Shown: positions 1 through 64,000 of the stretch, piece after piece
How positions within the stretch are numbered: the stretch's first letter is position 1
Layout: the number at the start of each line of letters is the position of its first letter
Assembly: GCA_944389615.1 (NCBI GenBank)
Contig: CALXNA010000008.1
Location: forward strand, 16,194-80,193
Source: an uncultured Anaerobiospirillum sp.
GTDB taxonomy: Bacteria; Pseudomonadota; Gammaproteobacteria; Enterobacterales; Succinivibrionaceae
Reading direction: 5' to 3'
DNA length: 64,000 bases
Program-made: the position numbers and the translations under genes
Notes under the pieces: model-generated
Told to the model about the DNA's origin: nothing
Database searches by the model: none
What the model saw: the letters and a program-made list of their open reading frames with translations, nothing else

Positions 1-447
1 CGTATAGTCTCCGCGCTTGAGCGCTGCGCGCACCGCCTGCGCCTGAGGCCACCATGCGGCGCCCGCCCCATCGATCACCGCCCAAGAAGCTGGCGGCACC
101 GCATTCGGCGCCGAGCGCGGCACAAGGCCCGGCCCTTCCACCGCACAGCGCGTGGCGTTTTGAGCGAAAAGTAAGGCCTCGCCGTGCTGGGCGAGCGCTC
201 CGATATAGGCTGGGGCAAAGGGGCGCTGCGGCAGCGCCTGTAAGGTGGCACCGCCACACAAGCGCAGGGTAACGTAGCTTGCAAGCTGCAAAGGCCCCGA
301 GCGCCAGTGTCCAGGCGCGAGTACCACTACGGCTTGGCACTCAGGCGCCCCCAGCTGCGCGGCGCGGTCAAGAGTGCTCTGGAGGGCCTCCGTGTGATCA
401 CTTATGCCATCAGGCTGCGCCTGAGGTCTGAGCTCAATTTCCCTCAT
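1..447 (-). CDS. Gene truncated by the left window edge (only the N-terminal ~149 codons visible). N-terminus resembles right-handed beta-helix (pectin-lyase fold / GH28-like) proteins.
   Basis: Hand translation of the minus strand from ATG ~447 stays open to position 1 (MREIELRPQAQPDGISDHTEALQSTLDRAAQLG..VVVLAPGHWRSGPLQLASYVTLRL.GGATLQAL). It is absent from the ORF track because no stop lies in the window. The family call rests on motif resemblance only. Confidence 0.3.
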   Translation of the reverse strand, partial: MREIELRPQAQPDGISDHTEALQSTLDRAAQLGAPECQAVVVLAPGHWRSGPLQLASYVTLRLCGGATLQALPQRPFAPAYIGALAQHGEALLFAQNATRCAVEGPGLVPRSAPNAVPPASWAVIDGAGAAWWPQAQAVRAALKRGDYT

Positions 448-558
448 GGTTGGATGCATCCTGCGCCAAAATTCCCCCATCCGGGTACAATGAGGCGCGC
501 GCTGAGCGTACATCTGCGGCATTGCGCCGTAGCCCTTAGGTCAGCTCTCATTTGCCCC

Positions 559-1107
559 ATGGTTAATCTCTTCTACCAAGTCGGCTACTCCGGCTTAGCT
601 ATCATCTTATTGGCCCTGATCGCGATCTTTATGGCCATTCGCGGCATTGTCCTCGCCTATCTGGTCGCCAAGCAAGGCTTTGCCCCGCACTCGGTGTTAA
701 GCGGTATTATCGCGAAGATCACCGCTCAAGAGCAGAATGCCCAAGACGCAAGCGAGCGCGAGCTCGTCATCAACACCTTAATGCAGGTACAGCTCAAGGG
801 CATCTACAGCTCGCTATACTTTCTCAAGCTCTGCGCCGCCATTGGCCCGCTCCTTGGCCTCCTTGGCACCGTTCTTGGCATGATCGACGTCTTCTCCAAC
901 CTCTCGCAGCGCGCTATGCCTGATGCCAATATGCTCGCCGGGGGCATCTGGGAGGCCTTACTCACCACAGTGATGGGGCTGACCTTGGCCATTCCGGCGC
1001 TCATCATCCACTTTTACCTGCTCATCAACTTGCGCAGCTTCCGCAACAAGATCACCTTGATCTTATGCCATCACAGCGAGCTGGTGCCTGAGCTCACGAA
1101 GAAGTAG
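559..1107 (+). CDS. exbB: ExbB/TolQ/MotA-family proton-channel protein
   Basis: ORF 307..1107. An internal ATG at 559 begins the first TM segment (MVNLFYQVGYSGLAIILLALIAIF). C-terminal GPLLGLLGTVLGMI...GGIWEALLTTVMGLTLAIPALI is typical of ExbB/TolQ. exbD and tonB follow. Confidence 0.8.
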   Translation: MVNLFYQVGYSGLAIILLALIAIFMAIRGIVLAYLVAKQGFAPHSVLSGIIAKITAQEQNAQDASERELVINTLMQVQLKGIYSSLYFLKLCAAIGPLLGLLGTVLGMIDVFSNLSQRAMPDANMLAGGIWEALLTTVMGLTLAIPALIIHFYLLINLRSFRNKITLILCHHSELVPELTKK

Positions 1108-1110
1108 GCC

Positions 1111-1572
1111 ATGAACGATTTAGAAAACGACGATCTTGCCGTCGACCTGACCTCCCTCATCGACGTCACCTTCATGCTGGTCATCTTCTTTATCATGACC
1201 ATGAGCTTTACTTTGCCGGTGATCGACTTCAATCTGCCGCAATCGAGTACCGCCAAAAGCGAGGAGCGCACTCTGACGCTGCGCATCAGCGTCGATGCGC
1301 ACGGCGGCTATAGCGTGGACGCCAACACCCCGACCACCAAGGCCGCCCTCCCTGAGCTCATTGCTGCCAAGCTGCAGCAAAGTGCCGCCGTCAAAGAAGA
1401 GCTGACCTTGGAGCTGGTCATCGATGCGGCTGCCCCGAGCCAAGAGCTCATCTACGTTGCTGACCTTGCACGCACCTACACCCAAGGCCGTCTCGTCGTG
1501 GTCTCGACCCCAGTCGATGCCGCAGAACAAGACCGCGCACCTGCGCCAGCGCCCGCCCCGGATGCCTCATAA
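1111..1572 (+). CDS. exbD: ExbD/TolR-family biopolymer transport protein
   Basis: Starts 4 nt after exbB. The N-terminal DLTSLIDVTFMLVIFFIMT anchor is typical of ExbD/TolR. Confidence 0.8.
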   Translation: MNDLENDDLAVDLTSLIDVTFMLVIFFIMTMSFTLPVIDFNLPQSSTAKSEERTLTLRISVDAHGGYSVDANTPTTKAALPELIAAKLQQSAAVKEELTLELVIDAAAPSQELIYVADLARTYTQGRLVVVSTPVDAAEQDRAPAPAPAPDAS

Positions 1573-1575
1573 GCT

Positions 1576-2448
1576 ATGGCTCTCTTCTCAACTCAGCACC
1601 CCGATCTCATCGCGCGCACTGCAGGCTTTGCCGGTGTCTTTGCCACGCTCATTGCCATTGGCATCTGGGATCAACCTGAGTTTGTGATTACGCCGCAGCA
1701 AAACTTCGCCGCCGTCGAGCTGACCTTACAGGTCGCCCCGCTCCCTGAGGAGCCGCCCACCCAAGAGCTCATTACCCAGCCTGAGCCCCAACCTGAGGAC
1801 ACCACCGAGGTAACCCCTGAGCCCCTTCCCGAACCCGAGCCAGAACCTGAGCCTGCGCCCGAACCGCTACCTGATGCTAGCCCCGAGCCTGACCTCACCA
1901 TCAATTCTGAGCCCCCTAAGGTCGAGCCGAAGCCCGAACCGAAGGTGGAGCCTAAGCCTGAGCCGAAGCCCGAACCTAAGGTCGAGCCTAAACCTGAGCC
2001 AAAACCCGAACCTAAGGTCGAGTCGAAGCCTAAGGTCGAGTCGAAGCCTCAGCCGAAACCGCAACCTGCCCCCAAAAAGGTAGAGTCGCAAGTGCAGCCG
2101 CAGACCACAACCGTGCCGCCTGCAGCTGAGCCGGTCAGCCCTAAGCCTGCCCCAGCAACAGTCACTGCCCAGATGCAGGCGCAAGTGACCTCGCTGTTGG
2201 TCAATGAGATCAAGAGCAAGACGCGCTATCCGCGCAATGCGGTACGGCGCAAGCTCGAAGGCACGGTCATGATGGAGTTTGTAGTGCAAGACGGCATCGT
2301 CGTGGGCTACCGTTTAGAGCAAAGCTCGGGGCATAAGATCTTAGATGCCGCTGCGCAGAAGCTTGCGCAGTCGATGATGCAATTTAACACCGGCAATCGC
2401 CTGCTCAATCACCGGATCTTGATTCCTATCAAGTATGAGCTGCTCTAA
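1576..2448 (+). CDS. tonB: TonB energy transducer
   Basis: N-terminal TM segment, long Pro-Glu / Pro-Lys spacer, and a C-terminal TonB domain ([25 protein letters not shown]). Confidence 0.8.
1756..2100 (+). repeat. Coding Pro-Glu / Pro-Lys repeats (EPEPEP..., [12 protein letters not shown]...) forming the TonB spacer
   Basis: Visible reiteration of gagcc(t/g)aa(g/a)cc(t/c)ga units and of the [12 protein letters not shown] peptide. Confidence 0.7.
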
Positions 2449-2452
2449 TAAG

Positions 2453-2482
2453 CGCAGCCCCTGACCGGATGGTCAGGGGCTG
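2453..2482. terminator. Hairpin between convergent tonB and the receptor gene (bidirectional terminator candidate)
   Basis: gcagcccctgacc-ggat-ggtcaggggctgc forms a perfect 13-bp stem. Confidence 0.55.
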
Positions 2483-2514
2483 CGTGAGGACTGCAAGGCC
2501 TAAAGGGGCGGGCG

Positions 2515-4605
2515 TTAGAACTTGCCGGAGATGCCCACGGTAAAGAAACGGCCTGGCTCGTGGATGATCTCGTTGGTCTGGTAGTTCTTGTCTAAGATGT
2601 TCTCGACACTGCCATAGACCGTGAACTGGTCGTTGCTACCAAAGCGCGTGGAGATGCGCAGGTTCAAGGTGACGTAGCCACCGTACTCCTGCGGCCCAAA
2701 GTACGACCAGCCGTCTAAGTTATCGTTCTTGGTGGCGGTGGCGAAGTTGGCAAAGCCATCTAAGTCAAAGTAACGGCCATAGTACTTAACACCGCTGTTG
2801 CCAAAGAACTTCGGCGTACCGGTATTGGTCGAGGAGCCCGCTTGGGTCTCGTATTTTCGCTCCATGAGGGTGATGTTGAGGTACGGCTCGACGCTCCACT
2901 GAGTCAGGTACGACAGAGCTGCCTCAAAGCCGTAACTATGGGCCTGCGCGATGTTGTGGTAGGTATAGAACTGACCGTTGCGCGCCGTCTCGATGTAATT
3001 GTCCGACTTGGTATAGAACAAGGAGGCGTCGGCCATTAAGCCGCCCTGCGGATCCTCCCAGCGAAAGCCTAACTCAAAGTTATCGGACTCCTCAGGCTTC
3101 AAGTCTGGATTGCCAGTCTGCAGAGTACCGGTCGAGGTCAAGAGATAGAGCTCTTGGATGTTCGGAACGCGGAAGCCCTGCGACCAGTTTAGGCGGAAGG
3201 CGCCATGATCCCATGGCCGATAGACCAAGCCCACCGAGCCTAAGGTCTTAACCTGCGAGACATCGTCGTAATCAAAGCTTCTCACCAGCGGCTCCCCCAT
3301 CAGCGAGCCGGTGAGCGTGGTGCTACCGGCCTTCGTCTTGATGTAGTTATAGCGGATGCCGGTGTTTAAGGTCAGCTCATCGGTCAAGTAGGTCGAAAGC
3401 AGGGCATACAGCGCATGGCTTTGCTGCTTGTAGTTGTCATCGTCGATGTCAAATTGGGCGTTGAAGACCGGGCCCATGGCAATGCCCACCGAGCTTGAGC
3501 TATCTAAGGACTCTTGGCGCCCGTCATAGCCGGTGATGAGGTAGAAGCGCTCGCCTAAGCTCCACTCCATTTGGAGATTACCACCGATGCTTTCTTGCTC
3601 GTTATAGACCGCGACGTCTAAGCCCGCCTGCGGGATGGAATTGAAGTCCTTGGTGTTCTTTTGGTAATAGAGCGAGACGTCGACGGCGGCCAAGTAGTCG
3701 GTGAGGTCATAGGCATGGGCGTAGAGCTTGTGCTTTTGGCGTTGCCACTTCGGGATATCACCCGAGAAGTTGCCGTAGGTCGGATCATCGACCGTGGTGC
3801 TCGTTTCGGCATTGGTGTCGAAGTATTCGCCGCTATAGCCTACCGTCAGTTGATCAGTCAGGTCATAGCTGAGATCACCGTTAAAGCCGGTGGCGTCGTA
3901 GGAGGTGTTATCAAGGCGCTCGTTATCGCTCAAGCGCATATCACCGGCGTTGGTGTTGAAGGCGCCCAAGGCGTACTTGAAACGATCCAAGGTGCCCGAG
4001 GCATTGGCGTACTCGGTGAAGCTGCGGTAGGCGCTGTTGAAGTTCAGGCCCGCCTCAAACTCAAAAGGCACCTCTGCGGCCTGCTTGGTGATGACATTGA
4101 CGATACCGCCTAAGGCATCGGAGCCATAGAGCACCGACGAAGGGCCCTTGACCACCTCAATGCGCTCAATGAAGTACGGGTTGATGAGCAGCGGTGCGCC
4201 CGACTTGTTCTTTTGGTCATCGATGCGTTGGCCATCGACCATGAGCAAGGTACGCGATGGGTTTTCACCGCGCAGCGCCACGCGCTTAACGCCCGGCGTG
4301 CCGTCTGACATCAAGGTCACGCCCGGCTCCTCGCGCAGCATCTCCGGGACATTGTCCACGCCCATGGTGCGCGCCTGCTCAGCTGACACCACTGCCATCG
4401 AGGCATCGACGTCCAGTAAGGGCTGCGCCATACGCGACGCGGTCACCACCACTGTCTCGCCTTGGACTTGGGTCAGTCCCGCGCCGCTGGCGCCTGCAGC
4501 CATTTCAGGCTCAGCAGCCGACACCGCAGCCGTCTCTGCGGCCCACGCCGTCCCCATCGTGCTTACGGCCAGCAATAACGCTAAGTTCAAAGAATTTCGT
4601 TGCAT
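2515..4605 (-). CDS. TonB-dependent outer-membrane receptor (substrate unknown)
   Basis: ORF 2515..4740. An internal ATG at 4605 gives a signal peptide (MQRNSLNLALLLAVSTMGTAWAAE). Plug motifs are present (ETVVVTASR; IERIEVVKGPSSVLYGSDALGGIVNVITK), and the C-terminus ends in F (...GISGKF). Confidence 0.85.
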   Translation of the reverse strand: MQRNSLNLALLLAVSTMGTAWAAETAAVSAAEPEMAAGASGAGLTQVQGETVVVTASRMAQPLLDVDASMAVVSAEQARTMGVDNVPEMLREEPGVTLMSDGTPGVKRVALRGENPSRTLLMVDGQRIDDQKNKSGAPLLINPYFIERIEVVKGPSSVLYGSDALGGIVNVITKQAAEVPFEFEAGLNFNSAYRSFTEYANASGTLDRFKYALGAFNTNAGDMRLSDNERLDNTSYDATGFNGDLSYDLTDQLTVGYSGEYFDTNAETSTTVDDPTYGNFSGDIPKWQRQKHKLYAHAYDLTDYLAAVDVSLYYQKNTKDFNSIPQAGLDVAVYNEQESIGGNLQMEWSLGERFYLITGYDGRQESLDSSSSVGIAMGPVFNAQFDIDDDNYKQQSHALYALLSTYLTDELTLNTGIRYNYIKTKAGSTTLTGSLMGEPLVRSFDYDDVSQVKTLGSVGLVYRPWDHGAFRLNWSQGFRVPNIQELYLLTSTGTLQTGNPDLKPEESDNFELGFRWEDPQGGLMADASLFYTKSDNYIETARNGQFYTYHNIAQAHSYGFEAALSYLTQWSVEPYLNITLMERKYETQAGSSTNTGTPKFFGNSGVKYYGRYFDLDGFANFATATKNDNLDGWSYFGPQEYGGYVTLNLRISTRFGSNDQFTVYGSVENILDKNYQTNEIIHEPGRFFTVGISGKF

Positions 4606-4780
4606 AGTTAAGCGCTTTCTACCATGTGGAACTACTGGCCCCACTCCACGGGGCAGGCACCACCATGAGAGCTTTGGCCCTGAGCCTTGCGGCCCACAAA
4701 AGTCTAATTCTAAGGAAAATTCCGGGATTTGGGCGGCCACTGCGTAAAATTAGCGCATCCTCAGCGCCCGCCCACGATAA

Positions 4781-4812
4781 AAAAGGGATAGCCGTACAGC
4801 TATCCCCTTTTC
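4781..4812 (-). terminator. Rho-independent terminator candidate downstream of ftsY
   Basis: gggatagc-cgtaca-gctatccc stem. On the minus strand it is followed by a T run (complement of aaaaaa at ~4779-4784). Confidence 0.55.
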
Positions 4813-4901
4813 TTGGCCCGCAGGCCCTGTGGGACCACGGCGCGCCTTATGGCGCAGCGCTCACGCCGCGCGCTCACAGCGTGAGCACAACGCGCGCGGC
4901 G

Positions 4902-7166
4902 CTACTCGCTGTCGATCAAGGCGTCGACAAAAGGCTCGACCTTAAACTCGCGCAGGTCTTCGACCTTCTCGCCAATGCCGACATAACGGATTGGGATATG
5001 GTAGTTGTGCGCTAAGTTGATCACGACGCCGCCCTTGGCTGAGCCATCGAGCTTGGTTAAGACCAAGCCGGAGACCTCGACTGCTTCCTTGAAGATCTTG
5101 GTCTGGGATACGGCGTTTTGACCGGTCGCGGCATCTAAGACTAAGAGCGTCTCATGAGGGATCTCTGGGTCGATCTTCTTCATGACGCGCACAATCTTAC
5201 GCAGCTCCTCCATCAGGTTGTCTTTGTTTTGTAGACGACCGGCGGTATCGCACAGTAAGACGTCAACCCCGCGGGCCTTAGCAGCCGTGACGGCGTCATA
5301 GAGCACCGAGGCGCTATCTGAACCCGTCGCTTGCGCAATGACCGGCACCTGCGAACGCTCGCCCCACTCCTTGAGCTGCTCCACTGCCGCCGCGCGGAAG
5401 GTATCGCCTGCCGCCAGCATCACCGAGAGGCCTTGCTCTTGGAACTTGCGCGCGAGCTTGCCGATTGTGGTCGTCTTGCCCGCACCGTTAACGCCGACCA
5501 TCAAGATGACATACGGCTTCTTAGTGGTGACATCGAGCGGTACGGCGCACGGCGTCAAGATCTCGCTTAAGATGGCCTTTAAGTTCTTGCGCAAAGCACC
5601 CGCATCGCGCAGGTCGCGCAGACGGGACTCATCACGCAAGCGCTCGATCACCATCTGGGTGGTCTCATTGCCCAAGTCGGCCATGATGAGGGCCGTCTCA
5701 AGCTCCTCATAGAGCTCATCGTCGATCTTGCGACCAAAGATCAAGGCACCAACACCGCTAGCGAGATTGTCGCGGGTCTTGCGCAGGCGCGCAAAGAACG
5801 ATTCGCGCTCTTGCTTATCCGCCACGCTCGGCTGCTCTGCCTCAACCAGCGCGCTAGCCTCTTCTACCGGAACTTCCTCTACCGCACTAGGCTCACTCTC
5901 AGCCGCAAGCTCAGCGACAGGCTCAGCAGCTTCTGCAGCCGCTCCCTTTTCAGCCTTAGTCTTGCGCTTACGCTTCGGCTTAGCAGGCTCAACTGGCTCT
6001 GCAGCGGCCGGAGCCTCAGCCGTTTCCTCAGCAACTGCTACGGCAGCCTCAGCTTCCTTTTCCGCCTTAGTCTTGCGCTTACGCTTTGGTTTGGCCGGAG
6101 CTTCCGCTGCTAGCACTGCTGCTGCCGCAGCAGCCTCTTGCTCGGCCTTAGCCTTGGCCTCAGCCTCAGCACGCTCACGGGCTTCTTGCTCGGTCTTGGC
6201 TTCAGCCTCAGCCCGCTCACGAGCTTCTTGCTCGGCCTTGGCTTCAGCCTCAGCCCGCTCACGGGCCTCTTGCTCAGCCTTGGCCTCAGCCTCAGCGCGC
6301 TCACGGGCTTCTTGCTCGGCTTTAGCCTTAGCCTCAGCCTCAGCGCGCTCACGAGCTTCTTGCTCGGCCTTGGCCTTAGCCTCGGCCTCAGCGCGCTCGC
6401 GGGCTTCTTGCTCGGCTTTAGCCTTAGCTTCGGCCTCAGCGCGCTCACGAGCCTCTTGCTCAGCCTTAGCCTTGGCTTCAGCCTCAGCGCGCTCACGGGC
6501 TTCTTGCTCGGCTTTTGCCTTAGCCTCAGCCTCAGCGCGCTCACGAGCTTCTTGCTCGGCCTTGGCCTTAGCTTCGGCCTCAGCGCGCTCGCGGGCTTCT
6601 TGCTCGGCTTTTGCCTTAGCCTCAGCGCGCTCACGAGCTTCTTGCTCAGCCTTAGCCTCAGCCTCAGCGCGCTCACTGGCCTCTTGCTCGGCTTTTGCCT
6701 TAGCTTCGGCCTCAGCGCGCTCGCGGGCTTCTTGCTCGGCTTTTGCCTTAGCTTCGGCCTCAGCGCGCTCGCGGGCTTCTTGCTCGGCCTTGGCCGCAGC
6801 TTCGGCCGCAGCTTCGGCCGCGGCGGCGGCTTGAGCGGAGGCTGGAGCCTCGATGGTGTCTACCGGTTCAGCGTCATTTGCAACAGCAGGAGAGGTCGCA
6901 ACCTCCGACTCGTTAGACTTCTGAGTCTGATCCAGATTGGAGCTGTCGCAAGTTGGCTCTTTTTTTTCGGCTTCCTCCACCTGATCGGCAATGGAGTCAT
7001 TGCTGTCTTGATTCTCGGGATTGATGAAGACCGCATCATTGTCCGCAGGCGCTTCGTGCTGGCCTTGCTCATTCTCTAAGGCGTCAACTATCGGTTGATC
7101 ATCCTGAGCCTTGGCAGCTTCATCCTTGCGCTTGCCAAAGCCAAATAACTTCGAAAAAAATCCCAT
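4902..7166 (-). CDS. ftsY: Signal-recognition-particle receptor FtsY with a greatly expanded acidic/Ala-rich A domain
   Basis: NG domain motifs [20 protein letters not shown] and TKLDG. The likely start is [12 protein letters not shown] at 7166 (ORF track 4902..7208). Confidence 0.9.
6130..6795 (-). repeat. In-frame tandem repeat, ~48-nt unit ([16 protein letters not shown]), about 14-15 copies, inside ftsY
   Basis: Repeats are directly visible in both the nucleotide and protein sequence. Some units are 42 nt (missing AK). Confidence 0.9.
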
Positions 7167-7832
7167 GCTGCGACATTCCACTAGATACGTTTGAGCGCGC
7201 AGGCTCAAACCGTGAGAGTTTAGCTCGGATAAGCCCGCCAGACGGCGCGCTCACTGTGCTCTTGCGGGCCTCAAGCCTGCGCTTACCCCTACTAAACATA
7301 ACCAAAGTTTACGGTCATAAGGGGGAAGGAGCTTGAGTCTTGGCGGCAGCGGCAGCGCTGCCGAGTCACGGGCAAGATAAGATGACGTCCCTGCCAAATC
7401 ACCCGCTTTAGCCCACGCAATAGCATAACTTTCTTATTATAGCCAAAAAGCACGGCGCTTTAGGCGCAGCACGGCAAATCGCGGGCGCGCGCGTTATGCT
7501 TGCCGGGCTTGCTGGGCCGCGGGGTCGGCGCTTGGCCTGCGCTTGCCCCACGCTTACTCCAAACTGGGCTTGCGCTGGCCAGCAGGCGACCGAAGGCGAG
7601 CGCAGACGCTGGTACAATGTGCGCTAAAGTCACAGATAGTAGAGCAGCATAGCAGCGCGCCGCCGTAAACTGACCAAGCCCCTGAGGCAGTCGAGCAGCT
7701 CTATCAAGAGTATTACCTAGCCCAGTATCTGTGCTAAGTCCACTGCCCCGTCCGGTTGGGCCAGAGCTGCTAGGGTCGGGGTTACTAAGAGCTGAGCCCC
7801 TGCTTGGTTTGAGTTCACAAGGAAAAGAAAGC

Positions 7833-8405
7833 ATGGCCTACGATAACAAGGTGCGGATCATCGCCGGAAGCTTGAAGGGACGCCGTCTTGAGGTGATGGA
7901 TTTAGAGGGGCTGCGCCCGACCACCGAGCGGGTGCGCGAGACGGTATTCAATTGGCTGGGAGCGCAGGTCGTGGGCGCGCGCGTCCTCGACTTGTTTGCC
8001 GGCTCAGGAGCTTTGGGCCTTGAGGCGCTCTCGCGCGGGGCGGCTGAGGTGACCTTAGTCGAAAAAGACCGCGACAATGCGGCCTTGTTGCGCCAAACCC
8101 TGCAGAGCCTGCCTGCCTCTGTAAGCGGCACGGCCACACTGCAAAGCGGTGATGCCTTGGAGTATCTCAAGCAGCTGCCTCAGGGGCCACGTTTTGACCT
8201 GATCTTCTTAGATCCGCCTTTTAAGAGCGACCTGCTCGAACCGGCCGTGGAGCTGATCGTCTCAAAAGATCTGCTCGCTGACGGAGGCCGCGTCTACGTG
8301 GAGATGGGGGCGGCGCAGCATAAGGTCTTGCTGGGCCTGTCGCAGCTCCGCGCCAATACCATCGGCCAGTGCCACTTTGCCCTCTACGAGCGCAGCTTCT
8401 TTTAG
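7833..8405 (+). CDS. rsmD: 16S rRNA (guanine966-N2)-methyltransferase
   Basis: ORF 7731..8405. ATG at 7833 is preceded by aaggaaaag. Motifs DLFAGSGALGLEALSRGA and DPPF. It is divergent from ftsY, as in E. coli. Confidence 0.8.
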   Translation: MAYDNKVRIIAGSLKGRRLEVMDLEGLRPTTERVRETVFNWLGAQVVGARVLDLFAGSGALGLEALSRGAAEVTLVEKDRDNAALLRQTLQSLPASVSGTATLQSGDALEYLKQLPQGPRFDLIFLDPPFKSDLLEPAVELIVSKDLLADGGRVYVEMGAAQHKVLLGLSQLRANTIGQCHFALYERSFF

Positions 8406-8436
8406 CGTTATGTTAAATCGTTGTGCGGCGCTGATA

Positions 8437-8459
8437 AAAGGGATCACCGATCCCTTTTA
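8437..8459. terminator. Bidirectional terminator candidate
   Basis: aaaagggatc-acc-gatcccttttat is a perfect stem flanked by A and T runs. Confidence 0.55.
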
Positions 8460-8609
8460 TGGGCCTACACGGCAGGCTCTCCTTCGCGCCTGAAGCGCGC
8501 CCCACGTCAAATATGACGTGGGGGCTGCGCCGCAAACGCCCGCTGGGCGGGCGCGGCGGCCTGCGCACAGCGCACAGCGCGGAACGCAGAGCGCTAAGCG
8601 CGAGGCGGA

Positions 8610-9038
8610 CTAGCGAGCGCGGGAGCGCGCCAGCTCGACCACCTTGAGCTGAGCCATCGCCTCGGAGAGCTTGATGAAGGCCTGAGTGTAGTCCTTGTCA
8701 CCAGCATTGGTGCGGGCAATCGCTTCGCGGGCAGCACGCATCGCCTCTTGGGCCTTGGCCTCGTCGATGTCGTCGGCACGTAAGGCCGTATCGGCCAGTA
8801 CCGTGACCTCTTCAGGCTGTACCTCTAAGATGCCACCGGCAAGGTAGATCTGGTCTGGTTTGCCCTCGGCATCGACCAAGGAGACCATGCCCGACTTGAT
8901 GGTGGTAATCAAAGGCGTGTGTCCGTGGCGAATGCCCAGCTCACCCTCAGAGCCGGTGATCGACATCGCGCGCACCCGCCCTGAATACAGGCTGCTGACA
9001 CCACTGACCACATTCAGATGGAAAGTAATATCTTCCAT
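8610..9038 (-). CDS. atpC: F1 ATP synthase epsilon subunit
   Basis: Position after atpD, plus typical sequence (HLNVVS...SGMVSL..ILEVQP). Confidence 0.9.
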   Translation of the reverse strand: MEDITFHLNVVSGVSSLYSGRVRAMSITGSEGELGIRHGHTPLITTIKSGMVSLVDAEGKPDQIYLAGGILEVQPEEVTVLADTALRADDIDEAKAQEAMRAAREAIARTNAGDKDYTQAFIKLSEAMAQLKVVELARSRAR

Positions 9039-9051
9039 GAGTCAGCCTCCG

Positions 9052-10476
<1,425 letters not shown>

Positions 10477-10484
10477 TCAAAAAG

Positions 10485-11348
10485 TTAGACCGCAGAGGCA
10501 CCGGAGACGATGTCGTTGAGTTCCATCGTGATACCGGCTTGACGTGCCTTGTTATATTCCAGCTGCAGGTCACTGACTAAGGACTCAGCATTGTCGGTGG
10601 CAGCCTTCATGGCCACCATACGGGCCGCCTGCTCACTGGCGAGGTTCTCAAGCACCGCTTGATAAACCATCTGCTGAATATAACGATCTAAAACAACGTT
10701 CAAAATGATAGCTGGGTCAGGCTCGTAGATGTAGTCCCAGTGCTGCTTGACGATCTTCTCGTCATCAGTCTTCGGCAGGGGCAGTAACTGCACTACCATC
10801 GGGATCTGCACCATGGTGTTCTTGAAGCCGTTAAAGCACAGGTGGAGCTCATCGACCCCACCGTTCAAGAACTCTTGGGTCATGACCTTGATCGCACCGA
10901 CCAGCTTCTCCGGTGCCGGATCGTCACCAAAGCCCGCATGTTGGGCAATGACGTCGACTCCGGCCCGCGCAAAGAAAGCGTTGGCCTTGCCGCCCAATAA
11001 GGCGACCTTAACGCCCAGACCCTGATCTAACTTGGTCTTGATGTCGGCCAAGACCTTGCGGAACAGGTTGATGTTAAGACCACCGCACAGGCCACGATCG
11101 GTCGAGACGATGATGTAACCAACGTTCTTGACCTCGCGCTGCACCATGTAAGGGTGATGGTACTCGGTGTGACCGGCAGCAATGTGACCAATGATGCGAC
11201 CCAAGGCCTGCGAGTAAGGACGCGAAGAGGTCATCTTCTCTTGGGCACGCCGCATCTTTGATGCAGCTACCATTTGCATCGCACTAGTGATCTTCTGAGT
11301 GCTCTTCACACTTGCGATCTTCGTGCGGATTTCTTTTGCGCCAGCCAT
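10485..11348 (-). CDS. atpG: F1 ATP synthase gamma subunit
   Basis: [33 protein letters not shown] and the C-terminal [15 protein letters not shown]. Confidence 0.95.
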
Positions 11349-11358
11349 GTTAGAGCTC

Positions 11359-12900
11359 CTAGTAGGTCTGCGTTGACTTGAACTCAGTTACCACGTCAGC
11401 AAACTGCTTTACAACCTCATCGTTGTAGTCAGGGTGCTCTTCGACGTTCTTGAGCAAGTCGGCATACTTCTGGCGAGCGAAGTCTAACAGGGCCGCTTCA
11501 AAAGGCAGAATCTTCTCTAAGGCAACATCCTCTAAGTAACCACGCTCGGCAGCGAAGATTACCAAGGCTTCCTCAGCGACTGTCAGTGGCGCGTACTGGT
11601 TTTGCTTCATCAACTCAGTGACCTTCTGGCCGTGATCAAGCTGCTTACGAGTAGCTTCATCGAGGTCAGACGAGAACTGAGCGAACGCAGCCAGCTCACG
11701 ATACTGAGCCAAGGCGGTACGAATACCACCGGAGAGCTTCTTCATGATCTTGGTCTGGGCGGCACCACCAACACGCGATACCGAGATACCAGGATCGACC
11801 GCCGGACGCACGCCCGAGTTAAAGAGCGAGCTGGTCAAGAAGATCTGACCGTCAGTAATCGAGATGACGTTGGTCGGAATGAAGGCCGAAACGTCACCGG
11901 CTTGGGTCTCAATGATTGGCAGAGCGGTCAAGGAACCAGTCTTGCCCTTGATCTTGCCCCCCGAGAGCTCCTCTAAGTACTCGGCATTGACGCGCGAGGC
12001 ACGCTCCAAAAGACGTGAGTGCAGGTAGAACACGTCGCCCGGATAGGCTTCACGCCCTGGTGGACGGCGCAGTAACAAGGAGATCTGACGGTAAGCGACG
12101 GCGTGCTTGGAGAGGTCATCATAGATAATTAAAGCGTCTTCGCCTTGATCCATGAAGTACTCACCCATAGCGCAGCCGGCGTATGGGGCAATGTATTGTA
12201 AAGCGGCGGTATCGGAGGCCGAAGCGGCAACCACGATGGTGTTGCTTAAGGCACCGTGCTCTTCTAACTTGCGTACGACCGAGGCAATGGTCGAAGCCTT
12301 CTGGCCGATGGCAACGTAGATACAGCGCACGCCGTAATTCTTCTGATTGATGATGGTATCAATCGCCAAAGCCGTCTTGCCGACCTGACGGTCGCCAATG
12401 ATGAGCTCACGCTGACCACGGCCGATTGGCACCATCGCGTCCACCGACTTGTAGCCAGTTTGGATTGGCTGAGATACGCCTTGACGGGCAATAACGCCTG
12501 GGGCAATCTTCTCGACTGGGTAGAAGGCCGCCTTATCGATTGGGCCCTTACCGTCGATTGGCTCACCTAAGGTGTTGACGACACGGCCAAGTAAGGCGTC
12601 ACCGACTGGAACTTCGAGAATACGGCCGGTACCACGAACCTTCATGCCCTCAGACAAGTGGGAGTATGGGCCCATCACAATGGCGCCCACCGAGTCACGC
12701 TCTAAGTTCAAGGCCAAGCCATACAGGCCATCGCCGAAGTCCAGCATCTCGCCTTGCATGACGTTAGACAAGCCGTGAATACGGACGATACCATCGTTGA
12801 CCGAAACGATGGTGCCCTCATCACGAGCTTCTGTGACAACCTTAAATTGCTCGATGCGCTTTTTAATGAGATCGGCAATTTCAGTTGAATTTAATTGCAT
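11359..12900 (-). CDS. atpA: F1 ATP synthase alpha subunit
   Basis: GDRQVGKTA Walker A and conserved alpha-subunit sequence. Confidence 0.97.
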
Positions 12901-12916
12901 TTAAGTATCCCCTGCG

Positions 12917-13456
12917 TTACTTGAGGGTTGAAGACAGTCGGTTCAGGTTAGTCTTGACGCTGGCATCAATCACCTCATCGCCCATACGGATGATGAGGCC
13001 ACCCAGAATCTCCGGATCCACCGTCTGTGTAACCCGGATGGTGGCTTGATACTTCTGTTCCAGCTTCGCGACGATGGCCTTAAGATCAGCCTCCGTCAGA
13101 GGACGGGCCGAAGTGATTTCCACCTGCTTAACCTTCAAGTAGTCGTCACGTAAACGCACGAACTCTTCGAAGATTTCAGGGAGCACCGCAAAGCGATTGT
13201 TCTCGCCTACGACGTAGACAAAGTTCTGTCCCTTTTGGTCGATGAGATCACCTAAAAGCTCAATGAGCAGCTGAGCTGCCGCCTGCGTGGTAGGCGCCTG
13301 CGACAGCAGCGTTTGGACTTGCTCATCTTGGGCAGCCACGGCCAAGGCCTGAAGGGATTGAGACCATTGGTCGAAGGTTTGATCTGCCTGAGCAATCTCA
13401 AACACAGCTTGAGCGTAAGGTCTTGCGATAGTTAGGTTCTCAGCCAATGCTTTCAC
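12917..13456 (-). CDS. atpH: F1 ATP synthase delta subunit
   Basis: Operon position and the ARPYAQAVFE motif. Confidence 0.9.
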   Translation of the reverse strand: MKALAENLTIARPYAQAVFEIAQADQTFDQWSQSLQALAVAAQDEQVQTLLSQAPTTQAAAQLLIELLGDLIDQKGQNFVYVVGENNRFAVLPEIFEEFVRLRDDYLKVKQVEITSARPLTEADLKAIVAKLEQKYQATIRVTQTVDPEILGGLIIRMGDEVIDASVKTNLNRLSSTLK

Positions 13457-13462
13457 CTCACT

Positions 13463-13933
13463 TTACAAGGAATCGACAATCTTCTTGACCAATTGATGAT
13501 CAGAGCTTGCATCCATCTTCTTATCAAGAATCTTCTCAGCGCCGGCGATAGCCAGGGCAATGACCTCAGCGCGCAGCTCCTCGCGGGCCTTATTGCGCTC
13601 GGCCTCGATCTCAGCCTTAGCGGCTTGGACGATCCGATTCTTTTCGTTAGTAGCTTCTTCAGCAGCACGATCCAAGATCATCGAGCGTTGCTTGTTCGCA
13701 TCATCGATGATCTGCTGCGCTTCGGCCTTAGCTTGGCGCAGGGCCTCAGCGGCGTTGGTCTTTGCTAACTCAAGGTTCTTTTTCGCCTTCTCGGCGTTGG
13801 CAAGGCCGTCGGCAATCTCTTTTTGCCTCTTCTCTAAGGCATTCATCAAAGGTGGCCAGACGTACTTCATGCACAAGACCACGAAGATGACGAAAGCAAC
13901 AGCTTGTCCTAAGAAAGTAGCATTAATTTCCAA
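13463..13933 (-). CDS. atpF: Fo ATP synthase b subunit
   Basis: N-terminal TM segment followed by a long charged helix, in the expected operon position. Confidence 0.9.
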
Positions 13934-14063
13934 GGTGTTAGCTCCTTGCTAAAACAGGTGTTTACTGGTGCCAAGGCCGCGCAGGCTCAGCTGCTAAGCC
14001 GCACTTCGCGCGCTCAAGCCGCGCTCAGGCTTAGTCAGCCTTGGCGGTGAAACAGCTGTTTTG

Positions 14064-14333
<270 letters not shown>

Positions 14334-14550
14334 TCAGCGGCAACCGCGCGGTCAAAGTCCGTGCCCGAAGGTGCTAACCTTCTCAAGCTCACCGGCCGTT
14401 CGCGTTTACAGCTGGCTCCATCAAGTGGCCCGACCAAGTTCTAAGGGCCTCTCAACGGAGACGATTGCTACAGTACAAAACAGTTACTAACACGTGCCTA
14501 TGCTTAAGCTGCAGCGCGCTTGAGCGCGCTGAGCGCGCACGGAAACCGAC

Positions 14551-15570
<1,020 letters not shown>

Positions 15571-17118
15571 CTACAAGGTAAAGGCCGTGCAGGCTAACGC
15601 GTGAGCCTTAAGCATTCTTTTGTGCTGACTTAAGTTGCTGGAGTACTAGACAACCAAGCGCAGGCGCAGGCGCAACCGAGCTTAACGCCAAAGGTCTCAG
15701 CCCTGTGACGCAAGCAGCATTGCCGCTCTTACTCTTAGTTCCACCCTAATCCTCTTGCTACTGGGAAGCGGGAGTGACTTCAAGGAGCAGCCTAAGCGCG
15801 ACCGAGCGAACTCAAACCAAGTCAGGGGCTAATAGGTGCAAGCGATAAAGCGCCGCTTCTCTGTTCTTGGCAGTTCCCTACGCCGACCACCCAGCACGGA
15901 AATGAGCGCAAGTAGCAGCGCCGACCATCGAGGGCAAACCTCAACTATCAAGGCACCACAACCTACCCCAACATCATGCTGAGCTATCAAGGCGCTCGGG
16001 GCATCACCACCAAAAAGAGAAAAGACGCACTTTACAGCTTTTAGCTCCCGCCTCAGCAAGCTCAAGCTCTATCAAGCAGCTGCAGCTTCTCCGTTGAGTC
16101 TCAGAGGGTTCATCGACGTGTCGCAAGACCTCAAGCCCAGCCCAAGCCAAGTTGCCAGCAAGTGCTGCAACAGCTCAGAACCGCGCTCTTAGAGCCTTGT
16201 CACCACGGCACGCTAAACCACACTGAATCCCGGAAATAGTAAAAGCACTAGTGCAAAGGCAGCCCCAGCCGCAAAGCCAAGCTACCCTCTAGTAATCCCT
16301 GCGCTGTCTCAGCCAAGCAGCCGAAGCCCTTCACCGCAACAACGCAACATATGACTTTAACCCGATCCTGATGGCGGGCAAAGACATTATGGACTAATAT
16401 GCAAGTTTTGCCCCGCTTAGGCTCAAGCCGCACCAAAGGCGCGCTCAGGGGGTGAGCAAGCCTCAAGCTTGCGCAATCTTGTGCCTAGGCAGTGGGACAG
16501 AAGCCCACATATCGACCCTAATATAACCACATTGGAAGCGGATTTCCATCGACTCACAAGCCCCTTCAGCCCCCACCTTCAGCCTCCTAACCCAAGCTGC
16601 CTATGGCAGCTCCCGCGCAGCCCCGACTTTATGGGGGAGCCTGCCTGAGCCCTGCGGCCCCAAGCCCCAGACCTTCCCCTAACTGAGTGCCAAACTTTTG
16701 GGCACAGGCGTCCAGCATTGCACTAAAAGTGATCAAAACTTTAGCGCGCCACTGTCAAATTTCCCGCAGTCTGACAGCTATGCCTAAGTTGCACGCCCCT
16801 CAGTAAAGGCCACTAGATGCGACAAAAAGCGCCCGTTTTTTGCCCCATTACCATGCAACTTTAGGATTCTTGCCACCACCCCGCGCCCGCCCCACCATAG
16901 GGCACCGCCCCGATTTCAGGCACCAGCCCCACAACCGAAGTCAGCTCCGGCATAGGTCTCTAAGGCGCAGTGGGCCACTACCCGCCCATGCGCCTCAGGC
17001 CACTCTAGTGGCGGCTGCGCTCGCCGCTTGCCGCTTCACGCTGCGGGCAGTCTGTTGGGTCTCTATGGAGCAGTTTGCTCTCCATGACGATACGCGCCCG
17101 TCTTGGGCGCGTTTGGGC

Positions 17119-17712
17119 TTAGCGGTGTACCACGGCCAAGATGGAATTGATGAGCTGCGCGACCATCATGACGACAAAACCCAAGATCACGAGGGCTGGG
17201 GGCAAGGAGGTTAACTTGAAGATCACGCCTAAGCACAAGATCATCAGGCCATATTTTAGGAACTCGGCGCGCAGCAAGTCGAACATGGTGTGCAGCGCAC
17301 TGGTGCTATGACGGCGTGCAATCGCGGCATAGACCATGAGCGGGATGAGCAAACTCAAGGCGCCTGCCGTGGTGGCTAAGGCATACCACGCGACGACGCC
17401 GCATGGGCCTGACCATGGGCCTAAGACCTGCTCTTTGAGCGCTTGGTAGTAACCGACAAAGGCACCGCCCATGACCACAAAGACCAGCCATTGCAGCAGG
17501 CGCACCCAATTGATCATGCGACCTGCCACTTGGCGCTGTTCGGCGTTTAACGCTTCAGCCTGATCCTTGGAGACGGCTTGACCCCAATTGTCGTCATCGT
17601 AGGAGGCATTGCGGTCACCGTACTTGCCGGAAGCCTTGCCCGACTGAGCTGAGGCCTTGCTCAACGGCTCATGGGCCTTGCCCGACTGGGCCTGATTGTT
17701 GGGATCGGTCAT
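17119..17712 (-). CDS. atpI: Probable ATP synthase protein I (AtpI-like small membrane protein) with a hydrophilic N-terminal extension
   Basis: About four predicted TM helices. It lies between parB and the atp operon, as in other gammaproteobacteria. There is no sequence-level proof. Confidence 0.45.
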   Translation of the reverse strand: MTDPNNQAQSGKAHEPLSKASAQSGKASGKYGDRNASYDDDNWGQAVSKDQAEALNAEQRQVAGRMINWVRLLQWLVFVVMGGAFVGYYQALKEQVLGPWSGPCGVVAWYALATTAGALSLLIPLMVYAAIARRHSTSALHTMFDLLRAEFLKYGLMILCLGVIFKLTSLPPALVILGFVVMMVAQLINSILAVVHR

Positions 17713-17720
17713 ACTTCGGT

Positions 17721-19106
17721 CTACTCTGCCGCCTTATCCTGAGCTAAGCCTAAGCGCGTGAGCAGCTGCTCTAACTCTTGCTCGTTGTTGTAGCTTAAGG
17801 TGAGCTTGCCCTTGGTGCTCTTAGCGCTGGCTGCCAAGCTAAACTTGGCGACCACGCCGCCCAACTGGGCATTGAGGGTCGACTCGCATTGCTCTAAGTA
17901 CGAGCGTAGCTGCTCTTTGAGGCGCTGCTTATCGGCCTGACCTTGCTTAGGAGCGCGCTTTTTACGCTGCTCGGCGCTGAGATGCTTTTTGATGTACTCC
18001 TCAGTGGCGCGCACCGAGAGCTGCTTTTTGATGATGAGCTCGCACAGCTCCACTTGGGTGGCATCGTCAAAGCCCACAATGAGCTTGCCGTGACCGAAGT
18101 TGATGTCACCGCGGCGCAGCGCCTCCTGTACCTGCTCGTTCATGGTGGTCAGGCGCAGGTAGTTGGCCACCGCCGAGCGCGATTTGCCGACACTGGCGGC
18201 AACCTGCTCTTGGGTCATGCCGCACTCTTGCATCATCTGCTCAAAGGCAATTGCCAGCTCAATTGGGTTTAAGCTCTCGCGCTGGATGTTTTCAATCAGG
18301 GCGATGGCGTAGGCCTTTTCATCGACCACATCACGCACTAAGCACGGCAGTTCAGTCAAGCCTGCGAGCTTAGCCGCGCGGTAGCGGCGCTCACCGCAGA
18401 TAATCTCATAGCCCTGCTCGGGCGTGCGCTTGACGATCAAAGGCTCAAGCAGGCCATGCTCCATGATCGAGCTAGCCAGCTCCTTGATCGAATCGTCATC
18501 GAAGTAATCGCGCGGCTGATAGCTCGACGGATTCAACTGCGACAGCGCAATCTGGTGGATGCGGTTATCATCCTCGCCCGTCAGCATCACACCCGCAGCT
18601 GCCGCATGCTGCGCCATATGCGCTTGAATGGCCTCCGAGGCCGTGTCCATAGCAGACTCGGCCTTGCTATCAACCGCCTGCGCCGCTGGCACGGTAGCAG
18701 CCTCCGCTGCCTTGCGACGGCGCTTGGGCTTAGTGCGCTTGCGCGTCTCATCCAAGATCTGCTGCATCTTGGCTTCTTGCTCAGGGGTGACGTCATCGAG
18801 CAAATTGCCTTGCACCGCACACGGTGCCGCACTCGACTCACTTATCTCATGCGCTTCAGTCTTGCTTGGCTTGGTTTTCTTGGAGCTGCGGCGCTTAGGC
18901 GCAGGGGTGATCTCTGGGGTTAGAACCTCTTCGCTTGTGCCCTCAACTTGCAGCGCCCCGATCTCTTGCTGGTCGGCCACGCCCTTAGACTGCAGGGAGC
19001 GCACAATCAGGTCTTGCCCGACCACCCCTTGGCTGCCGTTGACCTTGGCACTTTTAGACGAGCTTTGACTGAGTAATGCGCCTAAACCACGGCCTAAACC
19101 TGCCAT
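17721..19106 (-). CDS. parB: Chromosome partitioning protein ParB/Spo0J
   Basis: ParB box CGERRYRAA, HTH GMTQEQVAASVGKSRSAVANYLRL. A ~170-aa low-complexity N-terminal region makes it long (461 aa). Confidence 0.9.
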   Translation of the reverse strand: MAGLGRGLGALLSQSSSKSAKVNGSQGVVGQDLIVRSLQSKGVADQQEIGALQVEGTSEEVLTPEITPAPKRRSSKKTKPSKTEAHEISESSAAPCAVQGNLLDDVTPEQEAKMQQILDETRKRTKPKRRRKAAEAATVPAAQAVDSKAESAMDTASEAIQAHMAQHAAAAGVMLTGEDDNRIHQIALSQLNPSSYQPRDYFDDDSIKELASSIMEHGLLEPLIVKRTPEQGYEIICGERRYRAAKLAGLTELPCLVRDVVDEKAYAIALIENIQRESLNPIELAIAFEQMMQECGMTQEQVAASVGKSRSAVANYLRLTTMNEQVQEALRRGDINFGHGKLIVGFDDATQVELCELIIKKQLSVRATEEYIKKHLSAEQRKKRAPKQGQADKQRLKEQLRSYLEQCESTLNAQLGGVVAKFSLAASAKSTKGKLTLSYNNEQELEQLLTRLGLAQDKAAE

Positions 19107-19164
19107 ATCTCACTCCATGCAAAACTAAGGGAGGGGTGTCACGCACCCAAAACTGAAGGGAAAG

Positions 19165-20157
19165 CTAAGCGGACGTCCGCGTTGTCTTGGCCCGCGCCGT
19201 AGTTGGGCGCGCTGCGGGCGCCGCAGCTTGCGGTGTAGTTTGCGCCCGTGGGGCCGCCGCTACCTTCGCCACGGCCTTGACCTGCGCTTGGGGAGCGGGC
19301 ACAGCGTGAGGCGCAGCCGCAGGCTGGGCCGGAGCCTTGCGGACGGTCTTGGCAGCACGCGCTTTAGCCACAGCCTCTTGGCGCTTGGCCTCCAGCAAAT
19401 CCTTTTCTAAAATCTCGGCGGCTAAGGCGAGGTAGGCCTTGGTGCCGGTGGAGTTCTTATCGTAGTAGAGGGCAGGCTTAGCGTAGCTCGGCGCTTCAGC
19501 CAAGCGCACATTGCGCGGGATGATGGTCTTGTAGACCAAGTCGCCAAAGCTCTGCTCTAAGTCTTGCGAGACGTCGGCCGACAAGCGGTTACGATTGTCG
19601 TACATCGTGCGCAAGATGCCTTCGATCTTGAGGTTGGGATTAACCGCGCGTGCCAGCTGGTCGACCGTGTCGATGAGGAGCGTTAAGCCCTCTAAGGCAA
19701 AGTACTCACATTGTAGCGGCACTAAGATGCTGTCGGCGGCGCACATGGCGTTGACCGTGAGCAGGTTGAGCGAAGGCGGGCAATCGATTAAAACGTAGTC
19801 GTAGTTGGCGACAATAGCGGTTAAGGCGTTCTTGAGGCGGAACTCGCGCACTAAGAAATCAAGCAGCTTGACCTCGGCCGCGGTGAGGTCTTCGTTGGCA
19901 GGGATGATGTGATATCCCCCGGAGGTCTGGGCGATGACGCACTCGCGGATGTCGATGCCATCGATCAAGACTTGGGTGATCGAATGGGGCAAGTTGAACT
20001 TGTTGACGCCCGAGGCCATAGTGGCATTGCCCTGCGGGTCGGAGTCAATCAACAGCACCCGCTTTTGCATCGCCGCAAGCGAAGCCGCGAGATTCACGCA
20101 AGTGGTAGTTTTACCCACGCCACCTTTTTGATTGGCGATCGCAATAACCTTGGCCAT
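19165..20157 (-). CDS. parA: Chromosome partitioning ATPase ParA/Soj with an Ala/Pro-rich C-terminal tail
   Basis: MAKVIAIANQKGGVGKTTT deviant Walker A. The likely start is at 20157 (ORF track 19165..20214). Confidence 0.9.
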   Translation of the reverse strand: MAKVIAIANQKGGVGKTTTCVNLAASLAAMQKRVLLIDSDPQGNATMASGVNKFNLPHSITQVLIDGIDIRECVIAQTSGGYHIIPANEDLTAAEVKLLDFLVREFRLKNALTAIVANYDYVLIDCPPSLNLLTVNAMCAADSILVPLQCEYFALEGLTLLIDTVDQLARAVNPNLKIEGILRTMYDNRNRLSADVSQDLEQSFGDLVYKTIIPRNVRLAEAPSYAKPALYYDKNSTGTKAYLALAAEILEKDLLEAKRQEAVAKARAAKTVRKAPAQPAAAPHAVPAPQAQVKAVAKVAAAPRAQTTPQAAAPAARPTTARAKTTRTSA

Positions 20158-20255
20158 AACCATCCTTGAGCAACTCAAAGCTGCCCGCCCACGAAGCTGC
20201 CACCATGCGCCCAAGGATCTGCCGCCAAGGCCAAGCTCAGCTCGGCTGCGGCGTG

Positions 20256-20927
20256 TTAGGCGCGCCTTAAGACCACCGCCTGACGCACTGCCTCAAGCGT
20301 GGGTACGTTTAACTTAATCATCGCGTCTATTGTAACAGTTTCGGGAATGGCCTGAATTTCACTCTCTTCGAGATGGGCCTTCATAGCCACGAAGCGCCCG
20401 TCGGCGCGTAAGAGGGGCAGGCACCACGTCACCATGCGCTCAAGCGGCGCGAAGGCGCGACTGACGATCACGGCAAAAGGTTCATGCTCAATCTCCTCGC
20501 AGCGCTTGTTGATCAGCTCGACGTTAGCAAGGCCTAAGCGGGCCACGACTTGCCGCACAAAGGAGAGCTTCTTGCCCACCGAATCGATCAAGGTAAAGTG
20601 CACATCCGGGGCCAAGATCGCCAGCACAAGACCCGGAAAGCCCGCGCCCGTGCCCACATCGGCGACGCCAAGCGTACCGCCCACTTGCGTCAGCTGTGCC
20701 CGCACCACCGGTAAGAGCACCGCACTATCGACCACATGCAGCAGCACCATTTGCTTTACGTCCTTGATCGCCGTGAGGTTCAAGGCCGCATTCCACGTAT
20801 TAAGCAGCTCAATCAAAGTCGTCAGCTGCTCCAGCTGCTCCGGCGTGACCATAAGCTCCGTCTGCGCCAAAAGCTCAGCCAAATACGCCTTACACGACTC
20901 CCACTCAAAAGCACTCGCTTTAGCCAT
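20256..20927 (-). CDS. rsmG: 16S rRNA (guanine527-N7)-methyltransferase
   Basis: SAM motif [10 protein letters not shown]. It overlaps the mnmG stop by 8 nt. Confidence 0.9.
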
Positions 20928-22968
20928 TGGTCACCTCCGCAGCCTGCGCAGTAGCATCAACTTGAGCCGCTGCTTGGGCCTGCGCCGTCGCATCGGACGT
21001 TGCTGCAACTTGGGCCTGCGCTTGAACCTGCGCCGCCGCCTCAATCGCTTGTGCCGCGGCGATGGTATCGGCCCGCTGGCCCTTTGGGGCGCGATTTAAC
21101 AAGCCCATCTTCTTGAGGTGCACTAAGAGAATGGAGATGGCCGCCGGAGTTACACCTGAAATGCGCGAGGCCATGCCCAAGGTTTCAGGCTGGAACTCAT
21201 TGAGCTTTTGCGCCACTTCGTTGGACAAGGCCGCGATGGTCTTGTAGTCGAAGTTTTGCGGCAGCATAGTCTTTTCATTGAGCTCGCGCTTCTTGATTTC
21301 ATCGAGCTCATGCTCAAGGTAGCCCTGATAGCGCACTTGGATTTCCACCTGCTCACGCGCCTGCTCAATCGTGGCAATTGGCTCTAAGCCAGCCGCTTGC
21401 AGCAGTGGACTCAAGCGCGACTCCGGACGGCGCAGGATCTCCTCGAGCGTTTGCTCCTTAGACAGCGGGGTACGTAGCAGCGCGCTGACGTCCTTACCCA
21501 TCTGGGAGCTTGGCTTGACCAAGGTAGCCTGCAGACGGGCCTTCTCGCCCTCGATTTGCTGTACCTTGGCCTCAAAGGCGCGCATGCGCTCATCGGAGAT
21601 GATGCCCAAGTCGCGAGCGACTGGGGTTAAGCGCAGATCGGCATTGTCCTCGCGCAGGATTAAGCGGTACTCGGCCCGCGAGGTAAACATACGATACGGC
21701 TCGCGCGTGCCCAAGGTGCACAGATCGTCCATCATGACGCCGATGTAGGCGGTATTGCGCGAAGGGAACCAAGCCTCACGGCCTTGGACAAAGAGCGCGG
21801 CGTTGATACCAGCAAGCAAGCCCTGCGCAGCCGCCTCCTCATAGCCGGTGGTGCCATTGATCTGGCCTGCGAGGAATAAGCCCTTGATCTTCTTGGACTG
21901 CATCGTGACCGAGAGCTCACGCGGGTCGTAGAAGTCGTACTCAATGGCATAGCCCGGACGGGCGATGACCGCGTTCTCAAAGCCGCTGATGGAGTGGATA
22001 AACTTCTCTTGGATGTCGTAAGGCAGCGAGGTCGAGATACCGTTAGGGTAAATCAACGGTGAGGTCAGGCCCTCAGGCTCGACGAAGATCTGGTGGGCCT
22101 CACGCTGCGGATAGCGCACGATCTTGTCTTCAATCGACGGGCAATAGCGCGGGCCGGTTGACTTGATCACGCCTGAGTAGAGCGGGCTACGGTCAAGGCC
22201 TGAGCGAATGATGTCGTGGGTGCGCTCGTTGGTATGGGTGATGTGGCAGCACACCTGCTGTGGCAGCACGCTGTTATCGTCTAAGAACGAGAACACCGGC
22301 AATGGGTTCTCAGGTTCTTGGCGCTGCATCTTGGAGTAGTCGATCGACGAAGCGACCAAACGGGCCGGGGTGCCGGTCTTAAGACGCCCCTGCTTTAAGC
22401 CCAGCTCCTTTAAGTTCTCAGCCAAAGCCACCGAGGCCGGATCTCCGGCCCGGCCACCTTGGTAGTGATTAAGACCGATGTGGATGAGGCCATTTAAGAA
22501 GGTACCAGCACAGATGATGACGGCAGGCGCATGAAACTCGATATCGGCGGCCGTGGTGACGCCACAGAGCGTGTCACCGTCAAAGAGCAGCTTGGTGCAC
22601 GGTTGTTGGAATAAGGTGAGATTCGGGTACGAGGCCAAGGTCGTGCGCATCACCTCTTTATAGAGGTGACGGTCGGTCTGGGCGCGCGTGGCGCGCACTG
22701 CTGGACCCTTAGAGGAGTTCAAGGTACGAAATTGGATGCCTGCCCGATCAATCGCCTGCGGGCAGATACCACCCATAGCGTCGATCTCGCGCAGCAAATG
22801 GCCCTTACCGATGCCACCGAAGGCCGGATTGCAGGACATCTCGCCCACCGTCTCCAAGTTGTGGGTCAAAAGCAAAGTCTTGCAGCCCATGCGTGCCGCC
22901 GCACCGGCTGCCTCAATCCCGGCGTGACCTGCGCCCACCACGATGACATCAAACTTTCTCAAGGACAT
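20920..22968 (-). CDS. mnmG: tRNA uridine 5-carboxymethylaminomethyl modification enzyme MnmG (GidA), with an Ala/Gln-rich C-terminal tail
   Basis: [19 protein letters not shown] motif and conserved sequence throughout. Confidence 0.97.
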
Positions 22969-23249
22969 ACCAAGCTCCCACTAAAACGAACCGGCCCACT
23001 GAGCCTCAAGCCCCTGCGCTCAAGCACAAACGGCTATTCTCTCAGAAATACGGCGCGCGTATTGTACCTTAGAGCAGCCCCACTTGCGTATGGAACCTCA
23101 TTTGAGTCGTCGGCTCAACCGCTGGTGCTACCGGTGCTACTTGAGCATTTGTCGCAGACTGCCCTCACGTCTCTGCACTCTCAGGCTATGCTATTCAGAC
23201 GATCGTTTTCTCCCCAAGGACTTCCCTCACAAGCAGGGGGCAAATTTGA

Positions 23250-23600
23250 AGCTAGACGAAGATATAAGGATTCATGATCTGATCTTTATGATCTTTGATC
23301 TATTCTTCTTCTAGGGCGCCGTTTTAGTGGGATCAGGGCGCAAGCCTTGATGGCACGGGCCTTGGCGCATGTGGTTTGTTAGTGGGATCACTTTGGGCAA
23401 CTTGGCACTATCCAAATGGCAAGTTTTTAGCCGCGTTTTCTCCCACCCCAGTCCCACATCTTGCCCACATCATTTCCACGTCTTTACCCCAACGCAGCTC
23501 ACATTTTGATCACGCAAGATCCAACAACTCGGCCCCTAAATGCCAAAAATGTGACACATATCACACACAAAAGCGTCCGCTTTCCTTTCCTTGGGGAATA
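23250..23600. other. Candidate chromosomal replication origin (oriC-like)
   Basis: Lies ~300 bp upstream of mnmG, as in E. coli and Vibrio. An AT-rich stretch carries 4 GATC in ~24 bp and 13-mer-like words (GATCTGATCTTTA, GATCTTTGATCTA, GATCTATTCTTCT). TTAGTGGGATCA occurs twice (~23324, ~23379), followed by TATCCAAAT and a run of TCCCAC / CCCACAT / TTCCACG words (23436-23480). There are 9 GATC in ~320 bp. Confidence 0.45.
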
Positions 23601-24028
23601 CTTCCCCCCAAGCCTGCCGCGCAGGCCGCGCAGCTCTCCGCTCATCCAGCGCCCCTTGCGGCTGCCCGCTTTCCAATTGCCCGATCCCATAGGATCGCAG
23701 CTTGTCACGCTGTTGCCCGCGGCTGAGGTGCCGCATCAGGGGCTCGACCGCCCAGAACGGGATGCGGCGCAGCTGCCACCGAGTTACGTTCCTCGCGGGC
23801 AGCCTGAGGTGTGGCGTAAGTGGTCTGCTGTTCCTTAGAGTTCGCTCGGAACGTGATGCGGCGTGGCCGGATGGAGGGAGATGGCTTACGCTGCTCTTGA
23901 GTGAGCGTGGGGCTGGTCGTCACCGTAGGGGCTGAAGCTGCCTGCCTTGGTGGGGACGGTGGGGGACGCTGATAGGAATGCCGTTTGAGACGGTGGGATG
24001 CTTGGGGAGAGGGCTGGGGAGCGGGGAC

Positions 24029-24058
24029 AAAAATGCCCTACGACTGTAGGGCAGTTTT
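24029..24058 (-). terminator. Rho-independent terminator candidate downstream of efp
   Basis: tgccctac-gact-gtagggca stem flanked by aaaaa / gtttt. Confidence 0.6.
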
Positions 24059-24098
24059 GCGGCCGAAGCCTTGGTGTTGCGGGCGTTAGCCCTGCGTC

Positions 24099-24662
24099 TT
24101 AGACGCGCTTCTTGAACTCGTTGGTGCGAGTATCGATTTCGATCTTGTCGCCGATGTTAACGAACTCAGGAACGCTTAACTCAAAGCCGGTACCGGCTAA
24201 ACGAGCTGGCTTGGTGACCTTGCCGGAGGTGTCGCCACGAACAGCAGGCTCGGTGTACTCAACCTCACGGACGATCGAGATTGGTAACTCAACCGAGATG
24301 GCCTTGCCATTGTAGAAGGTGACTTGGCAAACATCTTCCATACCGTCAACGAGGTAGTTTAAGACGTCACCTAAGTTGTCCTTTTCGATGTCGTACTGGT
24401 TGTACTCTTCGTCCATGAAGACGTAGAGCGGATCGTTGTAGTAGGAGTAGGTGCAAGCCTTGCGCTCTAAGATGACATCCTCTAAGCGGTCATCGGCGCG
24501 GAATACGGTCTCGGTACCGGCGTCCGACAGCAGGTTCTTGAGCTTCATCTTAACAACGGCAGCGTTACGACCGGACTTGTTGTACTCGGCCTTTTGTACA
24601 ACCATTGGGTTGCCGTTGAGCATGATTACATTACCAGCACGAATCTCTTGTGCTAACTTCAT
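24099..24662 (-). CDS. efp: Elongation factor P, Arg32 (EarP-rhamnosylated) type
   Basis: [45 protein letters not shown]. The KSGRNAA loop is the hallmark of the Pseudomonas/Shewanella/Neisseria-type EF-P. ATG at 24662 has a GGAG RBS (ORF track 24099..24764). Confidence 0.92.
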
Positions 24663-25032
24663 CGATAACTCCAGAGCGCTGCTTAAGTGGTTACAGGATC
24701 GGCCCTTTGGGAGGCACTTGAGCGCGCTTACAGTAATTGAGAAACGGAACGCTCGCTTCAGCACTGCGCCTCAGGCGAGGGGGCAAACAAGCCTAAGCGC
24801 CTAGTTAGCTCCGTTAAGACTTCCAACTAAGCTTCGGCCGGGCACCTAAGGAGGCTCACCGCGTAAGGTGGACGCCCTTAGATCGCGCAAAAACTGTGAA
24901 CGCAGGGCATAAGCCCAACGTAGTGACAGCCCTCAATTATATCGCCTTTTGGAACCATTTGTGAAGACGCCACGCCGTGGGGCTTGGCGCCGCCGCAGGC
25001 GTCTGCGGCCGCCGCCGCGGCCCTTGGGGCGT

Positions 25033-26217
25033 CTAAGCCTTGAGCTCGGAGAGCTTGCTGACGATGAAGCGGCTTAGGTTCTCACATAAGGTGGGCTGGG
25101 CACACAAGTGGCGTGCCCACGCCGTAAAGAGCGGGCCGCAGCGCTCGAGTAAGAGGGCGATAAAGTTGGGCTCAAGCAGCGGATCGGCGCCGTTGCACGC
25201 TTCGTTGTAGGAGAGCATGGTGGCGCGCAGCAGGGCCATACGCTCGGTGAGCTCTGGGATGGTGCCTTCGAGTGTGCGCTCCATGCAGTCTAAGAAGGCC
25301 TTGAGCTTGACGATATGAGCTTGCTCGTCTTGGGGGTAGATCTGCCATAAGAACGGATGGCCTGTGTGCATCGCGCGCACGATGCTGTCTTCGCCCCGGA
25401 CGAGGTTGATGGTGCTGGTAAGCAGCACTTGGTCATAACCCTGATGATCCGTCATGGGCACGATGGTGCAGGTGACTGAGCCCTGCGTCCAGCTCTCTCC
25501 AATTTGGAGATTTTGCTGATAGAGCCGGTTGAAGTTGTCTTGAGCAAGACCTGAGAAGACCTGAACCTGCCAGCGGCGGCCATCGCGCTCTAAAGCGCTG
25601 ATGAAGCGCGCCACTGCCGGATTGTCATAGCCAAAGAGACTGACGGTATAAGGTTCGGCGGGCGGTACAGTGTGCGCTTGGTCGAGCTGCGCTTGGTCAA
25701 GCTGTACTTGGTCGAGCTGTGCTTGGCATTGGGCGAGGAAGGCGCGATCGAGGTTGAGGCCGCCGGTGCGGGCGGTGAAGCCCGGGAAGAGGAAGTAGCA
25801 AGTTAGGCCGTCGGCTAAGGAGGGCAAGAGATGGCAGTCTTCGACCCAGCTTTCAGCGCTGAGGTACTCAAGATTGATGATGAGTGGGCGCCCGCCTTGC
25901 TGTTGGCTGCGCCGCAAGGCCGCTAGGGTTGTCGTATCAAAGCGGCAGCCGAAGGCTCCGATCACCACATCACTGGGCTCGTAGTGGTCAAGCGGCGCCT
26001 TCCATGGACAGAGGCTGAGATTGGGATTGGTGTAGTCTGCGGCATTGGCAATGGTGTGCATGACCGTGAGGTCGTCGCAAAACAGCCGCACCTGAAAGGC
26101 GCTCTCCTGCGTGCAAGCGCTCTCTTGCGTGCTGAGGTTGCGCCCAAGGTGGAGGCAGACTCCGGCGTCGCCGTAGTTATCGATGACGCGGCAGAAGATA
26201 TCAACAGTGATGGCCAT
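25033..26217 (-). CDS. earP: EF-P arginine rhamnosyltransferase EarP (DUF2331 family)
   Basis: N-terminal DIFCRVIDNYGDAGVC motif. It is adjacent to an Arg32-type efp. ATG at 26217 has a GAGGAG RBS. It contains a short QLDQ(A/V) tandem insertion. Confidence 0.8.
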   Translation of the reverse strand: MAITVDIFCRVIDNYGDAGVCLHLGRNLSTQESACTQESAFQVRLFCDDLTVMHTIANAADYTNPNLSLCPWKAPLDHYEPSDVVIGAFGCRFDTTTLAALRRSQQQGGRPLIINLEYLSAESWVEDCHLLPSLADGLTCYFLFPGFTARTGGLNLDRAFLAQCQAQLDQVQLDQAQLDQAHTVPPAEPYTVSLFGYDNPAVARFISALERDGRRWQVQVFSGLAQDNFNRLYQQNLQIGESWTQGSVTCTIVPMTDHQGYDQVLLTSTINLVRGEDSIVRAMHTGHPFLWQIYPQDEQAHIVKLKAFLDCMERTLEGTIPELTERMALLRATMLSYNEACNGADPLLEPNFIALLLERCGPLFTAWARHLCAQPTLCENLSRFIVSKLSELKA

Positions 26218-27132
26218 GACGGCTCCTCTCGTTCCTCGGTTGCACCCATTGTACCTGCTAACCAAAGCGGGGCGGGTTCTGTAGTGGTACTCTTAAGATA
26301 GTGGAGCACGCAGGCTCAGGACGGCTCTCGGGTCTTGGCACAAATTTGCGATCGCGGTGGCAGGTCTGCTTCTGGCTTGTAACTGGGGTCTGCCGCTTGA
26401 GCCTAGATAGCACCTGCGGCCTCCGTGGCTGGTAGAAGCTGGGGGTAAAACGTGATCGCGCTTGGAGTTGTGGTTAATTGAAGTGGATTTAGGAAGTGGA
26501 AATTTGGCGAGTTCGACCTAGCCCCGATTTGGCGGCGATCGTCGTCGCTCACCTTCTTTGTCAAGCGAAAAATTTAGAAAAATTATCAAGCATCTTTTGA
26601 CCGTTTGCCTACAATAAAGGAGTCGGCACGAGTTCTCGCGTGCACGAGAACCGCGACTGAAAGCCTGTATTTATGCCGGGGCGCGCGATCGCAGCTTGTG
26701 GGAAAAGTCCCTGTGAGGACAGCTCCCTACGACCGGCCGCTACAGGGGCGTTGTGGTATCTGTTACGACCAGCCCGGCACAGCCCATGCTGTGACAGGCG
26801 CCTGACGAAGACAACTTTAGTTCACCAACATAAGGCTGACTCAAAGCTGTTGTTACCTGCGTTTTGCTCGCAGGTAATGAAAGCAAGTCGGCTTTTGTTT
26901 GCGCTAAAGAAAGCTCAGCTCCCAAGGAGAAGCTCAAAGCCTCTGCATCTGAGCCTGCGGCTCAGTGCGTGCAGGGTGGGGCAGGAGCGTCGTCAGAGGG
27001 TTACAGCGACAACGCAGTTACAAGTTTTTGGGCGTCACTTGACGCCTTTGTTTTGTGTAGCAGTGACGGCCTGCGCCTTGGGGGCCGTGAACTGATGCAC
27101 AACCTAAGTAGCTAATGACTGGGGGATCGTGG

Positions 27133-29397
27133 ATGATCAGGTATATCGTTAAGCGTGACGGCCGTAAGGTAGCGTTCAATCGCATTAAGATTGCTAATGC
27201 GATCAAGAAGGCTTTGATGTCGGTGCATCCGGATGATGAGCTTTCTGAACAAGACCTGAAGTTGGTCGACAGCTTAACGTCGGAGGTGGTCGCTAAGATC
27301 ACCGAGCACGATGAGACTGCTCCTACCGTTGAGAGCATCCAAGATCTGATCGAGCGCGTCCTGATCAAGCACAACCTCTCCGATGAGGCCAAGAACTTCA
27401 TCTTGTACCGGCAGCAACGTACCAATGTGCGTACCTACAATGCCGAGCTGACCAAGATCTACCGCGACCTCACCTCGAAGTCCACCGATGACATGGACTT
27501 AAAGCGTGAGAACGCCAACATCGATGCCAATGCCCCGATGGGCTTGATGCTGCGCTTTGGCTCGGAAGGCTCCAAGGACTTCGTCAAGCGCTACGTCTTA
27601 AAGCCTGAGCACTCGATTGCTCACAGCAACGGTACGATCCACATCCACGATCTGGACTTCTACCTCCTGACCATCAACTGCTGCCAGATCAGCTTGCGCG
27701 ATCTGTTCCAGCGTGGCTTCTCGACCGGACACGGCTTCTTACGTGAGCCACAGTCGATTCAGTCGGCCGGTGCCTTATGCTGCATTGCCATTCAGTCGAA
27801 CCAAAATGACATGCACGGTGGTCAGTCCATCCCGATGTTTGAGTATGACTTGGCTCCATATGTGGTCAAGTCCTACAGCAAGCACCTGCGCAAGGTAATC
27901 CAAATCGTGCTGCGCGACGATGAGGTCGACCTCTCGGACTTAAAGGAAGCCATCGAGGCCATTTATAAGAAGAATGGCTCGGCCTTATCTGACGAGTCCC
28001 AAGCGGAGATCGCCCCATTAGTACGCGAGCTCTTAGCCACCAAGTTCTCGGGCCAAGAGTTAGAAGAGAACGTCAGCTACGCCCTCTCGGAGGCTTATAA
28101 GCTCACCAATCGTGAGACTTATCAGTCGATGGAGGCGGTAATCCACAACCTCAACTCGATGCAGAGCCGCGCCGGTGCCCAGGTGCCGTTCTCGTCGATC
28201 AACTACGGTACTGGTACCACCCCAGAGCAGCGCATGATCATGAAGAATGTGCTGCTGGCCACCGATGCTGGTTTAGGCGGTGGTGAGACCCCAATTTTCC
28301 CGGTACAGGTCTTCAAGGTTAAGGATGGCATCAACACCAAGGAAGGCGATCCAAACTACGATCTGTTCCGTTTAGCTTGCCAAGTCAGCGCCAAGCGCCT
28401 CTTCCCGAACTTCTCGTTCTTGGATGCGCCGTTTAACATGCAGTACTACGTCCCGGGCCGTCCGGAGACGGAGGTGGCGGTCATGGGCTGCCGTACCCGT
28501 GTCTTTGGCAACGACTACGACAAGACCAAGCAGATTATCCCAGGGCGTGGTAACTTATCGTTCACCACGGTCAACCTGCCGCGCCTCGCCATCGAGGCCC
28601 ATGGCTCGATCAGCAAGTTCTACGACAGCCTCTATCGCGTCGTCAACATGGTCTTTGAGCAGCTGTTAGACCGCTTTGAGATCATCGCCGAGAAGCATGT
28701 ATATAACTACCCATTCTTGATGGGCCAAGGCGTGTGGATCGACTCCTATCGCCTGCACTGGGACGATAAGATCCGCGATGTGATCAAGAACGGCTCCCTA
28801 TCGGTGGGCTTCATTGGCTTAGCTGAGGCCTTGGTCGCCTTAGTAGGCAAGCACCACGGTGAGAGCGAGCAGGCTTGGAACTTAGGCCTTGAGATCATCC
28901 GCCACATGCGCGCTTTAACTGACGCGCAGACCAAGAAGACCGGCCTGAACTTCTCCTTATTCTCGACGCCAGCTGAGGGCTTATCAGGTCGCTTCGTCAA
29001 GATCGACCGCAAGATCTACGGCGAGCTCCCGGGCATCACCGATCGCGCCTACTACACCAACAGCTTCCACGTTCCGGTTTACTACAACATCTCGGCGGCC
29101 GATAAGATCCGCTTAGAGGGCCCATTCCACGAGCTGTGCAATGCCGGCGCGATCTCCTACGTCGAGATGGATGGCGACCTCAACAAGAACATCGATGCCT
29201 TTGAGAAGGTCATCTTATACATGCGCGACTGCGGCATCGGCTACGGTTCGATCAACCACCCAGTAGATCGTTGCCCAGTCTGCGGCTACGTCGGTGTGAT
29301 CAACGATGTCTGCCCTAAGTGCGGCCGTAAGGACGGCGAGGGCGTCAGCATCGAGCGCTTAAGCAAGTTAGGCGTAGATTGCATCTGCCGCGGCTAA
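27133..29397 (+). CDS. nrdD: Anaerobic ribonucleoside-triphosphate reductase large chain, lacking its own glycyl-radical motif
   Basis: ATP-cone (IVKRDGRKVAFNRIKIANAIKKA), conserved class III RNR core and a C-terminal Zn ribbon (CPVCGY...CPKCG). The ORF stops at ...GEGVSIERLSKLGVDCICRG without an RVxGY motif. Confidence 0.9.
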   Translation: MIRYIVKRDGRKVAFNRIKIANAIKKALMSVHPDDELSEQDLKLVDSLTSEVVAKITEHDETAPTVESIQDLIERVLIKHNLSDEAKNFILYRQQRTNVRTYNAELTKIYRDLTSKSTDDMDLKRENANIDANAPMGLMLRFGSEGSKDFVKRYVLKPEHSIAHSNGTIHIHDLDFYLLTINCCQISLRDLFQRGFSTGHGFLREPQSIQSAGALCCIAIQSNQNDMHGGQSIPMFEYDLAPYVVKSYSKHLRKVIQIVLRDDEVDLSDLKEAIEAIYKKNGSALSDESQAEIAPLVRELLATKFSGQELEENVSYALSEAYKLTNRETYQSMEAVIHNLNSMQSRAGAQVPFSSINYGTGTTPEQRMIMKNVLLATDAGLGGGETPIFPVQVFKVKDGINTKEGDPNYDLFRLACQVSAKRLFPNFSFLDAPFNMQYYVPGRPETEVAVMGCRTRVFGNDYDKTKQIIPGRGNLSFTTVNLPRLAIEAHGSISKFYDSLYRVVNMVFEQLLDRFEIIAEKHVYNYPFLMGQGVWIDSYRLHWDDKIRDVIKNGSLSVGFIGLAEALVALVGKHHGESEQAWNLGLEIIRHMRALTDAQTKKTGLNFSLFSTPAEGLSGRFVKIDRKIYGELPGITDRAYYTNSFHVPVYYNISAADKIRLEGPFHELCNAGAISYVEMDGDLNKNIDAFEKVILYMRDCGIGYGSINHPVDRCPVCGYVGVINDVCPKCGRKDGEGVSIERLSKLGVDCICRG

Positions 29398-29530
29398 CCC
29401 ATTAAGGGCCACTTTAGGTGGCACGCACCCCAAGGTGCACTTGCTTTGTGACGGTGAGCCTGCGTTATTAGGTGGCGCGGGCTGACCTAAGCGCAGCGGC
29501 CTTCAGCTGCTGCAAGAGTGGAGACTTCAA

Positions 29531-29689
29531 ATGGTAACCAGATTACATGCTCGTAATGGTATCGTCGGTGAGGGTGTTAAGTTCGAGCGCATTCGTCGCG
29601 TCACGGGCTACCTCGTCGGAACCTTAGATCGTTTCAACAATGCCAAGCGTGCCGAAGAGCACGATCGCGTCAAGCACATGCATGTCTAA
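29531..29689 (+). CDS. Small ORF (52 aa) encoding the class III RNR glycyl-radical segment
   Basis: Hand translation gives MVTRLHARNGIVGEGVKFERIRRVTGYLVGTLDRFNNAKRAEEHDRVKHMHV. RRVTGYLVG matches the NrdD glycyl-radical motif (E. coli RRVCGYLG). A GGAGA sequence lies ~7 nt upstream of the ATG. It falls below the ORF-track length cutoff. Confidence 0.55.
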   Translation: MVTRLHARNGIVGEGVKFERIRRVTGYLVGTLDRFNNAKRAEEHDRVKHMHV

Positions 29690-29731
29690 GCACGCGTAGC
29701 GCTTGGCAGTCAGCGTAAAGTTGACTTCCCC

Positions 29732-29764
29732 TGAGGCCCCGTTTGGGGCCTCACGTATTTTGGG
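29732..29764 (+). terminator. Hairpin plus T-rich tail between the small nrdD-related ORF and nrdG (terminator or attenuator candidate)
   Basis: tgaggcccc-gttt-ggggcctca followed by cgtattttggg. Confidence 0.4.
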
Positions 29765-29921
29765 CGCACCCAGCCCGCGCGTGGCGCAGGCTGCACGCCC
29801 ACGCCGAGCGGCGGTACGCCGCAGCAAGTGAGAAAAATTCAAGTTTGTGTCACGGCAGGCAAAGCGACGGGATGCTTTTGGGTATCATTAGGGCCACAGA
29901 TTTTTACCTAAGGAGCTAGAG

Positions 29922-30449
29922 ATGAGTCCCGAGCTTAAGCTGTTAGAGAACACCACGCTACGCATTGCGGGCGCCGTTGAAGAGTCGATCGTCGATGGCC
30001 CGGGTATTCGCTACACCATCTTTACCCAAGGCTGCCCCTTCCGCTGCAAGGGCTGCCACAATCCCCAATCCCAGCCGTTAACCGGGGGCATGGAAGTCAA
30101 ACTTATTGCCCTGTACCACGAGCTCAAGAAGAATCCGCTCGTCACCGGCGTCACCTTCTCTGGCGGTGAGCCCTTTATCCAAGCCCGCGCTTTGTCCGTG
30201 ATGGCGCGTATCTTACGAGCCGAGGGCTATTCTTTGTGGTCGTACACCGGCTATGTCTTTGAGAAGCTGCTGCAAGATGACATTTGCATGGAGCTGCTCA
30301 AGGAGCTCGACGTGGTCGTAGACGGGCCTTTTGTCCAAGCCAAGGCCAGCATGGACATCGATTTCCGCGGCTCGACCAACCAGCGTATCATTGACGTACA
30401 AAAGTCGTTGCAGCAAGACAAAGTGGTCTTGGCCGAGGGCTTCAAATAA
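29922..30449 (+). CDS. nrdG: Anaerobic ribonucleotide reductase activating protein (radical SAM)
   Basis: CPFRCKGCHN cluster motif, GGEP motif, AAGGAG RBS. Confidence 0.9.
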   Translation: MSPELKLLENTTLRIAGAVEESIVDGPGIRYTIFTQGCPFRCKGCHNPQSQPLTGGMEVKLIALYHELKKNPLVTGVTFSGGEPFIQARALSVMARILRAEGYSLWSYTGYVFEKLLQDDICMELLKELDVVVDGPFVQAKASMDIDFRGSTNQRIIDVQKSLQQDKVVLAEGFK

Positions 30450-30563
30450 CACTTTGTGCGAGCGCTCCCACGATCTGCGCGTGCGCACATTGCGTCAGCG
30501 CCCTAAGCCCGGTAGGCTGGCACCACGCGCAGAATAGACTGCGCCGGGGTAAAGAGAGGGGTC

Positions 30564-32150
30564 ATGACCAACACAGAGCGGCAGCTGCAGGAGCTGCCCA
30601 AGGAGTTGCCCAAGGTGCCATCGGCGGCCGCATCTCAGAGCGCGCCCGAGGCTGCGCCTGAGGCGCCCAGCGCCCAGCACACGCCGCGTGCTGCGCTGCG
30701 CACCGCTGCGCTATCGCGCTCCAGTAAGCAGCTGTGTCGCTCGTGCGATTTAGTCTTTGCTATGCCGCCCTATCGCAAGGGCGTGAAGGCGGTCTGCCCG
30801 TGCTGCCATACCCAGCAGCGCTCGGGCTATAAGGTCTCGCTCTATGACCTTGCGGTCATTTCCATCGCCTCGGTCATCATGCTCTTTACCGCGCTGACGC
30901 TGCCCTTTTTGAGCATTGCAGCGCTGGGTATCTCCCAGTCGATGTCGCTGGTGTCGATCTTCTACGTACTCCACGACAACTGGTCTTTACTCCTCTACAT
31001 CTGCCTGCTTTTTACCTTCCTCTTCCCCTTGGGCATGCACCTCATCGTAATCGCCCACGTCTTCTTGCGCCTGAAGATCACGCCCCTCATCGCCAACCTC
31101 TACAGCTTTTGCTACCGCTTTGCCATGGTCGATGTCTTTATCTTGGGCGTACTGGTGAGCTTGGTCAAGCTGGTGGGCTTGGCCGAAGTCAGCTTTCATG
31201 TCGGCTTCTTTAGTGCCATGGTCTTTGCCGGGCTGATGATCTGGTGCTATCGCCACGGCAGCCCCTATCGCATCTGGGAGCTGGTGCAAGCACACACCAG
31301 CGCAGGTCTTGAACAGGCGCGCATCGGCGTGCGCGGCATGGAGCAAGGACTTATCATGTGCCGCCATTGCGGCATGGTCTATCAGCGGCAGCGCCGCATC
31401 CAGCGCGCGTCGCTCGCTGCCGGAATGCAGCTTGCGACGGGTGCCCAGCCGTGCCCGCGCTGTGGCAGCAGCAATGACAATCGGGCGCGTCACTGCGGTC
31501 AAAAGACGGTCGCGCTGCTCTTGACCGCACTCATCCTCTATGTGCCCAGCAACGTCTATCCCATCATGTTCACGAGTTACCTTGGCAGCAACTTGGGCTC
31601 GAACATCATCGATGGTGTCATTTCGCTCTGGGGCATGGGCTCGTACTTCGTGGCTCTGGTGATCTTGGTGGCTTCGATCTGCATTCCGGTGATCAAGATC
31701 TTATGCCTCATCGTCCTCTTGGTCTTTGCCTACCTGCGCCCGGCGCAGCGCCCGAGCAAGCTCAACAAGCTCTATCACCTCGTGCTCTTTATCGGCCGCT
31801 GGTCGATGATCGACGTGTTTGTGGTGATTATCATGTCGACGGTGGTACGCATTACCGGTATTATCACCATTGAGCCGGGTATCGCCATCTTGTTCTTTTG
31901 CGGAGTGGTGCTCATTACCATGCTCGCCGCCGATGAGTTCGATGAGCGCCTCATCTGGGATAATCTACGGCAGCGCCAAGGAACAGGCTCCAGCGCCGTG
32001 CCGCAGACAGCAGCACCTGATCGGACAGCATCCGCTCCAGTGCAGGCCGCGTCCGCAGCACCCGCCCCTGAGGCCGCCCTGCTGACTTCCTATCTGCGTC
32101 TGCAGGCTCTGGGGAAGCATCCTAAGGCGACCCCGCCCGCGGAGAGTTAG
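30564..32150 (+). CDS. pqiA: Paraquat-inducible protein A-like inner-membrane protein (two PqiA repeats)
   Basis: Two CxxC...CxxC modules, each followed by TM clusters. pqiB and pqiC follow. Confidence 0.8.
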   Translation: MTNTERQLQELPKELPKVPSAAASQSAPEAAPEAPSAQHTPRAALRTAALSRSSKQLCRSCDLVFAMPPYRKGVKAVCPCCHTQQRSGYKVSLYDLAVISIASVIMLFTALTLPFLSIAALGISQSMSLVSIFYVLHDNWSLLLYICLLFTFLFPLGMHLIVIAHVFLRLKITPLIANLYSFCYRFAMVDVFILGVLVSLVKLVGLAEVSFHVGFFSAMVFAGLMIWCYRHGSPYRIWELVQAHTSAGLEQARIGVRGMEQGLIMCRHCGMVYQRQRRIQRASLAAGMQLATGAQPCPRCGSSNDNRARHCGQKTVALLLTALILYVPSNVYPIMFTSYLGSNLGSNIIDGVISLWGMGSYFVALVILVASICIPVIKILCLIVLLVFAYLRPAQRPSKLNKLYHLVLFIGRWSMIDVFVVIIMSTVVRITGIITIEPGIAILFFCGVVLITMLAADEFDERLIWDNLRQRQGTGSSAVPQTAAPDRTASAPVQAASAAPAPEAALLTSYLRLQALGKHPKATPPAES

Positions 32151-32250
32151 GGCGGCGCGAGAGTGATGGTGACCGCGCGAGTTGGAGCGTCTGTGGAGAG
32201 TTGCACCCGCAGAAAGTTGGGCAGGCAGGCTAATTTTGTGAGAGAAGATC

Positions 32251-33969
32251 ATGGCAAGCAGTGATAATCAAGCATCGAAGGCCGCGACGCCGCCGGAGCG
32301 CAGCGTCGCGGCACGCTCCGCCACGGCAAGCGGCGCTACCGGGGCGCTCGAGCGCAAGGCCGGGCGCTTCTCGCTCATTTGGGTGGTGCCGCTGATTGCT
32401 TTGATCATCTCGGGCATCCTGCTGTGGAATAGCAAGCTCAACAATGGCCCGACCATCACCATTACCACCAATAGCGCCCAAGGCATCGAAGAGGGCAAGA
32501 CCTTGGTGAAGATGCGCTCGGTGACCGTGGGCGTGGTGAAGGATGTGACCATCTCCTCGGACTACCAAAACATTGTCTTAACAGTACAGATGGATCAGGG
32601 CACGGACGACATGCTGCGCTCGGATACCAAGTTTTGGGTGGTCAAGCCGCGCATTGAGAACACGGGCGTCTCGGGCCTTGATACCCTGCTCTCCGGCTCG
32701 TACATCGAGCTTAATATGGGCTCGCAGAGCACCTACAGCACGGATTTTGTGGCCTTAGATGAGCCGCCGGTGCGCCAAAGCGGCGAGCGTGGTCTGATGC
32801 TGACCTTGGTGTCCTCAGACTCGCGCAAGCTCGGCAACGGCGATGTCGTGACCTTCCGCGGCTTTGAGGTTGGCGCGGTCACCGATACCTATCTTGATGT
32901 TGAGACGCAGCTCATCAACTACCAGATCTTCGTGCGTGAGCCTTACGCTCAGCTTATTACCAGCAACACCGCCTTTTGGATTAGCTCAGGGGTCGAGCTC
33001 AACATCAGCACTTCCGGCCTCTCCTTTTACTCGGAGTCGCTTGATAACATCATTGTCGGCGGCATCTCCTTTGATAACTTCATTACGGCCAATGCCGATA
33101 ACACGCCGGAGGTCATAGAGGATGGCGCGACCTATACCCTCTACACCAAGCGTGAGGATGCACGTCTCGCTTCGCTCGAAGGCTCCTTACTCTATGTCGT
33201 GCTGCTCGAGGATTCGATCTACTCCATCGCTCCGGGCGCGGCCGTCATGTACCGCGGCGTCAAGGTAGGCGAAGTGGTCAAAGCGCCGTGGTTAAAAGAG
33301 CAAAGCGCGGTCTTTACTAGCCACGCCCTGCCGGTCTTGATCGCCATTGACCGCACCACCGAGAACCAAGAGCAGATTGAAGCCATTCTCAATGGCATGC
33401 TCAAAGATCACGCCCTGTGCGCTCAGGTGGGCTCCTCTAACATGGTCTTTAGTAATAACATCATTGAGCTCAAGTACGACCCGCAGCGCCAATGTCAGCT
33501 CCCTGAGGCGCTGGTCGCTCACAGTGGCAGCGTGCTCGGGCCTGACGGCCTCATCGCCTACCGCGATTTCAACGTGATCCCGCTCATTGCTACGCAGTCG
33601 CTGACCACGCAGATCGACGCCTTTCTGGCCAAGCTCAACGAGCTGGATTTAGCCAGACTCACCTCGGACTTGCAGCAGAGCCTGCAATCGATCACCGCAG
33701 CGATGAATGCCTTCGCGGTTAGCAACACCATGATGGATCGTACCCAAGTGATCGCCAAGCTTGCCGAGGCCTTCAACAACTTCAACGATACGGTCAAAGG
33801 CTATGGCCCGAATACGCCGCTCTACGATGGCTTGATGCAAAATCTCAAGAACATCGAGCAGCTACTTCAAGACATCGCCCCAGCCGCAAGCGAAGTGGGC
33901 CAAAGCCCGACCAGCCTGATCTTCGGAGCGCCGGACGATCCGATCCCGCGCGCGCCGCGCCAGCAATAA
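32251..33969 (+). CDS. pqiB: Multi-MCE-domain protein PqiB
   Basis: N-terminal anchor (FSLIWVVPLIALIISGILLW) followed by repeated MCE-like modules (G..V.Y.GV.VG.V). Confidence 0.85.
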   Translation: MASSDNQASKAATPPERSVAARSATASGATGALERKAGRFSLIWVVPLIALIISGILLWNSKLNNGPTITITTNSAQGIEEGKTLVKMRSVTVGVVKDVTISSDYQNIVLTVQMDQGTDDMLRSDTKFWVVKPRIENTGVSGLDTLLSGSYIELNMGSQSTYSTDFVALDEPPVRQSGERGLMLTLVSSDSRKLGNGDVVTFRGFEVGAVTDTYLDVETQLINYQIFVREPYAQLITSNTAFWISSGVELNISTSGLSFYSESLDNIIVGGISFDNFITANADNTPEVIEDGATYTLYTKREDARLASLEGSLLYVVLLEDSIYSIAPGAAVMYRGVKVGEVVKAPWLKEQSAVFTSHALPVLIAIDRTTENQEQIEAILNGMLKDHALCAQVGSSNMVFSNNIIELKYDPQRQCQLPEALVAHSGSVLGPDGLIAYRDFNVIPLIATQSLTTQIDAFLAKLNELDLARLTSDLQQSLQSITAAMNAFAVSNTMMDRTQVIAKLAEAFNNFNDTVKGYGPNTPLYDGLMQNLKNIEQLLQDIAPAASEVGQSPTSLIFGAPDDPIPRAPRQQ

Positions 33970-34018
33970 CCATATGAGGCCAAGCAGGGCATCACACAAA
34001 GGGCATAAGGAGGCAACC

Positions 34019-34621
34019 ATGGATCACAACAATCTGCGCCCGGGGCGGGCGCTGCTGCTCGGCATTATGGGCGCGCTGGCGCTCAGTGGCTGCATGAGCG
34101 CCGGTGAGGTTAACTTCGAGCGCTTTACCTTGACCCAAGACGTCCAGCCTGAGGCCTATTTGCATAACTACGACATCAAGCTGGACTTAGCGCCGATCTT
34201 AGACCAAGGCGGCGTGGTCATGCAGATGTCTGAGGTCACGCTGCGCCCGGCCAAAAACTTTCGCTACAGCTCAAGCCTCAGCGATGAGCTCAGTCTCCTG
34301 CTCAGCGATGAGCTCTTAAAGGCTAAGGCGCCGCAGAACTTAAGCTATGAGGCCTACGTGGCCAAGTTCCAAGGCACGGCCGAGGGCCAAGCCCTCGTCA
34401 CGGTCGCCTTTAAGGTCAGAAAGCGCCCCGATCCGATCACGCCGTTTACGCCGATCAATCAGGGCAAGGCCCCGCCGCAACCGCCAGAGCTCTTTGCTCA
34501 GACCTACGAGCACAACAGCACTCTCACCGCCGATGGCTACAGCGTCTTAGTGCTGGCCTTAAAGGCCAACTTCCGCGCTGCCGCGCACAGCTTTGCGCAA
34601 GACCTCAAAGCCCGCCTCTAG
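34019..34621 (+). CDS. pqiC: PqiC/YmbA-like lipoprotein
   Basis: ATG at 34019 with an AAGGAGG RBS, lipobox ALALSGC, and a position immediately after pqiB. Confidence 0.7.
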   Translation: MDHNNLRPGRALLLGIMGALALSGCMSAGEVNFERFTLTQDVQPEAYLHNYDIKLDLAPILDQGGVVMQMSEVTLRPAKNFRYSSSLSDELSLLLSDELLKAKAPQNLSYEAYVAKFQGTAEGQALVTVAFKVRKRPDPITPFTPINQGKAPPQPPELFAQTYEHNSTLTADGYSVLVLALKANFRAAAHSFAQDLKARL

Positions 34622-35159
34622 TGCGCCATGCCGCAGCAAGGCTGGACAGCAGCGCCTAAAGGCCAGAACCAAGGCGCTGCCTTGGGGTTCAGCCGCAGCA
34701 CCTGCCTTTCCCTTAGAGACCCAACGCAGTTGCCCGCAGGTGGGGCGGCAAGCGGCGAGCGTAGCCGCTCTAGAGTCGGCCCAGTTACTCGCTCCGGCGG
34801 ATGGACGACTCTCGAGAACGCATAGGCCGCTCTGGGTGGCCCTCACCGTGCTTGCCGCCAAGCCCTGCGTCCCTCTTCTAGCGCTCCAGAGGCGCATACC
34901 TCTCTCTTTGACGCCCTCAACGCAGCTGATGCCGCATTGCCTGCGGCGGGCGCGCTCTGCCTCACCTTCTGGTTCCGCACCGAAAGTCCTCTTTGCGGCT
35001 CTTTTGCCGTGCCTCACCGCCTCCTCCGAGGAGTTGTGACATTAGCCCATAAAAGTACGGGATCGCAGCAACCGATCTGTATTTGCGCTCATGGGCTTGA
35101 CTACGCCCTGTGCCAATTTTGGGGACAATGTCCAAAAATACACTATTTTAACCAATAAG

Positions 35160-35540
35160 CGCGTTTATGGGGCCGAAGTGGGACGATAGCGTTTGCGCTC
35201 AGAAAAGCGATAAACATCGCATTGGTTGCGCCGGTATAGATAGCATTGGAGTATCTAGTTTTGACTATGTTTGAGACTTGGTGTGGGGCTTATTACTTGT
35301 GGGAAAATTTCAAGGAACTACCGCCTGCTAGTTGCTATCAAGCTGATATAATAGCGTCTTTTATGTGTAGATAGCTTGTGGGATTCTTTGGAGAATATCA
35401 CGCGCAGTTTGTGATTTTCCCACAAGCAGACTCAACTGAAGATGTGCGTTAGAACCTTCGTGAACAAAACTATACTGTATTAGCTTTTTAGCTTATAGTT
35501 TGGTGTGTTATCTATTATTATGTTTTGACACGAAAAATCT
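35160..35540. other. AT-rich non-coding patch carrying three CTTGTGGGAWW / WWTCCCACAAG boxes
   Basis: The AT content is conspicuously higher than in the surrounding DNA. Boxes lie at ~35296-35307 (cttgtgggaaaa), ~35375-35385 (cttgtgggatt) and ~35415-35426 (ttttcccacaag, inverted). Confidence 0.5.
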
Positions 35541-35750
35541 ATAAAGTGTGGCACATAGTACGGCGAAGAGTAGGAGCGCTTCCAGTATTTTTCGCTAGGG
35601 CTGCATCGATCGGTGTGATCTCGCGCTTGATATGCTTAATGTCAACATATTGCGGGCCGGGAGCTGCGCGTGCGTTTTTGGGGCTGATTTGCGCATTCCG
35701 GTTGCGCCACCTGCGGCCTGTAAGCGCGAAGACGCTGCAGCGTGTGAGCC

Positions 35751-35990
35751 GCACGGAGAGCGCCCAGAGCGTATGTTTGAGCAGTGCACCAAGGGAAAAT
35801 AGGGCGCAAAGCCTGCGTGCTCTCCTGCACGCTGTACGCAGCGTCTGTGGCGGTTGAGGCTGAGAGGGCAAAAGACGCACGGAGAGCGCCCAGAGCGCGC
35901 GTTTGAGTGGTATGTTGCGGGGGAGTAGGGCGTGATGTCTGCGTGCGCTCCTGCGCGCTGTACGCTGGGGCTACGGTGGTCGGTGCGGAT
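35751..35990. repeat. Two tandem imperfect direct repeats of ~125 bp
   Basis: Both units start gcacggagagcgcccagagcg and share ...gtttgag...tagggcg...ctgcgtgc.ctcctgc.cgctgtacgc (roughly three-quarters identical by eye). Confidence 0.6.
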
Positions 35991-36111
35991 AGTGGCGCGT
36001 TGCGCGGATGGGAGGGAGCCTACGCGCTGGAGATAGGGTTACGCCCGGCCCTTGGGTGTTGGGTCGGGCGGTTGTAGGCCTATATGGGACACGTCTTGTA
36101 CTGATGCGCTC

Positions 36112-38622
36112 TTAGGCGGAGGCGCTGGCGGCTACCGCAGGCAGAGCGTCGGGCTCTACGTTGTGCGGAGCGCTGGGAATTGCGCCCTGCTGCAGGTACG
36201 GCAAGGTGCGCGTGATCTTATCCCAGAGGAACTTGGTGGCTTCTTGCGTCTGAGCACTGAGCTCGAGCACGCCAATTGTGGTGGCAGGGCGTAACAGCCG
36301 CGCAAGCGGCGAGTCATGGTAATCATACGCCCTATAGCGCGGCGTAGGGCTGGCGCCGCTGGCGCCTGAGCTGTGCTGCGCGCGCGTAACACGGCCATTG
36401 AGCGCCATGATCATGCACGGTGACTTGGTGCCCACCAGCTGATATCCGGGGAATACTTCCTCGGCATTGGTCTGAGGGGCGAGCTCGTCGTCTGCGGCAT
36501 GCCCGTCCTTGACCACTTGGGTGCGGCGCAGCACCGCAATGGTCATATTGGTGCTGTATTTTTTGATCAAGTCCTCAAGGTAGAGATCGATGACGTTGTC
36601 GCTGCGCGAGAACTTAGCGTCGAGCACGATGTAGTCGTCGTCACCGGGGATGCTGTCACCACTTGAAAACTTCAAGATGAAGTCCGGGCAGTAGAAGTTG
36701 TCGGGGTTGTTGCGCCCGCGCTCCGTCTTGCAGTTGGTGCGGAAGGCGAAGATCTTGTTGTAAAAGGATGTGGTCGAAATCACTGGCTGGTAGTAGACCG
36801 TTACCTTTTGCTTGCCGCGGGTTAAGACATAGGTGTTGGCGATCGGATCTTCGTAGCTGTAGTTGTTGCGCACGCAAATACTGCCCATACTGCCGGTCGG
36901 GCGCATAGGGCTGAGGCTTTGGCCTTGGTGGTAGCCGCACCCATAGGCTGCTGCTGGGCGACGGTCGGCGCGCAGGCCGACTGGGTCAGCGTAGCGAGCG
37001 GGCTCAGTGTAGCGGCTTTGATCGGCGTAGCGGCCCGATACGGCATAGCTTGAGCGCTGCGCGCCCCATGGCGCCTGCAAGAACGGCTCGTTGCGCGCGT
37101 AGTCAAAGGTAAACGAGGCTTCGCCGTGAATCGGGGTAAAGCCTGCGGTCAGGAGCATGTCCAAGAGGCGGTAGAGGCAGTAGTACTCAAAGAGCTTGTC
37201 CAAGGTCTTGCTCTGCAAGAAGAGCTTGTCCTTTTGCAGCGAGAACTCGCCATAGCGGAACCAGCGATGGATGGTATGGAATATCTGAGCGTACGGCTTG
37301 AGCTCTTGGAAGGCCTTGGCTTGGCGCGGCAGCTGATGGAGCAGCACGTGCTTGAACTTGAAGAGCTGGGCGTAGTGGCGATAGAGCTCGCTTAACTCCG
37401 TCAGATGCTGCTTTAACTGCTCGAGCTCCTGCTGGCACTTTTGGTACTGCAAGGACTTCACCGTGATGATCGGTGCCTCGTAGTTGGTGCCTTGCTCCTT
37501 AAGCTTGGCGCGCAGCGCCTGCAGCGAGTGCTCGTTATCATCGAGGAAGTTCTTGTATTCTTGAGCCGTCTTGCTGACGTTGTGCACCACCATCTGCAAA
37601 AAGCCCACAACGACGCGATTTTCGTAGGTGTCAAAGCTCTTGACGTTGGTCGTGCTCTGCAGCTGCATCGGCAGATAGCTCTGCCCTAAGTAGGTGAGCG
37701 CAGCTTGCTCGGGCACTACTTGCGCGAGGACATGCAGGTTCTGCGTCAGCCACATTTGGCTCTTGTGGGTGAGCATACGCACCTTATCAAAGGAGGTGAC
37801 GATGTCCGCCTTGACCAACATGTGCTTGGCCATGGTACGAAAGTAGTGGTAGTGGCTCTGATAGCAGGATAAGACCTGCGCTACCAGCTCGACGTAGGAA
37901 CTGAGCGACTTGTAGGAACGATGGGCACCAAAGAAGTTGCTCTGCAGATTCTCCTTGTCAGCGGCATGCGCAAACATCAGATCCAAGATGGTGTCATCTT
38001 CGATCGACGTTAGCTCCATGAGGATCTGGCTGATGTTGCGATTGTCGGATTGATTGCGGCTGGCGCATAACAAAAAGCTCTCGCCGTAGAGTGTAAACTC
38101 GGTGCCGTCGCTCAGCTCGACCGTGATGCCCAAGGTCACCGTATCGTACTGGGTTAAAAAGATCTGAGGATGATTGCGCCGGGCATCGGGAACGAACTTG
38201 GCCTGAACTAAGTTGCGCCGAGATGGCGGGAGCAAGCTGAGCTCGCCCTTGTCTTGGTCGTTGATCTTCAGCGTCAGTCGCTTGATGCTTTTGGGCTGGT
38301 CTGCGGGCGTGAACAAGGTACGCGCGTAGTTGCGCGTCAGCTCGTCCTCGTCCGGCCCGATCAGCCCTAGGTCATACTGGGCAAGGCGCGCCCCTTGGCT
38401 CAGCGGCTCAGCGTCGGTCAGCTCTGTCTCTTCGGCATTGCTTGCGGCTAAGAGCGGCTCGAGCTCATTGAAATCGATGGTGAGATCTAAGTCGTAGCGC
38501 GCATCCTCAATGACATTGGGGCAGGTGGCGATGTCAATGGCACGGAGCTTGGGCTCTTGCAGCGTCAAGGGCAAGTGGATGTGGCCTTGCGAACTGATTA
38601 AAGTGGCAAAAATGGCAGCCAT
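36112..38622 (-). CDS. McrC/DUF524-like PD-(D/E)xK nuclease subunit (836 aa), partner of the upstream AAA+ protein
   Basis: Candidate catalytic triad E479 (KLFEYYCLY), P646-D647 (FYCPDFIL) and D668-A-K670 (YIVLDAKFS). It starts 66 nt downstream of the McrB-like gene on the same strand. The large N-terminal region is unrecognised. Confidence 0.7.
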   Translation of the reverse strand: MAAIFATLISSQGHIHLPLTLQEPKLRAIDIATCPNVIEDARYDLDLTIDFNELEPLLAASNAEETELTDAEPLSQGARLAQYDLGLIGPDEDELTRNYARTLFTPADQPKSIKRLTLKINDQDKGELSLLPPSRRNLVQAKFVPDARRNHPQIFLTQYDTVTLGITVELSDGTEFTLYGESFLLCASRNQSDNRNISQILMELTSIEDDTILDLMFAHAADKENLQSNFFGAHRSYKSLSSYVELVAQVLSCYQSHYHYFRTMAKHMLVKADIVTSFDKVRMLTHKSQMWLTQNLHVLAQVVPEQAALTYLGQSYLPMQLQSTTNVKSFDTYENRVVVGFLQMVVHNVSKTAQEYKNFLDDNEHSLQALRAKLKEQGTNYEAPIITVKSLQYQKCQQELEQLKQHLTELSELYRHYAQLFKFKHVLLHQLPRQAKAFQELKPYAQIFHTIHRWFRYGEFSLQKDKLFLQSKTLDKLFEYYCLYRLLDMLLTAGFTPIHGEASFTFDYARNEPFLQAPWGAQRSSYAVSGRYADQSRYTEPARYADPVGLRADRRPAAAYGCGYHQGQSLSPMRPTGSMGSICVRNNYSYEDPIANTYVLTRGKQKVTVYYQPVISTTSFYNKIFAFRTNCKTERGRNNPDNFYCPDFILKFSSGDSIPGDDDYIVLDAKFSRSDNVIDLYLEDLIKKYSTNMTIAVLRRTQVVKDGHAADDELAPQTNAEEVFPGYQLVGTKSPCMIMALNGRVTRAQHSSGASGASPTPRYRAYDYHDSPLARLLRPATTIGVLELSAQTQEATKFLWDKITRTLPYLQQGAIPSAPHNVEPDALPAVAASASA

Positions 38623-38688
38623 AAACTATCCTTGCTAAGGCCCAACGGCCGCTGACCCGAGCTTGGGGGTGGGCCGTGGGGCAGAACG

Positions 38689-41600
38689 CTAGCGCGCAAA
38701 GAACTGATAGAAGCCTAACTCGGCGCCACCGGTGCGCTGGATGCGCTTTAAGTGGCGGGCGCACAGCGGCATGTTTTGTTCGCCGCACTCTGCGATCAGC
38801 TTTTCGATGAGGATGCGATAGCGTTCGCCGCTGCCATTGATGGTCGGCAGGATCTTCTGGGCGACGGCATAGTCCAGCGGTGCAAACCTAGTGGTTGGGC
38901 TGTTGCGGCTCATGCAGCGCGCGGCGACCACGCAGTAGTTGTAAACCATGCGGATGTTACGGGGGCGCAGTGGCATGGCGCAGCTTTCGTCGGCGAAGAT
39001 GGCCTGAATGGCCTCCCACCTTTGCTCTAAGCTCGCGTCGAGCTTGTCGCCTTCATGGGCGCTGAAGGCCTGCATTAAGCTGGCAAAAGGCACCATGGTC
39101 TCGTCGTGATCAGGGCTGTTATCAGGCTCCAGCTCGACGACGCTCGGTTCTAAGGTGATGACCCAGCTGCGGTCTAAGAAGCGCGGCGAGAGCTCTTCGG
39201 TGGTGTGGTCAAAGTTGACCGTGGCCAAGAAGCGCAGGTGATCTGGTAAGAGCCAGTTGGCGTTGCCGCCTAAGCTGATGGTGCGCTCGCTTAGTGGGCT
39301 AAAGTCGCAGTTTCTAAAGAATGCGGCCCAGTAGTGCTCAATCGGGCTTAAGTTGGCCTCATCGAGCAGGATGAAGTATGGGGCGATCTTGGCTGGGTTG
39401 TAGGCGCTGCCATCACTGGCCCATTGGGCTTCACGGTTTAACTCCATGAAGGCATCGAAGATCTCGGCGTTGCTCTTCTCCATGCGCTTGGTCAGCGGGT
39501 TGTAGTAACCGATCATGTCCTTAAGCGACGTCCAGCCACGCTCGACCGAGACTTCGCTGAAGCGATCGGCGCCGTCCAAACGGGCAAGGCCTAAGGCTCG
39601 TGCCAGCAAGTTGCACAGGGAAGTCTTGCCAGTACCCGGCTCACCGGCAAAGGTGGTGATGAAGCCTTGGGTGATGCAGATGAGGTAGTTGGCCACATCG
39701 TTGCGTTCTAAGTTGCGGTGGCCAACCTTGTTTAAGTAGTTGGTGACGCGATCTAAGATCTTGTTGGCGTTATCAACGCTCTTGACCTCAGCTAAGAGTT
39801 TGGTATCGAAGTCAGGCGCAAGCTGGGCCATGGTCTCCTCCGAGGAGGCCTCGCTATTGCGCAGCTTGCTGTTCTTGGCGCTGGTTGGGGGGATGGTGGT
39901 GGCCACCGGAGCGCTGACCCCCATTGGGATGGCACCTAAGAGCGAACCGATGATCTTGGCGTCGATGAGCTTGACGGCAGCTGCGGCCTTGTCTTGGTAG
40001 GCACTCAGAGCCGTCTTGAGCTTGCCCTCAAGCTGCGTGGCTAATTGCTGCTGCTCCTTTTGTTGGGACTTCGCTTGCTCGATTTGCTGATTGAGCGCCT
40101 CCAAGGTCTGTTGGCGCTCGTTGATGGCGCTGTTTTGCTCAATGATCTTTAAGTTGAGCTCCTTGGCCTCTTGCTGCTTGGATTCGATTGCGGCGCTCAA
40201 CGTATCCAAGGCCTTGGTGGTTTGCTCGAAGGCGGGGTTAGCCGGAGCATTCTTGCTGGCTTTAGTATTCTTCTTGCCTGAGATGAGCTGGCTGACGCGC
40301 CCTTCATCGTAGAGCGAGAGCTCCTCGCTCAGCTGCTTGTTTTGGCTCTGCAAGATGCGGTTTTGGTCTTGCTGCGCCACTAAGGCCTTGCGCAGCTGCG
40401 TGAGCTCTTGCTGCAGTTCCTCAGGTGCGGCAGCTGGAGCGTCAGTAGCAGCCGGAGTGGCGGCCTTACTGCGGGATTGGGCCAGCTTTTGCGCGGCTTG
40501 CTGGGCGACCTTGTTGGCGGCCTCGTTCTTAACGTCCGTCCACGCCTCTTGGGTGGCGGCAGCGCCGGTACCGGCGAGGGTCGAAATCTCTTCGAGCTTG
40601 ACGCTCAGATCGGTGACGCCATGATAGTTCTTGGTGTACTCCGCCAAGATCTTGCTGCCTTGCAAGTCCGAGAGGCGTTGGTTGAGGTTGAGGTATAAGG
40701 CGTCTAACTCGCTGCTTAAGGCTTGCAGGTCGGCGTTCTTGGCCAAGTTCTTATCGTGGCCTAAGGCCGCGTGCATCATGGTGCGGACATTGGCGCAGAG
40801 CTTGACGATGAGGCCACCGACGTCCATGAAGTGGGCGATCAAGGTTGGGTTTAAGGCCGTGGTGCTGACTGCCATATCCATATCGATGTCAGGATCGGCC
40901 GCCAGAGCTAAGCTCGAGTAGATCGCGTTGAGCTTATCTAAGATATTGTTGCCTTCGCCAATCAGATTCTTGATGTTGGTGAGGGTAGCTCCATCTTGGA
41001 GTAGGTCGAAGCTGACCGGGGCGGCGGCACTGGCCTTGGCCTTGGTGACGGCGCGCGCTAGCTGCTGGTCTTCAAGCAGCGTATCTTGGGTCTTGTTTAA
41101 GAGCGCCGACTTGACGTCATCGACGTACGAGCTTGGCAGCTGGCGTAAGAGCTCATCGCCATCTTCCGATAAGATCGTGGAGATGAAGTGCTCGCGGAAC
41201 TCATCGTTGTCGAGCGTCAGCTCGATGATGTTCTGATAGAGGTTCCGGTCAAGGTAGATCAAAGGTAAGAGCTGCTTGACGGTTTGCAGGCGCTGCTCGC
41301 TTAAGTTGATCGACTGATTGCCCTTGAAGAGCTCTTGGCAGAAGGTAGTGATCGGACGGATGTCCTGACGGCTTAAGTTGAGCTGGGCGCGGACGCGATC
41401 TAAGAACATTTCGACCAAGCGCGGTTGGTCGATCATGTCGTAGCTACGGTTGCTCTCCTGCGGATTAGGCAAGAGGTTGGTCGGCAGGGCATAGAGCATA
41501 TCGCGATCGCGTTGGTCGCGAATGGTCAGGATGTCTTGGTCAAACTTGGCGATAGGATAGCCGCCGATCATGAAGTCGTAGCGCTCAAGGCCGTTTAACT

Positions 41601-42129
41601 TCATCACACCGGCGCGCATCTCCGGCTCAAACGGGCCGTAGAGCATGTTGCCGATGCGCAGGATGATGTAGTTGCTAAAGCAATCACTTTCGTTGAAGCT
41701 ATCGCACTCGTGATAGCGCAAGATGCTGTTGAGATCTTGGTTGCTTTCCTTGATTTCGTAGAAGGTCGAGCTATCGAAAGTTTCCAGCCAGATTTCCGAG
41801 CGATCTCGGCCATAGGCCGGGTTATAGCGCAGCTGATAGTAGTTGTTAGTGTTGTAGTTGGCCTGCGGGTCGGTGTTGATGCGCGCGGAGACCACTGGGC
41901 CTAAGCGTTGGTAGAGCTGCTCGGCCGTCTCTTGGCCATTGAGGCGCACGGCGATACGGCCGTAGGTCGGGAAGTTGAGTTGGCTGTCGATCCACTCAAA
42001 CTTGCCATGGTTGACGATGTAGCGTGGATAGAGATAGCACACGCGGTTACCGGTGCCGATGCTGTCTTTAAAGTACGGATCGTAGGAGAGCCAGCAGAGA
42101 AGCTGGCGATTTAAGAATTTACTATCCAT
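38689..42129 (-). CDS. McrB-like AAA+ NTPase (1146 aa) with an unrecognised N-terminal domain and a long coiled-coil/low-complexity stalk
   Basis: Walker A FAGEPGTGKTS (aa 827-837; nt ~39622-39645). Walker B plus McrB-type signature YFILLDEANLSPIEHYWAAFF (aa 918-938). ATVNFDHTTEELSPRFLDRSWVITL follows (aa 969-993). Residues ~330-800 are heptad-like and Q/A/E/K/L-rich. Confidence 0.8.
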   Translation of the reverse strand: MDSKFLNRQLLCWLSYDPYFKDSIGTGNRVCYLYPRYIVNHGKFEWIDSQLNFPTYGRIAVRLNGQETAEQLYQRLGPVVSARINTDPQANYNTNNYYQLRYNPAYGRDRSEIWLETFDSSTFYEIKESNQDLNSILRYHECDSFNESDCFSNYIILRIGNMLYGPFEPEMRAGVMKLNGLERYDFMIGGYPIAKFDQDILTIRDQRDRDMLYALPTNLLPNPQESNRSYDMIDQPRLVEMFLDRVRAQLNLSRQDIRPITTFCQELFKGNQSINLSEQRLQTVKQLLPLIYLDRNLYQNIIELTLDNDEFREHFISTILSEDGDELLRQLPSSYVDDVKSALLNKTQDTLLEDQQLARAVTKAKASAAAPVSFDLLQDGATLTNIKNLIGEGNNILDKLNAIYSSLALAADPDIDMDMAVSTTALNPTLIAHFMDVGGLIVKLCANVRTMMHAALGHDKNLAKNADLQALSSELDALYLNLNQRLSDLQGSKILAEYTKNYHGVTDLSVKLEEISTLAGTGAAATQEAWTDVKNEAANKVAQQAAQKLAQSRSKAATPAATDAPAAAPEELQQELTQLRKALVAQQDQNRILQSQNKQLSEELSLYDEGRVSQLISGKKNTKASKNAPANPAFEQTTKALDTLSAAIESKQQEAKELNLKIIEQNSAINERQQTLEALNQQIEQAKSQQKEQQQLATQLEGKLKTALSAYQDKAAAAVKLIDAKIIGSLLGAIPMGVSAPVATTIPPTSAKNSKLRNSEASSEETMAQLAPDFDTKLLAEVKSVDNANKILDRVTNYLNKVGHRNLERNDVANYLICITQGFITTFAGEPGTGKTSLCNLLARALGLARLDGADRFSEVSVERGWTSLKDMIGYYNPLTKRMEKSNAEIFDAFMELNREAQWASDGSAYNPAKIAPYFILLDEANLSPIEHYWAAFFRNCDFSPLSERTISLGGNANWLLPDHLRFLATVNFDHTTEELSPRFLDRSWVITLEPSVVELEPDNSPDHDETMVPFASLMQAFSAHEGDKLDASLEQRWEAIQAIFADESCAMPLRPRNIRMVYNYCVVAARCMSRNSPTTRFAPLDYAVAQKILPTINGSGERYRILIEKLIAECGEQNMPLCARHLKRIQRTGGAELGFYQFFAR

Positions 42130-42199
42130 GTGAGTTCAACCTGTGCAACTTAAGAGGAAGTGCAGCTGTGCCTCGCACCACGGTGCCTGTGTGGTGCGG

Positions 42200-42356
42200 G
42201 GCGGCGCAGCGGCGCAGCGGCGCAGCCTGCCGCTGCGGGGCGCTCGGCGCTTTGCCGCTTGGCGCTACAGCGTTTGGCGCCACAGCGCCGTGAGCGCTAC
42301 GACGTAGCTTGCTACTGCGCTGGGCGCTACGACGCTGGGCGCTACGACACTGGGCA
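42200..42356. repeat. Short GC-rich tandem repeats between the mnmE stop and the McrB-like gene start
   Basis: ggcgcagc x3, ttggcgc(t/c)acagcg x2 and ctgggcgctacgac x3. The last copy abuts the mnmE stop codon. Confidence 0.55.
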
Positions 42357-43796
42357 CTACTTACCGATACAGAACGTAGAGAAGATGATACCTAAGATAT
42401 CATCGGAGGTGACCTTGCCCGTGATCGTGCCCAAGTGCTCTTGGGCGATGCTGAGCTCGCGGGCGGTGAGTACGAGGTCACCGAGCTCTAGCATTTCTTG
42501 GGCGCGCTTAAGGGCCTCAGCGCTCTCGTTTAAGGCCGTCAGGTGCCGACGGCGCGCCGAGAAGACGCCTTCGCTGGGGATAATGCCTAAGACTTCGTGG
42601 AGCTTACGGCGTAACTGCTCTAAGCCGTGCTCGGTCTTCGTGGAAGTGGCAATTTGCTCCATCTGAGCCCAAGGCTCTTGGGTGAGCAAGGCGGCCGTCT
42701 CCGCGTTAGGCGGCAGGTCGCTCTTGGACTTGAGCACCATAAGATGCTTCGGGTGATCAAAGAGCTTTTGCATGTGGTTTAACGCTTCCAAGGCCTCAGC
42801 GGCGGGCTTGGAGGTGTCGATCATGAGCAAGATCAAATCGGCTTGCTTGAGCTCATCTAAGGCGCGGGCGATGCCAATCGCTTCGATCTCATCGCTCGGG
42901 CGATCGCGGATGCCGGCCGTATCGGTGATGGTGACCGGAATGCCGCCGATTTCGATGTTGATGGTCAGGACATCACGGGTGGTGCCCGGGATGTTGGTGA
43001 CAATGGCGCGTTCACTACCGGCGAGCGCATTGAGCAGGGAGCTCTTACCGGCGTTAGGTTGGCCTGCGAGCACGATGCGCGCGCCCTCATTTAAGCGCAC
43101 GCCTTGACCGGCGATGGTCACCGCCTCTTGGGTGAGGGCGCAGAGGTGCGCTAACTCGCTTTGGGCGCGGCCTGAGTCAAAGAAGTCTTCATGCTCCTCA
43201 GGGAAGTCGAGGCAGGCCTCTAAGCGCACGCGCAATTGCGTCAGCTGCTCACTTAACTGTTGCAGGCGCACGGCAAAGGCGCCATTTAACGACGCTAAAG
43301 CGGCCTTGGCGGCGCTCTCGGAGCCGGCTGAGATCAAATCCTCGACTGCTTCGGCCGCGGTCAGATCCATCTTGCCGTTTAAGAAGGCGCGCCGGGTAAA
43401 CTCGCCGGGTTCCGCTTGGCGCACGCCTGCGATCTTGAGCACGGCTGAGAGCACGCGCTGTGGTACCACGTTGCCGCCGTGGCCTTGCAGCTCAACCACG
43501 TCTTCGCCTGTGTAGGAGTGCGGGGCGGCGTAGTACACGATGACGCCTTCATCGACCTCATCTAAGCCATCGTAGAACTTGCGCAGGTAGACATAGCGCG
43601 GCTTCAGCGGCGCGGCGCTGAGCTCAGGCGGCAACTCCGCCGGAAGCTCTTTTAAGGCATTGAGCTTAGGGTCATGGGCCTTTGTTATGAGGGTGGCGAC
43701 TTTGCGGGCATCTGGGCCTGAGATGCGCACAATGGCAATACCGCCGCGTCCGGGCGGGGTGGCAATGGCCGCAATCGAGTCGTTAAAGTCGAGCAT
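42357..43796 (-). CDS. mnmE: tRNA modification GTPase MnmE (TrmE/ThdF)
   Basis: G domain GQPNAGKSSLLNAL, DTAGIR, and the C-terminal FCIGK signature. Confidence 0.95.
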   Translation of the reverse strand: MLDFNDSIAAIATPPGRGGIAIVRISGPDARKVATLITKAHDPKLNALKELPAELPPELSAAPLKPRYVYLRKFYDGLDEVDEGVIVYYAAPHSYTGEDVVELQGHGGNVVPQRVLSAVLKIAGVRQAEPGEFTRRAFLNGKMDLTAAEAVEDLISAGSESAAKAALASLNGAFAVRLQQLSEQLTQLRVRLEACLDFPEEHEDFFDSGRAQSELAHLCALTQEAVTIAGQGVRLNEGARIVLAGQPNAGKSSLLNALAGSERAIVTNIPGTTRDVLTINIEIGGIPVTITDTAGIRDRPSDEIEAIGIARALDELKQADLILLMIDTSKPAAEALEALNHMQKLFDHPKHLMVLKSKSDLPPNAETAALLTQEPWAQMEQIATSTKTEHGLEQLRRKLHEVLGIIPSEGVFSARRRHLTALNESAEALKRAQEMLELGDLVLTARELSIAQEHLGTITGKVTSDDILGIIFSTFCIGK

Positions 43797-43866
43797 GAAC
43801 CCTCCTCACTAAAACATTTGGGATTAGGCTTAGCTTAAAACAAATTTGGCGCTCTTGAGTAAAAAA

Positions 43867-43915
43867 GCGCCCCAAATCCTGGTAGCCTGCCTCAGGCCAG
43901 CAAGATTTGGGGCGG
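43867..43915 (-). terminator. Terminator candidate between yidC and mnmE
   Basis: gccccaaatc ... gatttggggc stem with an inner ctgg/ccag sub-stem. On the minus strand it is followed by TTTTTT. Confidence 0.5.
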
Positions 43916-43955
43916 CGCAGGGCCTGCGGGACTCTAAGCCCCGCGTTACCTGCCC

Positions 43956-45593
43956 TTATTTTGGCGTCTTAACGTGCAGACCCTTCTTCTCCAAGGAGCG
44001 GTAGATGATGACCTGCTGGAGAATGGTGAAGCAGTTGGAGACTAACCAGTAGACGGTCAGACCAGCTGGGAAGGTGCAGAACATGAAGGTGAAGACGACT
44101 GGCATCGCCATCAGCACCTTACGCTGGACTGGGTCATTGACTGGGGTTGGCGACATCTTTTGGATAAAGAACATCGAGATGCCGTACAGGATTGGGGTCA
44201 CGAAGTATGGATCGTGTACCGACAAGTCCTTAATCCAGAAGATGAACGGAGCGTGACGCAGCTCGGTCGACTCCATCAGCGTCCAGTACAAGGCGATGAA
44301 GATAGGCATCTGGATGAGGAGCGGTAAGCAGCCACCCAGTGGGTTGACCTTCTCGGTCTTATAAAGACGCATGGTTTCTTGGCCTAACTTTTGGCGGTCA
44401 TCGCCATAGCGCTCACGTAACTCCTGCATCTTCGGCGTTAACAGGCGCATCTTGGCCATCGAGGTGTACTGGGCCTTGGTCAGTGGGAACAGAACCGAAC
44501 GTACCACCAAGGTCAAGATGATGATCGAGAAGCCCCAGTTGCCGATGAAGCCTTGGATGAACTCCAGAATCTTGAACAGTGGGATCGACAAGAACCATAA
44601 CCAGCCGTAGTCGACGGTCAGGTCGAGGTTAGGAGCGACCTGCTCCATTTGGTCTTGGTTCTTAGGGCCAATCCACATGGTGGACTTAAACTCGTGGCTT
44701 TGCCCGGCCTCAATGGTGGTCGGCTCGGTGCGAATACCGATGATAGCCTCAGCGCCGTTATTGGCAGCATTCGAGAAGATGACGTTGGTGACGCCTTCGG
44801 TGGTATCGCCGATCCAAGCGGAAACGAAGTAGTGCTGAATCATCGCGACCCAGCCACCCGAGGTAGCGACATTGAGGGAGTCACGCTCGCGGGCGCGATC
44901 GACTAAGTCCTCTAAGGTATTCTTCTCGTAGCGGGTCTCAGCGGTGGAGTAGGCCGTGCCGCGGTAGGCACCGGCGACCATGAACAGACCAGAGTTTTGC
45001 TGCAGGGAGGCATCAACCGTCTGCTTTAACTGGCCGTAGAAGGCCATGGAAACCGCGTTTTGGTTATGGTTGACCACGTCATACTTGACGCCGACCACGT
45101 ACGAGCCGCGCTTTAAGGTGTAGGTCTTGGTGTAGTCGACCCCGTCTTGGCTAAAGGTTAAGACGGCGCTGACGCTGTCGGCACCTTCGGCTAAGACATA
45201 GCTGTTTTGGCTCGAGCTATAGGTTGGGCGGGCCTTGGAATCTGGGCCATTGGCGCCAATTAAGCCGCTTTGAGCCTCATAGACGAAGAGGGGATCGCGC
45301 ATTAAGAGGTGGAAAGGATCGTCCTTACCTAACTCTTGCTTAACCTGCAGCAGCTTAGCATCGACGACATCGCCACCGACCGTGGATAAGGTCAGGCTTA
45401 AGGTGTCGCTTTGCAAGGTGATGAGCTTGCCTACTGCCTCATTAGCGCTCTCCGCCGCAGCCGCCATTTCGATGCGTTGCGCCTGCAACTCTTCTTGTTG
45501 CTGCAGCGTGACCTTGTCGCTCTCCCACGCCCAAAAAATAAACAAGGAGAGAGTTAAGAAAAGAATGAAGAGGATGTTTCTTTGCTGTTCCAT
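43956..45593 (-). CDS. yidC: Membrane protein insertase YidC
   Basis: The likely start is MEQQRNILFILFLTLSLFIFWAWE at 45593 (ORF track 43956..45728). The C-terminal half is conserved (GNWGFSIIILTLVVR...GGCLPLLIQMPIFIALY). Confidence 0.95.
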   Translation of the reverse strand: MEQQRNILFILFLTLSLFIFWAWESDKVTLQQQEELQAQRIEMAAAAESANEAVGKLITLQSDTLSLTLSTVGGDVVDAKLLQVKQELGKDDPFHLLMRDPLFVYEAQSGLIGANGPDSKARPTYSSSQNSYVLAEGADSVSAVLTFSQDGVDYTKTYTLKRGSYVVGVKYDVVNHNQNAVSMAFYGQLKQTVDASLQQNSGLFMVAGAYRGTAYSTAETRYEKNTLEDLVDRARERDSLNVATSGGWVAMIQHYFVSAWIGDTTEGVTNVIFSNAANNGAEAIIGIRTEPTTIEAGQSHEFKSTMWIGPKNQDQMEQVAPNLDLTVDYGWLWFLSIPLFKILEFIQGFIGNWGFSIIILTLVVRSVLFPLTKAQYTSMAKMRLLTPKMQELRERYGDDRQKLGQETMRLYKTEKVNPLGGCLPLLIQMPIFIALYWTLMESTELRHAPFIFWIKDLSVHDPYFVTPILYGISMFFIQKMSPTPVNDPVQRKVLMAMPVVFTFMFCTFPAGLTVYWLVSNCFTILQQVIIYRSLEKKGLHVKTPK

Positions 45594-45870
45594 GGCACAA
45601 CCAAATAACCAAACCGCAATCGAGCGTCCCAACCTGCCCACCTTGGCCGCAGGCTCACGCCTATAAGCCAGCTTGGGCTTAACAGCCCGGCGGCGAGCAC
45701 ATTGGATAGTGCCTGCTCCTTGTCCCAACCTCGGTCACACGGCCTGCGCCCGGGGTTAAGCCAAGACAAACTTGCCTATTATACCCAAAAGCAGCCCCGT
45801 CCCCGCCGCCCACACCACGCGAGGGTGGTGCCTATAAGCTACAAGGAAGCTAAGGTGAGAGAGGAGGTGC

Positions 45871-46473
45871 CTAGCGCGCCGCATTGCCTGCCGTCGCGTC
45901 AGCTGCGCTGTGAGCGGCGCAGGGCGCGTCTGCCGCCTGCGCGGCCACCCAGTCGGCGCTGGGCGCCGCTGCGGCCACCGTGGCTGCAGCGCTACGCGTT
46001 GCGCTCGTGCTATCCGCGGCGCCTTCAGGGGCCATGTGAGCCTGCGGCTGGGCGCAGACCTCAGGCGCGGCCTGAAGTTGGGAGCTCACGGCGCAGCTTG
46101 CGCTACTTACGCAGCTGGCGCTGCTCACGCTATTTGCACTAGCGCTACTTGCGTCGTGGGTGCTGCTTGCGCTGCTTGGCGCGGGGGAAGTTGGGTCGAC
46201 CGGGGTATTCGTGGCGCTGGTGCTGTCGCCGGGCGCGCCCTTCTTGGGCACGGGATCAAAGCCGCCCGGATTGAGCGGATGGCAACGACTCAGCCGCTTG
46301 GCGCCGAGCCAAGTGCCTTTGATCAGACCCCATTCTTGAATGGCTTCTAAGGTGTATTGCGAGCAGCTCGGGTAGAACCGACAGCGCTGCCCTAAGAGTG
46401 GACTTAGAACTTTCTGATAGGTGCGGATCAGGAGGATCGCGCTTTGCCCGACAGGCGAGAGATTTGAGCCCAT
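45871..46473 (-). CDS. yidD: Membrane protein insertion efficiency factor YidD with a ~115-aa low-complexity C-terminal extension
   Basis: [36 protein letters not shown]...[13 protein letters not shown]. The 5' end overlaps the rnpA 3' end. Confidence 0.8.
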
Positions 46474-46796
46474 AGCCGATTGAGAGCAGAAGTTAAGTCG
46501 CGATTGCTCAGGTCACCTATGCCGGACTTCGCTAAAAAGACCAGATCGACATTAGGAAGGGAATCTTGCTGTTGCCTAAAGGACTCGCGTACCAGCCGCT
46601 TGACGCGATTGCGCCATACGGCTCGTTTGAGCACCTTCTTAGGCACAATCAGCCCGAGGCGTGGGTGAGGCAGATCGTTCTTGCGAGCAAGAACGAGCAT
46701 GCCATTGGCACCTGCGCGTACGGGCTTCTTGAATACCTGGTCGTAATCCTCGGGCGCTAAGAGTCGCTTGTCCCGAGGAAAGGCATTGTTAGGCAT
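46428..46796 (-). CDS. rnpA: RNase P protein component
   Basis: [26 protein letters not shown] (RNR motif). It lies directly downstream of rpmH. Confidence 0.85.
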
Positions 46797-46807
46797 CTAC
46801 GGCGTTA

Positions 46808-46942
46808 CTAGACAGTTAAACGCTTGCGGCCCTTTGCACGACGACGGGATAAAACCTTGCGACCATCAGCGGTGCTCATGCGCTTGCGGAAACCGTGGGT
46901 ACGCTTACGCTTTAAAACGTTAGGCTGAAAAGTACGTTTCAT
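46808..46942 (-). CDS. rpmH: 50S ribosomal protein L34
   Basis: Hand translation gives [44 protein letters not shown]. It falls below the ORF-track length cutoff. Confidence 0.9.
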
Positions 46943-48499
46943 TACAAATTCTCCAAAGGGGTGGCAATTGCCTCAGCGGCAGTGCCTCAATCATCGATGC
47001 TTGATGCTGGATACTCACTCGTATTCAGCTAAGAAGGCTGGCTTAAACCGCAGGCTCTGCGCCTTGGCTCTACGCCAGAGTGGCCCGGAGCTCTAGGCTT
47101 CGGCCATAAAGCCCCCTACCCCCACGACAGGGGCAGCGTGACCTCCAAGAGAGGCCGGTTGAGCCTGAAGGATCATCACGCCTCCGCTTGAGAGCCACAT
47201 AGCATACGCGTCTTAGGCCTAAAAGGAAAGGGCCTAGCAGCCTAAAGCCGCAGAGCGGCAAGGCTATCTGACCTAAGGTCAGAGCGCGTGCTCTACCCAC
47301 CAGCTCCCAGCTCTCTGAGCTAGAGCAGCCTCCGTCAAGTGGAGCTTGCTCTGCGCGTACAGAGGGCATTGGGCTCACCTGAGGCGTGCCGAGTACTGTC
47401 CTCGAACTTCGCTCCACCTAATTAAGCAAAGTACAGGGCTGTACCAAGTCACCATCAGCCTTTGGTCGCCTGTGGCTATACCTCGGGCCGTGCTGAGCCG
47501 GTTTGAGCAGGGCGCCACCGTGCGGTGGCTCAGCCCCAGAGCAGGTGCTGCCTAACAGGCGCGTCCTACCAAGTTGAGCTGCCTATAGCGCTATCAGGGC
47601 GTAATCGTCCTCGTAAGCTTCCTTGCAGGGGATAAAGGCGCCGCCCAGCAAGCCACATCGTGCCGCACTCTCCTTGGCACTAGTGCCAAAAGGGGAGGTC
47701 AGCACTCGACGCGTCACATTAAGAGCAAGCGCACGCACGGTGCCAAGCGCAAAATGCTTTGCTGGAGTCGCTCATGAACTACCTACGCACTTACGAGCGA
47801 GGTTTCGTGAGGTCGGTGCCTCACTTTTAGTAAGCACCCATTACTGGGTACTTACGGGCATGTCCACAATGCCCCCATCAGGTAGGAGCAAAAAGCTCGT
47901 TCCTGAGTTCTTAGAGGGTATTATACATGATCAAAATGTGCGACACCAGCCGCTTTCATCCCCACGCTCACGCATGGGGAATTTCGCGGCAACTGTTAAA
48001 GCAGGCGAAAGCCTCGCAGTCACAACCGCCACAGTTGAGCCACCCGCCTGACCTTCGGGCTACCGCCTCGACCTTGCTCACTGAACTAGTCACTGAGTTT
48101 GTTTGAGGCCGCACTTCCCTGAGGCTCTTGTTTGCGCCAAAAAAACCAAGGAGGAATCAGGCTTGAGGCACGATCGCTTAAGCCAAGAAGGCTGCGCCGC
48201 TACAGCCCACCGTAGTCCAGCCAGCCGTAAAATAGACCCGTGTCAGCTGACTTACGTCAGAAGACCCATGTCTATCCCGGCCAAGGCTGCGACCGCGGCT
48301 AGCCAAGTAGTCTAGCGCACGCGCAATAACTTGGTTGAGCGACCGAAGAGCTCAAGTCGGCTCTTCAGGATGGGGCGCAAGAAAGCACCTTAAGTCATGG
48401 CAGGCTGCCACACGAGCTTGAGTTGAAGCCCTTGAGGCTGCGCATGCCCAAGTAATAAGCAACTTGCAGTGTACTGTCCCTAAACGCCATGAACGAAAG

Positions 48500-49145
48500 C
48501 ACCGAGCTCAATCTCACGCTGGCGAGAGCTCAAGGTCGCAACCTCGCATCTGTAAGCAGACGCCCAGCAGACGCGTAGCCGCTTCCAAACTCAATCGCGC
48601 TGAGCAAGAGAGCAACATGGTGGCCGAACTCAATCTCATCGCTTCGGAGAGCTCAAGGCACCGCCAAGCTCAATCCCGCCACGAAGTCAGACGCAACCGA
48701 ACTCAATCCCACATGACTTAACAGGGTTCACACCGAGCATCAATCGATACCCAAGAGATCTCAAGGTCGCAGCGCTCAATCCCTACTCATTGGAGAGCTC
48801 AAAGCACTTACCAAGCTCAATCCTTGTTAGAAGAGAGCTCAAGGTCACCAAGCTCGATCACCTCACAGCGATAGGCCACCGCAGGGTGAGAACTCAAAGC
48901 AACCGAGCATCAATCGATTCCAACTTGGAGAGCTCAAAGCGAGCACCAAGCTCAATCCGCTCAGAGGGAGAGCTGCACGCTACCGAGTTCAATCTCAGGT
49001 AGAGAGCTCAAGGCATCAACTCTGCGCTATCACCTAAGAGAGCTCAAGGTCGATCAACCTCAAGTTTTAGGAGAGCTCAAAGCTAAGCACCGAGCATCAA
49101 TCCTCACGTCAAGAGAGCTCAAGGCAATCCCGCTCACTCAACTTA
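48500..49145. repeat. Degenerate same-orientation array of ~27 GAGCTCAA-type words (alternating GAGAGCTCAAGG and CCGAGCTCAATC contexts)
   Basis: Word starts were read at ~48504, 48526, 48587, 48626, 48648, 48666, 48699, 48735, 48766, 48795, 48813, 48835, 48850, 48889, 48905, 48929, 48948, 48969, 48985, 49004, 49039, 49056, 49073, 49092, 49115 and 49133. Most spacings are 15-24 bp. Confidence 0.7.
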
Positions 49146-49717
49146 GAGAACCGCAGCACTGTTAGCTACTTTATCCCTTGTCACAGGAAACTTGACCTTC
49201 ACCCACGCACTCAAAGCACGCACCCGAAGGTGCCAACTCTCAGCGCGCTGGACTGCGCACCGCATGGGCACACCAATCCTAGGGCAAAAGTTTGATTACC
49301 TTATTTTACAAACGATCGGGCCGTAAGATCAAGCCACCATCACAGATTTTTGTGTGCTAAAAAGCTGATCTAAAAGCCAATCCGCGCACTGCGCCCGCCG
49401 CGCCCCTCGCGTGCCGCTTCAGCACTCTCACGGCCCCACCGACTCTGCGCAAACACGCTTCGGTGGCGCTGACGCGCAGATCAAGCGCCCGCGCCCACGG
49501 GCGCAACCGCGGTGCTGTTCCCGCCTGCTCCAACGCTAGCCCGCGCAGATCAAGCGTCCGCCCCAAACTAAAAGGGCCCAGTCGGGATGCCCGACTGAGC
49601 CCACAGTAGTCCAAGATGTTGATGAGTTGGTAACGCGGTTACTTGCGTTGGTTGTTGAGGAAGCGACCGACAAGGCCCGAGACCTTGGAGCTGAGCTCCT
49701 AGGTCACGTTATTTACC

Positions 49718-50119
49718 TTAAGTGCTGACCTCATCCTTAACATCCTTGCCCGTGGCGATCAGCTGCTTGACCCGAGCTCCGGTCTCCTGCAGCTTGCGCT
49801 CAAACTCGCGCTGCATCAGGTCGCTGAGCTCCGGCTCGGCCTTAGGCTTGCTCAGGTAGAGTTCTGCCTCCGCGACGTCCTCGCCGCGGGCTTTGGCTTG
49901 GGCCTCTGCGATCTGCTGGTCTTGGGCGGTGGCCGCCTCGGCCAAGGTACGCAGTACCGTGGTGTCACTGAGCTCAGTTGCGCCAAGCTGTTTTGCCTCG
50001 TAGCGGTAGCGGTTGGCGACGAAGCGGGCGTCGTCCTCTGTGCTCAAGTACGGGGGCAGCTTGCCTTGCGGGCAAGTCGGCAGCTTGCGCAGATCAAAGG
50101 CCGTAGCTCCGGCCATCAC
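49718..50119 (-). CDS. Hypothetical protein (133 aa), start overlapping the stop of the upstream ORF (TGATG)
   Basis: From the ORF track. The composition looks protein-like (charged C-terminal helix). I recognised no family. Confidence 0.3.
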   Translation of the reverse strand: MMAGATAFDLRKLPTCPQGKLPPYLSTEDDARFVANRYRYEAKQLGATELSDTTVLRTLAEAATAQDQQIAEAQAKARGEDVAEAELYLSKPKAEPELSDLMQREFERKLQETGARVKQLIATGKDVKDEVST

Positions 50120-51503
50120 CTGCTGATGACGGGCGTAGTCGTAGCACAGGCCGACCTCGCGCGGCGCTCCTCATGAGCGGACGGCCAAGGCAAGTTTTGG
50201 CGCGCGACCAACTGCTGCATCAGCTCGAGGCGGTGCAGGATCTCAACGTCAGCCCAGCGGGCTTCCATTAAGAACCAGTACTGAGCCTTGTTCTGCACCC
50301 AACGGCACTGATGGTGATCTAAGACCACCTAGGTGCCATTAGTCAGATGGCAGCTGGCGCGGAAGTTAAGCACGCGGTCGGCGTACCATTGGGCCAAGGT
50401 GCAGGCCTCACGCAACAGCGCTTCGACCTCACCGACCAACGCCGTGATGCGCGCGCGGGTGACGTCCGGCAGCAGGAGCTCGTTGCGCTTGATGTCGGCC
50501 AAGTGCAGCGCGTTGCTGACGTCCGGGAAGGCGATGCCCGCGAGGACGCTGTACGGGTGCTCTGGTGTAACCCGCGGATCAGCCGTATAGATGTCCTCTA
50601 ACCGCAACTGATCCCAAACAAGCGGTGTCTTGAGCAGTGGCAACCACGCAAGCGCCTCATGCGCTGCGCGCGTTCGTGCTCTTGCGAAAGCTGGGCAACA
50701 CTTAAGCCGAGGTTGAAGTGGGCGTTAGCCTCTTCAGAGACCGAGCCGTACTCATCCCAGCCCAAGTAAGCAGAGCTATGGTAGTCAGCGGTGACGGCAA
50801 AGCCCTGCCCCTGATTGGTATCACGCCAATCGGCGGCAAAGGCGACACGCAGTCGCGCGCCGACGTCAGCGGTGACCTGCCGTTCGGCCCAATCAGCCCC
50901 GCGCTCCGCCTGCGGCAGCAGCTGCTCTAAGAGCACGTTGGCACCGAGGTGGTAGCTGTTAGCGCCCGCGACCAAGACGTGGGGTACGCCCTCAGAATCG
51001 AAGCTTCTAATCGCCTCAACCCGGATGTAGGTGTCCTGACCAAATGTCCGGCAGCCATACCAGCAGGAGGCATCGAGGTGGTTGGTGATGAACGGCCGAA
51101 CCAAGGAGACCGAGCCGTAGTTCGGTTGAGTGCCGTAGTCTTGCGCCAAATGTAGCTCCCAGAAGAGCTCACTGATGACCTGAGTCATATCACGGCGGTC
51201 TAACGACAAGGCATAGAACTGCGGGGCCTGATAGGTCGCGTAGAGCGGCGTGATGACATCGCAGGTGATGCGCTCCATCGGTTTAGTCATGAGCTGCGGC
51301 ATAATCCACAGTTCGTGCTGCGGCTTATTGGTCGCCGCGCGGTTGGCAAGGAACAGCGCGTTATCGGCGGCGTCCATCAGCGGTGGAAAGTGCCCGGCAG
51401 GCATGGACTTGAGCGCAGCTGGGTAGAAGTAGGCATGCCCCTGCTCCAGCTCCGCGCGCCGACACGCAATCAAGTGCGCTCCCAACGGCGCGTCCGCCGT
51501 CAA
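50116..51503 (-). pseudogene. Probable decayed gene of unknown function (~470 codons), split into ORFs 50598..51503, 50329..50643 and 50116..50328
   Basis: The 301-aa ORF turns Cys/Arg/His-rich (off-frame-looking) in its last ~20 codons, exactly where the 104-aa ORF opens in another frame. The 104-aa and 70-aa ORFs are in the same frame, separated only by TAG (50329-50331) followed directly by GTG. Confidence 0.4.
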
Positions 51504-52378
51504 GAACAGCGGGCGCTGCAGGGATAGGGAGCCTTCGTGTGGGCTTGTACGGCCTTGGCAGAGCGCAGACCTGCGCCCAGCGCTGATGGCAGTACTGGGA
51601 TGTGCAAAGTAAGGCGTAGGGCGCGGGGGCGGTAGTGATCATAGGCTAACTTAGTCTTGGCTTGGATCCCCGATCCGATCAGTGTGCGCATAATCTGCGG
51701 TGCAAGTTGGTAACTAGATACAGAGCAAAAAATTTTTTGCGCAGGGTTTGGCGCAGGTTGCGGAGTGCCTGCGGCGTTACATGAGATCTGGGCAGGAAAC
51801 ACGAAGCCGACAGGAATGCGCCATGGCGCTAATTTTGATCAGCAACCTGCGCAAATTGGGGCTGAGAGTGTCCCCGCGCGCTTGGGCGGTGAGGATCGAC
51901 GAAAGGCTTGTCGATCTCATTTGAGCGCAGTTTGGCCCTTGATCTTGGACGGCGATCACCTTATGATGGATCTGGTTTCCGGTGGTTTTCGGAGTGCTTG
52001 TCTCATCGGTATGAGGCAAGTGCAATGCAAAATCCACGTCAATGCGGAGCTGGCGGAAAGGAAGGCGGGTTGTGGTAACTCGCACCTTCGTGCAGCATCA
52101 TCCTAATCAAACAACAAACAATCGAGTGTTTTTGGTGGTACTGGCAGCCTTGGGGGCTGAGCCAACATCATGACCCCATTGCGGCTAGCCTAAGTGCAGC
52201 CTGCTGCGAGCGTCTAGCTCATAGCGACCAGCTGCGAGCAGCTGCGAGCAACCTGCTTGAGGCAGCGTACTTGGTACAGTTACGGCAAAGCTTCCCCGGT
52301 CTGATTATGTTTGACCGTAGGGGGTAGACGGGGCCTTCGGTTGGAGTTTGTTTAGCGGAGACGTAAACCGGAAGATGC

Positions 52379-52570
52379 GATCGTGGCTGCGCAATTTAGC
52401 TTGATCTTTGATCGCTGCGCCGAGATCGTTTAGGATCCAAGGCGTGAGGCTAAAACCCGATCTGGATCAGGTTTGCGCGCTAAAAAGATCGTGGATCTGA
52501 TCCGATAAGATCGATTAAGATCAGCTTAGTCTCTTTGGTGAGATCGAGGCTGCGATCGATTGCTGGGATC
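52379..52570. promoter_or_regulatory. Extreme GATC cluster (15 sites in ~190 bp), 450-640 bp upstream of dnaA
   Basis: GATC was read at ~52379, 52403, 52410, 52424, 52434, 52459, 52465, 52487, 52494, 52499, 52509, 52519, 52542, 52554 and 52567. The region includes GATCGTGGATCTGATCCGATAAGATCG. Confidence 0.65.
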
Positions 52571-53021
52571 GAGGGACTGGGTGTTATTGGTTAGAGGAGA
52601 TAGTTCGCGCGTGATTGCTGCCACGGAGGCCTAGGTCGAAGTCACCATGCTTCTGCATCATGCTTACGCATCATGTTGCTGCGGTATTGAGCTCGGCACC
52701 TACCATGGTAGAGAGTTTCAGGCGTACTCCCTAGTGCTTGAGTAATGGGGCCACGACTCCACCAGAGCGTAGTCGTATTATCGGTTGAATGGTTGCTTAA
52801 GTGCGTCTGTGCGGGCGCGGGCCGTTTGATCGCAGTTGAAGTCATTGGCTGACCGTGTTGCGGCCCTTCGTGTTAGAAGACCGTGGATGCGGAGGCTGCT
52901 CTTAGAGCGCGTAAAGATTCCCGATACACGCTTCATCTCCAAAAGCGCCATAGCTGAATGGTGCTAGGTCGTTTTTGCAGATGGTGGCGGGGGTGATACG
53001 ACGCTGAGGGTATGGTTCTAT

Positions 53022-56000
53022 ATGGACTCTTGGCAAATCTGGCGTCAGGCAATTTTAAGGGTTGCTACGTCAACAGCAGAGACCTTAGAGGCGAAGGTCA
53101 TCAAGCTCTTCTTCTATGAGGTGGGCTTCATCCTTGACCTTGAGCTCGATAAGGTTCGTCTCGTCTGCTCCTCGGAATACGCCTTAAGGAGCTTTGCTCC
53201 TTATAGCTGGCGGTGCTTTGCCGAGGTCAAGGCGCTGCTGCGTAACCCAAATCTCGGCTACTCTTTGGAGATCGTATCGCCCAAGGAGCAGGCCGTGCTG
53301 TGCGCTTCAGGTAAGCTGCCTCAATCTGAGTTCTTAGCGGGGATTAGCCTCGCTGAGTCCGAGCTTCAGGCGCCATCAACCTTCCCTAAGGTTGATTGCA
53401 TCATCACCTCAGGCCCGACGGCGGGCTTTAATCCGATCAATGTCGGCGTTAGCACTTTCCCACAAGGCTTAAGTCCTCTGGGAGGCGCATGCGCAGCGGC
53501 TTGGAGCGCTCCTATCGCCCCAAGTGTCGCGCCTACTTTCCCACAAGTAACGCCGGTCAGCGCCCCTGCGGCACAACAACCTGCGCAGGCCGCTGCGGAT
53601 GCGAGCGCATCTGCAGCAAGCGCGCCTGCTGCGGCTGGAAGCGCGCCTGATACGAGTGCCTCCGCCTCTACCGATTTTGCGCCTACTGCGGCCGCAAGCC
53701 GTCAGTATGGCTCTTACCCTATTCAGGAGCAGTCAGCTGCTGCGGTCACGACAGATCAGGTCTTTGGCCACGGTGGTGAAGCTGCGACTGATGTTGTAAA
53801 AACTGGCGATTTAGCATCGCTACGGTTAACTGATAACTCCTCGTTTAGTGAGGAACATGACACAAACCATCGGGAATTCAAAACTTCGTCATGGGTTACA
53901 GCTCCCCAACCGAGCAACTGCGTTTCCGGCATCGAATTCTCCGAGCCAGCGCAGGATGATGCGGTCCATAACCAGACTTATGATCGCCAGTCCCTTAACA
54001 ACAGCGATTTAGCTCAGCCTTCAGCGGAAGGATTAGCTCCTGAGGCCTATGAGTTCATGGCGCCTCCGGTTAGCTGCGCCCCGGTCGATCTGCCGCCTGA
54101 AGACGACTTCGTCTTAGCCGGGGCCGATATGCATGGCGCCAGCGGCTTAGGCGTTGAGCTCACCGCGGCCGGAGCGCTGCAGAGCGCGCAGCCGGGCCCT
54201 TCAGGGGGCACGGCCGCCAAGTTCAATCAAAACGCTGAGGCTTTAGCCGCACGCATCAACAACACCTTGTTGGTGCCGCCGTTTGATTACCCAGAAGGGG
54301 CCTCGTACGACGACTGGTATGCCCAAACAGGCTACCAAGCCGCAACCTCGGCCCTGCCGCCGCGCGAGCAGTTTGAGCTGTTCCCTTTTGATCCAGATCT
54401 GCAGCCGCCCCAGCGCGACTTTGATGAACCTGAGATCGCGGTAGTCACTCCGTCTACCCCGTCGGCGCCTCACACCGCGTCTGTGGCCCCTCAGGCTATG
54501 CCGTCCCAGGCTCCTCAAGTAGCTTCGCAAGTAGCTGTGCCGCACTCTGTGCCACAAGTTGTGCCGCAGGCGCAGCCGATGCCTGCGCAGATTCCTGCGC
54601 TGGGGCCGCAAGCGGTGCTGCCTCCTGCTGAGGTGTCGCCGCAAGTGACGTCTCACTTGCCGCCGCAAGATTTGGTGCCATCAGAGTTAGCCCGCCCGCA
54701 GTCTCAGGTCGAGACTGCTTTGGTGTCTCATCAGACCAAGGTGATGCCTGAGATTAGACTTCAAGCCCAGCTAGGGGCGACTCTTGCTCAGCCGCAGGTG
54801 CCGCTGCAGGTGCCGCAGGCTCAGCCGGTAGCACAGCCCGTAGTGCAGCCTGCTGCCGTGGCAGCGACCGTTTTGTCGGATGTGCCGCAGTCGGTACAGG
54901 ATATTACGCGCTGCGAAGAGCTGGCCGATGAAATCTTGCAGCCCACGCATGCCTCGGCCTTGGTGAGGGAAGCCTTAAACGTTAAGGCCCAGCGCGAGCA
55001 AGCCGCCCGCAGCGCCAGCATTGCGGCCTTACCGAAGGTGGTATCAGGCCCGATGGCTAGCGTCTATGCCGCGGCCGCCAAGCGTAAGCGCAATTGTTCG
55101 TCGCTGCCGCAGCCTAATGCGCTGTTAAGCCAAGAGAAGGTGCAGACCACGACGCTCAATCCTGATGAGCCAGCGGTGCTACCGGCTCCGGAGTTGCTGC
55201 GCCAAGTCGAGCAAGGCGTGGGTGGACTCACCCCATTCTTACCGAACGATGGCTCGCGCCATCAGCTCAACTTAGATAACTTCAAGTTGAGCGCTGAGCA
55301 GATTGCCGCTAGCAAGAAGCTCAATCAGGTCTTAGCCGAACAGTTTAAACAGATCTCGTCCCAGCGCTTGATCTACAAGGCCCGTCAAGCTGAGTTGGCC
55401 AAAAACCGCGCCATGTCGCATAAGCGTAAGGGCGAGCCACAGCTGCTGGAGCGCTTTGAGGGTTACTTGCCGGGCATGGATCCGGTGACCTTCCAGCCGC
55501 TGCCGCAAAATCAGCTCGATCCGCTGCATCCTAATGCCTTAGGCGGGATGCCGCTTGCGGGCAGTCCGTTTGCCCCGCAAGTGCCAGAGCAGCCGGAGCT
55601 GACGCTCTCCGTGCCGATGGTTGAGGTCAATCCGGTCAAGACCTTTAGCACCTATGTCTCGGATACACGCAACTTCGAGATTTTGAATGCTGCTTCGCTG
55701 TTGGCGCAGTATGTGGGCGTGCCGCAAGTCAACCCATTCTTACTCTACGGTGACTCGGGCGTGGGCAAGACCCATATCCTGCATGCGATTGCCAACGCGA
55801 TTGCGTACTATCACCCTGAGTACAAGGTGGCCTTTATCCGCGCCGAAGAGTTCTTGCAGAACTATGTCTCTTCGATCTCGGAGAGCGGTAAGAATCGCTT
55901 TGCTGACAGTCAGATCTACTTCCAGCAGGCCTTTTTGCAGTATGACGTGTTGATTTTCGACGACATCCAAGCCTTGGCTAAGGGCGTCAAGAGCCGTCAG

Positions 56001-56684
56001 GTCTTCTTTGAAGTGATCTCGGCCTTCCTTGATCGTCCGGGCACGCAGCTTATTGTGGCTTCGAATCAGATGCCACGTGAGCTCAAGGACAAGGGCTTTG
56101 ATGCCAGCTTGCTCTCGCGCATGGGCTCAGGTTTATGCATGCCGCTGCTCAAGCCGAACTGGGCCAATCGCCGCGACATCGTCAACGCCAAGTGCCAAGA
56201 GATGGGGATCACCATGTCTGAGGACATTGTGGACTACATCTCGATGAACCTCAATCCGAACGTGCGTGAGATCGAGGGTGCGTTGAAGACGCTGCACTCC
56301 TTCTTAAACAGCAATGGCTCACTCACCTATGACGATGCTGTGCGTACGCTCTCAGGCTTCATTAGCGCTGGGGCGGGCCATGTGCTCACCATAAGTGAGA
56401 TCCAGTCGACCGTGGCCAAGGAGTTTGGTGTGTCGGTCAAAGACTTGCTCTCCAGCTGCAAGAAGAAGGCGATCTCGCAGGCGCGCTCGCTGGCCATGAC
56501 CATTGCCCGCGATGTCATCGCCAACAACTCGCTCAACGATCTGGGGCGTGCCTTCAAGAAGGATCACACCTCAGTGCACGAAGCGATTGTCCGTACCCGT
56601 GATCGACTCCAGCATGACAGCGCCTTAAAAGAAAAGTACGATCACATCATCAAGGCCTTATCCGAGCTGGCGCGCAAGCCATAG
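53022..56684 (+). CDS. dnaA: Chromosomal replication initiator DnaA, 1220 aa with a ~780-aa Pro/Ala/Gln-rich domain II
   Basis: Domain I-like N-terminus (aa 1-90). AAA+ domain III with GDSGVGKTH (aa 910-918) and VLIFDDIQ. Domain IV has ISQARSLAMTIARDV...LNDLGRAFKKDHTSVHEAI. The frame stays open throughout. Confidence 0.85.
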   Translation: MDSWQIWRQAILRVATSTAETLEAKVIKLFFYEVGFILDLELDKVRLVCSSEYALRSFAPYSWRCFAEVKALLRNPNLGYSLEIVSPKEQAVLCASGKLPQSEFLAGISLAESELQAPSTFPKVDCIITSGPTAGFNPINVGVSTFPQGLSPLGGACAAAWSAPIAPSVAPTFPQVTPVSAPAAQQPAQAAADASASAASAPAAAGSAPDTSASASTDFAPTAAASRQYGSYPIQEQSAAAVTTDQVFGHGGEAATDVVKTGDLASLRLTDNSSFSEEHDTNHREFKTSSWVTAPQPSNCVSGIEFSEPAQDDAVHNQTYDRQSLNNSDLAQPSAEGLAPEAYEFMAPPVSCAPVDLPPEDDFVLAGADMHGASGLGVELTAAGALQSAQPGPSGGTAAKFNQNAEALAARINNTLLVPPFDYPEGASYDDWYAQTGYQAATSALPPREQFELFPFDPDLQPPQRDFDEPEIAVVTPSTPSAPHTASVAPQAMPSQAPQVASQVAVPHSVPQVVPQAQPMPAQIPALGPQAVLPPAEVSPQVTSHLPPQDLVPSELARPQSQVETALVSHQTKVMPEIRLQAQLGATLAQPQVPLQVPQAQPVAQPVVQPAAVAATVLSDVPQSVQDITRCEELADEILQPTHASALVREALNVKAQREQAARSASIAALPKVVSGPMASVYAAAAKRKRNCSSLPQPNALLSQEKVQTTTLNPDEPAVLPAPELLRQVEQGVGGLTPFLPNDGSRHQLNLDNFKLSAEQIAASKKLNQVLAEQFKQISSQRLIYKARQAELAKNRAMSHKRKGEPQLLERFEGYLPGMDPVTFQPLPQNQLDPLHPNALGGMPLAGSPFAPQVPEQPELTLSVPMVEVNPVKTFSTYVSDTRNFEILNAASLLAQYVGVPQVNPFLLYGDSGVGKTHILHAIANAIAYYHPEYKVAFIRAEEFLQNYVSSISESGKNRFADSQIYFQQAFLQYDVLIFDDIQALAKGVKSRQVFFEVISAFLDRPGTQLIVASNQMPRELKDKGFDASLLSRMGSGLCMPLLKPNWANRRDIVNAKCQEMGITMSEDIVDYISMNLNPNVREIEGALKTLHSFLNSNGSLTYDDAVRTLSGFISAGAGHVLTISEIQSTVAKEFGVSVKDLLSSCKKKAISQARSLAMTIARDVIANNSLNDLGRAFKKDHTSVHEAIVRTRDRLQHDSALKEKYDHIIKALSELARKP

Positions 56685-57333
56685 TGCGCCTGAGTGTGCC
56701 TGAGTGCGTTGTAGCGCGCCTGCGGCGCAGCCGCGGTGCCTAGGCGCTTGGTACGTTGTCTTGGCCCTGCCGCACCCGCGGCGTTCCCTTTCTTGCTCTC
56801 CCCCGCGCCTGCGTTGACGTGGGATTTTTATGCCGTTTTGGTCGTAGGTGTATAATAAAGGGGATTTGCCCCAGATTGTTTGGCGCAGGGTGACAACCTG
56901 CCGGGCACCGGCAGCGTACGGACAGACCTCGTGGTTCTGTTCCGTTGTTTAAAGGAGAATTTGGTGCAGAGAACAGTGTATGTGCTCGACCGCTGCGGCC
57001 CGCCGGTACTGCCGTCCAAGGCAGCTGCTTACAGTCGGCAGATGCAAGCTCAATTAGGCGCCTGCTCTGTGCTAGGGGGGAGGTGGTGTAACGAGGTACG
57101 GGCCTGCGGTGAGGTGTGCTTGTGCAGCGGATGGCGCAGCCGCTGTGATTTTGCTCTGCGTCAGCTTGACAGCCCCTGCCGGAAGCTTAAGCTCAGTGAG
57201 CAACGCCCTACATATTTAACCGAGTTTAGGTCGAAGGCACAGCACGCTGACGGCCAGAAGATTAATCATAGCTAAGAGGAGGCGGCTATTCCTCCGCTGC
57301 CTGAAGAGGCGGTGGTCTCCTTGCCGTAAATTG

Positions 57334-58494
57334 ATGAAATTCACTGTTCCTGTTCAAACCATCATTGACCCAATCACGCGCGTCGCCTCGATTTGTGTCA
57401 GCAATTCATCAAACCCAGATGATTTGGCTCAATACCTCATGCTTGATGTCAAGAAGACGGGCATCACCATGACCGGTACTGATGGCACGGTTCAGCTCAA
57501 AGCCGAGATCCCTTTGCCCGAAGGTGCGTGTGAGTCAGAAGGCTCGTTCTTGATGATGGCCAATCGTGCCAGTGAATTCTTCAAGGCGCTGGGCAACAAC
57601 GACGACGTCGCGCTGACTCTTGACCCTGATGAAGACCTGCTCAAGATCTCATCGGCCCAGAACGATTACTCGATGCGCGTCCGCGCTGTGCCGGAAGATA
57701 ACTCCTTCCCGCTGTTTGCCTTAGAGGAGGCGGAGGCCCCTAAGTTCATCGAGATCGAAGAGAACAAGCTGCGCTACATGTTAGAGAAGTCAGTGTTCTG
57801 CGTCTCGCGCGATAATTATCGCGATTACTTGAAGGGCGTGCGCTTTGAGATCGAAAACAGCGAGCTGTCGATCTTCGCCTTGGACGGTCACCGCATGGCG
57901 GCGATCCAAACCCAGCTGCAAAACCCTCCTGAGGGCGATGTGAAGTTCCTGATGACGCTGCGCGGTGTCACCGAGCTGCAGAAGTTGCTCTCCAACACCC
58001 AAAACTCGCTGGTCAAGCTGGCCGTCACCGAGAACTTCATCTATACCCAGATCAACTGCTACACCATCGTCAACCGCCTGCTCAAGTGCAAGTACCCAAA
58101 TGTACGCGGCGTGCTGCCTAAGGAGTGCGCCCCGGAGCTGCACATCCCGCTTGAGGAGTTAAAGACCAATGTTAAGCGCGTTGCCTTGTTCTCGAACAAG
58201 CGCCTTAACTTGGTTAACTTCACCTTCACTCACAACCTGTTAACCCTGAACACACAGAACAGTGAGCACGAGACCGCCAAGGCCATCATCCACATCGACT
58301 ACCCAGATGAGACCGGCCATCGTGAGTCCAACCTCAACTACGACTACGTGCGCGAGATCTTAAACGTCACCGATACCGATGAGGTGGTCTTCGGCTTCTC
58401 GCCGCCATACACCAACACGCAGATCCGTCCTAAGGACGTGGTCAATGAGATGGGCGTACGCATTCGCTATGTCGTAAGCCACATCATGGTTTAG
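57334..58494 (+). CDS. dnaN: DNA polymerase III beta sliding clamp
   Basis: MKFTVPVQTIIDPITRV..., typical length and position. ATG at 57334 (the ORF track starts at a TTG at 57331). Confidence 0.93.
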   Translation: MKFTVPVQTIIDPITRVASICVSNSSNPDDLAQYLMLDVKKTGITMTGTDGTVQLKAEIPLPEGACESEGSFLMMANRASEFFKALGNNDDVALTLDPDEDLLKISSAQNDYSMRVRAVPEDNSFPLFALEEAEAPKFIEIEENKLRYMLEKSVFCVSRDNYRDYLKGVRFEIENSELSIFALDGHRMAAIQTQLQNPPEGDVKFLMTLRGVTELQKLLSNTQNSLVKLAVTENFIYTQINCYTIVNRLLKCKYPNVRGVLPKECAPELHIPLEELKTNVKRVALFSNKRLNLVNFTFTHNLLTLNTQNSEHETAKAIIHIDYPDETGHRESNLNYDYVREILNVTDTDEVVFGFSPPYTNTQIRPKDVVNEMGVRIRYVVSHIMV

Positions 58495-58590
58495 GCAGTA
58501 GTGCGCTAAGCCTGCCCAGAGCTCTTGCTTGGTCGGGGCGACCTTGCAAGAGCTTTGTTGTCTTTAGTTCTGGGATGCGGTGGGAAGCTG

Positions 58591-59964
58591 ATGTACATCA
58601 AGCGGCTGCTTATCACTGATTTTCGCAATCTCGAGTACGTGGAGCTGGAGCCCTGTTCAGGCTTCAACTTCATCTGTGGCCCCAACGGCAGTGGCAAGAC
58701 CTCGATCATCGAGGCCATCCACTACCTGTCGCTGGCGCGCTCCTTTCGTACCAGTACCTACCAGTATCTGATTAAGCAAGGTCAGCCGCATTTCACGCTC
58801 TTTGCCCAAGTGCAAGAGGATGGCTCCGAGGTCGATACCTCCATTGGCCTTTTGCGTCCGCGCAATGGTGAGCCTCTCATCAAGATCAACTCCGATCCCA
58901 TTACCCGTATGGTCGATCTGATCGACCACATCTACGTGCAAATCATCCATCCCCAAGGCGTTGACCTACTCACCAAGTCAGCTGAGATGCGGCGTGCCTT
59001 TATCGATTGGGGCGTGTACTACACCGATCCGGAGTTCAAGCAGCTCTGGCTGCAGTATCGCAAGACGCTCAAGCAGCGCAATTCCTTGCTGCGCCGCCTC
59101 ACCCCCAAACGGCGCCCCGACTGTGCCTCAGACTACTCCTCAAGCGCTCTCACCGCGCTACAAGGTGATGCGCTCCTGACGCTCCATGATGCGTGGGCGC
59201 AGGGCGGCAGCGTCTTTGGTGGCGGCTTTACTGAACTGAGTGTCTGGGATGAGGCTGTGGCGCGCCTGTCTGAGCAGATCACGCACAAGCGCCTTGCCTA
59301 CCTTGAGCGGCTACAGGTGATCTTGCAGGAGATTGTGGGCCAGTTTTTGCCTGATTTCCGCCTGAAGTTTGAGCTGAACCAAGGCTGGGATAAAGGCCAA
59401 GATCTCCGGCATTTGCTCGCGCAAAACCTTGAAAAAGATCGGGGATTAGGCTATACTTTATACGGTTGTCATAGGGCTGATCTGAAGATCAAAAACAACA
59501 ACATTTCAGCAGGAGCGACCCTCTCGCGAGGGCAACTCAAAATGCTGGTGTATGCGATGCGTTTAGCGCAGGGCATGTTGCTGCGGCAACTCACCAATCG
59601 CACCTGCATCTACCTCATCGATGATCTCAACTCCGAGCTCGATGAGCGGGCGCAGCGCATCTTGCTAGACACGCTGGTGCAGTGTGAGCACCAAGTCTTT
59701 ATCAGCAACATCCAGCAAGAACTGCACTTCCCCAGTGACCAATCCAAGTGCAAGGTTTTTACCTTAGATCGCGGTAAGCTGGTGCCACACGCCCCGGCGC
59801 CTGCGCCGGACGCTCCCGCTCAGGACGCGTCGGCTACACCGAACGCGCCGACCGCACCAGCGGCCTCCGTCGAGGCCGCGGCGAGCGCGCCCGAGGAGGC
59901 GACCGTGGCCCGCGCTGCGGCCCGCGCAGAAGGCGCGGCGGCGCAGGAGCCTGCAGCGGTCTAA
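58591..59964 (+). CDS. recF: DNA replication and repair protein RecF, with an internal insertion and an Ala/Pro-rich C-terminal tail
   Basis: MYIKRLLITDFRNLEYVELEP...GPNGSGKTSIIEAI. The signature region LSRGQLKMLVYAMRLAQ and IYLIDDLNSELD are present. ATG at 58591. Confidence 0.9.
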   Translation: MYIKRLLITDFRNLEYVELEPCSGFNFICGPNGSGKTSIIEAIHYLSLARSFRTSTYQYLIKQGQPHFTLFAQVQEDGSEVDTSIGLLRPRNGEPLIKINSDPITRMVDLIDHIYVQIIHPQGVDLLTKSAEMRRAFIDWGVYYTDPEFKQLWLQYRKTLKQRNSLLRRLTPKRRPDCASDYSSSALTALQGDALLTLHDAWAQGGSVFGGGFTELSVWDEAVARLSEQITHKRLAYLERLQVILQEIVGQFLPDFRLKFELNQGWDKGQDLRHLLAQNLEKDRGLGYTLYGCHRADLKIKNNNISAGATLSRGQLKMLVYAMRLAQGMLLRQLTNRTCIYLIDDLNSELDERAQRILLDTLVQCEHQVFISNIQQELHFPSDQSKCKVFTLDRGKLVPHAPAPAPDAPAQDASATPNAPTAPAASVEAAASAPEEATVARAAARAEGAAAQEPAAV

Positions 59965-62502
<2,538 letters not shown>

Positions 62503-62627
62503 CCCACGGGCCCGCCCGTGGCAGCCCGCGCTCCGTCCTGCGTCCGGGGCTTGCGCCCTAGAGCGCGTCCGCGGGCATCCGCCCGCCTGCCGCGCCTACC
62601 ACAAGGCGCGGCACAGCAGGCATACCG

Positions 62628-62650
62628 AAGGCAGCTGTGGCTGCCTTTTT
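62628..62650 (+). terminator. Rho-independent terminator candidate downstream of gyrB
   Basis: aaggcagc-tgtg-gctgcctt followed by tttc. Confidence 0.6.
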
Positions 62651-62732
62651 CACGTCCAATAAATTTAACATAAGATAAAGGAGCGGGCGCTGGTACCAAG
62701 TGTGAAACTATCGGCACCAACTTGTGGGGAAA

Positions 62733-62748
62733 TGTTCCACGCGGAACA
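62733..62748. other. parS-like site TGTTCCACGCGGAACA (1 mismatch to TGTTCCACGTGGAACA)
   Basis: Embedded in a ~40-bp inverted repeat, cttgtggggaaatgttccac / gcggaacattatcccacaag. Confidence 0.75.
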
Positions 62749-62915
62749 TTATCCCACAAGCACCACGACAATGTTCCACACACTCCGAAGCTCGATTACA
62801 TCAGGCCTGCGCGCCTCGCAGCACTGGTGGGAAAGTGCCGCCAGCACGCTGCTCCACGGCTCGCGCCACCCCCGCAGATGCGGAGCGCACCTCTGCCGCT
62901 GTGGGTTAAAGTCAA

Positions 62916-62931
62916 TGTTCCACATGGAACA
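62916..62931. other. parS-like site TGTTCCACATGGAACA (1 mismatch)
   Basis: Read directly. Followed by ttggtggga. Confidence 0.75.
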
Positions 62932-63009
62932 TTGGTGGGAGGAAATCCATCACGCGCTCAGGCCGTCTCACAAGCGCCGATGGGGTGGGCGCTGCCGCGC
63001 TCGGCTTAA

Positions 63010-63025
63010 TGTTCCACATGGAACA
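63010..63025. other. parS-like site TGTTCCACATGGAACA (1 mismatch)
   Basis: Read directly. Followed by tcgtaggtgggaaaag. Confidence 0.75.
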
Positions 63026-63106
63026 TCGTAGGTGGGAAAAGTGCGAAGCCGAGCATCATAGCCTTGGTGGGAACTGATGGCTTTTCCACCAAGCGCAGGC
63101 CGCATA

Positions 63107-63122
63107 TGTTCCACGTGGAACA
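63107..63122. other. parS site TGTTCCACGTGGAACA (perfect palindrome)
   Basis: Read directly. Followed by tttccccac. Confidence 0.85.
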
Positions 63123-63274
63123 TTTCCCCACTGAATCGAATGCAATCCACCAGCGCTTATCCTTCTGCGCGCAATCAGAAAACTACTGGCAGGCGCACCG
63201 AACAGAGCTGTCTCTACGGTGGGATTTAGAGACATCTGCGCAGCAAAAACCTGATATCTATCAGCTGCGCGCAC

Positions 63275-63290
63275 TGTTCCACGTGGAACA
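63275..63290. other. parS site TGTTCCACGTGGAACA (perfect palindrome)
   Basis: Read directly. Confidence 0.85.
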
Positions 63291-63430
63291 GAGCTTGGGG
63301 GGCAAAAGTGATCAGAGCTGTTCCCACCACTGCGCGCTTAGTAGGAAAGCGCGCAGGTTGGCTGCAGTTTAACTCGTGGGAGATCGCGCCCAGAAGCGCA
63401 TCGCCGCTGATAGATATCGGTTTGGTGTCA

Positions 63431-63446
63431 TGTTCCATGTGGAACA
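63431..63446. other. parS-like site TGTTCCATGTGGAACA (1 mismatch)
   Basis: Read directly. Followed by aagataggtgggaaagg. Confidence 0.75.
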
Positions 63447-63532
63447 AAGATAGGTGGGAAAGGCGGTACTCAGTCACATCATCCAACTAAGAGCCCCCCA
63501 AGAGCTGCCCGCTTCCTTTGATGGTGGATTAA

Positions 63533-63548
63533 TGTTCCGCGTGGAACA
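63533..63548. other. parS-like site TGTTCCGCGTGGAACA (1 mismatch)
   Basis: Read directly. Preceded by gatggtggattaa. Confidence 0.75.
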
Positions 63549-63827
63549 TGGCAGCGCGCACTTTTCCCACGCTCGACAATCTTATTCCCACCGCAGTCGG
63601 GGCAGGCTGGGGGCAATGCGGTGCATCGTGGTGCAAACTGCTGCGAGAAATGGGCAAGAGGAGCGCAGTAGTGCCCACCGCGGTGTCGCGCAGTTTGCCC
63701 GCAGGTCGTTTTCACCCAGCTTGTAACTTTTCTTAGCCTGCGGCGCTACTTGCAGGAAAAGTAAGAGCAGCTCTGGGGAAAATGAGCACAGTAGCGCTCA
63801 AAAGACGATAGATAAGCCGTTTCGTTT

Positions 63828-63843
63828 GGTTCCACGTGGAACA
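63828..63843. other. parS-like site GGTTCCACGTGGAACA (1 mismatch)
   Basis: Read directly. Followed by gtgctcgtgggaaaagc. Confidence 0.75.
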
Positions 63844-63971
63844 GTGCTCGTGGGAAAAGCGCACCAACTTTTGCGCCGCAGCGTCAATCCCACCACGAAT
63901 CAGCCGTGCATATGACCTGCGCGCGCTGGTGGATTGCGCTGGGGATTGGTGGTGGAATCTAAGTGGGATAA

Positions 63972-63987
63972 TGTTCCACGTGGAACA
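63972..63987. other. parS site TGTTCCACGTGGAACA (perfect palindrome)
   Basis: Read directly. Preceded by aagtgggataa. Confidence 0.85.
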
Positions 63988-64000
63988 TTTGGCATAACGC

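Follow-up and report, generated by a model that had tools for sequence, protein, structure and literature searches.

A two-gene McrBC-type module of the NxD/coiled-coil branch, probably a defence system, beside mnmE in Anaerobiospirillum

The window, the whole 64,000-nt stretch of Anaerobiospirillum DNA analysed here, carries two adjacent genes that probably constitute a self-contained, NTP-dependent McrBC-type nuclease system of the NxD/coiled-coil (CoCoNuT-like, Type I-like) branch, whose biological role is most likely defence against phages or plasmids. In many phyla, as well as on plasmids, the two genes form an operon and are passed on as a unit. The branch into which the pair falls was described recently and computationally, and experimental work on it is scarce. 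As a preliminary description of this DNA had reported, the two ORFs are co-directional and separated by 66 nt, and all the motifs that it quoted for both proteins are found at the residues where it placed them. The locus is organized as follows:

38689..42129, (-) strand: gene 1, ORF of 1146 aa (translation)
38623..38688, (-) strand: inter-gene spacer, 66 nt, with AAGGA 10 nt before the gene 2 start
36112..38622, (-) strand: gene 2, ORF of 836 aa (translation), McrC/CnuC-like activator-nuclease
42130..42356, (-) strand: mnmE-gene 1 intergenic region, GC-rich with short repeats
42357..43796, (-) strand: mnmE (Pfam match, synteny), the upstream neighbour, context outside the system

The start codons of both genes match the N-termini of their homologues. 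Purifying selection between two species, together with recurrence of the operon in about 75 independent genomes, indicates that the pair of ORFs did not arise by chance.

Gene 1, whose orthologues share 60-99% identity, encodes an N-domain, a coiled-coil/low-complexity linker and a McrB-like (CnuB-like) AAA+ NTPase, in this order:

41095..42129, (-) strand: N-domain, aa 1-345, about 230 residues rich in beta structure, then about 110 helical ones
39790..41094, (-) strand: middle region, aa 346-780, coiled-coil segments and Ala/Gln/Pro-rich low-complexity stretches
38692..39789, (-) strand: AAA+ NTPase module and C-terminal lid, aa 781-1146 (profile comparisons)
39619..39645, (-) strand: Walker A, GEPGTGKTS, aa 829-837 (K835); G, G, K, T and S invariant in the alignment
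39346..39369, (-) strand: Walker B and adjoining motif, LLDEANLS, aa 921-928 (D923, E924), conserved in the alignment
39208..39216, (-) strand: N972-F-D974, NxD variant of the McrB NxxD signature, with the sensor-1 Asn

Profile comparisons identify the C-terminal module, 51-60% identical across phyla, as a McrB/CnuB-type AAA+ NTPase in which Walker A, Walker B and NxD are intact. In hhalign, the family profile aligned with E. coli McrB from Walker A to the sensor-1 N (probability 92.8%, E 3.9e-7) and with CnuB of the Type I-A CoCoNuT of E. coli S43 over 328 columns that take in the C-terminal lid (99.7%, E 2.5e-25). These values bear out the McrB-type assignment made earlier, and the suggested kinship to coiled-coil CoCoNuT-type systems was right in kind, CnuB matching far better than E. 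coli McrB. The family and CnuB have in common the motifs GWTS..D.IGYYNPL, LDE.NL...E.Y...F and N.D.TT..LSP..LDR; LLDEANLS aligns with DEMNLA of CnuB, and gene 1 reads ATVNFDH at aa 969-975 and LSPRFLDRS at aa 980-988. The McrB-family signature of the preliminary description has to be amended, as it is the NxD variant and not the canonical NxxD. N972 aligns with the N of the E. coli NTAD motif, and across the family alignment the D is invariant and the N nearly so. This shortened signature marks the CoCoNuT/NxD branch and defines the NxD clade of PMC11090510.

The middle region is about 435 aa long here versus about 150 aa in relatives beyond the genus, owing to lineage-specific insertions in the alignment, and a heptad heuristic places coiled-coil segments at aa 570-605 and 633-708. 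Its matches are limited to the coiled-coil regions of SMC, JetC and LmuB. Matches in PADLOC and NCBIfam to JetC, LmuB, SMC and Rad50 could suggest an SMC-, Lamassu/Wadjet- or MoxR-like machine, that is, a coiled-coil ATPase acting as a DNA-loop or chaperone-type motor and not as a McrB-type ring; moreover, midasin is the best PDB profile match of the AAA+ module, McrB being also matched, and AAA_5 also includes MoxR. However, the SMC-type matches cover only the segment aa 446-803 (E 1e-5 to 0.5), the nucleotide-binding module is AAA+ and not an ABC-type SMC head, the partner carries DUF2357 and PD-(D/E)xK domains and is neither a VWA protein nor a kleisin, and the CnuB match is full-length. 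Such a machine is therefore very improbable.

The N-domain gave no match in Pfam and PDB sequence/profile searches and is without fold assignment, its AF2 model (pLDDT 51.7) being too low for use. A search of 1.84 billion representatives returned only 89 clusters, always N-terminal in proteins of 790-1400 aa, and detected no relatives outside the gene 1 architecture. This family-specific domain is presumed to be the target-recognition part.

Gene 2 contains the following elements:

37933..38622, (-) strand: beta-rich N-terminal region, aa 1-230 (AF2 strands 5-50, 113-187)
37213..37911, (-) strand: DUF2357 (McrC N-terminal) domain, aa 238-470 (Pfam aa 266-375, E 6.8e-5)
37360-37626, (-) strand: long helical hairpin in DUF2357, aa 333-421 (AF2 helices 333-376, 384-421)
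36388..37212, (-) strand: PD-(D/E)xK nuclease domain, aa 471-745, with conserved catalytic residues
37186-37188, (-) strand: nuclease residue E479, in KLFEYYCL
36682-36687, (-) strand: nuclease residues P646-D647, in PDFILK
36613-36621, (-) strand: nuclease residues D668-A-K670, in LDAKFS
36853-37071, (-) strand: disordered insert splitting the nuclease domain, aa 518-590 (pLDDT <50)

The product carries the McrC-type DUF2357 domain and, after it, a PD-(D/E)xK domain whose catalytic triad is intact; a PD-(D/E)xK arrangement had been proposed beforehand. Within the gene 2 family, Pfam detects DUF2357 in 30/33 members and PDDEXK_7 in 11/33, the two models that define McrC (PMC11090510). E479, P646-D647 and D668-x-K670 are invariant in 23 aligned homologues with identity down to 32%. 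In a 33-sequence alignment E479 is invariant, and P646-D647 and D668/K670 reach 90% conservation or more; the sequences that deviate are presumably truncated fragments. The nuclease motifs also align with those of Type I-A CnuC. No profile similarity to the single E. coli McrC sequence was seen, and in Foldseek of the AF2 model (pLDDT 69.9) E. coli McrC (6hz4_M) ranked fourth without significance. A disordered insert at aa 66-99 breaks up the beta-rich N-terminus, which gave only weak Ig-like/PKD matches in Foldseek; the insert at aa 518-590 is confined to the Anaerobiospirillum lineage among the aligned homologues.

By analogy with E. coli McrBC (6HZ4, 6UT6), gene 1 would assemble as a hexameric ring, into which the DUF2357 helical hairpin of gene 2 would enter and stimulate hydrolysis of NTP, by homology likely GTP. 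The 345-aa N-domain would recognize the target, the coiled coil may space or dimerize rings, and the gene 2 nuclease would cut the bound nucleic acid. DNA is the most likely substrate, since the McrC-type nuclease is predicted to be active; RNA is also possible, given the CoCoNuT predictions.

The closest relatives are the Type I CoCoNuTs (CnuB and CnuC; Bell et al., eLife 2024, PMC11090510), in particular Types I-A and I-C, which are likewise two-gene operons in B-then-C order with the coiled coil fused on the N-terminal side of an NxD NTPase. Type I-A CnuB is similar to gene 1 over the whole NTPase, and gene 2 resembles CnuC in its beta-rich N-terminus, its DUF2357 with a long helical insertion and its predicted-active PD-(D/E)xK domain. 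By domain description, the Type I-C formula, CSD-YTH-CoCo-McrB plus IG-McrC_N-PD-DxK (PMC11090510), fits the pair best in outline, while the sequences compared were of Type I-A. The Walker B-NxD interval of gene 1 lacks the helical insert of Type I-A. Pfam and PDB profile searches of its N-domain, as well as comparison with the N-terminus of Type I-A CnuB, gave no CSD, YTH or EVE signal. Other differences are the absence of a zinc ribbon (no paired Cys motifs) in gene 2, a His after NxD in gene 1 in place of the usual Glu/Asp, and the large lineage-specific disordered insertions in the window proteins.

Like E. coli K-12 McrBC (EcoKMcrBC; 6HZ4, 6UT6), the module combines an AAA_5/McrB-type NTPase, similar from Walker A to the sensor-1 Asn, with a DUF2357 plus PD-(D/E)xK partner encoded by an adjacent co-directional gene. 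The similarity is remote, however, being detectable for McrB but not for the single McrC sequence. NxD replaces NxxD, gene 1 lacks the DUF3578/ADAM methylcytosine-binding domain, the family has a coiled coil of 150-435 aa, the window proteins are about 2-2.5 times larger, and the pair does not adjoin a Type I R-M system.

In the PADLOC scan suggested beforehand, the match of gene 1 was partial. Gene 1 and five diverse relatives matched the candidate system PDC-M26 (model PDC-M26A) with 68-100 bits; the match spans the end of the coiled coil plus the N-terminal half of the AAA+ module, about 125/724 model positions for the window protein. Neither gene 2 nor the B proteins of the relatives matched any PADLOC model, so PADLOC v2 would not call the pair.

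In Pseudomonas aeruginosa a Type II CoCoNuT-like locus named 'Obs', placed by its authors in the same coiled-coil McrBC branch, is reported to protect the host against RNA and DNA phages (bioRxiv 10.64898/2026.04.06.716636). It is the only defence phenotype that we found reported for this branch, for which it provides an experimental precedent. Obs has seven genes, the last being obsG/cnuC, whereas the pair has two, and the nuclease domains of Type II CnuC proteins are inactivated according to PMC11090510, unlike the predicted-active McrC-type nuclease of gene 2. The word uncharacterised in the preliminary description is thus outdated for the branch; we found no report testing this family or any two-gene Type I-like/NxD system.

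Of 80 loci, about 75 have a gene 1 homologue directly followed by a gene 2 homologue; they come from Pseudomonadota, Bacillota, Spirochaetota, Actinomycetota, Verrucomicrobiota and other phyla, and outside the genus the spacer mostly measures 9-30 nt. Across these loci no third conserved gene was found, the neighbours being variable. Relatives occur on 71 plasmid records, including enterobacterial and Acinetobacter plasmids, where some adjoin an integrase and IS26 and others an MvaI/BcnI restriction enzyme, a cytosine methyltransferase and Vsr. One relative lies within a mobile element, where its neighbours are CBASS-like genes (DncV-like NTase, E1-like, JAB and SAVED domains).

Restriction-type modules can behave selfishly, and this horizontal spread between phyla and to plasmids, together with a predicted-active nuclease that has no visible cognate protection gene, could also indicate an addictive element, kept without host benefit because a stable nuclease complex would harm cells that lose it (post-segregational killing). 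Against this, we know of no toxin-antitoxin-like logic in McrBC-type systems, as cleavage by E. coli McrBC needs both proteins; neither integrase nor att-like repeats were found in the module flanks; and long vertical persistence with catalytic-domain dN/dS of 0.05-0.12 fits selection for function. We consider a selfish element improbable.

Within Anaerobiospirillum the module is now a permanent part of the chromosome, handed down vertically at a fixed site beside mnmE, in the oriC core region. Wherever the sequence upstream of an Anaerobiospirillum/Succinivibrionaceae locus was recovered (L001-L007, L012-L017, L019), the pair immediately follows mnmE and shares its strand; the neighbour on the far side changes between loci (pqiC, purE, ruvX). 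The dS of the pair equals that of mnmE (0.48 vs 0.50, two Anaerobiospirillum species), which implies vertical descent. Between the same species, dN/dS is 0.12 for gene 1 and 0.23 for gene 2, indicating purifying selection, which extends to the gene 1 N-domain (0.08); the gene 2 DUF2357 domain is at 0.08 and its beta-rich N-terminus evolves fastest (0.32).

Defence genes are not usually inherited in this way, and the pattern would also suit a domesticated housekeeping module acting on host nucleic acid, for example in tRNA/RNA surveillance linked to MnmE/MnmG modification or in origin-proximal chromosome maintenance. The constant placement, the position in the oriC core region, the vertical descent and the constraint on the N-domain agree with this, as does the lack of a terminator-like site in the region between mnmE and gene 1; in addition, CoCoNuTs are predicted to bind translation-system RNAs (PMC11090510). 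However, the mnmE-gene 1 gap (109-481 nt) and its sequence are not conserved among related loci, and gene 2 peripheral regions (dN/dS 0.20-0.32) evolve roughly 6-9 times faster than mnmE (0.036). Beyond this lineage the pair, again with this N-domain, is unlinked to mnmE, adjoining unrelated genes or lying in mobile elements, and a species-level scan gave no match in other Succinivibrionaceae genera. A housekeeping role is thus unlikely, though less so than the other alternatives. The preliminary description had held that conserved association with a housekeeping pathway would speak against a defence module; such a placement is found within Anaerobiospirillum, after mnmE, whereas family-wide the contexts are variable and sometimes mobile. 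The window neighbours are all core housekeeping genes, with no integrase, methyltransferase or other defence gene near the pair, a setting that counts against the defence reading.

The size of the window proteins has been inflated by low-complexity insertions typical of the genome. Their description as twice the size of McrB and McrC holds here but is only partly intrinsic, relatives elsewhere measuring about 790-900 aa (gene 1) and 600-650 aa (gene 2); the extra length consists largely of lineage-specific coiled-coil and low-complexity insertions. DnaA, FtsY and ParB of the same genome also carry low-complexity or coiled-coil insertions.

The preliminary description placed two co-directional genes 66 nt apart in the window, and ORF calling and translation bore out both reading frames, their limits and the spacing. 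All the motifs that it quoted were also located in the two translations, and the start codons match the N-termini of homologues in alignments. The two genes, and the motifs of the AAA+ module of gene 1, are as follows.

38689..42129, minus strand: gene 1, ORF of 1146 aa
36112..38622, minus strand: gene 2, ORF of 836 aa, 66 nt from gene 1
Gene 1, aa 829-837: Walker A, GEPGTGKTS (K835)
Gene 1, aa 921-928: Walker B region, LLDEANLS (D923/E924)
Gene 1, aa 969-975: ATVNFDH, containing N972-F-D974
Gene 1, aa 980-988: LSPRFLDRS

As a single sequence searched against Pfam, gene 1 gave sub-threshold AAA matches alone (AAA_5, E 0.009), and an AAA_5 match was found in 12 of 16 members of its family. An alignment of the C-terminal 366 aa of 16 diverse relatives (A2) conserves Walker A, Walker B and the series N-x-D-H-T-T-E..LSPR..DR. 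When the A2 profile was compared with PDB sequences, it matched midasin (AAA_5) and McrB (6hz4), the latter from Walker A to sensor 1. The proposed similarity to McrB-family NTPases was upheld by hhalign against E. coli McrB (92.8% probability, E 3.9e-7, 134 columns), where N972 aligned to the Asn of E. coli NTAD and the Asp fell one position earlier. N972-F-D974 is an NxD, one residue shorter than the canonical NxxD of McrB GTPases, which gene 1 lacks. Across the 16 members of A2 the Asp of this motif is invariant (D194, alignment numbering) and the Asn (N192) is at least 90% conserved. The NxD variant defines a large McrBC branch, including the coiled-coil CoCoNuTs (Bell et al., eLife 2024, PMC11090510).

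Gene 2 had been described as carrying a PD-(D/E)xK arrangement. Its E479, P646-D647 and D668-A-K670 are present and conserved among relatives; the conserved nuclease motifs (the E in KLFEYYCL, YYQP, PDF and DAKF) line up motif-for-motif with those of CnuC, the CoCoNuT nuclease. McrC is described in Pfam by two models, DUF2357 and PDDEXK_7 (PMC11090510). Gene 2 scored E 6.8e-5 and 22.7 bits against DUF2357 (PF09823), just under the 23.3 cut-off. Of the 33 family members, 30 matched DUF2357 (best E 4.5e-9) and 11 matched PDDEXK_7 (PF04411). A bona fide Type I-A CnuC has an equally modest Pfam score. The AF2 model of gene 2 (pLDDT 69.9) has the following regions.

aa 1-187: beta-rich region
aa 240-492: DUF2357 region, helical, whose long hairpin spans 333-376 and 384-421
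aa 520-589: disordered insert
aa 597-742: alpha/beta nuclease core

With this model Foldseek listed nothing at E up to 1e-3; fourth in rank was E. coli McrC (6hz4_M), at a non-significant E of 0.057, and several Ig-like domains matched weakly (E 0.3-0.6). Since hhalign against the single E. coli McrC sequence likewise found no similarity, the membership of gene 2 in the McrC family rests on the Pfam family matches and the motifs. These show gene 2, the constant partner of gene 1, to encode the McrC activator domain and a PD-(D/E)xK site that is intact.

Upstream of its AAA+ module, gene 1 mixes heptad-like segments with Ala/Gln/Pro-rich low complexity (aa 346-780). A heptad heuristic placed segments at 570-605 and 633-708. 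This middle region is about 150 aa long in relatives beyond the genus, and the coiled-coil linker is kept in every aligned relative. Gene 1 is shown to encode a McrB/CnuB-type NTPase, intact in its motifs, and a coiled coil. SMC, JetC and LmuB coiled-coil matches were also obtained, all confined to aa 446-803. A reading of the protein as an SMC, Lamassu (LmuB) or Wadjet (JetC) component was rejected because these matches are restricted to the coiled coil; the ABC-type heads that should flank it are absent from gene 1, whose nucleotide-binding module is AAA+.

The N-domain of gene 1 (aa 1-345) shares 20-35% identity with those of nearer relatives. When 1.84 billion representatives were scanned exhaustively with HMMER, the domain turned up in 89 clusters, in all of them at the N-terminus of proteins of 790-1400 aa. 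Profile searches gave neither a Pfam nor a PDB match, and profile comparison with the N-terminus of Type I-A CnuB found nothing. The model predicted from an 8-sequence alignment is not reliable (pLDDT 51.7). Its Foldseek matches were to lipocalins and are meaningless (E above 0.05, TM about 0.1), and we propose no fold for the domain.

The pair has, as far as can be predicted, the defining features of McrBC except the canonical NxxD and a recognisable N-terminal domain for binding modified DNA, of the DUF3578/ADAM or EVE kind, and its predicted architecture is that of the NxD/CoCoNuT branch. For comparison, the Type I-A system of E. coli S43 (RG71_RS00015 and RG71_RS00010) was used. Direct comparison of the A2 profile with its CnuB placed the NTPase nearer to CnuB (probability 99.7%, E 2.5e-25, 328 columns, reaching the C-terminus) than to E. 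coli McrB (E 3.9e-7, 134 columns). The only large difference was a helical insert specific to Type I-A, about 80 residues long, which separates Walker B from NxD in CnuB and is absent from the family of gene 1. Type I-A CnuC has a CSD and a zinc ribbon, whereas gene 2 is without a paired-Cys motif. Lacking both insert and zinc ribbon, the pair is not Type I-A; nor is it Type I-B, because it has a fused coiled coil and lacks CnuA. Types II and III have an additional nuclease (HEPN and others), a CnuH helicase and an inactivated McrC nuclease, whereas the motifs of gene 2 are intact. No such extra nuclease or CnuH gene adjoins the pair in the window or in its relatives, and the pair is therefore not of these types. 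Type I-C of Bell et al. (PMC11090510) has two genes only, with CnuB as CSD-YTH-coiled coil-McrB and CnuC as Ig-like-DUF2357-PD-DxK. Judged against this published domain layout, the pair resembles Type I-C in outline: the number of genes and the arrangement of CnuC fit, the Ig-like matches being weak. Neither CSD nor YTH gave a signal in the N-domain of gene 1 with Pfam or PDB profiles; Pfam misses the CSD in a genuine Type I-A CnuB too.

Current tools miss the pair. PADLOC gave gene 1 a partial match to one candidate model, PDC-M26A (E 6.6e-20, 69 bits), together with the coiled-coil JetC and LmuB matches, and gene 2 matched no model at E up to 1. Five relatives repeated this pattern of a partial PDC-M26A match and an unmatched partner, and no paper on PDC-M26 was found. 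The NCBI names of the orthologues in A. succiniciproducens are generic ('AAA family ATPase' and 'DUF2357 domain-containing protein'). The literature yielded one phenotype report for the NxD/coiled-coil branch, a 2026 preprint in which a seven-gene Type II-like CoCoNuT locus is reported to be defensive (bioRxiv 10.64898/2026.04.06.716636); for two-gene systems of the branch no experiments were found. We rate the pair as a previously unreported variant of a computationally described McrBC branch.

The unusual size of both proteins, stressed in the preliminary description, is real, but alignments with relatives traced it largely to lineage-specific insertions rather than to the system itself. Three other proteins in the window have comparable low-complexity expansions, so that the inflation in size is put down to the genome at large. 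Large disordered insertions seem to characterise this organism genome-wide.

53022-56684, plus strand: dnaA, 1220 aa
4902-7208, minus strand: FtsY, 768 aa, with about 250 aa of near-perfect repeats of a 14-letter unit
17721-19106, minus strand: ParB, 461 aa, with a charged N-terminal extension of 180 aa

In DnaA, the N-terminal domain (about aa 1-95) is followed by an Ala/Pro/Gln/Ser-rich low-complexity stretch of about 780 aa, beyond which lie the AAA+ and DNA-binding domains at about aa 870-1190. A DnaA of this long kind also occurs in a related species (Anaerobiospirillum locus L001, with a product of 1205 aa).

The gene content identifies the window as a replication-origin region. The genes on one side of the pair start with those of ATP synthase (of which the beta subunit was identified) and continue with parB, mnmG, earP, nrdD, nrdG, pqiA, pqiB and pqiC. 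A 1.5-kb gap follows pqiC, then come gene 2, gene 1, mnmE, yidC and yidD, and beyond yidD dnaA, dnaN, recF and gyrB; in related loci the stretch from yidD to dnaA also contains rnpA and rpmH. SGI1-type islands are known to integrate at the 3' end of mnmE. Site-specific integration of the pair at this site was rejected, since no integrase was found near it in the window and no att-like or flanking direct repeats were found around it. Methyltransferase and other defence genes were likewise absent from its vicinity in the window.

Within the gap between pqiC and gene 2 (34622-36111), a 35-nt sequence is directly repeated at 35747-35781 and 35873-35907 (89% identical). No credible ORF, Rfam match or conservation pointed to a third gene or RNA there. 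In related species, too, this position holds 1.8-2.4 kb free of called genes, of non-conserved sequence. The mnmE/gene 1 intergenic region (42130-42356) is GC-rich, with short tandem-like repeats of a CGTAGCGCC-type unit (e.g. 42291-42350), and is not conserved in related loci. On the rpmH side towards dnaA, a 301-aa ORF (50598-51503, minus strand) matched nothing in Pfam at E up to 1e-5 and may be spurious or a lineage-specific gene of the oriC region.

Within Anaerobiospirillum the order rpmH-rnpA-yidD-yidC-mnmE-gene 1-gene 2 is constant. The pair always follows mnmE, and its far-side neighbour varies (pqiC, purE or ruvX). Across these loci the identities to the window proteins track one another, as shown in the following table.

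Table. Identity to the window proteins across Anaerobiospirillum loci, and dS and dN/dS between two species (L001 versus L015)
mnmE: identity 73-85%; dS 0.50; dN/dS 0.036
Gene 1, whole: dS 0.48; dN/dS 0.12
Gene 1, N-domain: identity 35-74%; dN/dS 0.08
Gene 1, middle: dN/dS 0.18
Gene 1, AAA+ module: identity 63-86%; dN/dS 0.05
Gene 2, whole: identity 34-61%; dS 0.48; dN/dS 0.23
Gene 2, DUF2357: dN/dS 0.08
Gene 2, nuclease core: dN/dS 0.12
Gene 2, periphery: dN/dS 0.20-0.32

From the tracking identities and the selection values, the pair is therefore judged to be vertically inherited and functional in this genus. Decay into pseudogenes was rejected, as the ORFs are intact, the catalytic residues conserved and the dN/dS values low. 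Fixation next to mnmE and oriC, with long vertical retention under purifying selection, is an unusual mode of evolution for a defence-type module, and makes the pair a natural test of whether such systems become fixed or domesticated.

By analogy with E. coli McrBC, gene 1 would form a hexameric ring, the hairpin of gene 2 would enter the ring pore and stimulate hydrolysis of a nucleotide that may be GTP or ATP, the N-domain would pick the target and gene 2 would cut it. As substrate DNA is favoured over RNA, since the intact motifs of the McrC-type nuclease predict that it is active. RNA is a possible one, because Bell et al. (PMC11090510) predict RNA targeting for the CoCoNuT branch. A bolder reading, which we regard as improbable, is that in Anaerobiospirillum a McrBC/CoCoNuT-type nuclease machine has been captured as a stable part of the core genome at the origin, inherited together with the tRNA-modification GTPase gene mnmE and possibly transcribed with it, and that its family-specific N-domain reads the modification state of host or invader RNA or tRNA rather than modified DNA. 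If true, it would be the first case in which a restriction-type AAA+ nuclease has taken on a conserved role in the cell, or the first RNA-modification-dependent restriction. The NxD/coiled-coil branch was defined in 2024 by comparative genomics alone and has barely been tested. The pair is a minimal version of it, with two genes, a predicted-active McrC-type nuclease and a rare putative sensor domain of 345 aa. Orthologues are present in the cultured A. succiniciproducens DSM 6400 (WP_027940116.1 and WP_027940117.1), and the pair thus offers a tractable entry point to the targets and nucleotide use of NxD McrB-like motors.

The distribution of the pair was followed in a species-level scan (one genome per GTDB species). 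Its closest relatives are in Anaerobiospirillum (Succinivibrionaceae, Gammaproteobacteria), with Ca. A. stercoravium as best named match, and other hosts include gut Bacillota, termite-gut Treponema, Bifidobacteriaceae, Eggerthella, Akkermansia and Planctomycetaceae. The gene 1 homologue lies directly before that of gene 2 in about 75 of 80 loci, usually 9-30 nt away. The genes around the pair differ from locus to locus, and none of them recurs as a conserved third member. In five Treponema/Spirochaetaceae loci from spirochaete MAGs (L040-L043 and L087) the pair is directly downstream of recG, which is a second lineage-specific fixation beside a housekeeping gene.

One metagenomic relative (L010, 312-9977 and 12211-21260) is immediately preceded by a gene for a 2332-aa SNF2/ResIII-like helicase protein. 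The mobile element in which it lies carries Mob_Pre, ParA/ParB and a resolvase as well as CBASS-like genes (DncV-like NTase, E1-like, JAB and SAVED domains). No relatives were found in the phage genomes searched. More distant relatives occur on plasmids (71 records) of Klebsiella, Citrobacter, Enterobacter and Acinetobacter; some adjoin an integrase and IS26, and some an MvaI/BcnI enzyme, a cytosine methyltransferase and Vsr. On the Klebsiella IncFIB plasmid p22MO52A (L093), the distant relative of the pair has a tyrosine recombinase and IS26 at its flanks and is followed by a gene for a 513-aa hypothetical protein (9406-10947).

Follow-up and report, generated by a model that had tools for sequence, protein, structure and literature searches.

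A probable CnuB-like motor protein from a two-gene system of McrBC type in Anaerobiospirillum, with an N-terminal module that has no library match

A gene in the window analysed here (64,000 nucleotides from an uncultured Anaerobiospirillum sp., GCA_944389615.1 CALXNA010000008.1:16194-80193) probably encodes the motor and specificity subunit, CnuB-like, of a two-gene McrBC-type system of the NxD, coiled-coil-fused McrB branch, i.e., a CoCoNuT-like system (Table 1). The NxD/CoCoNuT branch has been defined (Bell, Sahakyan, Makarova, Wolf, Koonin, eLife 2024; PMC11090510) by an McrB-family NTPase with N-x-D in place of N-x-x-D, fused to a coiled coil and accompanied by an McrC-like nuclease partner, and each point of this published class definition is found here. 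The combination of NxD and coiled coil therefore loses the status of "new": both are known hallmarks, and only the N-terminal module of ~230 residues stands beyond them without a library match. The initial annotation of this stretch covered positions 39733-42129, corresponding to aa 1-799 of the 1146-aa protein, and all the peptides that it quoted are found in the ORF. It described about 800 aa of N-terminal domain plus coiled-coil stalk on an McrB-like NTPase; a conserved module does precede long helices and the NTPase, but the AlphaFold2 model does not show a single domain followed by a 470-aa coiled coil. Instead, the full-length model (pLDDT 80.6) presents, in order, a beta-rich module, helices, a conserved helical region, three long helices, a linker and an AAA+ domain from ~aa 764. 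Close homologues of the whole protein (n=7) share 60-99% identity with it.

Table 1. Features of the B gene (CnuB/McrB-like) and the C gene (McrC/CnuC-like), with positions counted from the first nucleotide of the window.
Feature	Residues (aa)	Position (nt)	Strand	Evidence or remarks
CnuB/McrB-like subunit, whole gene (B)	1-1146	38689..42129	(-)	1146-aa ORF; N-terminal module, helical regions, coiled coil, NxD AAA+ NTPase
Beta-rich N-terminal module	1-232	41434..42129	(-)	Two independent models, family profile, conserved columns
Six-helix part of conserved N-terminal region	235-351	41077..41427	(-)	DSSP of both models; covered by N-domain profile matches
Second conserved helical region	380-501	40627..40992	(-)	Conservation block and full-length model
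Long-helix (coiled-coil) region	508-728	39946..40608	(-)	Full-length model, heptad test, indels among homologues
Disordered linker, coiled coil to NTPase	729-762	39844..39945	(-)	pLDDT 30-50; P/S/T/A-rich
AAA+ NTPase, McrB-like NxD clade, with C-terminal helical lid	764-1146	38692..39840	(-)	324 homologues, profile comparisons
Walker A GEPGTGKT	829-836	39622..39645	(-)	G829, G832, G834, K835 invariant (n=90 sequences)
Walker B ILLDE	920-924	39358..39372	(-)	D923, E924 invariant (n=90 sequences)
N-F-D, NxD form of McrB signature / sensor-1 loop	972-974	39208..39216	(-)	N972, D974 invariant (n=90 aligned relatives)
McrC/CnuC-like partner, 836 aa (C)		36112..38622	(-)	66 bp downstream of B gene, co-oriented; ORF, DUF2357, synteny
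Partner DUF2357 (McrC N-terminal finger domain) match, including motif FDTYENRVVVGFL	266-375	37498..37827	(-)	Pfam
Partner PD-(D/E)xK nuclease motif PDFIL…(20 aa)…VLDAKF	647-670	36613..36684	(-)	D647, D668, K670

The McrB-like nature of the NTPase, as originally proposed, is upheld by profile comparisons. The family HMM scores 90.5 bits against the published Type I-A CnuB TBC54486.1, 45 bits against the partial sequence ROR86958.1 and about 18-20 bits against E. coli McrB. The motif is in register with TBC54486.1, FLATVNFDHTTEELSPRFLDR being aligned to VIGAVNMDETTHHLSPKVLDR and NFD to VNMDETTHHLSPKVLDR of the published CnuB (VNMDE). With E. coli McrB, N972 aligns to N333 of the NTAD motif (hhalign probability 94%), and a PDB-wide profile search matched McrB residues 198-333 to query positions 56-194, the McrB chains 6hz4, 6ut6 and 7vsr (E about 1e-3) being the only solved proteins matched from Walker A to sensor 1. 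The signature loop reads VN-F-D-HTT and is one residue shorter than the MNxxDRS of NxxD proteins. Thus, the claim that NFD at residues 972-974 replaces the McrB NxxD is confirmed, and the check then suggested, an alignment of the single-residue deletion, places the Asn opposite N333. Among the 50 full-length family representatives, 46 carry a recognisable NxD in an ATVNxD context, which reads NFD in 41 of them.

The shortened motif had also been taken as a hint that nucleotide specificity may differ, on the premise that NxxD confers GTP specificity. This premise is outdated. In E. coli McrB, mutation of the motif leaves the nucleotide preference unchanged, recognition of the guanine base lies with elements that precede the AAA+ core, and the signature Asn and Asp are catalytic residues whose placement is altered by an Arg/Lys from McrC (PMC7680126). 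Moreover, LlaI.R2 and BsuMI.R2 bear NxxD and are yet nucleotide-promiscuous (bioRxiv 10.64898/2026.08.31.748284). Since the signature loop does not set specificity, NxD says nothing direct on GTP versus ATP, and the proposed difference, which rested on the older premise, has no support.

The partner encoded downstream shows features of McrC. Its DUF2357 match reaches 22.7 bits, just under the Pfam cutoff of 23.3, and the motif FDTYENRVVVGFL within it is comparable to EDTLANRIIKSTL of E. coli McrC and IPENRYLRGLV of published CnuC. The D…D-A-K motif, active-looking by its residues, is invariant in three orthologues and present in the distant partners of loci L005 and L006. When the partner family was compared with E. 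coli McrC by hhalign, the sole local match fell at the catalytic IVDAKYY, and the comparison was not significant overall; nor did the partner match any PADLOC model. A weak DUF2357 match was likewise found on the partner in four of five other, unrelated loci (L005, L006, L008 and L009), with no Pfam match on record for L010, and the L009 partner is weakly matched by PDDEXK_7. A partner with DUF2357 and PD-DxK features lies immediately downstream in all six loci considered, i.e., the window, L005, L006, L008, L009 and L010.

This linkage bears on another reading of the NTPase, in which it would belong to the AAA_5 ATPases of MoxR/RavA or dynein type and act as a chaperone-like remodeller, next to a functionally unrelated neighbour. 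The best Foldseek matches of the full-length model are indeed AAA+ folds, headed by dynein AAA modules, RavA, Lon and BrxL, with no McrB chain in the top 50; Pfam gives only sub-threshold generic AAA and AAA_5 matches (AAA_5 16.4 bits versus a cutoff of 22), and some relatives bear the database name "MoxR-like ATPase". MoxR proteins typically have a VWA-domain partner, which is absent here, the neighbour being DUF2357/PD-DxK-like. Together with the constant presence of that partner, the 90-bit profile match to a published NxD CnuB and the fact that McrB is the sole solved protein aligned over the whole catalytic core make a MoxR-type remodeller highly improbable.

Between the N-terminal module and the NTPase the protein is mostly helical. 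The six-helix part contains a near-invariant R280, and the second conserved region consists of helices 380-410, 428-458 and 465-491 (pLDDT about 80-95). They are followed by three long helices in the AlphaFold2 model, 508-556, 567-620 and 633-728, of 49, 54 and 96 residues. Heptad periodicity exceeds that of shuffled sequences for helix 633-728 (z=3.8, p=0.001) and does not for helices 508-556 and 567-620. Across the three helices both length and sequence vary between relatives, with indels, and the equivalent region in relatives is matched by coiled-coil families. The earlier description of aa ~330-800 as Q/A/E/K/L-rich with long heptad-like runs thus holds for composition, which is high in A, Q, L, K and E in aa 500-780, but significant heptads are confined to helix 633-728. 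An identity as an SMC, JetC (Wadjet) or SbcC-Rad50 ATPase was considered and rejected: the NTPase is AAA+, not ABC, and the matches to these proteins (E 1e-5 to 1e-1) are compositional and limited to the helical aa 470-800.

The N-terminal module represents a genuine family, and a rare one. It was found in 94 clusters among 1.84 billion proteins, always together with this NTPase and in N-terminal position, and it precedes a P-loop NTPase in 50/50 full-length representatives; in 44 of these the Walker A, Walker B and NxD motifs are all canonical. In some taxa the module is a gene of its own directly upstream of the NTPase gene (Clostridium sp., locus L006, and probably L009), as expected for a modular specificity element. 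P35, G165-P166 (in a YGPF hairpin) and L238 are invariant in the family, and D231 is nearly so. Two independent AlphaFold2 models of the module (pLDDT about 88 to >90) give a predicted strand and helix order that is read as an OB-like beta1-3/helix/beta4-5 unit (~aa 1-85) followed by a second beta-rich unit (~aa 99-232). The initial annotation saw no assignable motif in an aromatic-rich aa 1-330. Both observations stand: aa 1-350 have no match in Pfam, NCBIfam, PADLOC or PHROGs, and F/W/Y make up 12.4% of aa 1-330 as compared with 2-3.5% in aa 330-780. The structure prediction and Foldseek search for reader folds that it proposed yielded a confident model with no EVE, YTH, ASCH, SRA or wHTH counterpart, by Pfam or by Foldseek, and no match to a characterised domain, Foldseek returning nothing at E<=1e-3 from the PDB and BFVD.

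These properties have to be weighed against the possibility that the pair is a published Type I-C CoCoNuT (CSD-YTH-CoCo-McrB plus IG-McrC_N-PD-DxK), whose module would be a divergent cold-shock-like OB fold with a YTH-like domain, implying recognition of RNA or of a modified base. Type I-C CnuB has a CSD-like OB fold and a YTH-like domain before the coiled coil, its CnuC comprises an Ig-like beta-sandwich, McrC_N and an active PD-DxK, and no further genes are present (PMC11090510). By this published description, gene content and domain order match: two genes, beta-rich domains over the N-terminal ~230 aa, then a coiled coil and an NxD GTPase that lacks the Type I-A insert, and a partner with McrC_N and an active-looking PD-DxK. 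The OB-like strand order of the first 85 residues (beta1-3, helix, beta4-5) points the same way. However, no Pfam CSD or YTH match is obtained even at E<=1, the N-domain profile gives hhalign probabilities <1% against both CspA and the "CSD" N-termini of Type I-A CnuB, and CSD, YTH and EVE structures are absent from the Foldseek top 50. The module is, in addition, acidic throughout the family (median pI ~5), which argues weakly against a nucleic-acid reader, acidity being atypical of proteins that read DNA or RNA. Finally, those NCBI members that were identified carry recent accessions (MDR…, MDE…, MGO…) that, by their form, appear to post-date the CoCoNuT census, so the module family may not have been included in it. 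Identity with Type I-C is therefore possible, if somewhat doubtful.

Compared with characterised and catalogued systems, the B-C pair most resembles the two-gene Type I architectures, without the Type I-A insert. It shares with CoCoNuTs (CnuB-CnuC), especially the two-gene Types I-A and I-C, the invariant NxD, the N-terminal coiled-coil fusion and an extra beta-rich N-terminal module, as well as a two-gene operon with an McrC homologue that combines DUF2357 (near-threshold here) with an intact PD-DxK. Type I-A differs by a helical insert of ~85 aa between Walker B and NxD, around which the alignment of the family HMM to Type I-A CnuB splits in two; Walker B and the signature Asn lie 48 aa apart in this protein and 48-52 aa apart in 43 relatives. 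Further differences from CoCoNuTs are a His after NxD, where Glu or Asp is usual, a module without detectable CSD or YTH similarity and a partner without a CSD or zinc-ribbon match. Like McrBC of E. coli K-12 (EcoKMcrBC), the pair has an AAA+ Walker A/B core, a sensor-1 Asn (N333, corresponding to N972), a specificity module (putative here) N-terminal to the motor and a D…D-A-K nuclease partner encoded just downstream. In contrast to EcoKMcrBC, the loop is one residue shorter, similarity amounts to only about 20 bits, ~760 aa (module, helical regions, coiled coil and linker) replace the 160-aa DUF3578/ADAM 5mC reader, and the partner has 836 rather than 348 aa. The best match in the defence libraries is PADLOC PDC-M26A (6.6e-20 here and 1e-22 to 1.6e-32 in relatives). 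Only profile positions about 90-430 of 724 are matched, by the coiled coil together with the first half of the NTPase, and the N-terminal module and the C-terminal half are left unmatched; PDC-M26A is related to, but distinct from, the present family. In LlaI and BsuMI, which comprise an R1 DNA-binding protein, an R2 AAA+ motor and a nuclease, specificity resides in a separate polypeptide, as in the Clostridium sp. locus and probably L009, whereas these systems keep NxxD, lack a coiled coil and have site-specific DNA targets.

The genomic setting bears on whether the pair serves immunity at all. Synteny of B and C, which lie between pqiABC and mnmE-yidC-rnpA near dnaA, extends over at least four Anaerobiospirillum lineages, and the order pqiABC – C – B – mnmE – yidC – yidD – rnpA is common to the window and three Anaerobiospirillum genomes. 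The pair does not lie in a defence island and has no further defence or mobility genes next to it, and the neighbours of distant relatives are housekeeping genes, including obg/rplU/rpmA and der/plsY. Such conservation of chromosomal position could suggest a genus-conserved housekeeping or stress-response machine, e.g., a motor that surveys RNA or the nucleoid and is linked to translation or to the replication origin, in which an McrBC chassis acts on a cellular substrate. Identities across Anaerobiospirillum (mnmE 83%, B 69%, C 60%) are compatible with vertical descent, and non-defence roles were proposed by Bell et al. for Pseudo-Type I-B systems (PMC11090510). Nevertheless, evolution is faster in B and C than in the genes on either side, the family is patchily spread across phyla (Anaerobiospirillum, Treponema, Clostridium, Ruminococcus) and its members are often split, frameshifted or motif-degenerate, all of which is taken as typical of defence or accessory genes; the intact nuclease motif likewise fits a restriction role. 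A housekeeping function is thus considered unlikely.

For the CoCoNuT-like system, function can be proposed by analogy only, because the NxD clade has no experimentally characterised member (PMC11090510), and a search of the literature turned up none. If solved McrBC complexes are taken as the model, the NTPase domains would assemble as a hexameric ring into which the finger domain of the partner would insert, acting on the N972/D974 loop to stimulate NTP hydrolysis. Specificity or sensing would fall to the N-terminal module, and the long helices would serve as a spacer or as a stalk for interactions; helices 508-620 may lie antiparallel against helix 633-728, an arrangement that would return the sensor towards the ring. 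Once a target is engaged, the partner nuclease would be licensed to cut nucleic acid, in defence against phages or mobile elements.

As to what is sensed, a more speculative proposal is that the N-terminal 230-350 residues form a sensor fold not described before, which would have no relation to CSD, YTH or EVE and would occur only in one sub-branch of the NxD McrB-like motors. Given the acidity of the module, such a fold might recognise not modified DNA but a protein or another cue that is not a nucleic acid, e.g., a phage protein or a component of translation. This proposal is tentative and rather improbable; if true, it would mean that an McrBC-type nuclease can be triggered by protein sensing via a coiled-coil stalk.

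The NTPase of the B protein carries Walker A GEPGTGKT (aa 829-836), Walker B ILLDE (920-924) and the NFD (972-974) reported in the initial annotation, and all peptides quoted there are present in the B ORF. The proposed correspondence between NFD and the McrB signature also holds, as hhalign places N972 on N333 of E. coli McrB with 94% probability; this alignment could not be extended past the NxD loop. A query with aa 770-1146 retrieved 324 homologues, and N972, D974, K835, D923 and E924 are invariant among 90 aligned sequences. An HMM of this NTPase family scores 90.5 bits against the published Type I-A CnuB TBC54486.1, with FLATVNFDHTTEELSPRFLDR aligned with VIGAVNMDETTHHLSPKVLDR; its score against E. 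coli McrB is just 18 bits. The one-residue loop deletion is therefore supported by the alignment of the Asn, by the register shared with a published NxD CnuB and by published analysis. When the whole PDB was searched with an NTPase-only profile, McrB chains were matched at E about 1e-3, and McrB was the sole solved protein whose match ran from Walker A up to and including the sensor-1 Asn, all other matches being confined to the P-loop. The NTPase-only profile replaced one retaining the coiled-coil columns, whose Lon/ClpB matches were drawn by helices, and when phmmer was run on the PDB with full B, the sole matches, to Lon and PCH2, were limited to the P-loop. Foldseek with the full B model confirmed the AAA+ fold, ranking dynein, RavA, Lon and BrxL first; McrB, an expected match, was absent from the top 50. 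Generic libraries gave AAA matches to the NTPase below threshold only, and the top library match of B was the PADLOC defence candidate PDC-M26A (6.6e-20).

A conserved deletion converting NxxD to NxD marks a major branch of McrB GTPases, a large clade of which comprises the CoCoNuT systems, with long coiled-coil fusions and McrC-homologue partners; in Types I-A and I-C, CnuB and CnuC are the sole components (Bell et al., eLife 2024, PMC11090510). Thus, the combination of NxD and coiled-coil fusion first noticed in the sequence is real, and it is an already published hallmark of this branch. The helical insert of Type I-A is absent from B, in which 48 aa separate Walker B from the Asn; in 43 relatives this spacing is 48-52 aa. 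The system is best classed as a two-gene member of the NxD/CoCoNuT branch that is not Type I-A, and it possibly belongs to Type I-C. The NCBI accessions of the relatives did not match the representatives of Bell et al., and a literature search found no experimental work on CnuB or PDC-M26.

The gene directly downstream of B encodes the McrC-like partner C (see table). DUF2357, the McrC N-terminal domain, matches it at 22.7 bits, just under the Pfam cutoff of 23.3, and four of five other loci, from Clostridium sp. and gut metagenomes, likewise show a weak DUF2357 match on the gene that directly follows the NTPase gene (the L010 partner has no Pfam match on record). One of these partners (L009) also shows a weak PDDEXK_7 match. 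A PD…(20 aa)…LDAKF motif (D647, D668, K670) does not vary among orthologues and also occurs in distant partners, and the sole local hhalign match between the partner family and E. coli McrC is the catalytic IVDAKYY / DAK motif of the latter. By direct comparison, FDTYENRVVVGFL in the partner resembles EDTLANRIIKSTL of E. coli McrC and IPENRYLRGLV of published CnuC. Between the DUF2357-like region and the nuclease domain lies an R/Y/P/G/S-rich low-complexity insert (aa ~513-580; window 36880-37090), which is ~70 aa long in the window; in orthologues its length is 130-200 aa.

The premise that NxxD confers GTP specificity, on which an altered nucleotide preference had been proposed, is outdated. 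Mutation of the MNxxDRS segment leaves the nucleotide profile of E. coli McrB unchanged; recognition of guanine falls to elements that precede the AAA+ core, and the signature Asn and Asp act in catalysis, an Arg/Lys of McrC repositioning them (Niu et al., 2020, PMC7680126). Likewise, LlaI.R2 and BsuMI.R2, both of which bear NxxD, hydrolyse ATP, GTP, ITP and XTP (2026 preprint, bioRxiv 10.64898/2026.08.31.748284). What NxD would be expected to alter is the coupling to the cognate McrC, a point also argued by Bell et al. (eLife 2024, PMC11090510); a switch from GTP to ATP does not follow predictably from it.

Coordinates of the B-C pair, of the predicted regions of B and of related features in other loci
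Feature	Sequence	Position	Strand	Description
B gene	window	38689..42129	minus	single ORF, 1146 aa
Span of the initial annotation	window	39733-42129		B residues 1-799
Partner C gene	window	36112..38622	minus	ORF, 836 aa; 66 bp downstream of B
Beta-rich module	B protein	aa 1-232		AlphaFold2, pLDDT above 90
Helical region	B protein	aa 235-351		AlphaFold2
Conserved helical region	B protein	aa 380-501		AlphaFold2
Three long helices	B protein	aa 508-556, 567-620, 633-728		AlphaFold2
Disordered linker	B protein	aa 729-762		AlphaFold2; P/S/T-rich
AAA+ domain with helical lid	B protein	aa ~764-1146		AlphaFold2
Four-gene version	L006, Clostridium sp. LCP25S3_F8, JBQKKC010000001.1	6108-10895		module + coiled coil 614 aa; NTPase 358 aa; DUF2357 part 339 aa; nuclease part 254 aa
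Module parted from rest	L009, metagenomic locus	9101-14189		stop codon after beta module
Interrupted module	L005	7426-9914		frameshift inside module, on 7 contigs
Orthologue partner insert	L001	13400-13800		R/Y/P/G/S-rich low complexity
Orthologue partner insert	L003	13250-13700		R/Y/P/G/S-rich low complexity
mnmE (recognised by eye)	window	42357-43796		translation-associated GTPase near pair
Obg-type gene	L008	1484-2761		translation-associated GTPase near pair
Tandem GTPase domains + KH-like domain	L009	820-2154		near pair; der/engA-like by our reading

AlphaFold2 models of full-length B (90 sequences, pLDDT 80.6) and of aa 1-350 (55-sequence family alignment, pLDDT 88.5, pTM 0.73) define the architecture listed in the table. 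Seven close homologues (60-99% identity) share conserved blocks at aa 1-350, 375-500 and 770-1146, with aa 500-770 variable and rich in indels. The aromatic-rich start is evident (F/W/Y 12.4% in aa 1-330 vs 2-3.5% in aa 330-780), as is the A/Q/L/K/E-rich middle. The ~470-aa coiled coil initially described was too long: about 220 residues are modelled as long helix, ~100 of them with a clear heptad pattern, and when each helix was tested for register against shuffled sequences, heptad periodicity was supported in the third long helix only (z=3.8, p=0.001). Since the first two long helices (508-620) together have a length close to that of the third (633-728), the long helices may form an antiparallel hairpin stalk. 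Most members of the N-module family are ~790-890 aa long, and B is among the minority whose helical regions are expanded.

At the N-terminus, where no motif had been assignable by eye, Pfam, NCBIfam, PADLOC and PHROGs gave no family match either; run on whole B and its segments, these libraries returned only sub-threshold AAA and compositional coiled-coil matches. Word-indexed homologue searches with full B or aa 1-350 recovered close relatives only, and it took exhaustive HMMER scanning of 1.84 billion representatives to obtain the family, which comprises 94 clusters (69 at E<=1e-10, 39 at E<=1e-30). Every match begins at, or a few residues from, the N-terminus. A P-loop NTPase is likewise present in each of the 50 full-length representatives (790-1395 aa), with canonical Walker A, Walker B and NxD in 44 and NFD in 41. 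From the order of strands and helices in the model, the beta-rich module can be read as an OB-like unit (aa ~1-85; beta1-3, helix, beta4-5) followed by a second beta-rich unit (aa ~99-232). Compared with PDB and BFVD by Foldseek, the N-terminal model had no match at E<=1e-3; its best matches, Fabs and tandem-OB HIN domains, had TM below 0.2 and were rejected as evidence. Similarly, neither the N-domain HMM nor hhalign showed profile similarity to CspA or to the 'CSD' N-termini of Type I-A CnuB. The module could be the divergent CSD-like OB fold and YTH-like pair of Type I-C. The median pI of 4.9-5.2 in all three sub-regions across the family argues weakly against a generic nucleic-acid reader. 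Collectively, the module is a domain that folds confidently as modelled, is restricted to this family and lacks recognisable relatives, and it is the one element of the system worth follow-up.

In Clostridium sp. (L006), the module resides in a separate protein directly upstream of the NTPase, a natural split form whose gene arrangement shows that the module can plausibly act in trans. L009 may represent a second such form; some apparent splits among family members are frameshifts or scaffold gaps. In five representatives (P0157, P0160, P0163, P0180 and P0217) the N-module and coiled coil are kept and Walker B and/or NxD are decayed (e.g., LLDNGD, TTLAGDHTG), which suggests a sub-group of catalytically inactive motor paralogues. 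Public gene calls for the family are often N-terminally truncated and labelled just 'AAA family ATPase' or 'MoxR-like', and many of its short database entries are such calls; hence, the N-module is missing from many entries. For instance, in the clusters of P0025, P0030 and P0100, one 19.7-kb contig carries a 475-aa NCBI 'AAA family ATPase' where another gene call gives 846 aa.

Upstream of B lie same-strand ORFs that we take, by eye from their translations, to be mnmE, yidC, yidD and rnpA; Pfam scans place pqiA and an MlaD-domain gene just past the partner, with dnaA and gyrB farther on. These housekeeping genes place the pair in an origin-proximal housekeeping region of a gammaproteobacterial chromosome. 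Genome matches were restricted to three Anaerobiospirillum MAGs, which share with the window the order yidC – mnmE – B – C and the set of downstream genes. Identity between orthologues is 83% for mnmE, 69% for B and 60% for C, a pattern that, together with the synteny, fits vertical inheritance of a faster-evolving pair within the genus. No defence or mobility genes adjoin the pair in the window, and distant relatives likewise have housekeeping neighbours, observations that leave a non-defence role as a minority rival to the defence reading. Defence, like the mechanism and target of the pair, is inferred by analogy with McrBC. In three unrelated loci (window, L008 and L009) a translation-associated GTPase gene lies 0-8 kb from the pair, a closeness that is probably coincidental.

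Scanning the surroundings of the locus for Rfam families, tRNAs, promoters and terminators gave nothing informative. A 1.5-kb gap (window 34622-36111), between the McrC-like gene and a 215-aa ORF adjoining the MlaD-domain gene, contains no credible ORF, tRNA or Rfam match and by tblastx shares no conserved sequence with the corresponding gap of three related genomes of Anaerobiospirillum, both flanks being syntenic. The 200-aa yidD ORF (window 45871-46473, minus) comprises a ~80-aa YidD-like core followed by a ~120-aa S/A/T/P-rich low-complexity tail. The DnaA homologue (window 53022-56684, plus) is 1220 aa long, DnaA being typically ~450-500 aa; a domain-I-like N-terminus precedes a ~770-aa A/P/Q/S-rich low-complexity linker, after which come the AAA+ domain (aa 871-1039) and a C-terminal HTH (aa 1124-1189).

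The NxD/coiled-coil branch of McrBC systems has no experimentally studied member. For work on its targets, whether DNA, RNA or other, and on its nucleotide use, the present family is a compact two-gene version whose candidate sensor module has sharp limits and a confident model, and it also suits asking how a one-residue loop deletion affects coupling with McrC. Its compactness, delimited module, split form and decayed-motif sub-clade make it tractable for establishing what such motors sense.

Follow-up and report, generated by a model that had tools for sequence, protein, structure and literature searches.

A dense array of predicted parS sites interleaved with a DnaA-box-like motif downstream of gyrB in an uncultured Anaerobiospirillum

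The 1.3 kb of DNA that follows gyrB in a 64,000-nucleotide stretch (the window) from an uncultured Anaerobiospirillum of the family Succinivibrionaceae is predicted, with high confidence, to be the ParB centromere of this chromosome. The locus as a whole is likely best explained as the sole centromere, composed of parS sites and probable variant DnaA boxes. Taken alone, a dense parS array amounts to an extreme case of an ordinary centromere, for which Myxococcus xanthus provides the precedent, and is of modest interest. What is new is a further motif placed among the parS sites, which looks like the family's own DnaA box.

Nine 16-mers following the palindrome TGTTNCACGTGAAACA were found within one 1.25-kb block (positions 62733-63987; Table 1), including three perfect copies of TGTTCCACGTGGAACA and six copies with one mismatch, while 100 dinucleotide-preserving shuffles of the sequence yielded none. 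The number, the positions and the spacing of the sites (94-295 bp) agree with those given in an earlier note on the same DNA, and the half-site that it placed near 62772 turned out to be real and to be kept in relatives. A regular head-to-tail repeat unit of the sopC type was not found in the array of this genome. The search was extended to the 3.28-Mb assembly, a draft of 84 contigs and 95.7% completeness, so that the count refers to assembled DNA. All sites with up to one mismatch were located inside the array, none with exactly two mismatches was present anywhere in the assembly, and two scattered sites were detected at three mismatches. The earlier note had named a genome-wide dispersed REP-like repeat as a finding that would overturn its reading, and this count refutes such a repeat. 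That the palindrome is such a repeat, or the partition site of an integrated plasmid or mobile element unrelated to the chromosomal ParB, can hardly be entertained: no copy exists outside the array, the array occupies the same locus in several genera, blastn returned no match among the 72,556 plasmids of PLSDB, and the sequence is that of the canonical chromosomal parS, common to the recF sites of other Gammaproteobacteria.

Table 1. Features of the predicted centromere and of related loci (positions in the window)
Feature	Position	Strand	Description
parB (461 aa)	17721..19106	-	Pfam ParB_N, HTH_ParB
parA	19165..20214	-	ParA-type ATPase Pfam domain
oriC-like region upstream of gidA	23270..23520	.	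GATC-led AT-rich 13-mer-like repeats; two TTAGTGGGATCA words; TCCCAC/CCCAC words
gyrB terminator-like hairpin with T run	62630..62651	+	read from sequence; left edge of non-coding block
parS1	62733..62748	.	TGTTCCACGCGGAACA, 1 mismatch
Strong-consensus box CTTGTGGGATAA	62749..62757	-	abuts parS1; 16.2 bits, PWM from another genus
parS half-site TGTTCCAC	62773..62780	+	kept in relatives, 9/11 columns invariant
parS2	62916..62931	.	1 mismatch
parS3	63010..63025	.	1 mismatch
DnaA-box-like GTGGGAAAA	63032..63040	+	6 nt after parS3
parS4	63107..63122	.	perfect
Third conserved word CTGATATCTATCAG	63251..63264	.	10 nt before parS5
parS5	63275..63290	.	perfect
parS6	63431..63446	.	1 mismatch
DnaA-box-like GTGGGAAAG	63454..63462	+	7 nt after parS6
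parS7	63533..63548	.	1 mismatch
parS8	63828..63843	.	1 mismatch; 14/16 columns invariant, 4 species
DnaA-box-like GTGGGAAAA	63850..63858	+	6 nt after parS8; 11/11 columns invariant, 4 species
Box GTGGGATAA	63963..63971	+	abuts parS9
parS9	63972..63987	.	perfect, last site; then invariant word TTGGCATA
Other GTGGGA cores (five of nine)	62827, 62935, 63067, 63219, 63376	+	core count
Other GTGGGA cores (four of nine)	63322-63327, 63565-63570, 63586-63591, 63888-63893	-	core count

The array lies in a non-coding block of 1.94 kb between the convergent gyrB and a gene of the PTPS family. The terminator-like hairpin at the left edge of the block is absent from the list produced by a consensus terminator scan. 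Past parS9, just outside the window, a 40-nt patch of 87.5% A+T (L001:2199-2238) is followed by GC-rich non-coding DNA and then by a minus-strand gene at about window-equivalent position 64445. The array, which the earlier note had followed to the window edge, does not continue past position 64000. In agreement with the lack of a credible ORF noted before, the longest ORF in the block does not exceed 109 aa, and the ORFs gave no hit to Pfam at E values under 0.01; no Rfam match was obtained in the block at E<=1, and the single weak promoter-like and the single terminator-like signal are no more than what is seen in shuffles. A hidden gene or RNA was ruled out on these grounds.

Cognate ParA and ParB are both encoded in this genome, at the location (17.7-20.2 kb) already given in the earlier note. 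ParB is composed of a ParA-binding peptide MAGLGRGLGALL, a low-complexity insert of roughly 165 aa, the sequence GERRYRAA, which represents the GERRxRA CTP motif, and finally an HTH. The latter resembles ParB structures determined in the presence or absence of parS (E 1e-39 to 1e-51), and the comparison of ParB with B. subtilis Spo0J and H. pylori ParB gave E values of 1.9e-51 and 6.7e-48, respectively. The restriction of the copies to the array, the conservation of the arrays and the canonical ParB support the earlier proposal that the locus serves as a dedicated ParB loading platform, a role that remains a prediction from sequence. No SMC-hinge match was detected in the genome, and a 1486-aa ORF scores just under the MukB cut-off, which suggests a condensin of the MukBEF type; hence, the loading of SMC by ParB was left out of the explanation.

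The same palindrome forms arrays at the corresponding locus of related species and genera, in which the sites are kept while the spacers and flanking DNA have diverged. Three relatives within Anaerobiospirillum carry 13, 12 and 5-6 parS sites after gyrB, and Succinatimonas carries 11. Across the family, parS was present in 62 of 81 genomes, many of them with dense arrays, and site numbers run from 2 up to at least 26. Regular tandem repetition is found in two relatives, one with 26 sites at a period of 122-123 bp (G022) and the other with 11 sites at a period of about 78 bp (77-83 bp; G035). Meanwhile, most of the other Gammaproteobacteria sampled (Rhodanobacter, Moraxella, Arenimonas and others) possess two parS within recF. 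These pairs consist of the same 16-mer in the same dnaA-dnaN-recF-gyrB neighbourhood, but they are two sites embedded in coding sequence, whereas the Succinivibrionaceae arrays comprise 9-26 sites in dedicated non-coding DNA. No parS relic was found in the recF of this genome, where the best match has 6 mismatches. The Succinivibrionaceae array takes the place of the two recF-embedded sites of most other Gammaproteobacteria sampled.

The F-plasmid sopC and other plasmid tandem centromeres likewise contain many palindromes bound by ParB-family proteins in gene-free DNA, with the plasmid SopB as the binder and a different palindrome in the case of sopC. The chromosomal arrays of G022 and G035 are truly periodic too, whereas the array described here is irregular and chromosomal. 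A close likeness is that to M. xanthus, whose 22 parS, packed into about 3 kb, lie some 4 kb from parA and some 35 kb from oriC; ParB binding to the cluster has been shown in vitro (Iniesta 2014, PMC3899335; Harms 2013, PMC3778016). Both arrays are dense, averaging one site every 140 bp or so, and are built from the same palindrome (consensus TGTTCCACGTGGAACG); both also lie tens of kb from oriC and hold nearly all genomic parS. The array is thus dense, as the earlier note had it, but its concentration is not new. M. xanthus belongs to another phylum, and the cited passages describe no partner motif or DnaA boxes. The Anaerobiospirillum array, in contrast, is situated after gyrB and 43 kb from parAB, which lies beside gidAB, and several of its sites are accompanied by a position-locked second motif.

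The sites of the non-coding array proved real, but the DNA between them, which the earlier note had passed over, is no plain spacer, since it holds this second conserved motif, GTGGGA(A/T)AA. GTGGGA cores number 14 in 1301 bp, as compared with 0.34 expected from the genome-wide density, and the degenerate copies GTGGGG and GGTGGA also occur in the block. The motif is interleaved with parS, in many cases at a distance of exactly 6 bp from one flank of a site. The arrangement parS-N6-GTGGGAAAA recurs in four species without a change of side or strand, with up to five such units per species, all in one orientation. In the alignment of these four closely related species, some blocks of which were delimited after the alignment had been viewed, the +6 box is invariant in 11/11 columns versus 41/197 for the other columns. 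Box-like words are placed symmetrically on both sides of parS1 and form a roughly 40-bp palindrome, of which the flanks are invariant in relatives and the central 4 nt variable. Words similar to the third conserved word listed in Table 1 are present at 63408-63421 and 63806-63819, the latter with 11/14 columns invariant. In two more distant congeners (G002 and G038) the boxes are present in other spacings and orientations. The motif was not found in the arrays of other genera sharing the divergent DnaA domain IV; hence, the pairing is genus-specific and the DnaA type does not predict it. A further cluster of the motif, at C7:18.5-18.8 kb, was dismissed as an unrelated 27-nt tandem repeat within a coding region.

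We lean towards the view that GTGGGA(A/T)AA is a DnaA box variant of the Succinivibrionaceae, with TGTGGGAAA in place of TGTGGATAA. The word TGTGGGAAA matches the DnaA box TTATCCACA at 7 of 9 positions. The 9-mers of the array do not conform to TTATNCACA and read TTTCCCACA or GTGGGAWAA instead; canonical boxes number six perfect copies genome-wide, none of them in the array, and form no cluster anywhere in the assembly, never exceeding two per 600 bp at <=1 mismatch. Meanwhile, the same word is found at origins of the family and at classical DnaA-controlled genes. In other genera it clusters by AT-rich DNA upstream of gidA, where L106 has 26 cores within 1.5 kb of DNA of 24% GC, and in a Succinivibrio it lies just upstream of dnaA. 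When a PWM built from L106 was applied to the present genome, the array emerged as the densest cluster. Six of the ten genomic copies of TTGTGGGAWA are carried by this contig, which makes up 2.8% of the genome, and are located in the array itself, upstream of nrdD, in the AT-rich gap at 35 kb and within the 5' portion of dnaA. Domain IV of the family's DnaA differs from that of E. coli or B. subtilis by R399K, P423N, R432K, L438H and H439E, all at positions described as base-contacting in PMC5043019. A literature search for the variant box words and the oriC of Succinivibrionaceae returned nothing relevant.

The second motif might instead be the site of another protein, such as a centromere accessory factor or ParB itself, or a functionless passenger of duplication, and the array would then be a plain ParB centromere. 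This is rather unlikely but deserves weight. Just ahead of GTGGGA, the +6 boxes carry G or C in place of the T of the strong consensus (VGTGGGAAAAG vs TTGTGGGAAA), and a +6 box together with the preceding CAC resembles half a parS with an extra G (CACGTGG[G]AAAA vs CACGTGGAACA), although the heptamer TTCCCAC differs from the half-parS heptamer GTTCCAC at two positions. The family arrays grow by tandem duplication, as indicated by the periods of 123 and 78 bp, which is able to copy linked words; against a mere passenger, both the motif and its distance of exactly 6 nt are kept in orthologous units whose 6-nt spacer and surroundings have diverged. The absence of the motif from arrays of other genera with the same DnaA type also speaks for this alternative, whereas the presence of the word at gidA-side origins, upstream of dnaA and upstream of nrdD, with no parS nearby, speaks for the DnaA box. 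Since the second motif is probably such a variant box, the predicted ParB platform would be a composite one.

A block with the densest cluster of a box-like motif in the genome, next to the dnaA operon (dnaA-dnaN-recF-gyrB) and with an A+T patch directly after its last parS, a patch that recurs at the same spot in the three closest relatives, could itself be taken for the replication origin, or for a second one, consisting of a DnaA-box cluster and an AT-rich unwinding element with embedded parS. It is very improbable that this is the case. The cumulative GC skew reaches its minimum at 22-36 kb; the skew itself is negative before 22 kb and has strongly positive values between 36 and 46 kb, which puts the switch at 22-36 kb and not at 63 kb. 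A GATC-led 13-mer region of the E. coli type, accompanied by boxes, is located upstream of gidA (Table 1), and relatives show clear box clusters on the gidA side. In addition, the array is poor in GATC (2 per 1301 bp vs 6.5 expected), which is at odds with a gammaproteobacterial origin under Dam/SeqA control and sets it apart from both the gidA-side and the dnaA-side regions of this genome. The A+T patch, unlike the gidA-side region, contains neither 13-mer-like repeats nor GATC. The predicted centromere is origin-proximal, 27-40 kb from the oriC-like regions and the GC-skew minimum, and its parS sites are undispersed.

By analogy with known ParABS systems, ParB dimers would load at the nine parS, close into CTP-dependent clamps and slide to the flanking DNA, giving rise to one large partition complex, on which ParA would act to part the newly replicated origin regions. 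The placement of nine loading sites in gene-free DNA between convergent genes may provide a high local loading rate and spare promoters from the spreading of ParB, a suggestion drawn solely from the anatomy of the locus. DnaA beside ParB could either couple initiation to segregation, as reported for Caulobacter, or be titrated in a datA-like manner, and any particular mechanism of DnaA-ParB coupling is less probable than the DnaA-box reading itself. A hard-wired ParB-DnaA composite centromere, defined by the fixed 6-bp pairing in one orientation with the lineage-specific TGTGGGAAA box, is a possibility that we hold tentatively and at less than even chances. If so, DnaA-ATP, its contact residues changed, and ParB would bind side by side on the 1.3 kb, and the array might titrate or inactivate DnaA after initiation, as datA does, or else the occupancy by DnaA might license the loading of ParB or the release of the centromere, as has been proposed for Caulobacter.

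In Caulobacter crescentus, the parS region contains DnaA boxes to which DnaA binds via its domain IV, and the movement of the centromere needs DnaA-ATP (Mera et al. 2014, as presented in PMC6399470). This is a precedent for DnaA at a centromere, albeit one with few sites and no stereotyped array, whereas Anaerobiospirillum has up to five parS-N6-box units with a variant box word to which the binding of DnaA is putative. In datA and DARS of E. coli and in the DBCs of B. subtilis, DnaA boxes cluster outside the origin but close to it; these clusters are described as modulating initiation, and a DBC-deletion strain of B. subtilis as showing a further phenotype once spo0J is also inactivated (PMC3245932). 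These clusters consist of canonical boxes that are not interleaved with parS at a fixed spacing, while the boxes of Anaerobiospirillum are candidates.

The array characterises the Succinivibrionaceae as a family, a group of bacteria abundant in gut and rumen. With 2 to at least 26 sites, in arrays of which some are perfectly periodic, the family offers a natural series for studying the effect of site number on the CTP-dependent loading of ParB. To our knowledge, experiments have established a link between initiation and segregation in no more than a few model species, and the position-locked partner motif provides a testable link, at the level of DNA, from replication initiation to segregation. 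The data also point to a family-wide shift in which TTTCCCACA has replaced TTATCCACA as the DnaA box, alongside the changed base-contact residues; if this is true, origin-prediction tools that use canonical boxes would need adjusting for Succinivibrionaceae.

A search of the window allowing up to two mismatches recovered nine matches to TGTTCCACGTGGAACA, the same three perfect and six one-mismatch copies that had been read from the sequence in an earlier note; 100 dinucleotide-preserving shuffles yielded no parS match. The half-site placed in that note at ~62772 is TGTTCCAC at 62773. The note had also proposed a genome-wide count at the same tolerance. In the 3.28-Mb assembly of 84 contigs, where the window corresponds to C8:16194-80193, nine sites are present with at most one mismatch, none with two and two dispersed ones with three (chance level for this pair); therefore the palindrome is no dispersed repeat, an identity ruled out by this count. 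As to whether the array continues beyond position 64000, a check proposed in the note, it does not extend past the window edge: the site at 63972 is the last one and is followed by a 40-nt patch of 87.5% A+T, GC-rich non-coding DNA, a PTPS-family gene on the minus strand, and then fur and glyS/glyQ. The whole non-coding block measures 1.94 kb and is flanked by convergent genes. In agreement with the earlier view that it holds no credible ORF, its ORFs do not exceed 109 aa and lack Pfam matches; an Rfam search of the block matched no family. Words of the TTAACATAA type mark both block edges in the relatives as well.

Coordinates of the features discussed (window positions unless another locus is named)
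Feature	Position	Strand	Remark
parS, perfect copies	63107, 63275, 63972		match to TGTTCCACGTGGAACA
parS, one-mismatch copies	62733, 62916, 63010, 63431, 63533, 63828		match to TGTTCCACGTGGAACA
parS half-site TGTTCCAC	62773		
gidA-gidB-parA-parB	17.7-23.0 kb	minus	
dnaA-dnaN-recF-gyrB	53.0-62.5 kb	plus	
ParB ORF	17721-19106	minus	461 aa
DnaA ORF	53022-56684	plus	1220 aa
Strong TTGTGGGAAA box	26696		419 bp upstream of nrdD
Strong TTGTGGGAAA boxes	53456, 53537		5' coding part of dnaA; encode repeated TFPQ/K peptide
TTGTGGGAWA on the window's contig			one 419 bp upstream of nrdD; two in AT-rich gap at 35.3 kb; two in 5' part of dnaA; one in array
Strong boxes CTTGTGGGAAAAT (two), CTTGTGGGATTC (one)	35290-35430		AT-rich intergenic (58% A+T over 500 bp), between convergent genes
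GATC cluster	51600-52600		450-640 bp upstream of dnaA
CTGATA(N2-3)TATCAG	63251-63264, 63408-63421, 63806-63819		8-10 nt before several parS
TTAACATAA	62665-62673		left edge of block
TTATGTTAA, inverted copy	L001:2213-2230		right-edge AT-rich patch, just past window

Both parA and parB, previously located at 17.7-20.2 kb, lie in the gidA-gidB-parA-parB group. ParB is canonical: its N-terminus carries the MAGLGRGLGALL peptide, and it has the CTP motif GERRYRAA. For the HTH, the match to Spo0J of B. subtilis reaches E 1.9e-51 and that to H. pylori ParB, as co-crystallized with parS, E 6.7e-48; a low-complexity insert of ~165 residues separates the ParA-binding N-terminal peptide from the ParB N domain. 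The cumulative GC skew declines to ~22 kb and climbs strongly from 36 kb, and E. coli-like GATC-led AT-rich repeats are found upstream of gidA (23.27-23.52 kb). Hence the array is offset from the likely origin by 27-40 kb, in line with the ~40 kb estimated before. The idea that the array itself is the replication origin is weak, since the skew switch is located elsewhere and the array is GATC-poor (2 vs 6.5 expected), unlike the GATC-rich gidA-side and dnaA-side regions. The GATC cluster upstream of dnaA reaches 15 in 500 bp (~2.5 expected) and is devoid of second-motif boxes. An SMC-hinge search of the genome gave no match, and a 1486-aa ORF (C27:19490-19969) falls just below the Pfam MukB cut-off; the condensin is probably of a divergent MukB type.

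The array had been described as unusually concentrated. Its density is real, yet not without precedent: according to PMC3899335, M. xanthus carries 22 parS (consensus TGTTCCACGTGGAACG) in a 3-kb cluster, at distances of ~4 kb to parA and ~35 kb to oriC, and a 3.12-kb fragment holding this cluster was bound by the M. xanthus ParB. Both arrays have about one site per 140 bp. Taken alone, the array adds a member to a known kind.

Post-gyrB loci of relatives were retrieved via GyrB, which is 95-97% identical to that of Anaerobiospirillum MAGs. Three close Anaerobiospirillum relatives harbour 13, 12 and 5-6 parS in the same position, and a Succinatimonas has 11 in a 1.8 kb spacer of 24% GC. parS was present in 62 of 81 Succinivibrionaceae genomes, often as dense blocks, one of which has six perfect sites within ~650 bp. 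Two chromosomal arrays from other genera are strictly periodic, one of 11 parS at 77-83 bp (G035:C118:40420-41302, locus L124) and one of 26 with a strict period of 122-123 bp (G022:C46:30024-33600, partly locus L127); the unit of the former also bears a TTCCATGGAA palindrome. In most other sampled Gammaproteobacteria (Rhodanobacter, Arenimonas and others) recF carries two internal parS, ~750 and 130 bp before gyrB, whereas recF of the source assembly retains no relic (best match, 6 mismatches). Taken together, the family-wide arrays, the recF-internal sites elsewhere and the missing relic argue that the dedicated non-coding centromere is a family-level replacement of ancestral coding-embedded sites.

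The array spacers are not neutral. They contain 14 GTGGGA cores in 1301 bp, compared with 0.34 expected from the genome-wide density. The only other GTGGGA cluster of the genome (C7:18540-18830) is an unrelated coding 27-nt tandem repeat of ~11 copies which happens to contain GTGGGAT. In the array, GTGGGAAAA is separated from the preceding parS by 6 nt (in one case by 7 nt); these copies are all plus-strand and lie on the parS flank that faces away from gyrB. The window has this arrangement at 2+1 sites, the three relatives at 5, 5 and 2. Box-like words stand to either side of the first parS (CTTGTGGGGAAA and TTATCCCACAAG; CTTGTGGGAAAA and TTTTCCCACAAG in relatives), and a box directly abuts the last one. 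When the first and the last unit of four species are aligned, the +6 box is invariant in 11/11 columns and the parS sites in 14-15/16, compared with 41/197 columns outside the marked blocks, some other blocks having been bounded after the alignment was viewed. In more distant congeners TTTCCCACA(A/G) is the top non-parS word of the arrays, at other spacings, while arrays of the other genera examined lack the motif. A third conserved word, CTGATA(N2-3)TATCAG, reads GCTGATAAATATCAGC in relatives, where the right half conforms to the consensus for IHF, WATCARNNNNTTR.

Judged from sequence, the second motif is probably a variant DnaA box: TTTCCCACA shares 7 of 9 positions with the DnaA box TTATCCACA, and canonical DnaA-box clusters are absent from the entire assembly. 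In the gidA-side origin region of the window, TTAGTGGGATCA occurs twice and (T)CCCAC several times, beside the AT-rich repeats. The GTGGGA word recurs on the gidA side in other genera, and in a Succinivibrio three copies directly precede dnaA. The clearest evidence for a family-specific box is the gidA side of L106 (2360-3600), a locus from another genus, which is a typical box cluster: next to an AT tract, 1.5 kb of 24%-GC DNA hold 26 GTGGGA cores in runs of opposite orientation (GTGGGAAAC ... TTTCCCACA). With a PWM built from the L106 boxes alone, the parS array is the densest cluster in the source assembly. TTGTGGGAWA occurs ten times in the genome, six of them on the window's contig (2.8% of the genome). 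The region of the strong boxes at 35290-35430 is where the cumulative GC skew dips for the second time; it could belong to the origin or be another locus bound by DnaA.

Throughout the family, DnaA domain IV reads SLNDLGRAF(K/N)KDH(T/S)SVHEA instead of the SLPEIGDAFGGRDHTTV(L/M)HA of other Gammaproteobacteria; in its short form, KDH(T/S)SVHEA vs RDHTTV(L/M)HA, it is noncanonical at base contacts. The changes fall at positions 399, 423, 432, 438 and 439, all of which PMC5043019 counts among those making base-specific contacts. The protein otherwise comprises a normal domain I, a Pro/Gln/Ala-rich linker of ~780 residues and an AAA+ domain. That the motif is something other than a DnaA site seems less likely in view of the box match, the missing canonical clusters, the placement at gidA, dnaA and nrdD, the L106 matrix and the altered domain IV. 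Nevertheless, at the position of a T in the strong consensus the +6 boxes carry G or C, the box with its preceding CAC resembles a parS half-site plus an extra G, and the parS-box pairing is confined to one genus, yet the DnaA type is family-wide.

The anatomy, uniqueness and conservation of the array sites are matters of direct observation, and the dedicated centromere proposed in the earlier note is supported by the unique sites and their conservation in relatives. By analogy with established ParABS biology, ParB would load at the nine parS as a CTP-gated clamp and form one partition complex to be segregated by ParA, and the gene-free, convergent setting would let ParB build up while leaving promoters uncovered. 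Should DnaA bind the boxes, several units would have DnaA and ParB side by side, only 5-6 bp from each other. Caulobacter would then offer a precedent, as boxes near its parS are bound by DnaA, and its centromere requires DnaA-ATP to move (Mera 2014, as cited in PMC6399470); alternatively, the array may act as a DnaA sink like the datA/DBC elements described in PMC3245932. Arrays of this kind are known; this one is set apart as a variant by its spread across the family, by a position-locked partner motif that looks like a DnaA box and by the altered DnaA-box specificity which that motif implies.
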